A stretch of DNA of 62,576 nucleotides, the filler included, from Kipferlia bialata (Eukaryota): the NCBI GenBank assembly GCA_003568945.1. It is 3 parts of 3 records of this genome, joined end to end, with 100 filler letters (N's around TTAATTAATTAA, not from the genome) between each part and the next. Parts side by side here need not be neighbours in the genome. Positions count along the whole stretch, not along the records: positions 41,821 to 62,576 come from BDIP01000355.1; 2 more parts are not named here. One strand, 5' to 3'. Shown here one piece after another: positions 1 through 62,576 of this stretch. Under the pieces are notes generated by a model. The model searched no databases. It saw only the letters and a list, made by a program, of their open reading frames with translations, and was not told the origin of the DNA. How positions within the stretch are numbered: the first letter of the stretch is position 1; each line of letters starts with the position of its first letter. The translations under genes and the position numbers were made by a program.

Positions 1-11383: not shown

Positions 11384-14300
11384 AATATGGGATGTCCTGG
11401 CAGAGAGTAACTATCTGAACGATGTCTCTGGGCTGGCCCACTTCTCTTCGCTAGGCATAGTGGATCTGAGCAACAACCTGCTGGAGCTGGAGTCTCTGCA
11501 GGCCCTACGCAACACCCAGATCATGGACCTCAGGGTGGGGGGCAACCCCCTCACAGACACAGAGCGGTGGAGGGCACAGGTGGGTGTATTACAATACTTT
11601 GTGGGGGGGGGGTCCTTCAGTGACTCTGGAGACATGTGTATATATCTGTAGCATTCTTACAGCTCTCCGATCCCCAGTTCACCGCAGGTTGTGATGCTGC
11701 TCCCCTTCCTGTGGTGTCTAGAGGGTGTAGAGGTCACCCAGGAGGAGAGGCGTGTCTATGAGCGTAGTAACCTGGAGCTGACCCTTGGGGAGGCCCCCCC
11801 TCCCCCCTCCAGGCTGCTGTGTCTAGAGGCAGCCAAGGCGAGGGCGCCCTTTGAGCGTGTGTTCCCCCCTGCCAGGGTGTCTGACAGGACCAAGAGGGTG
11901 GCGAGGGTGGCCACCGTGGCCCAGAGGGTGCTGGCCCTGCTGAAGGGGGGCGGGGTGTATGGGGTGGAGGCATCCCCTGTCAATTCAGTTGAGAGGTACC
12001 TCAACCTCTCTCCCACAGACCAGGCCCTCGCCTCTGCCGTTGTGGGGTCGTGTGTTGTCCTGTCCACCCGTGTTGAGTTGGGGCCTGCCCTCTGTGCTGT
12101 TCTGCCGGGCACAGGCTCAGGCCAGAGACAGGCCGCAGCCCACATCTCAGCTGCCATCGCTGCCTGCCCTGTCCTCGGTGTCTATCTGGCCACCCGCGCA
12201 CCTCTGCCCCCAGACCACTTTGCCTATGCCCTGTGCGTTGCCCTGACCCGGACCTCCATCCCCGGCGCAGTGTGCCGAGATGCCATGGGCATGGCAGACC
12301 TGCACGCAGAGGGGGCACTGCTGGAGACTGCCTATGGCGTGTGGGACAGGTGTGGCGCACCCCTGGAGAAGAGAACATCCAGCTACACACACGGACATGC
12401 GGTGTGGGTGGGGAGACGCAAACAGGTGGCGGGGTCTGACGGGGCCGAGGATGGCCCCTCTTCCAACGCGATGCTCTCCCTCCCGACTGTCAGGGACACC
12501 AGCCTCATGGAGCCAGAGGGCATCATCGGGGTGTACGGGGTCACACTGTCGGGGGGGAGTCAGTGCAGTGCCCGCCCTGCCGAGCCCCTGTCCAGACCCC
12601 CCACCCAGGCCGTGGGGGTGTCTGCGTCTGTGTCCATGGATGGGGGTGTGGGTATGAGCAGCAGACCCGGCACAGTGGCTGTGGAGGTGTCGGATGCTCA
12701 CATTGAGGCAGAGACAGCTGTGGCCGAGTCCCAACCCGTGACCAGGGGGGCTAGCGGCAGTGCCTCCGGCCTGAGACGGTCCAGGTCTGGGGTCTCAGCC
12801 CCATCTGCCACCAAGGGCAGGTGGGGGTCATCGGGACGCAACCGCTTCCTCTCCACATCCAACTCCCACTCCCGTCTCAAGACCCAGCCTCTGTCCTCCA
12901 GGACCCGGCCCATATCGGTACAGGATAGGGGTGGGGTGCCCCCAGCTGAGCTGGAGACACTGCCAGACAGTAAGGGGAGGAGGGAGAGGCGCAAGCAGGA
13001 GTGGCTGGGGGAGGACCCGGCTGGGCATGGGTCGGGGGAGTATGGCTTTGTCGATGGGGTGGGGGACTACCGAGAGCCGGGCTCTGCCGTCCACCCCCCT
13101 GCTGTTGTGTCTGATAGGGACCTGGCAGAGGCCGTACCCCCCGAGGCCGTGGCTGAGTACATGCAGAAGATAGACAGGGCCCGGGCCAAGAGGCAGGTGG
13201 CTATGGAGAGGGCTGCCACCACAGGGTCCAGGGCCAGGAGGGCCATGGCCAGGACTAAACGGGCTGCAATGCGGCGGTCGGTGCTGTATGACGACAGTGT
13301 GAGGCACATACGAACAGAGCTTGACTGTGAGCTGGGAGCCATGGGGAGGAGGAAGGGGGGCAAGGGCCAGATGAACACCCCCACCCTGCCCCCACCCATC
13401 CTGCCCCCAGCCCCTGCATACAGGCCCCTGCCCAAGGACCCTGTCACCACGTCCTCTGCGGCTGGTCAGCTCTGCATCATGAGGGAGGCCGCACTCACAC
13501 ACGCCAGGTCAGTCCTGGGGAAGCGCTTTGCAGCCTATGTGGACGGGGATGAAGAGGCAGAGGCCGGGGGAGACGGGGCATTCCTAACCGAGGTTGACTC
13601 CAAGTCTGTCATCCGCGAGATATCGGGGCTCTTTGGGGCTGCAGCTGACAGACGGGCCGTGTCTGCCGGTGTGTGCCCCGGATGGCCCCTGCCCCCCACC
13701 CAACAGGGGCGCAGGCGTCGGTCCCCCCAGCCTCTGCCGTCTCTGTCAGCTGTGACCTGGAGGCCCATTGGCCAGGGGGAGAAGGTGACCTTCCAGGCCC
13801 GGCCCGACACAGAGCAGGACGACCTGGACAAGTGGCGCTACATGGCACAGAGCCGACAGAAGAGTGCGGAGGGGGGGAGGGGCAGGGCCAAGGCACCCGC
13901 GGCAGAGCCTGTGCCTGTGATACAGCGGCACATCACATACCCGTCCCCTGGCTATGGGGCTGTGTACTCCAGTGGTGCCGGCACTCCCCGTGACTTTGAG
14001 GGTGCAGAGGGGGAGAGAGAGGTGGGGCAGCCCATGCAGGTGGGGGCCTTCCACATAGACACCTCGGCCAGGAGGGCACCCCCCGACCCCGATGTGGAGG
14101 AGATCGAGGTGCGGGTGCCTGCCCCCTTCACGACCCCCAGGGCAGAGGTGCCCAGCGACCATGACTCCGACTATGCAGAGAGAGGTGCCACACACACAGC
14201 CCCCCTCGTGTCTTCCCCTGCCGACCCCGACTCCCCCAGGGCCAGGCTGCCCCCTCGGCTACCCCCCCAGCACCGGCCTGACCCCCGGCTCGACCCTCTC

Positions 14301-14456
14301 CTGGGCGAGAGGCGTGTCAGTGTGGACCATCCTATGGGTGGGTCCCGGGTGAGTAGTAGGGGTAGTAGCAGGGGGTCCAGGTATGGCTCCGCTGGGTCTA
14401 GCCGATCCTCAAGGTCGGGCTCATCTTCCCAGTATGGGGTTGCTGTGCCCTTATGA
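11384..14456 (+). CDS. SDS22/U2A'-type LRR plus LRRcap protein with a long low-complexity C-terminal region
   Basis: Exon 11384-11579 (ESNYLNDVSGLAHFSSLGIVDLSNNLL...MDLRVGGNPLTDTERWRAQ) splices to exon 11688-14456 (VVMLLPFLWCLEGVEVTQEER, the LRRcap). A 921-aa open frame follows. Confidence 0.8.
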
Positions 14457-14596
14457 CACACACCAAATAGACACAGGATACGTTACACACATTCACATCA
14501 TATGAGACACTAAACATTTATGGAAAACCAGCCACCAGTTGGCCTAAGAATGGCCCATCTCTGAGCCTGTTCCCTCTGATGGCAGACCTGGTGCGC

Positions 14597-16233
14597 TCAG
14601 TGCTTGAGGCGCTCCAGGTCGATGAGGTGGCATGCCGACTCCAGCTGCTGCGTGGCCTGCCTGAGGTGCCTGACCCACTCCGAGATGGTGTGGTCTGCCT
14701 CTGGGTCTGGGCTGAACTGGACCATCTCCTTGGGCCTGTCTATCTGCACAGGCACCACAGAGGGGTCCAGCTCAATCAGCTCGGCCTCGACCTCCTCCAC
14801 AGACCGCCCTGTCAGCTCGGCCAGCAGGGACAGAGAGACACGGCCAAACCTCTTCGACAGCACCAGGAGCTGCCGGGTGAGGTGGCGCCTCCTGAGGAGG
14901 GCTGGGTCCACAAAGGGGTGGGTGAAGTCGGGGAGGGGGGAGAGAGAGTCGGCAGAGAGAGAGGCGGCCAGGGCGAGGGTGGCGGGTGCCACAAGGGCCC
15001 TGAAGGCCAGGGTCTCGATGGGTGGCTCCAGGGCCAGGTGGTCTACGGCACACACCCTGCCTGTCAGCATGAGGGACTCGGCGTCACAGGGGCAGAGGGA
15101 GAGGGCGGCCAGACAGTCGGTGAGGGCGGCTGCCCTGTCCTTGTCCTCCAGTCTCTCCTCCTCATAGGCGGCCCAGGAGAAGGAGGCGGCGTCATACCAC
15201 AGGCCAAAGTGCACGGCCAGCTCAACCCTCAGGGCCAGGTATGCCATGTACACGTCAGAGTGCTTGGACTCCTTCAGACGCTGAACGTTCATCTTGGAGG
15301 ACACAATACGAGCACGGAGCCAGTCTCCACTCTGCTTGATCAACCTAACCTGGGGTGAGACTACTGCTGATGGAGGGGGGGTGGGTGAGTGAGAACAAGA
15401 GACAGAGAGAGGGATAGTTAAGACAGAAAGACTGATATAGAGAGAATCCACTACAGTAGAGACAATGGGAAAGAAACAATGGGTATGCGGCCGCTGCAAG
15501 GAAGAGATATAGGAGTGATATAGGTCTTAAGCTGGGGACACACTCACGAACTGACAACACGCTGTGACATATATCCGAGAGGGATACATCAGCCAAGAGA
15601 CAATACATAACACTGTTTCCCTACCTGGTGGAGCACATACTCGTACTTCTCCTTCTCTGTGAGCTGGCCACTGGTGTCTGCCGCCACGGACTGGATTGTC
15701 TTTGCTGCCCCCTCCGTGTCCCCCAGCTCACTCTGCAGCATGGCCTGCCTCAGTACCAGTCTACAGTGGGGACCCTCAACCACAATCTGGCCCAGGGTGG
15801 CCTCCACCAGGGCCCCCAGCACCTTCTCCTGTGCCTCACTGCCCTCAGGCAGCAGAGAGTCCAGGGACTCCATCAGCACCTTGATGCCACGCTCCTGGGC
15901 CTGCTTGCCCTGTGCCCTACGCCTGGACACCCCCTTGTAGGTGCTGATTGCACCCTCGAGGTCACCCCTCAGGATGTCAGCCCTCACAAGAGCGGCAGCG
16001 TACACTGCAGACACAGAGGTGTCGCCCACATTCAGCCTGAACCGCCTCTCCAGGTTGGACAGCTCGTCTTGTGTGGCCTTGAAGTCCTCCTTGCTGATGT
16101 CGCCATTCACACGGGCCAGAATCGCATCGCATTGGTCCTGAGCCTCCCTCAGGTGATTCTCATCAATGCTGGACTCAGGCATTTCTGGCGTGATAAGGTG
16201 AAGAGGTGGCCTTGGGCTATTCTCAGCGGCCAT
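14597..16233 (-). CDS. PSMD12: 26S proteasome lid subunit Rpn5/PSMD12 (PCI domain), 2 exons, complete
   Basis: Exons 16233-15625 and 15349-14597. Motifs LSNLERRFRL, SRRRAQGKQA, TLGQIVVE, EKYEYVLHQVRL..GDWLRARIVSSK, PCI region RVSLSLLAEL...QIDRP..MVQF and C-terminal SACHLIDLE match the Rpn5 family. Confidence 0.88.
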
Positions 16234-16354
16234 GTCGCGAGGGTGTAGTTTGAGACAAAAACAGACTTGAGCAGCACCGTTGCTTCTCTTCAGTACTGAC
16301 ACTCTGTACCCTCAGTGGACTTCACTGAAGACCCATCGAACTTGGTGGTGACAT
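16234..16354. promoter_or_regulatory. Compact bidirectional promoter/5'UTR region (121 bp) between PSMD12 and COMMD4
   Basis: Divergent ATGs at 16233 (minus) and 16355 (plus). Confidence 0.5.
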
Positions 16355-16836
16355 ATGGTGTGTGGTGTGTGTATGCCCCCTCCTGTCTGATTTGATATGT
16401 ATCTGATATGTGTCTGATATATATCTGACCCAGCCGTTCCTATGCTTTGGCGGTGCTGAGCCGGCTGACTGGATCCTGCAGGAGACGGGCACTCTCGCCT
16501 CCATGGCCGAGTCCACAGTGTCTGTCGTGGCAGCACAGGTTGCGCGCAAGCTCACTGGAGGCGAGCCCAATGTAAGTGTAAATAGTATGTGATTGGTTGT
16601 GTATATTGTCTCTCTCTCTCTCTATCAGCTCTCACATCCAGTATGGGGACCTGAGGGAAGAGAGTACCCGCTCTCGGTTCTCGACGTCCGATGCGCGGTC
16701 TGTGATGTCGTGCATGCACTATATATTCCTGAATGCAGCCAGTCACAATGTGTCTGGGGAGACGCTGGAGTCTGAGCTGGAGATGCTGGGACTCAGCACA
16801 GAGCACGCGGCATCAATGGCATCCCACTACACACAG
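16355..16836 (+). CDS. COMMD4: COMM-domain protein 4, N-terminal helical part; the COMM domain is missing beyond a poly-C run
   Basis: Exons 16355-16357 (ATG only), 16434-16571 and 16642-16836 give M PFLCFGGAEPADWILQETGTLASM...YGDL...YIFLNAASHNVSGETLESELEMLGLSTEHAASMASHY. This matches COMMD4 (F.F.G....PDW.L.E..TL; FIL..AA.H.V.GE.L..EL..LGL..EHA). Confidence 0.82.
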
Positions 16837-16870
16837 GTGGGTGTCAGTGTGCAGTGGGTGACTAAAAGAG

Positions 16871-16910
<40 letters not shown>
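16871..16910. repeat. Long poly-C homopolymer; similar runs at 7824-7870, 11286-11361, 20962-20985, 30708-30731 (G), 30834-30870 and 41672-41720
   Basis: Read directly from the sequence. Several runs lie at scaffold ends or next to gaps. Confidence 0.95.
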
Positions 16911-17075
16911 TTCCTTCTTAAGGACTGGGTCCCCCCATATCCACTTACCACCCTGTTACGCCTTCTATCCACTATTTTTTTTCATCCCATCCTACATTGA
17001 TACTAGTAATCATTCCATTATCTTACCTCCCCCCTCTCTCTCTCTACACCCCTAATTCTCTCTTCTCATACACAG

Positions 17076-17810
17076 GACATCCCATCCTACATTGAGAACA
17101 ATGACCAGTGGCCCAAGGTATTGTGATAAACAATGTACTATATTCATACATATACTACTATATGTGCTATACTACTAGGTATATATATATATATATGATA
17201 ACAATGACAAGTGGCCCAAGGTAATGAGATACACATATATACACATACATATGCTAAGGACATGTTGTGTATAACTGTATATAGCCCCAGTCTCCTACTT
17301 CTTATGATTCTCTCTCCCCCTCTACACCCTTATTCCAGGTCCTAGATGCTGCCCTCACCTCTCTCAACAAGTGGCGGTTCACTCTGTTTGGTGTGCTTGA
17401 CAACAAGTATATCCTCCAGAGGGTGGAGGTAGGGATATATATATACATTTGTAGATATGTTTGTAAGTACTCTGTGTATACGTATGTGTGTATATGTACT
17501 CTGTTTGGTGTGCTGGCACTCTCTCCCTCTCTCTCTCTCTATTTCTCACCTCCTCAGTCAGTCGTGTTTTAGCTCTCTCTATATACACAAACACCCACAA
17601 CTCTCACCCTCTCAGTCCATAGCCACCCAGGTCGTGGATGGTGTCAACACTAGGATGCATTCTCTCTCTCTCTCTCTCAATATATATATATACTAAACTC
17701 CATCTCACTCAGTCCATAGCCACCCAGATCAATCTCTCTCTCTCTCCCCCCCCCTTAACCTTAGTCCATAGCCACCCAGGTAGTGTCTGGTGTCAACACC
17801 AGGATGTGCA

Positions 17811-17848
<38 letters not shown>

Positions 17849-18010
17849 ATATATATATATATATATGTATTAACCCCTTAGTCCATAGCCACCCAGGTTG
17901 TGGCTGGTGTCAACACTAGGATGTGTTGATTATCTCTCTCTCTCTCTCAATCTCTCTCTCTCTATATATATATACTAATCTCCATCTCACACATAGCCAC
18001 CCAGATCAAT

Positions 18011-18051
<41 letters not shown>

Positions 18052-18145
18052 ATATATATATCTATTAACCCCTTAGTCCATTGCTACCCAGGTTGTAACT
18101 GGTGTCAACACCAAGATGTGTCATCTCTCGTTCTATATATATATA

Positions 18146-18182
<37 letters not shown>

Positions 18183-19181
18183 TAAACTCCATCTCACTCA
18201 GTCCATAGCCACCAGATCAATCTCTCTCTCTCTCTCTCTCTCCCTTAACCATAGTCCATAGCCACCCAGGTCGTGGCAAGTGTACTCTCTCTCTCTCTCT
18301 CTCTATTATATGTCTCTTACCCCCTTAGTCCATAGCCACCCAGGTTGTGTCTGGTGTCAACACCAAGGTGGTACTCAAGCTGAGTCTGGGTACAGTACTA
18401 GAGAGACACGAGGTATATAGATAGATATATATATATATATACTGTAGTATACTACCTTGGTACTCAAGCTGAGTCTGGGCACGGTACTAGGGAGGCATGA
18501 GGTAGGGTATTGTTATATATATACTATAGTCTGTATATGTGTGTATATATATACTATAGTGTGGATATATATACTGTAGTATATATACCTTGGCACTCAA
18601 GCTGAGTGTGGGCACAGTGCTGGAGAGACACGAGGTATATGTATATATATATTATTATTATTACAGTATATATAATACAGTGAGTGTACTACCTTAATGG
18701 TACTCAAGCTGAGTCTGAGGACAGTGCTAGAGAGACATGAGGTATGTATAGATAGATACTATAGTGTGTGTGTGTATATATATACATATATATATATATA
18801 TACTCTAGTATACATATCTTGGTACTCAAGCTGAGTCTGGGGACAGTCTTAGAGAGACACGAGGTAGGGCATTACTATATATATACATATATACTATATA
18901 AACGTTGAGTTACTATAGTGAGTATACTAGTATACACTACCTAGATGGTACTCAAGCTGAGTCTGGGGACAGACACGAGGTATATTCTTTTATATTTATT
19001 AATTAATATATACAGGTACCATGCATGTTATTGGGTGGACTATACTTAGAGACACATGTTGGGGTATCGAGTACACGCCAATATATGTATATTATTATGT
19101 ATGAATATTCCCTTACACCAGTTTGAGGTGTACCGTGACTTTGATGGCAAGTGTCAGGTGACCAGCCACAATGTGCAATAG
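17076..19181 (+). CDS. Cystatin-family cysteine protease inhibitor domain (3' part of gene)
   Basis: Phase-0 exons 17076-17117, 17339-17428, 18329-18412 and 19122-19181 give DIPSYIENNDQWPK VLDAALTSLNKWRFTLFGVLDNKYILQRVE SIATQVVSGVNTKVVLKLSLGTVLERHE FEVYRDFDGKCQVTSHNVQ*. The QxVxG motif is QVVSG. Confidence 0.8.
17600..18985 (+). repeat. Array of partial copies of the cystatin QVVSG exon: 8 acceptor-side copies upstream, 5 donor-side copies downstream
   Basis: (ag)TCCATAGCCACCCAG.. occurs at about 17616, 17713, 17765, 17882, 17992, 18077, 18202 and 18255. GTACTCAAGCTGAGT..GAG(gt) occurs at about 18460, 18593, 18700, 18822 and 18948. Confidence 0.95.
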
Positions 19182-20018
19182 ATAAGAGAAAGAGGGAGAG
19201 AGAGAGGGGGGGGGGGTTGTGAGAGAGAAGGCCAGATGGAGAGAGAGGTCATTCCTTCTTTCTTGTCCTCTGAATCTCGGCTGTCTAGAGACTCAGTGTA
19301 TATTATGTGTCATAAGTGTGTGATATTGTGAATAGATGTGTGTTGTAACCAAGTGTTGATCCTTTCATCCTCCTGAAACTAGGACGAGTTCTAACGCCAC
19401 ATCTCATTTTGAACCATGTAGCCTGATGATCCGTATATACAACATATATATATTATATATATTGGCCCACAATACATACCCAACTGTCTCATCCCACTCT
19501 AACATCATAAAAACAACTTACTCTAACGTCTCTATTACAAAGATTGGGAGGTTGGCGAGCAACACACCCAATACCAAGTACATATCTACACACAAGAGGT
19601 TCGTATCCCTCAAGTGGCATATCAGTACAAGTATATAGGCATACACACCCCACCCACCCCTCCCTACTAGCTACAAGCTACTATTTAGACACATGACCGT
19701 CTCCCTAGACCAGCGTCCCCGTCATATTAATAACATTATTACATATCGTTACATACAGTGTATGGCATAAAATGTCAATTCAAATACCCAGGCAAAACAA
19801 GATGTAGAAAACATCTCCCTCTCTCTCTCTCTCCCTCTCTGTCTCTCTCTCGCCCGGGTGGCCCTGTAATATGGGCAAAACCTCTCTCCTCTTCGCTCCC
19901 CCCTCCCTTCCATATATAGGGCTCTCTCGCATCCCTCTCACTCTCTCCTAAATAAAACTACTGCGCTGGAAGGGTCATCTCTCATCTCTCATCTCTCTCT
20001 CTCTCCCCCTCTCTCTCT

Positions 20019-20115
20019 CTACCTCCTTCTGTTGTACTTGGGCTGGTGGTCAGAGTCCCCGTGGCGATGGTCGCGGTGGTCACGCCTGGGGATAAGTATA
20101 TATATATATATATAT

Positions 20116-20151
<36 letters not shown>

Positions 20152-20845
20152 CCCGTGGCGGTGGTCGCGGTGGTCGCGCCTGGGGGTGAGGGGGTATTTA
20201 TATATATACGTGAGAATTATATAATAACGCCTGGAGGTAAGAGATATATACCTGAGAATTTTATATATATAGTACTACTCATGTACGTATATCATGTACC
20301 TCCCACCACTCCTGTCATTCCCCCTGTGCCTGGAGTCCTGGTTCCTGCCATTGCGCCTGGGGGGTAAGAGGGATGTAGAAACAAACACACACATAAATAT
20401 ATATATATGTATATACATATATATCCGAGTATATATGTACCTGTACCCGCCCTCGTTGTGCCCCCTGCTTTGATATATAGAATGGTATATATATATACTC
20501 ATATAGTATATATATACATATGTCTCTATATATATACCTGTACCCGCCCTCGTTGTGCCCCCTGCTCTCCCTGTCGTGCTTGTAGTGCTGGTAGTCACTG
20601 CCAGACGGCATGTCCATCCTGATATCAGTATATATATAGTGTATATGTAATATATTATATACATGTTGTATAGTGCATGCAGTGATAACATAGTATTCTA
20701 TAGAGAGTATCTGTAGTGCTGGTAGTCACTTCACTGGACCCCAACTAGTTGGTGTCATATATTCAATATACTATCAGTATAAACACTATATACCTGTTCA
20801 CCCCCGTGTGCCCGTATGACTGGACCACTGGGCCAGTGACTGATA
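20019..20845 (-). CDS. 3' end of a gene with an R/D/G/H-rich low-complexity C-terminus (possibly an RNA-processing factor)
   Basis: Small exons give MDMPSGSDYQHYKHDRESRGHNEGGYR, RNGRNQDSRHRGNDRSGGR and RDHRDHRHGDSDHQPKYNRRR* (stop 20019-20021). The gene is truncated by the scaffold end. Confidence 0.55.
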
Positions 20846-20945
20846 NNNNNNNNNNNNNNNNNNNNNNNNNNNNNNNNNNNNNNNNNNNNTTAATTAATTA
20901 ANNNNNNNNNNNNNNNNNNNNNNNNNNNNNNNNNNNNNNNNNNNN
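20846..20945. other. Artificial scaffold linker (N44-TTAATTAATTAA-N44)
   Basis: A six-frame stop palindrome at 20890-20901 is centred in exactly 100 nt. An identical structure occurs at 41721-41820. Confidence 0.97.
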
Positions 20946-21032
20946 CACGGTTTTTTTTATTCCCCCCACCCCCCCCCCCCCCCCCGCGCGCGCTCCACCC
21001 TCTCTCTCTCACACACTCTCTGTCTCACCCAG

Positions 21033-21501
21033 TACCAGTCACAGTATGGTGGCAGTGGAGTGATTGAGGTGTCCCTCTGTGCCAGGGGTCAGCATGAGTC
21101 AGACACGGTGGGGCTGGAGAGTGACACGCCCTTGAAGGTACTCTCTCCCTATCTCGACATACTTCTTTGTATCTGTGGAGAGATTAGTTGCCTCTTCTCT
21201 CTCCCTCTCTCTCCCTCCCCCTTACCCCCCAGGCCCCCCCTTCCTCTGACAGGGACTACAGAGGGGTCATGGTCATCAATGCAGCAGGTGGGGTTACACA
21301 GCTCTTGCCACACATACACGTACCCTACTCTCTTGCCCACCTCTCTCTCCATACCCTTACCTATAGGCACCCACCAGATCTCTGTCCAGCACCTGGGTCC
21401 CAGCCACTTGACACTGGTACCATCGGTCAGGTAGTGTATGCATATATGTCTCGCTCTCTCTCTGACGTCACCCTAGGAGTGACCCCTCCCTCACTGTGGG
21501 C

Positions 21502-21543
<42 letters not shown>

Positions 21544-22293
21544 GTATATATACCCTCACCCCTAGGAGCGATGCCTCCCTGACTGTAGCCATGGATACTC
21601 TCTCTCTCTCTCTATCTGTCTATCTATCTATATATTCTGACCTTAGAAGTGACCCCTCCCTGACCGTGGCCATGGGCACTGTGGACCATGCCCGCACTGT
21701 CTATGCAGTCCATAGGGAGAGAGAGAAGGTGGTGGTCAGGGGGGTGGTCTCTGATGTGTTTGGTGAGTGCAGAGTTTACCTACATATATGTGACATATAG
21801 TCTACATTGTAGTATTCACAAAGCTAGGGTCTTACATCAGGCAACACGGCCTCTGCCAGACAGTGCAACATGGGCCAGACACCCATATCCATAGCCTTGT
21901 CTGCCCCATGGGTCAGTGGGGGGGTCAGGGTACGCAGTCTCTGTACTATAGGCAGTATAGATACTATATGTGACTGTGTGCATGTTCACAAGGACAAATT
22001 GCATTTGTCATACTCTGGATATTTCACTCTCACCCCCAGAGCAAGAAGACCCCCCAGGGCCTGGTATTTGGGAGACTAGGGGAGACCGAGTGCTTCAGAG
22101 GTGAGGCATTATATACACTCAGCCCCTCCCTCCCCCCTCACACATACACACCCATCCTCACTCGCCCTTACCCACACCCAGTGAATGGCTATGACACCTT
22201 CCGAGAGGCTGTGACTGGGCGTGTTACATTCAGTGACACCTCCCTGCACATGGACTCCCTGCCCATACTCCAACTGCCTCAGGTATGTGTACT

Positions 22294-22328
<35 letters not shown>

Positions 22329-37200: not shown

Positions 37201-38271
37201 AAGGTACTCTATATATATATATACACATATATATATATATGTTCAAATAGTATAGTGTCCTAGTAATACTATTTTGGTGTTGCTCTGGTTGTTGTGGCAG
37301 TGGCCAAGCAGATGGCAAGGTATTACATATCACACACACATATATATATATATGTCTACGTAAACGAAATTTACTGGCAATGTTTTAGTAATATGTGCCT
37401 CTGGTGGTTGTGGCCAAGGAGATGGGAAGGCATTATCCAATGTAGATACATTGAATTTGAATACAAGCAGACTAAATACCCTGCATATGGTTCAATGCTT
37501 GTTTCAGTGGCCAAGGAGATGGCAAGGTAGTATTATATGGTATATCCACCCCCCCACCATCATGTTTGACACATTTCCAACACACAATACCATCATATAC
37601 AGTGTTACCTTACTTACCATTTATAGACTGACTTCAGCACCATCCGTCGAGACATGTGGTCCACCCTGCAAGACACGCCCATTCAGCCAAACATCGTGTA
37701 TGTGCATATACATATGTGTGTGTGTACGATCATGATCATATCTATGTACTGCCAAAACTAGTATGTAATTATCTAACCTCTCAGCTACGACCTCGTCAGG
37801 AACGCCCCGCAGTCATTCCACGACAGTATGGCTAGAAAGGTGGGTAGAATATGATACTGCTTCACCTCTCATTATTTTTGTGTCGTCTCACCCAGGACCT
37901 TCTACCCTCCCTATACAGGACTGGTGCCTATGGGGTCACCCCTGCCCTGCAACTAGACCCTTTATTGAGCCAGATGGTGTACACTGTGTACAATGCACTG
38001 GTCATTGCGTCAGACACACAGGGGGACACGGGGGAGAGGTAGTATATAGATATGTATATATATATATATATATATATAACTATACTTTACATACTGAATA
38101 CTCATATATTATGTATAATATACGTATTGATTGCATCAGACACACCGGGGGACACGTCGGAGAGGTATAGTACTACACTGTTCTCATGATATCTACGTAC
38201 ATACGGACATAGACACTAATATATATATATATATATATATATATGCTGTGACCCTTTCCATAGGGCATATT

Positions 38272-38309
<38 letters not shown>

Positions 38310-41052
38310 TGTGACCCTAACCATAGGGCCTCTGAGCTCATGGAGTCCCTGGACATATGGGCAGACGCAGACACTAGCATGTCCACTGATACTGGGACAC
38401 CTGAGGCTCAGCAGGTACTATATTGAAGTAATTATCCATATGTCTGATTCATCATCAATATTCCTGGCAGTGTGTTTGCTTCATAGGAAACTCACCTGCT
38501 AGGTCACCACCCTTCTCTCTTCCGTCCTGACGTCGGTGAATGCATTTAACCTCGACATAGAGGTCTCGACAAGACACCCTGTGTTGGAGGCGCAACGGCC
38601 AACGGTTACCGCGCCTAGTTCCCCCGGTACCACTTTCTCTGGTCCTCAGAACAGAGAGAACCAAGAGAAGCAGACGGTGGTATCCGAACTGCCTGCAAAG
38701 ACTAGGAGGTCCATATCCCCAGATACCACACATAGTGACAGAGACCGAAAGCTGACTCTTTCACCCAGTAGCAAGAGAAGGCCAGTTCCTGATCCGGCTT
38801 CCATGAGGCAGAGGGAGAGAGAGGGGCAGAGAAGGCAAGTGCCTGAGGTTAGGGTGTCTGGAAGGGAGAGGGAGAGAGAGAGAAAGGGTGGTGAGCGAGA
38901 CGACAGAGGCCATTCGTTAGATCGTGATAGTGTGCCACATAGAGAATATCCTGGGGAAAGAAGAGGGTATCGGGGAGAGGAAAGATACGGAGACCAGTAT
39001 AGGCGTCGTGCATACAGGTGAGTATAGTCCTCAAGTGTAGAGAGTAAAGAATAGTAGTGTTTGAGTACTATACACCTGATTATTGTATACTTACCACTAG
39101 CCCCTCTCCCGAGAGAGAGAGAGAAATTGAGAGGGACAGAGAGAGAGACACTCGGAGACGGGATCTGTTCCCAGAGCGCAGGGAGAGGGAGAGGGAAGCT
39201 GCGCTGCGTGACAGAGAAAGAGAGAGGGAAATGGATAGAGAGAGGGAGCGAGCTAAGAAGAGGGCTGGAACAGGTATAGTATGTATATGTTATACATATG
39301 TACTTATACAATCAAGGATTAATGGTGTGTGCTTGTGATTGACCCTTGCTTCCATGCCATGCTTGCTAACCCTACTAATGTGTAGTATGCTATGTATATG
39401 TGATATTATAGATCATATATATATATATATGAGTGTGTATGTAATCTCACTGTCAGGCCAATATATGTATATACTTATACTATATATACTTATATTTATA
39501 ACTCACTGTCAGGTCTGTCTTCCAACCTTGGTCATATATTTTTGTATATGTATAGTATATTCTATGTATTATAGTATATTCTATGTAGTAACTGACTCTC
39601 AGGTCTGTTTGCCAACCTTGGCGCCAAATCAGCAGAGGCACCTAGGGACAGAGAGGCAGCCAGCAGTATGGAGAGAGAGAGGGAGAGAGAGAGACCTGCC
39701 ATGGACTGGCCCAGTGTGCCTCCTGGGAGGTACTTAAATAGTATACTTATACTATTATTCTACTATTATTCTACTATTATTCATGTATGATTCCTCCCGT
39801 GATTTACTATCATATATTTCTGTGTGTGTCTTCATGTTTATATCTAGGAACCCGTTAGTGTAGCTCCTGGGAGGTACATCAAATAGTATACTTCTCTTCA
39901 CATATATATATACTGAAGACAGATATATTGGTATCTGACAGTAGGAACCCCTTCTCTGGCAAACCAGACCCTAGATATGGACAGGAACCAGGTACTCTCT
40001 CTCTCTCTATGTGTATGCATATATATGACCAGGTACTGTGTTTGTTGTGTGAGCCATATGGGGATGGCATACATGCAGTTAATGGGTATATTAATATATA
40101 TATATGTACAAATGAGTGTTAGTGTTACTTTAACAATACTTGATTTGATACGGACAGGAATGAGACAGTACCCGCTAGTAGATACAGTGTATATTTAGAC
40201 ACTTTTCTGATATCAGAGAGCCAGAGAGAGAAGGAGAGACGTGAACAGCGGGAGAGAGAACTCGAGGAGGCCATGGCCAGACGGGAGGGGAGGTACATTG
40301 AATGCAATATTACCATGATACTAAACACATTAAGTACAATTGAGTGTGTTATTAGTATATTTGTGTATATGGAGGCCATGGCCAGACGGGAGGGGGGGTG
40401 TACTGCACATAATCCATACTATTCATGTCATATACTATTCGTTCTTTTTTCTATTTAGGTAGCCAATGTTTTGGAATCCCGCAGACAATGCTACTCAAAC
40501 TCCTGTTGGCTCTGTTGCATATATTTCATGTCATATACTATTAGGCCTAGTATTTAGGTTGGGATTATATATAGGATACCTCACAATGATACTCAAATAC
40601 CTATTGGCTTTGTTGTTTTAGTGCTCCTCTCACTCAACAGACCATTGTCACCCAAACTAGAGCCAGTATATATATGTATATATTAGTATATGTGTCTGTA
40701 TATATATATATATGAATATATATTTTGTGACAATGACCCCGACACAGGGTATTGTCACCCAAACTAGAGCCAGATGGAGGGACAGGGACTCAAGGCACTC
40801 AAGGTCCCGTCACTGGTGATAACCTCCTAGGTACTTCCAGATACATCTTACTGTATATATGATATGTATATGTTTGAAGAGCCATAGAGAGATAGCCTCA
40901 AGGCACTGGCATATCCCATATCCCATATCCCATCCAGTCACTGCTGATAACCTCCTGGATACATTGACTGATACTTATGAGTACATGTTTGTATTCAACC
41001 TCTCACCCCAGATGGCGTCAGTGACGATGACGAGATTGAGTGGTGTGAGTAA
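31242..41052 (+). CDS. Large multi-exon protein with a probable divergent cyclin fold and an RE/RD/RS-rich C-terminal region
   Basis: About 30 small exons form a largely phase-consistent chain. The segment ELEMNRTLEYRLVCLAASLSIKILAEATGGTISPRAYALSALMLHRLYTTATLASVPPAIGAGAAAAIAIK (34620-35526) resembles a cyclin box. RE/RD-rich exons lie at 38503-39272. The gene ends DGVSDDDEIEWCE* (TAA 41050-41052). The gene structure is well supported; the cyclin call is tentative. Confidence 0.55.
36964..37003 (+). repeat. (TGACT)8 tandem repeat immediately upstream of an acceptor AG
   Basis: acctgacttgacttgac...ttcag|GTTGC. Confidence 0.9.
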
Positions 41053-41429
41053 CCAAGAGACCACAGAGACAGTCAAAGAGAGTACCCATACGCCATTCAC
41101 CTATTTATTTCCTTCTAGAGACAAACAGTACTCGATACTGATGTACATTATTTCTATAGCACGTCACACGCGCAAAGGTGTAAGGAATAGAGTTCAATAG
41201 TTATCTGCTTCGCTCAAAGTCTGCACCCTTTTGTTGTTTTTCATTCACATAAGCGCTATTCCTACACCCTGCTCTTGGATCCAAAGGTACCCATTGTATT
41301 ATAGGGACTGGAGACACAAGGGAGGCCTATTGAGAGACTCTGATTGCTATTGTGGAAGAATAGGAGCACTGGAGTGAATTCCAGTAAGAAAGAAGCAAGA
41401 GAGAGAGAGAGAGAGAGAGAGAGTAGCAG

Positions 41430-41491
41430 ATGGAGGTCGACCCCCTCACCACTCTGCTCCCCAAGCATCCCAGTGGCTACATCAAAGTCAG
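41430..41491 (+). CDS. Probable first exon of a gene truncated by the scaffold end
   Basis: ATG followed by MEVDPLTTLLPKHPSGYIKV, then AG|gtatgg donor; the intron runs into the terminal poly-C. Confidence 0.45.
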
Positions 41492-41670
41492 GTATGGGGG
41501 TGTATGTGTATCTGTGGATCCAGGGGTATCTAGTGCTGTTCTGGTGCGTCCACAATACACTTACTCACTTGACCTCTATGTCCGGATCTCTCTCTCTCTC
41601 TCACTTAAGTGTTACTGATATGTCCAAATGCTGTATTCGTTGTGTCAGTGTTGAACCTACGCAATATCCA

Positions 41671-41720
<50 letters not shown>

Positions 41721-41820
41721 NNNNNNNNNNNNNNNNNNNNNNNNNNNNNNNNNNNNNNNNNNNNTTAATTAATTAANNNNNNNNNNNNNNNNNNNNNNNN
41801 NNNNNNNNNNNNNNNNNNNN
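41721..41820. other. Artificial scaffold linker (N44-TTAATTAATTAA-N44)
   Basis: The palindrome is at 41765-41776 within a 100-nt spacer. Confidence 0.97.
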
Positions 41821-42359
41821 GAACAGAAGTGGGGGATAGGGTACACTCCAATTGGTTCCCACCGTGAGCAAGCGGCGGTCGCGTCGCCGATAGTTACCGG
41901 GTTTTGAATATACTGTTATGCTGTGTTCAATATAGCAATGATCCTAAAGGAACTCGGGGTGCAGCATATGACATACCCATAAAACCCTACCTCAACAGAA
42001 GCTTATGATTCCCAGAAACATGGCATATCCTTTAACATCTTGTGCCAATCATATATTGGTACCTGGCAGGCCATTTATTAACTTCCTCTATGCAATCATG
42101 CCCTGCAGATTCTGGAGAAATATTCACTTCAATCTCTCCAGACTCCATTCCACATAGTCTGCGTCTTCTTCCAGAGATCTGTTATTGACTCCATTTTCTC
42201 TGTCAACTGCATGTATATACGTGTACGGAACACTTGTTATCCAGAAGATGCCTCATCGTGACACAAGTGATACCCTCTATGAATGATGGTTGTACAGTCC
42301 CACCCTAGCGAATATGTGTGTGCACAACTCTCTTTACCACCGCCCTTGACATCTCTTTC

Positions 42360-43454
42360 ATGCAGCTAGCCAACACCAACTTCTTTCCACCTGGGCAGCG
42401 CCCATCCATCCAACCCTTGGCTGTGGCAGGACCTGACGCAAACCAGATCATACGCATGCAGGGAAGTGATACATTCGAGGTTGTGTCTCTTGTAGGCAGT
42501 GACAGTGACGATATGGCAGAAATGGGTTTTGACCGTGTCCCTGTGAGAGTACGTCCCAACATCTTCAGGAGGCTGTTTTGGAAGAGGGAGAACAGCCATG
42601 AGGTGTCAGTTTCCTACATGATGCACTGCGTTCTACACGGTGTGCTGTATTACACGTTCAGGGAGGATTCAGGTACTCTCCGGGTGAGAGCAATATCACT
42701 TGACACATACAAGAGTGTCAAGGTTCCCCAGTTACCTTCTTGCAAGGATGAGGCTCGCCCAATCACCCTCTTCTCTCTTGACGACCATGTGGTGTTGCTC
42801 AGAGAACAGCACTTGGGTGTGTCGGGAGCCTACACCTACGTATTCTCCCCTGATGACATAGCAAGGGGTTGGGTGGAGGATGGGCATTTAGAAAGATGCC
42901 GCTTGGATAGGTGCAGTCCTGTATCTGTTTGCGGCGGCAGAGGATACATCCTACTAGAGTACGACGATGACGATACTCACGGGTCGGACCAGCAGATGTA
43001 TGCATACAAGTTGTACAGTGGGTGGGAGAGCGTCGGCTCGGTACCACCAATAACTGTGCCTGAGTACTTCAACTTTGGGTTGAGGTATCCGATGCTAGTG
43101 ATCGGTTCATTCATTGTCCCAACTGTCCTCGGTGTCTTTGATGAACATGTAGATGTTGGGAACTCATTGCCTCTTGCCGCCTTTGATACCATCAGTGGGG
43201 AGTGGCTCCATTTGGGTGAGTATCGGATTTCAGATGGACTCAATGGTCGAAGACACCTTGTGGGCTTCCACCCTGACCTGTTCTTTCCCTCATTCGTACT
43301 GTGTCTTCTGAATTGTGATGGGAACACCCTTGTTTCCAGAGTTGATTCTACCATGGTGTACCCACACTGGAGCCTCAAGTGGGGTACTGGGGGCACTCCT
43401 ATGGTTACCCACCGTGGCCAAGTGATACAGGAGTATGATTTTGTGGTGTTCTGA
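42360..43454 (+). CDS. Intronless protein of about 364 aa, probably a kelch-like/beta-propeller
   Basis: Uninterrupted ORF (first ATG 42360) free of microsatellites. Beta-rich repeats end in aromatic/W motifs (YVFSPDDIARGW, MYAYKLYSGW, AAFDTISGEW), as in divergent kelch blades. Confidence 0.7.
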   Translation: MQLANTNFFPPGQRPSIQPLAVAGPDANQIIRMQGSDTFEVVSLVGSDSDDMAEMGFDRVPVRVRPNIFRRLFWKRENSHEVSVSYMMHCVLHGVLYYTFREDSGTLRVRAISLDTYKSVKVPQLPSCKDEARPITLFSLDDHVVLLREQHLGVSGAYTYVFSPDDIARGWVEDGHLERCRLDRCSPVSVCGGRGYILLEYDDDDTHGSDQQMYAYKLYSGWESVGSVPPITVPEYFNFGLRYPMLVIGSFIVPTVLGVFDEHVDVGNSLPLAAFDTISGEWLHLGEYRISDGLNGRRHLVGFHPDLFFPSFVLCLLNCDGNTLVSRVDSTMVYPHWSLKWGTGGTPMVTHRGQVIQEYDFVVF

Positions 43455-43634
43455 TTAAGAATATATCACTATAGGCCTATGGAAGTTTTGAATCCAGCCT
43501 AGTGTTAGTAGTCAATCTGGGCGAGGTTCATCGAATCACTTATAGTGTAACAGACTGGTGCTAACAGTCGATGTATTAATCGAAAGCGTCATCTATTGTG
43601 TACCAGTCCTAGTGTATGTTGTATACCAGTCTAC

Positions 43635-44441
43635 TTAGTAGTCAATCTGGGCGAGGTTGCAGAATATCTCCTCCAGTGGCTCTGAAGATACACTCCAGAG
43701 CACTCCAGTCTCTCCCTCTCCCTCTCTCTCTCCCTCTCTCTCTCCCTCACCGCAGAGTAGAGCATATAGAGTGGAGAGAGTAGCATCAGGTGCCAGTCTA
43801 AGGGTGACACACACTCTCTCTCCCCCTCTCTCTGTCTCTCTCTCCCTCTCCTCTGATACTACAGGGCAGGTGGCTCTTATCCTGTCTTAGATAGAGAGAA
43901 TAGAGAGAGACGGATAGATAGAGAGAGCTAGATAGAATAGAGATATCGTGTCAACGCCAAGATAGAGGTATATGATATATGGTATCATATAGCCTCTACA
44001 TTATTGGTTAATGGAGCATGTTACCTCTCTGCTAGTGTATGTACCGCTCTCCCACCGCCATCACCAGAGTGACTGCGAAGCTGCACAGCGACACCATTGG
44101 CAGCCTGAGGGGGTTAGCAGTTGTAGTGATGTATGTAATATATACTATACATATATACTGCAGTAATGTATATATGAAACCATAACTCATATATAGCAGT
44201 CACCTGTCTCTTCAGTACTGACACCCGTGCCTCTATATACACCATCCAGTATGCATAGATACCAATATATACATAATATATACAACACACACACACACGT
44301 GTACTCACACACACATATTTATATATATATATATATATATACACTAGTACCTGTCTCTTGAGCTCCAGCACTGACCCCTGTGCCACCAGCTGACCCTTCC
44401 TAAGGACACCACATCTGAGGTGAGGATAGACAGATACACTA

Positions 44442-44490
<49 letters not shown>

Positions 44491-46484
44491 CATATTACAC
44501 TATACCAGTTTCTCAGGACACCGCACCTGAGGTCAGGTAGGTATATGCTATTATGGGAGAATGTATAACACTCTATTACACTGCAACCTTACATCTAATT
44601 ATAGAACTCTATAGTACCTGTCTGCCAGCGCCTCTGCCTCCCCCATCGAGTGTGTAGTATCGTTATACATACACACATATATGAATCAATACACACACAC
44701 ATATGAATATATATTCATTAATGTATTATACCTGTCAGCCAGTGCCTCTGCCTCCCCCATCGAGTGTGTGGTGAGTACCACAGTGAGTGACGCAGCGGCC
44801 TCTAGCAGACCAGTCCACACGCCCTGTCTGGTGGCTACATCTAGGCCGGTGGTGGGCTGAGGGTAAGTGTATGACCCATGATACATAGGCACACACAGTA
44901 AGTAATTAATGTAACTAGTACTGGGATGCCTAGTGGTTTAGAGAACAGTAAGAGTGATACAAAACACAAGTCATATGCGGTATATATACAAGGTGTGTAT
45001 TATTTCACCCTGTCTGGTGGCTACATCTAGGCTATGCCCATCTCTCTCTCTCTCTCTCTCAATTCCAGTATATATACAGATACACAATATCAAGTATATG
45101 TACATGTATGCACACACACATATACATGATATACTATGAATACCTCATCTGCTAGGAGTATGGACAGAACTAGGTATATATGATATATATGCGCAAATAA
45201 ATAAATATAAAGTATATATATATATTTAATATATACAATATATACCTCATCAGCCAGGAGGATGGACCTGGCCCCTAGGACAGCCATGCCCATCCCTCTC
45301 TCTCTCTATCCCTCTCCGTTCTAAGTATATATAAGTATATATAAGTATTTTTGTATGAATATATACTACTATGTATGAATACCTCGTCAGCCAGGAGTAT
45401 GGACCTGGCCCCTAGCACAGCCATGCCCAGAGACATCCTGCGTCTCATGCCACCAGACAGCTCACCTGGGGTGGGGAAATGAGTGGATACAGTATACACA
45501 GCATAATATACGTGATAACAAGCTATATATATGGAGAGACATATCTTACGCCTCATGCCGCCTGACAGTTCACCTGGGGTGGGGATAGTATATTTAGTAT
45601 ATATATATATATATAATGCAGTATTTGATTGTAACTGTATTATATGGTACCTGCCCTCTTGTGTGCATGCTGCACAAGACCCACTGTGCCAAGGGCCTGC
45701 TGCACATGTACCTCTCTCTCTCTCTCTCTCCCACGCACGTCAGCGATCAGGTCCATGTGCTGCCTGGTATTAAGGATATGGCTACTGCTACGTAAAATAC
45801 AGTATAGTGCAACCGCTTAATTTACGGTCATGATACTACACGACAGTAGCGTAACCGCGTACCTCACTGTCATGTTGGGCCAGTAGAGGTCGTGCTGCGG
45901 CACACACACCACGTGGTCACTGACTATGGCTCTCTCTCTCTCCTGTCCCTCTCCCTCTGTCCTCTCTGCCCCTCCCTCCCTGTCAAACATGCACTGACCA
46001 CTGAGCATGCCCTTGCCACAGTCAGGGTGCAGGATACCTGTGATTAGATACGCACCCACACCCACACACACATATGTATATGTATATATACATATCCACA
46101 TGTACTATAGATATATACATGGAGTTAGACAGCAGTCCTGGCTTGTACATGTACATAATACACATGGATGTACAACTGAGGGATCTCCGTTACATACTAT
46201 TCTGTCACATATATATATCAACATGCCACACACCTGCTATACAGTAGATCAGCCTTGTCTTGCTAGCATAACAATAGCCTATATTACATATACTATATGT
46301 ACACATATATACATTGAATAGCCCATACTACGTATATCATATGTATACATATATACATTGAATAGCCTATACCACGTATATACTATATACAAACACAAAG
46401 ACGTACCTGTGATGCAGTTGATGAGGGTGGTCTTTCCGGCCCCATTGACACCCAGCAGTGCATATACTACATACATACACTATA

Positions 46485-46524
<40 letters not shown>

Positions 46525-49425
46525 ACATGCCTGTGATGCAGTTGATAAGGGTAGTCTTTCCAGCCCCATTCACGCCCAGCAGTGCATATACTACATACAT
46601 ACACTATAGGCATATATATATAGTATACATGCCTGTGATGCAATTAATCAGTGTTGTCTTTCCGGCCCCATTGACCCCCAGCAGTGCATAGACCTCACCC
46701 TGCCTCAGGGTCAGGGAGACACCACGCAGGGCCTAGGGGGTTAGATATACAGGGGTATATATATATATATGTATATATGGGTGACCAGGGAGACACTTCG
46801 GAGGGCCTGGGAATAAGGTAACCAAATGATGTATTGAATATATAATATGCATATCTTATACATATATATAGTGTCATTGATACCACGTAAGGTAAGGGAA
46901 AGATATCCATAGGAATAGAACGAGTGATGGATGTATGTCAACATATATATATACATAAGGTCAGATAGATGAACTTCAGGTATATATGTATATACCCATA
47001 TACCTTAGTTCCATTACTGTATGTGTGGTGGATGTCTGTCAGACTCAGACTGGCNNNNNNNNNNTCCATTACTGTATGTGTGGTGGATGTCTGTCAGACT
47101 CAGACTGGCATCTGATAGAGTACACGACACACAATATATATATATATATATATATGTATCTATGTCTATACATGCCTACCTTTGTGCCATTACTGTATGT
47201 GTGGTGGATGTCTGTCAGACTCAGACTGGCATCGGGTGCCATATCAGCCCCTGCCTCATCCCCGTACTCGTCTTGCTCACTCTCACTCTCACTGGCAATG
47301 GGTACAACTGACAGAAGGGCAGTATCCTCTGGAGTTCTAGTGGTTAGATGGTAACAGAGACACTTGGCCATCTAGATGATGTATGCATGTGAGTACATCT
47401 ACTCGAGAGTACCTTGCATCACCCCCACTGAATAGGCCAGCTACATATGCAGCTACACCCCTAACCACCCTGTGAGTGCCTCTGAGCACAGAAAGGGCAG
47501 TACCCCTCACACTCCCCGCCTAACGGTTAGGATGCCAACAAATAGTGTGGTCAGCAGTAGTATATATACTATATTGCACACCCTACCTGAATCAGGCATG
47601 CCCCGGCTAGATAGAGCACTATACCCACTACACACTGCATAGGAAGGTGATCTGTGGAGGATGGGTGTGACAACATGTCACAGAAGGCAAGAGGGGGGAA
47701 CAGGAACATGCCTAATTGTGAGGATGGTGTGTAGTGTCTATAATAGGAATGAATAGGAATATATTAGGACATTACATATGTCACAGAAGGGGGGGAAGAG
47801 GAATAACCTTGATTGTGAGGTTGCAAACAGACTGTAGAAGAGGAAACGGCATAATACCAGTACAAGTGTTCTATAAAGACAAAAACAGAAGACAAAGAAA
47901 CAGAATATATTGAGAAACTATTCTATCGACGCAAATATATATCCATAATACAGGTGAGTAGAGAGGTACAAACATGCTGACCTGCTGTAGGTGGGACAGA
48001 CATAATATAGTAATAAACAATGATGTTAATCGAAATATGTAATATAATATATATTGTATGTAATATATATGTAATATATATGACTATATATATGACACCA
48101 TGCTAACCTGCGGTAGGTGGGACAAAGACTCCCAGGACCAGGGAGCAGACTGAGGGGTCAGAAAGTGGATGAAACTTAAGATACTTATGGCTGGGTTCTA
48201 CAATATTTGTATAGAGAGAGAGAGAGGGAGATAAGGAGAGAGATGAAATACACACGAGACCAGGGGGCCCAATGGACATCAGAGAGTGTCTAACCTCAAT
48301 GAGGAAATGCGTATATACCCATATGCGTACCCATATACATACCCATATATGTGTATTTATGTACATATGTATATGTGTACATGCGTACCCATGAGTATAC
48401 TGGACACGATCGATGCAGTGGCCTGGCGCTTGAGGGTGACACCTTGGGGTGAGACTCTATATGACTATATATATATATATATAATACCTATATATATAAT
48501 ACTATACGGATAAATGATGTACCTACGAGTGCCCCACATGCCACACACCCCAGTATACCCAGCATGAATGACGTGAATATATATATATACTATATGGGTA
48601 CTATACATATTGATTCTCTATACAAATATGTGTACATATGTATATACCTACGAGTGCTCCGCATGCCACACACCCCAGGGTACCCAGCAGGAATGACGTG
48701 AAGGTCTGGAGCAGGTCCTCTGAGAACAGGGAGAGACCAAGGACAGAGCCTATCAGTACGGCGAGGAGGGAGACACAGAGACCTAGGTGTTAGTACATAG
48801 TGTGTATTAGTACATGTACATAGATTAGGGGGAGAGACCAAGGACAGAGCCTATCAGTACGGCGAGGAGAGAAACACACACCTTGTGGTTTTACGCAGTT
48901 ACAACATAGAGAGAGATGTTAGGGAGGGAGACACAGAGACCTAGAGGAAAGGCATACTTGAAAGATCATATTATATGTAAGGCACACTTAAAAGACTATA
49001 TAATATAGACTATGAGGACATCCAGTATCAGTATCATCATACTGACACTGATAATGCCATTTGTGATGTATGGTGATGTATATAGTGTGTAGTATGTATG
49101 TACTACAGGTCCTCACCCTGCACCTATGGTGTGTCTCTACGTATATATCACATGTACCACTGTTATATCTATATATATATACTCACTGAATAGGATACCC
49201 TGCACCCCAAAGTATGCAGGAGTAACAATATTCAGCACAATATATAATACAGGTGTATTAAGATGCCCATATCATTGTCCTCACCTTCCACCTATAGTAT
49301 GCAGAGACCATCAGGGTAGGTATCTACGTCTATATGATATATAACTATATATACTCACTCTATAGGAGTCTATCTATATATATACTCACGGTATCAGCAG
49401 GTACATTGCATATCTTTATCTATAC

Positions 49426-49472
<47 letters not shown>

Positions 49473-49905
49473 CATATATACCCTGTACACCATAGTATGC
49501 AGCCACCATGAGTGTATGGGATGCAGGGGACAGAGAGTGTATCCTGAGCAGTCTCACTCTGCCGTTCTCAAGGTCAGAGGCCAGGGAGACAGCAACCCTG
49601 GAGTAAGCAAATCTATATCTACATATATCTACATATATATATATATATATCACAATGTGTGTATGTGGGTGTAGGAGAGAGATATGCGTAGTGTAGTATA
49701 TGTATCGCATAGTATGAATATTCACATACCTTGGTATAAAGACGAGGGCCACGATAGGAGCCAGCAGCTCCGTCAATAGGGAGAGAAGGGCACCTGGGAT
49801 AAGGCCACAACATACCCACATATACACACATATATATATACAGCAATACAGATATCATACAGACATAAGGAGAGAAAGGCACCTGCGATTGGAGTGCAGA
49901 CACAT

Positions 49906-49940
<35 letters not shown>

Positions 49941-52260
49941 CATATGTATATATACACGTATATAGATATATACACATAAATAGCCGTACATAAAAGACAC
50001 ATACACACGTATATATTAATACAGAGATAGAGGTAGATGGAAATATATACTCAGATAACCGTATATATGAGCTTCTTTGTGGTGATTGGTATGAATAGTA
50101 TGACAGATCGGAGAACATGTTATCACTTAGAAGTTCGCATGGACATATACGCATATAGTATATGTAATATAGTAATGTATACATCCACTCTACTTGTGTC
50201 CATCGTATAGGTTGCATATGGTGTATATGTACCTAGTATATGTAGAATATATACAGTATATATATACATATATAGTATACATCCACTCTACCTGTGTCCA
50301 TCGTGTAGGAGGGATCTGCGAAGAAGGGGTACTGCTGGAATCTGAAGGTGAGTGTATTGACAACCCCATGTATGCGTGTGTACTGTTTCTGACCACACAC
50401 ATTCCTTTTTACTACGAATATAGTATAGTAACGAAAATGTGTCTGTTGCATTATATCATGTGTATATATCATGTAATATATATAATAGTACTTGTGTACC
50501 TGACCCACTTGGACGGGTTCTGGTATATATATTGAACACTTGCAGTATTCTATATGGCGTAAAATACTGTTGAGTATAGTAGTATTATGTATATATATAG
50601 AGCAATTACTCACCTGACCCCTAGGGACACGTCCATGCCATGGCCTGGGTGCATGCTCTGGGGGGTGAGACACTATGGTATATATGTATATATACATATA
50701 GTATATTGACACTATTGTATATGTATATATACATATAATATATTGAGTATTATGTATTAATGTAACATACACATATACGTATATATATATATGCACTTGG
50801 ATGCTCTGGGCGGGGGGAGACTGAGTGTACATATGTATATACAGGTGTGTACAGAGAGAGAGACACACTGAGGATATATATTATGAATAATGAGGGGCAA
50901 GACACTGTGGTATATGTATATACAGATGTGTACAGATAGAGAGAGACACTGAGGACTAGTATGATATATATATATATATATATATATTCATGTCATTGTG
51001 TGAATACGGATGATGGATGTAGGTACCTAGAACCCCCTGGCCATTGCTGTCAGTGAGGTATATATATACATATACTGCATATATAGATATATAGATACAA
51101 TATATATATATATATATATTCCTGGTACCGCCTGGCCATAGCTGTCTGTGTGGTATATATACGTATACTACATATATAGAATATATAATACTATATATAT
51201 ATATGACTCTGTGTGAATACTAATATTATATATAGTAGTACCTGGTACCCCCTGGCCATGGCTGTGTGGGTGGTGCGGGATATGTCGTCATTGACCATGC
51301 CGATCCAGAGCACTGGGACCCTAGGAGTTAGTATATGCATATATATATATTCACATAGTATATATAGTGCATGGTATATGTCTATGTTTTATGACCATGT
51401 CTATCCAGAGCACAGGCACTCTGGTGGTGAGTATATATATACATGGTGCCATACCATATACATATGTATATACCTAGTAGGCAGTGTCATATACACTGGC
51501 TCACACATGTCATGTCCGTGGCACCCCTGGTAGGTGGTGGCGATGGCAGTGACACGGAAACGACTGAAGGTGACAAGTATGAATATAGAGGCTCACTATA
51601 ATATGTGGAATTTATACCAATATGAAGTGAACTGTGTAAATGTGCCGAACACACGTGTATATACATGAATATGGGTGTGAAAGGAGTAACGGAACTTGCT
51701 GAGAGGGTACATACACGTAATAATACACAAATACGAATCTAATGTATATAATACGTACACGTAATCTGAGATGGACGCCTGGCCCTCCGAGTTGACCTGG
51801 ACAAGGTGGCTGGGTGTTAGATACACTATTACAATATCGGTATGTATTATAATATCTAGGTATAGTATATATATATATATATATATTTATAATACAGATG
51901 TATTGGTGAGTTGACCTGGACAAGGTGGCTGGATGTTAGGGAGTGAAGCATATTGCATATACCTATATACATATTCACAAAAATTAGGTGATGATACTAT
52001 ACTATACATTGGTGAGTTGACCTGGACTAGGTGGCTGGGAATTAGATGCATGGGTTTATTAGTGCCATATGCTAGAGTACAATTATACATTGCCATTAGC
52101 AAATGAACATAACATACCTTCCATTCTGTAGCTGGAGGTACACGTCTGAGTGGGGGTAGGCCCAGGGGGTCTGGTATAAGGGTGTAGAGAGAGAGAGAGA
52201 GAGAGAGAGAGTAGGCCCAGGGGGTCTGGTATAAGGGTGCAGAGAGAGAGAGAGGAGGGG

Positions 52261-52295
<35 letters not shown>

Positions 52296-52633
52296 GCCAT
52301 GTGGGTCTCAATCATATCCTGATCATCATATCCTGGTATTAAGGGTGCAGAGAGAGAGAGAGAGAGAGAGAGAGACAGCGTGCAAGAGTAGGCCTAGGGC
52401 GCCTGGCATTAGATAATGGGGTAGAGAAAGGTTGTCAGAGAGAAAGTGACAGAGAGACCCTCACCTGGGGTGTGTCTGGTATACATGTGTATATAAATAT
52501 ATGTGTATCACCTGGGGTGTGTTTGGCAGCCACGTGATATATATATATATATATGTATATATGAATATGTATCTATATCTATATACATATATATATGTAT
52601 ACATTAATCACCTGTGGTGTGTTTGGCAGCCAC

Positions 52634-52665
<32 letters not shown>

Positions 52666-55600
52666 GAATATATAACAATGTGTATATCTATATATACATG
52701 TATACCTATATATTTATATCACCTGGGGTGTGTTTGGCAGCCACGTGTGCACATATATATATCTATCTATCTATATCTATATCTATCTGTATATATACCA
52801 ATATATCACCTGGGGTGTGTTTGGCAGCCACGTGTGCATCCTGTATGCATAGTGGGAGAGATCAGCATCTGCCACTCCTGTCTCTCTCTCTCCCTCCCTC
52901 TCCCCCACTCCAGTCTCCCTCTCTCCCTCCCTCTCTCCCTCCGTAACAGAAGAGGGGTCAGGGTAGTCTAGGTACAGGGACTCAACTGATATCAGACATA
53001 TTTAAGCATTGTATACTCGATATATACATACATAAACACAGAGTGTATTCCCTATATAAGAAAATGCACAACTAAATGACACACATGGTAAATGCACCTA
53101 CATAGTTGGGCAGCACCCTCCTCATCTGCCTCATGGCCAGGTTATACCCATATGCATCGTTCTCGTAGCCAAAGTAGTCGTTGGAGCGCTGGATACTGTT
53201 GTTAGTGATATATATATACACTGTATATAGCGTATATACATATACGATACTGAATGAGTATTACTCATAGTCAAAGTAGTCGTTGGAAGGAATTAGAGCA
53301 GTATATGTATACATCTATATATGTATAGTATACACAGACCTCACTATATATGAGTATGTGTATATATGAATATGTAAATATATACTATATACCCACCTCA
53401 CAATGTCCCTGTGCATAACGTCCACTATATGGTATATATATCAAATCCACTCTCTAACAGAGAGTCTCTATATATTGCCCTGCATAAAAGTACTAGTACC
53501 TCACAATGTCCCTGTGCATGTGATCGACAGAGTCGTACGTGAATATGTCGATGGTGCTGTTAGAGATCCAGGGGTCGGCTGGGGGTCAGACAACAGAACT
53601 ACATGGTCCATGTAGTACATGGATGCATATACTAAACCATCTCATACTACTATTGTGTATGTAGATGAAAAAGAATTTGTCGATGGCGCTGTTGGAATAT
53701 ATATCAAGATAATGAAAGTGTCGGCTGGGGGTCAGACACATATATATGTGTGTATATGGGATATATATATGGGGTATGTGTGTATGCGATGCAGCTGCAG
53801 CTTAAGTAGATCATAGATCAGACACGGAACATAACAACACACAAACAGTGACATCGACAATAGAGACAAAAGAACAAGAAAAGAGGAGAGAAAAGACAAA
53901 AGAAAAGCACGACACACATGGGATGTTCCCTCCACCTTGCTCTATCTATATTTCTGGAAATACTGCATATAGTGTATATGGCATATATAATCTATAGTTA
54001 GACATGGAAGATAACTACATGCATACTCACCACTGCAGTTGGCCATGTAGTACTCACTACTGGTATTGCAGTCATCCCTGGGGTCAGGGGATTACTAATG
54101 TGTATATATACATATGTATATATACACATATGTATATAATATAGATATATGTATATACATATATACGATATTGTGTACTCACTGTTGGTGTTGCAGTCAT
54201 CCCTGAGGTCAGACACAGTGATCAAGAGAATCATAACACATATATACAAATATATAGCAGATGTATACTACTGTATATAATAGAATACCTATATGCACTG
54301 AACCTGGTTGAAGGTGTCATATAGTATACTATATACACCTCATTATAGTATTTATAGTATATAAAATATGGCTCATATACATACAACGCACCTGCACTGG
54401 ACCTGGTCGAAGGTGACAGGGTAGATATAGTATAATGAAAATACAATACCATATATACATATGTAGTCTAATATATATGGTGAATAGACACTTTAGTAAT
54501 TATTGTAGATATACCACGCATAAATATCTATATATATACAATAGCTACAACGCACCTGCACTGGACCTGGTCGAAGGTGTGGTTTCTGGTGTAGTGGTAG
54601 TATGGAGCCAGGGCATAGTTGCACTCAAACTGACAGTCATACACACTCTCCTCACAGTCGTCTCTGACGGCACTTACAAACCTAAGTTTTAGCAGCAATA
54701 TATACAAGTATTAGTAGTGTATATGTGTAGAGAGAGGTGTTACACGCTCTCCTCACAGTCGTCTCTCATGACACTGAAGAAGCTAGGTGTTAGCAATATA
54801 TACTATGAAGTAGTATATAGGTATAGAGAGAGAGGTGTTACACACTCTCCTCACAGTCGTCTCTGACGGCACTGAAGAAGCTAAGGGTCAGCAGCAATAT
54901 ATACTATGAATAATAATCATGAATAATAATCAGTAGTATGTATGTATAGAGAGAGCTGTTACACACTCTCCTGGCAGTCGTCTCTCATGACACTGAAGAA
55001 GCTAGGGTGAGACACACACTCCATAATATATGAAACATCAGTATACTATAACACTGAAATCGCTGAGGAAAATATATCGTAAGAGTATGTACAGTAGGTC
55101 CTAGACACGCCATAATGGAAGTCATACATACTGTCCTACACTTATATATATTCAAATATGAGAGAGGGTGTGCATGAATCTATGGTATGTATATACACAT
55201 ATAGACGGTCGTACCGTCTTCCCATGAAAGGCCAGAACCCTCTAGCATATAATAACGGTTCTTTACACATTTGTACACATATATGTATCTATGATATGTA
55301 TCTTGTTTGTACCGTCTTCCCATGAATGGCCAGAACCCTCTAGCATATATATATATTTATATATATATGTGTGTGGGTGTGTTACACATATAGATGGTCG
55401 TACCGTCTTCCCATGAATGGCCAGAACCCTCTGGTGTCCTCATCCTTGGGGTCGGGGTAGAGGACAGGGTCCTAGAGTGAGACGTGGCATACCAAGACAC
55501 AGAGTACATGATCGGGTACCGACACTGTCAAGTATATATATACACACACATTAACACACATATGGTATGCACATTCTCCTAATGTGTATCTATATATGAA

Positions 55601-57046
55601 TCATGTATGTATGTATATATGCATATATATATATGTGTATGTGGATATACCTTGTCCATGTACATGTTGTCCCAGTGTGCATCCAGTACATATGTATATA
55701 TCCATTTACATGCAAGTATATATATATAGTGAGATATATTAATATAACTATACTTGCCTTGTCCATGTACATGTTGTCCCAGTGTGCATCCAGTACACTC
55801 TGGTCAATGTACCCATTGCTGTTGTCGACTGGGGTGAGAAGTCTACATATATATAAATATATGTATTCAATATATGTATACTATATACGTTCCAAGTATA
55901 GCGAGAGGGAAACATGTGTACTAGATACATAACACCAAATAGCGACATATAATAGCGATGATTGATGTGTACCTAGGTATCCATCGCCCATCCAGCCGTA
56001 GGGTATGATGCTGTCAAGGTCTGAGGCAGAGCTACGCGATGGTGGCCACTCACCCTCCCTGCCCGCGTAGGAGTTGATGGCGCCCATGCTCTCATAGCCC
56101 AGGCTCGATACACCGAACTTATGGGTAAGAGATGTAATAGATGTAGACAATACAATGTGCTACACTTGTTATATCTTCAGAGTACTATATAAACTTCTAC
56201 TATCAACCATACTCTATTAGCTAATATGAAAATGAATATGTATGTGTATAGATTAGAGTGAGTGTGTATATATATGTGTGTGAATATACACTGGTACCTC
56301 TCCCAGCACTGTAGAGGGGTCATTAACGGTGTACGGGAACTGCCAGTTGACATCAAGGCCCTAAGGTGAGATAGTGACACTAGTAACAACTATAAATAGT
56401 ATTTATAGGTATACACATATATAAAGAATTATATATATATATAGAGAGAACTAGGACTCAGATCAGAGGAGTATCTCCCAGTTAACATCAAGGCCCTAAG
56501 GGTCAGATATATAACACAAACAACTACAAACACGGGAATATATGACACAGACTCATCTCAGAGTAGTATCATACTCAATGATCATGTATCATGTCAGATG
56601 AAAACCCATACGGGGAAATAGTCCCTGCTCAAGGAAACAGACACTGTATATATATTATATCTGTATGGGTACACATCCAGAATGGAACATTCTTACACGT
56701 GTATATATACCTCGTAGAGCAGATAGCTGTAGCAGGGATCGCTGGTCATGTAGACTCCGACATTGGTTCTGAAACAGTCGTTGGGTCTGGAGTCAGATAT
56801 ATATATATATGTAAGATATATATATTATATGATGAGACAGAGAGAGAGAGAGAGAGTATTTATGATGAAACAGTCACTGGGTCTAGGGTGAGGTGGATAC
56901 AAGATATGAATGTAAATATGTATATATGTGTATATAAATGGAAGGACAGAGGGAGAGATAGTAGCATAGTGTTGGTTCTGAAACAGTCACTGGGTCTGGA
57001 GTAAGATTATTATATATGTAAGATATATATATTATATGATGAGACA

Positions 57047-57088
<42 letters not shown>

Positions 57089-60000
57089 ACCTCTCATCGA
57101 GGCATGTGTCCATGTCTAGGTACCCGTACAGGGCACAACAGTCTAGACACTGGCTCTGTACCTATATGTCAGTATACAAATATGTGTATGTACATATATA
57201 GGTATATATATATGGGTGTGTGGGTGCACGTATATAGATATATGTCGAAGGAGTTAGTCTAGACACTGGCTCTGTACCTATATATGAGTCGTATACAGGG
57301 AGGGAGAGAGAGGGAGGTCGTAGGGTCATACAGTAGTCTGGGTCTATATGTGAGTGGCTTGCATTTAGATATATTTAGATACATATGTGTATATACGTAT
57401 CTAGAGAGAGAGAATATTAGAATCCATACAGTAGCCATCAGTCTATGGGTGAGCGGAGGATCAATAGGGAGACACTCTACAGCGCATATTATGGCAGGTG
57501 GCATACATGTACATACAAATACCTTTGTGTAGTTGGTACCACGGTGAGGTATGCATTCATATGTACACACACACATATATATATGTATATACCTCTGTGT
57601 AGTTGGTCTGGTACCATGTCTGGGAGAAACGCTCCAGAATGGGACCTGATGGATAAGGGAGAAGTGTATATATATGATATAGTAATACAATTACATAAAT
57701 ATATATAAGGGAGGAAATAGCACCTGAAGCAACCCACACCCAGGGTTGTATAATATCATATACGTGTACTGTATCTCATTAGATGTGAGTTACCGGTCCA
57801 TTATAAAGTTTGGATGTACTACGTGTGATATAGGCAGCAATTTGCTTGTATACTCAGAGTATACCTGTCTTATAGGATATATATAGGAAATATATAGGAT
57901 ATATAAATGTTGGATATATATAATATATAATACTATATATGTATATGTGACATATTAATGTATATGTAGGTATTATACCTGTCACAGCAACCAGGGCCGC
58001 ATTGATACAGAGCATATACATACACATATAGTATAATATATTACAAATATGGTGCATATACAAGTATATACATGCATGATACTCACAATAAGACACTAAT
58101 GCTAACACTAGTGTAAATATATATAACTATATATAATACAATATATACATACCTGTCACAGCCACCAGGGCGGCATTGATGCAGAGCAGCACAACAGCGA
58201 GTATCAGGTGCCTGAATACACCTGGGGTAAGATTAAGGGTGTCATATCAGAGACACACATATGGTAAATGTATGATGTAGTTACCTATACACTCATTCAG
58301 ACAGTTTACGAAACCACAGAATAGCATCCTGTCTACGTATAGTATAGCAGTCTATGTATATAGTACATATCCCCTACCATAGTCAAAACGGCTACTGGTG
58401 TAAATATGTGAATACATATATTGCATAATTATATTCATATATATTATGTATTGCAATACAGCACTCACCCACTCTGTCCCCTCTTCTCTTCCTATTGATA
58501 TATACAAATATATATGCACCATCACTTCAAATATACAGTATATGTGCATGTGTATACAGTACATTGACTCACCCATGCCACTCTGTGCCTGGTCCACTAG
58601 GAACGCCTTTCTGAACACACCCCACCCCCATCCCGAGAGTACTCTCTGCATCACACTCTGAGTGGCCTCAGTGCTGAGATCCTCAGTGACATCTGCTGTA
58701 GACGGGGTGTGTGTGGTTGAAGGTACACTCCTCTCTCCCTCTCCCTCTCCCTCTCCCTCTCCCTCTCCCTCTCCCTGTGTGTCTGTGTCTAGGTCATGTC
58801 CAACCATGGAGGTGAAGACATGCTCTAGAGAGGCCCTAGCGTAAGACATATATGATACACACTCACTATGTATAATAGTAGAGATGAACACATACTGCGA
58901 GAGAGGCCCTGAGGTTAGACTAGTACCCTAGCAGCGCACACAGTTACGATATAAATACGATATACTATCATTCAATATACTATAGCGGACAGTGTATACC
59001 CATAAGGTGAGATACCTCTCGATGAGAACCATATAGTATAACGTATATAGTGTATAGAGTGTATAGTATATAGTAAATAGTAAATAGTATGTACTATATA
59101 CTGTATATTCATAAGGTCAATGATACCTCTCGATGAGGAAGTCTGTCACATGTCCCTTACGCCTCTGCTCCTCAAGGTTCCTGGCCACCTATCGCGTAAG
59201 AAATTAAGAGCGTGGACTATCGAGAAAACACATAATGGCATAGCAATTGTGTACCATAGAGTAATATATATTAAATCCGCTATTGTTGATGCCACACATA
59301 TCAGCTCTCACTATATATCATGTATCATATATCATATATACCTGAGGTAGAAGGCGACCGTCCTCCTTGGGGACCGAGAGTGTCACGACATGCTGGGACA
59401 AGAGGGAGACAGAGGCAGCTGGGGCAACAGACCTATCAGTTAGATATATATATATAGAGAGAGCGAGAGAGAGAGGGAGAGAGACAGAGACAGAGGCAGC
59501 TGGGGCAACATACCTATCAGTTATATATATATATAGAGAGAGAGAGGGAGAGAGAGAGAGGCTGTGACAAGAGAGAGACAGAGGCACCAGAGCTACAGAC
59601 CTAAGTGTTTGGTATATATATATATATATATATATATAGAAAACATAGTCTATGGACACTCGAGTGAACATGGATAATACGGAATCACCACGCACCTCAC
59701 TGTATCCACCACAGCCTGACATACACCCTCTCCCCCTGTGTGCTGTGTGCTGTCTATGGATATATAGTATATTTAATATACATTACTATATATATATACA
59801 TTTCATTACTATATATATATATACATATGAATATATATGCACCGTACCGCACTGTATCCACCACAGCCTGACATACTCCCTCTCCCCCTGTGTGCTGTGT
59901 GCTGTCTATGGAAATATACATTACTATATATATATATTTATATTTCATTACTATATATATATATGTATATGAATATATATGCACCGTACCGCACTGTACC

Positions 60001-62340
60001 CACTACACTCTGGCACACACCCTCTCCCCCTGTGTGCTGTGTGCTGTCTATGGATATATACACACATACACACACATATATATGCACCGTACCTCACTGT
60101 ATCCACTACAGCCTGGCACACCCCCTCTCCCCCTGTGTGCTGTGTGCTGTCTATGGATATGGATATGGATATGGTCACAGTGTATCCACCATGTCTCTGC
60201 CTCAGGGCAAAGGAGGACCCAGTGTCTGAGGTTAGTGATAATATATATAGTACACACAATATATATAAACTACATGAGTCCACTGTCCATAGGGTAACGG
60301 ACATATACATACCATACCTTACTATAGGATGTATACTTTCCACAATGGATATATAGTATAACTGTTGGGAATAGTCTATAAAGATTGGTATACCTTGCTC
60401 GTACCCCTATGCAGATTGCTAGATATAATGTATACCATATAGATGTATATATAGACATACACTCACTTTGCTTTACATCCAATATACATATATACTTACA
60501 TATATATATGATACCTATCACGTGTCCTCTATGGAGGATGCTGGTCCAGACAGATGTACACTATACAATGTAAAGACATAGATTGTTTAGATACAATGTA
60601 TAGATAGAGATATAGTATAGAATATATACATGCCACTGTACAATGGTATACCTAGCACATGCCCTCTGTGCAGGATGCTAGACATTTACGCACTGCACTT
60701 TACATCCAATATTCATATATATATATATATATATAATACTGTAATACCTAGCACATGTCCCCTGTGGAGGATGCTGATCTCTGAGGCCAGGCGCTGGACC
60801 TAGTGAGTAAGAAGGTGTCAGTGCCATATATATATAGACTACCAATTACAAACAGTGTATGGTACACACATATGTATACATATACACATGTATTATTCAT
60901 ACCTCCCCCATGCTGTGTGACGTCAACAGACATTATACAAACACTATATGATAATACAATATATAATCACGTTCATATATGTATCTCAATGATATCCTCA
61001 CCTCCCCCATGCTGTGAGATGTCAACAGACACCCACTGCCCTGCTCCCTCAGAGAGGACATGTAGGACCTGGGGTGAGGGACATATATAGATGTGTGTGT
61101 GATATATGTATATACATGATTGTAGGGCATGGGGGGAGACGCTGTAAAACATATACGTATATGTATATATACTAGTGGATGTGTGGTCATGTAGGACCTA
61201 TGATGAGGGAAAAAGATACATATACAGGAGGATATACGAATATGTGAATGTATTTACACTGAAACTACTGGATATCGTGTGACTAGGACATAATTAGGGG
61301 GTATAGAGTATATACACATACCACACTGTCCTCTTCTTATGTATTTATATATTGATATTGTATGTATACTCACCACACTGCCCTCTTGGTAGCTGGGTCC
61401 AGACCCGTGGTGGGCTCATCAAGGAAGATGAGGCTGGGGGAGCCTGGTTGTTATTATGTATTATGTATATATATATATATATATACATAGATGCATACCC
61501 CCAGAGAGCTCATGGACCTAGGGGTGAAAGGCAAAAGAATGTAAACACATATATGGAGATGTACATGACGTGACAGCTCCTGGACCCAAGAGTGAATTAT
61601 ATAAGCATACGAGACAAGTATAGAAGTCTACTGCATACTATACTCTGTATATATATACATTAATTATATATTGAATCTTTCTGCTTCTGTGTGGTCTCAG
61701 TAGTCTCACTCCATACCTGTACTTATCTACACACATTTCCACATATGTTACTGATACACCACACTACCAAATAGTCAGACTATACATATCTACATATATA
61801 TATAAATATATTGGTATCTATATATGACTATGTATATGTGTACCTTTCTGCCCCTGTGCTGCAGCAGCCTCACCCCCTACACTTATAAATGACATAAACA
61901 TAAACTAATCAATTACATATTATACATTATACTAACTAGTATACCTTCCTGCCCCTGTGCTGCAGCAGCCTCACCCTCTTAACTACTATATAGTTATATA
62001 TATATTGATTCCTGTTATGTATACCTAGTACTCCCTCCATACCTTTCTGCCCCTATGCTGCAGCAGCCTCACCCCCTTTAGGATGGTGTGACAGACAGCA
62101 TCACGCTCAGCCTTAGAAGTCACACCACGGATCCTGCGGTTAGGTCAGAAGCAGTGTATACGCTAAATCCATAGAGAGCTACAGATACAATATATTAGAA
62201 TACATTCAATATTGAATTATCCTCAGTACACTCGATCGTGCGTGGGGGACATATCCGACGTACCTAAGCGCATTGATGACGTTCTGCTCGACTGAGAGGT
62301 CTACCCAAAGGTTCTCATTGAGCTGGGGGCATACACCTAC
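43635..62340 (-). CDS. ABCA: Full-size ABCA-subfamily transporter (partial NBD1, TMD/ectodomain, NBD2), many exons, 5'-truncated
   Basis: NBD1: [18 protein letters not shown] (about 62275-62337), [43 protein letters not shown]2: [23 protein letters not shown] (46732-46633), [59 protein letters not shown] and [13 protein letters not shown] (TAA 43635-43637). Confidence 0.93.
46407..46693 (-). repeat. Three tandem 61-nt copies of the Walker A exon end
   Basis: 46633-46693 (part of the real exon), 46531-46591 and 46407-46467 all translate to [20 protein letters not shown](G). Confidence 0.97.
59695..60155 (-). repeat. Donor-side exon-end array in ABCA (real exon end plus 3 copies, about 60 nt each)
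   Basis: [26 protein letters not shown] unit at about 60091-60155, 59990-60055, 59848-59911 and 59696-59760, separated by TA-rich spacers. Confidence 0.9.
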
Positions 62341-62576
62341 CGCGTAAGATTCAGATGGACACATGAACATATAGCAGTATCAGCATCAGCATCAGTACCG
62401 ATAGTAGCAGGGTAACAGTGGGAAAGTCACAATCGGAACAGTATTGATAGTAGCATTATAAGTTCATTAAATTATAGTATCACAAACAATAACATACCCA
62501 CACCCACCTATGTGTCTCTTGGCAAAGAACGTCTGGCAGCTATCGTGTAGATCATAACCCATGACCCTGACGCTTG

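What the first reader, a model, noticed from the sequence alone, without database searches (positions are those of the whole stretch)
46407..46732. Walker A triplet: 9 variable sites, all synonymous, with an identical non-coding spacer
Seen: the real exon reads GTC TAT GCA CTG CTG GGG GTC AAT GGG GCC GGA AAG ACA ACA CTG ATT AAT TGC ATC ACA G. Copy 2 has GTA..GGC GTG..GCT..ACT ACC CTT ATC AAC. Copy 3 has GTA..GGT GTC..GCC..ACC ACC CTC ATC AAC. All nine variable positions are silent third positions, and three of them show three different states. Copies 2 and 3 differ at 5 silent sites, yet about 30 nt of spacer before each (46468-46498 versus 46592-46622) is identical. The real exon and copy 2 end in a GC donor (gcatgt); only the last copy has canonical gtacgt. 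Inference: this is the clearest case of codon-aware divergence. Deleting between copy 1 and copy 3 would give an intact exon with a GT donor.
Basis: seen in the sequence. Interest (0 to 1): 0.85.

Follow-up and report, generated by a model that had tools for sequence, protein, structure and literature searches.

The report
Introns stacked with allele-like exon copies
In the single-celled eukaryote Kipferlia, many introns hold stacked spare copies of the neighbouring exon edge that the one transcript checked splices out, yet the copies differ mostly at silent codon positions, so they were likely picked up from other working versions of the same gene during recombination, which would be an undescribed way for introns to grow.

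Summary
The 3' end of an ABCA transporter's second Walker A exon occurs three times (plus a decayed fourth copy); eight differences inside the repeat are all silent, the ninth sits on its edge. An RNA-type contig carries pure copy 1, spliced at the GC donor; DNA contig depths fit one molecule with three copies and show no collapsed form. Active use is therefore not supported. The pattern is window-wide: 105 intronic copies of exon-end+donor or acceptor+exon-start, spaced about 106 nt, with pN/pS 0.21, below a dead-duplicate model (0 of 1,200 simulations), also in a galactokinase with no second copy found. Splice dinucleotides are kept in 98 of 105; none is a fresh identical duplicate. The near-identical spacer is exceptional, not typical. 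Best reading (0.6, inferred): copies were captured from diverged functional alleles by out-of-register recombination and are now passengers; this predicts at least about 17% silent diversity among Kipferlia bialata isolates, which I could not test. Single-locus donor arrays are known (human F7) and the scan met them before in animal genomes; a two-sided, many-gene, selection-marked version was not found in eight literature searches.

The parts
46633..46732 (-). Functional exon with Walker A of the second nucleotide-binding domain of an ABCA transporter; its last 58-61 nt are copy 1
   Evidence: Pfam ABC_tran; RNA-type contig identical over 46632-46734; paralogue alignment
46038..46632 (-). 595-nt GC-AG intron that holds copies 2, 3 and 4
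   Evidence: loose end of the RNA-type contig continues in the next exon; length and ends
46589..46632 (-). Spacer 1: GC donor, short TA run, shared spacer core
   Evidence: contiguous with copy 1 in one DNA contig 46593-46716
46531..46588 (-). Copy 2 (intronic): 8 silent differences from copy 1, followed by a GC donor
   Evidence: DNA contig 46531-46604 with 0 differences
46465..46530 (-). Spacer 2: GC donor, long TA run, same spacer core (1 mismatch in 40 against spacer 1)
   Evidence: DNA contig of spacer core running into a TA tract
46407..46464 (-). Copy 3 (intronic): 6 silent differences from copy 1, 5 from copy 2, followed by a GT donor
   Evidence: not covered, inferred from the double depth of the shared junction piece
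46234..46261 (-). Copy 4 (intronic, decayed; reads KTRLIYCIA against KTTLINCIT), followed by a GT donor
45863..46037 (-). Next exon (Q-loop region)
   Evidence: loose end
47004..47233 (-). Upstream exon end (47180) and its intronic copy with 2 silent changes; a 10-N gap lies in the array
   Evidence: the RNA-type contig uses the first copy
43635..62576 (-). Host ABCA gene (5' end beyond the window), 41 intronic copies counted
174..5551 (+). Same kind of arrays in a galactokinase gene, 18 copies, pN/pS 0.17
16983..29648 (.). Same kind of arrays in several further genes on both strands, 21 copies, pN/pS 0.21
31133..40958 (+). Same kind of arrays in a further gene, 25 copies, pN/pS 0.35

Best explanation
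The intron holds extra copies of the exon's end plus splice donor, the transcript contig uses only the first, and the copies were likely captured from other working alleles of the same gene by out-of-register recombination. Shown: the copies exist in DNA contigs, the first (GC) donor is spliced, and across the window such copies have diverged like protein-coding sequence although they are not in the reading frame now. Inferred: in a species with very diverse alleles, exons are the only well-matched stretches between homologues; a repair or crossover that leaves one chromosome inside the intron and resumes about 100 nt back on the other yields exon A + part of intron A + exon end B + intron B (or the mirror form at acceptors). 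Unequal exchange then lengthens the array, and conversion tracts that stop at the exon boundary swap the exon-like part while leaving the spacer, which would give three silent haplotypes around one spacer as at Walker A. Arrays survive because the splice sites nearest the exon body are used. After capture the copies decay slowly (about 0.04 per site at most). The copies would be passengers with no current function.
For: pN/pS 0.21 over 898 codons in 105 copies; 123 of 197 distinct changes silent against 0.27 (neutral, p 9e-26) or 0.42 (only functional copy selected, p 7e-9); intronic against intronic copies 0.28 (p 5e-8); replacements conservative (mean BLOSUM62 +0.16 against -0.46, p 0.002). 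Simulated dead duplicates under the same detection filter give 0.62-0.82; 0 of 1200 runs reach 0.21. Frame-free test: 144 of 263 mismatch spacings are multiples of 3. Splice dinucleotide kept in 98 of 105, more than one-sided decay allows (p 3e-4) and equal to the replacement rate, with a different intron flank: templates were genomic exon-intron junctions, not mRNA. 0 of 105 copies is identical in both exon part and 20-nt flank. Four-gamete violations in 2 of 7 arrays with four or more sequences. Galactokinase shows the signal and only 1 protein was returned for it, cluster size 1. All three Walker A copies carry this gene's A and T residues where two named paralogues have G and S/A. Crossovers prefer exons in a hypervariable fungus (PMC4209137, abstract); metamonads lack Ku70/80 and fornicates lack Rad51A (PMC8516963, passages).
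Against: No allele of this species was seen for certain; diversity, ploidy and sex of K. bialata were not tested. The second Walker A haplotype in the DNA run (9 differences in 77 nt, different intron, similar depth) may be an allele or a close paralogue. 20 of 105 copies are identical in the exon part where 11.5 are expected at uniform divergence. One gene block (31-41 kb) does not beat the one-sided model (ratio 0.35, p 0.13). Replacements are not significantly enriched at paralogue-variable residues (4 of 120 against 6 of 56, p 0.076). No enrichment of TA-like tracts at copy junctions (p 0.27) and no significant link to TATATA density (rho 0.54, n 7, p 0.22), so the break site is unexplained. 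The narrow spacing (median 106 nt; 3 of 105 under 79) is not explained by the model.
Confidence: 0.6

Rival explanations
1. The copies arose on the same chromosome as identical duplicates and stay protein-compatible because frequent contraction and conversion keep cycling them into the functional position (indirect selection).
For: Direct repeats 100 nt apart are natural recombination substrates; mosaic copies in 2 of 7 arrays; 20 of 105 copies identical in the exon part.
Against: My own balance argument (not run as a simulation): conversion inside one locus gives silent and replacement divergence of about the same size (mutation rate over conversion rate), so a ratio of 0.21 again needs high allelic diversity. 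No young duplicate with an identical flank among 105. No collapsed molecules in the DNA contigs.
Confidence: 0.14
2. The donors were close paralogues or homeologues (for example after a hybridisation) rather than alleles.
For: A second, about 88% identical Walker A exon with its own intron is present in the DNA run; ABCA is a multigene family here; two copy residues elsewhere match a paralogue residue.
Against: The two named paralogues are far too distant (52% identical to each other; different residues in this exon); the second haplotype has G where all three copies have A; galactokinase returned a single protein yet has 18 copies; arrays of up to seven different units need many donors.
Confidence: 0.12
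3. Active use: internal copies reach the mRNA, by alternative donors, template switching or programmed deletion between copies, and are selected directly.
For: Zero replacements in the three Walker A copies; donors intact; a deletion from copy 1 to copy 3 would keep the frame (sequence).
Against: RNA-type contig is pure copy 1 at both junctions seen; no joints; equal depth of copies 1 and 2. Only 14 of 60 donor-side copies have an AG near their outer edge, so they are not cassette exons. The annotated galactokinase contains all 10 exon-adjacent versions. Some copies carry stops, indels or lost splice sites.
Confidence: 0.07
4. Assembly artefact: reads from several haplotypes were strung in tandem.
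For: Short-read style assembly with gaps, one of them inside a neighbouring array; the DNA run may be the window's own source, so it is not independent; copy 3 was not covered.
Against: Copy 1 and spacer 1 lie in one contig, the spacer-to-mid-exon junction exists as its own contig at double depth, and depths run 1:1:2 as for one three-copy molecule. Junctions into the middle of an exon share only a few bases, too few for an assembler join.
Confidence: 0.05

Closest known systems
Human F7 intron 7 37-bp minisatellite (PMC1557585, abstract read)
   Same: First unit spans the exon-intron boundary; downstream donor copies stay silent and the most upstream donor is used.
   Different: One locus, identical pseudo-donors, donor side only. 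Here many genes, both donor and acceptor sides, about 106-nt units with long non-coding spacers, and copies marked by purifying selection on the protein.
Intron gain by tandem genomic duplication at AGGT (PMC3443670, passages read)
   Same: Short local duplication that copies a splice signal; exon ends here are AG in 38 of 44 donors and exon starts G in 26 of 32 acceptors.
   Different: That model duplicates exon sequence and creates a new intron; here the duplicate straddles an existing junction and enlarges an existing intron, and no identical fresh duplicate was seen.
Exon-biased crossing-over in hypervariable Schizophyllum commune (PMC4209137, abstract read)
   Same: Supplies the premise that recombination between very diverged alleles concentrates in exons.
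   Different: The abstract describes equal crossovers, not duplicated junctions; such diversity has not been shown for Kipferlia.
Tandem and mutually exclusive exon duplicates (recalled, no call)
   Same: Duplicates with a purifying-selection signature next to a functional exon.
   Different: Those are whole exons with both splice sites and appear in mRNA; these are half-exons with one splice site.
Recursive splicing at AG|GT ratchet points (recalled, no call)
   Same: Each Walker A unit ends in CAG followed by a donor and is intron-sized (102 and 124 nt), so stepwise removal is possible on paper.
   Different: Untested; would not explain silent-only change, and only 18 of 32 acceptor-side exons start with GT or GC.

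Membership tests
Splice-donor tandem array (F7 IVS7 type) | First unit spans the exon-intron boundary | tested here: met
Splice-donor tandem array (F7 IVS7 type) | Most upstream donor is the one used | tested here: met
   one RNA-type contig, two junctions; rare forms not visible
Splice-donor tandem array (F7 IVS7 type) | Near-identical minisatellite units | tested here: not met
   5-8 differences in 58 nt at Walker A; pS 0.21 overall; the Walker A triplet is not listed as an array by Tandem Repeats Finder
Splice-donor tandem array (F7 IVS7 type) | Copy number varies between individuals | not testable with these tools
   only one sample was listed
Intron gain by tandem genomic duplication | Duplicated segment is exonic and its two AGGT copies bound a new intron | tested here: not met
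   copies include an intron flank and lie inside a longer intron whose real acceptor is 369 nt beyond copy 3
Mutually exclusive or cassette exon duplicates | Each copy has its own acceptor and donor | tested here: not met
   AG near the outer edge in 14 of 60 donor-side copies; at Walker A an AG does precede copies 2 and 3
Mutually exclusive or cassette exon duplicates | Alternative copies occur in mRNA | tested here: inconclusive
   none in contigs, which drop rare forms
cDNA-templated (processed) insertion | Copy runs into the next exon without the intron | tested here: not met
   55 of 60 donor-side and 43 of 45 acceptor-side copies keep the splice dinucleotide and an intron-like flank
Recursive splicing | Intermediates joined at internal AG|GY points | not testable with these tools
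   no raw RNA reads were offered
ABCA transporter (host gene) | ABC ATPase motifs and similarity to ABCA proteins along two nucleotide-binding domains and a membrane region | tested here: met

The most novel reading that the evidence does not exclude
Kipferlia introns grow genome-wide by a dedicated recombination by-product: roughly 100-nt out-of-register joins between hyperdiverse homologues, in a lineage without Ku and Rad51A, stack allelic exon-intron junctions inside introns. One genome would then hold a fossil sample of the species' alleles, readable for population genetics without further isolates, and the same process could have seeded many of the lineage's 125,000 introns.
Probability: 0.4. 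Interest if true: 0.82.

Novelty: new variant of a known kind. Interest (0 to 1): 0.66.

Why it matters
Untranslated sequence should not remember the genetic code. Here more than a hundred intronic fragments in one 62-kb window do. If they are captured alleles, this is an undescribed route of intron growth, indirect evidence for recombination and extreme diversity in a free-living relative of Giardia, and a test case for how a short-intron spliceosome picks a weak GC donor over a downstream GT donor and the last of several intact acceptors. It bears on whether Kipferlia's many introns are ancestral or lineage-built, a question that the genome paper raises (PMC5874029). It also warns that gene predictors and read mappers meet decoy exon edges in this genome.

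Tried and rejected
No whole genome was held, so frequency outside this window is unknown. The run search listed no holder on record as RNA; one run was guessed as RNA. Contigs could be laid only on 46390-46760, so only two junctions were checked on RNA and copy 3 stayed uncovered (a hole, no evidence). A homologue search with the next exon found nothing (11 candidates, 0 scored), so the host protein itself was not retrieved. An automatic intron scan was unreliable and dropped; of 28 intron coordinates read by eye only 11 passed the GT/GC-AG check and only these were used. Breakage at TA microsatellites was tested twice without support. Enrichment of replacements at paralogue-variable residues was not significant, and 5 junctions were skipped for weak alignment. 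Cassette-exon, cDNA-capture and named-paralogue donors were considered and rejected. Reading copy 4 as an intron-less remnant running into the next exon was rejected by eye: beyond the GT only 7 of 15 bases match. Earlier-finding look-ups by place, by sequence and with the organism name gave nothing on this genome.

Full report
Setting. The window is several scaffolds joined end to end (N runs and linkers). A 51-aa exon of its first gene is 100% identical to a protein named galactokinase of Kipferlia bialata, and the best hits of the Walker A exon are two K. bialata ABCA transporters, so the DNA is from this free-living fornicate. The finding lies in a minus-strand ABCA gene that runs from beyond 62576 to a stop at 43635; the exon 46732-46633 encodes Walker A of the second nucleotide-binding domain.

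Observation. Anchored at the exon end, copies 2 and 3 align over 58 nt with 8 and 6 differences from copy 1 and 5 from each other, all silent third positions; three sites have three states. Eight of eight silent has probability 8e-5 under neutrality and 2e-3 if only copy 1 was selected. The spacers differ at 1 of 40 bases, less than the silent sites beside them (Fisher p 0.007 against 5 of 17). A fourth, decayed copy lies at 46261-46234 (20 of 28 matches, 0 of 1000 shuffles).

Reads. Two coded runs of one sample were listed, X1 (DNA, 0.97 of words) and X2 (guessed RNA, 0.15); X1 may be the window's own source. Laid on 46390-46760, X2 gave one 1563-nt contig identical to copy 1; its loose ends match the next exon and the first copy of the upstream exon, so the 595-nt GC-AG intron is removed from the first, GC donor. 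X1 gave 8 contigs: copy 1 with spacer 1 in one piece (depth 351), copy 2 (354), the piece shared by both spacer-to-copy junctions (697), and a spacer running into a TA tract (279). These depths fit one molecule with three copies; no joints were listed; copy 3 was not covered. X1 also holds a second version of the exon (9 differences in 77 nt, 4 of the 5 listed silent, one Ala to Gly; depth 425-500) with a different upstream intron. It shares 37 identical bases with this gene where the two named paralogues differ, so it is a closer paralogue or an allele; I cannot tell which.

The pattern is general. Self-comparison gave 185 ungapped repeat pairs in 79 families. Two forms dominate: exon end plus donor repeated downstream, and acceptor plus exon start repeated upstream. 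I framed 76 junctions by eye, chosen because a copy seemed present, so they are no random sample; all 10 galactokinase frames match the annotated protein and many ABCA frames match the paralogues. An anchored scan found 107 copies at 67 of the 76; 2 were dropped (one not anchored at the junction, one with an indel), leaving 105. Over 898 codons there are 148 silent and 85 replacement differences, pS 0.206, pN 0.043, ratio 0.21; of 197 distinct changes 123 are silent, against 0.27 expected for neutral change (p 9e-26) and 0.42 if only the functional copy were selected (p 7e-9). Intronic copies compared with each other give 0.28. Replacements are conservative (p 0.002) and one stop occurs. Simulated dead duplicates passed through the same filter give 0.62-0.82 and none of 1200 runs reaches 0.21. 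A test that needs no frame agrees: 144 of 263 mismatch spacings are multiples of three (pairs within arrays are not independent). By block the ratio is 0.17 (galactokinase), 0.21, 0.35 (not significant against the one-sided model, p 0.13) and 0.17 (ABCA; 0.21 without Walker A, p 1e-4). Old copies such as copy 4 fall below the scan's threshold, so the true mean ratio is somewhat higher.

What the templates were. The splice dinucleotide survives in 98 of 105 copies, above one-sided decay (p 3e-4) and in line with the replacement rate, while the intron flank falls to near background within 12-20 nt. So the templates were working genomic junctions, not mRNA. No copy is identical in both exon part and flank; in the five with a near-identical flank the exon part has 1-8 differences; against this, 20 copies are identical in the exon part where 11.5 are expected. 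Of 38 neighbouring spacer pairs 18 are recognisably related and differ at 120 of 967 bases; the Walker A pair is among the most alike. Two of 7 larger arrays break the four-gamete rule. Units are 106 nt apart at the median (10-90%: 89-160), somewhat longer than copy-free introns (median 82, range 54-118, n 11). A 24-nt copy of the last codons and stop of the ABCA gene lies 130 nt downstream, so the boundary of conserved sequence, not splicing as such, may be what is copied.

Mechanism. Most silent divergence (about 0.17 of 0.21) must have built up while the sequences were under protein-level selection. The transcript evidence says the internal copies are not used now, and known paralogues are ruled out as donors at Walker A because all three copies carry this gene's own residues; galactokinase has no second protein in the search. 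I therefore infer capture from diverged functional alleles: where only exons match well between homologues, a join from inside intron A back into exon B about 100 nt upstream gives these structures; unequal exchange extends arrays; conversion that ends at the exon boundary replaces the exon-like part and leaves the spacer. Conversion inside one locus without allelic diversity should give equal silent and replacement divergence (my argument, not simulated). Supporting context: crossovers favour exons in hypervariable Schizophyllum (PMC4209137, abstract); metamonads lack Ku70/80 and DNA-PKcs and fornicates lack Rad51A (PMC8516963, passages). Not supported: breakage at TA tracts. Unexplained: the tight spacing. 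Untested: allelic diversity, ploidy, rare isoforms, recursive splicing.

Comparison and novelty. It works like the human F7 intron 7 array in that the first donor wins (PMC1557585, abstract), but fails the near-identical-unit feature. It is not intron gain by AGGT duplication (PMC3443670, passages) nor cassette-exon duplication. Short direct repeats at intron borders are described (PMC11782384, abstract; 4-30 bp) but not codon-constrained copies. The K. bialata genome paper reports 124,912 introns and contains no occurrence of 'duplicat', 'heterozyg', 'ploid', 'allel' or 'paralog' in its main text (PMC5874029; passages and one methods section; supplements not read). Eight full-text searches listed no description of this pattern; I saw listings only for most hits, and the library lacks most subscription papers. 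Earlier scan notes report single-locus donor arrays in animals, one with a silent bias; these are unchecked leads, one of which pointed me to the F7 paper.

Verdict. Real; observation confirmed; active use not supported; the clearest instance of a window-wide architecture. New variant of a known kind, interest 0.66; best mechanism 0.6.

Noticed in passing
window 46038-46045 and 46632-46639 (minus): The exon end and the intron end share the same 8 bases (ATCACAG followed by G), a direct repeat at both borders of the GC-AG intron.
   Followed up: no
window 55758 and 55651 (minus): A second array in which the exon-adjacent donor is GC and an otherwise identical 40-nt copy downstream has GT.
   Followed up: partly
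window 43505-43528 and 43635-43658 (minus): The last seven codons and stop of the ABCA gene are repeated 130 nt downstream, outside any intron.
   Followed up: partly
window 17611-18972 (plus): One 84-nt exon is flanked by at least six acceptor-side and four or five donor-side copies, the largest array in the window.
   Followed up: partly
window 47055-47064: A 10-N gap with about 45 identical bases on both sides inside the upstream array; probably an unresolved contig overlap, so the copy number there is uncertain.
   Followed up: no
window 35929-35976 and 36048-36095 (plus): An acceptor-side copy only about 75% identical yet still in frame with mostly silent or conservative changes, like an orthologue from a sister lineage.
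   Followed up: partly
window 377-420 and 459-502 (plus): A galactokinase copy differs by a block of three adjacent residues (CSS against STC) with identical flanks.
   Followed up: no
window 21000-30500: Genes with GC-richer, TA-poor introns carry few copies (0.3-1.2 per kb against 2-4 elsewhere); the correlation over seven blocks was not significant.
   Followed up: partly
window 42309-43454 (plus): An intron-less 381-codon ORF without a significant Pfam match, next to the ABCA gene's 3' end.
   Followed up: no
window 20846-20945 and 41721-41820: N runs around a 12-base all-frame-stop linker: the window joins separate scaffolds, so neighbourhood across these points means nothing.
   Followed up: yes
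X1 contigs 5, 6 and 8 (on window 46640-46741): A second version of the Walker A exon with its own intron at similar depth; allele or close paralogue.
   Followed up: partly
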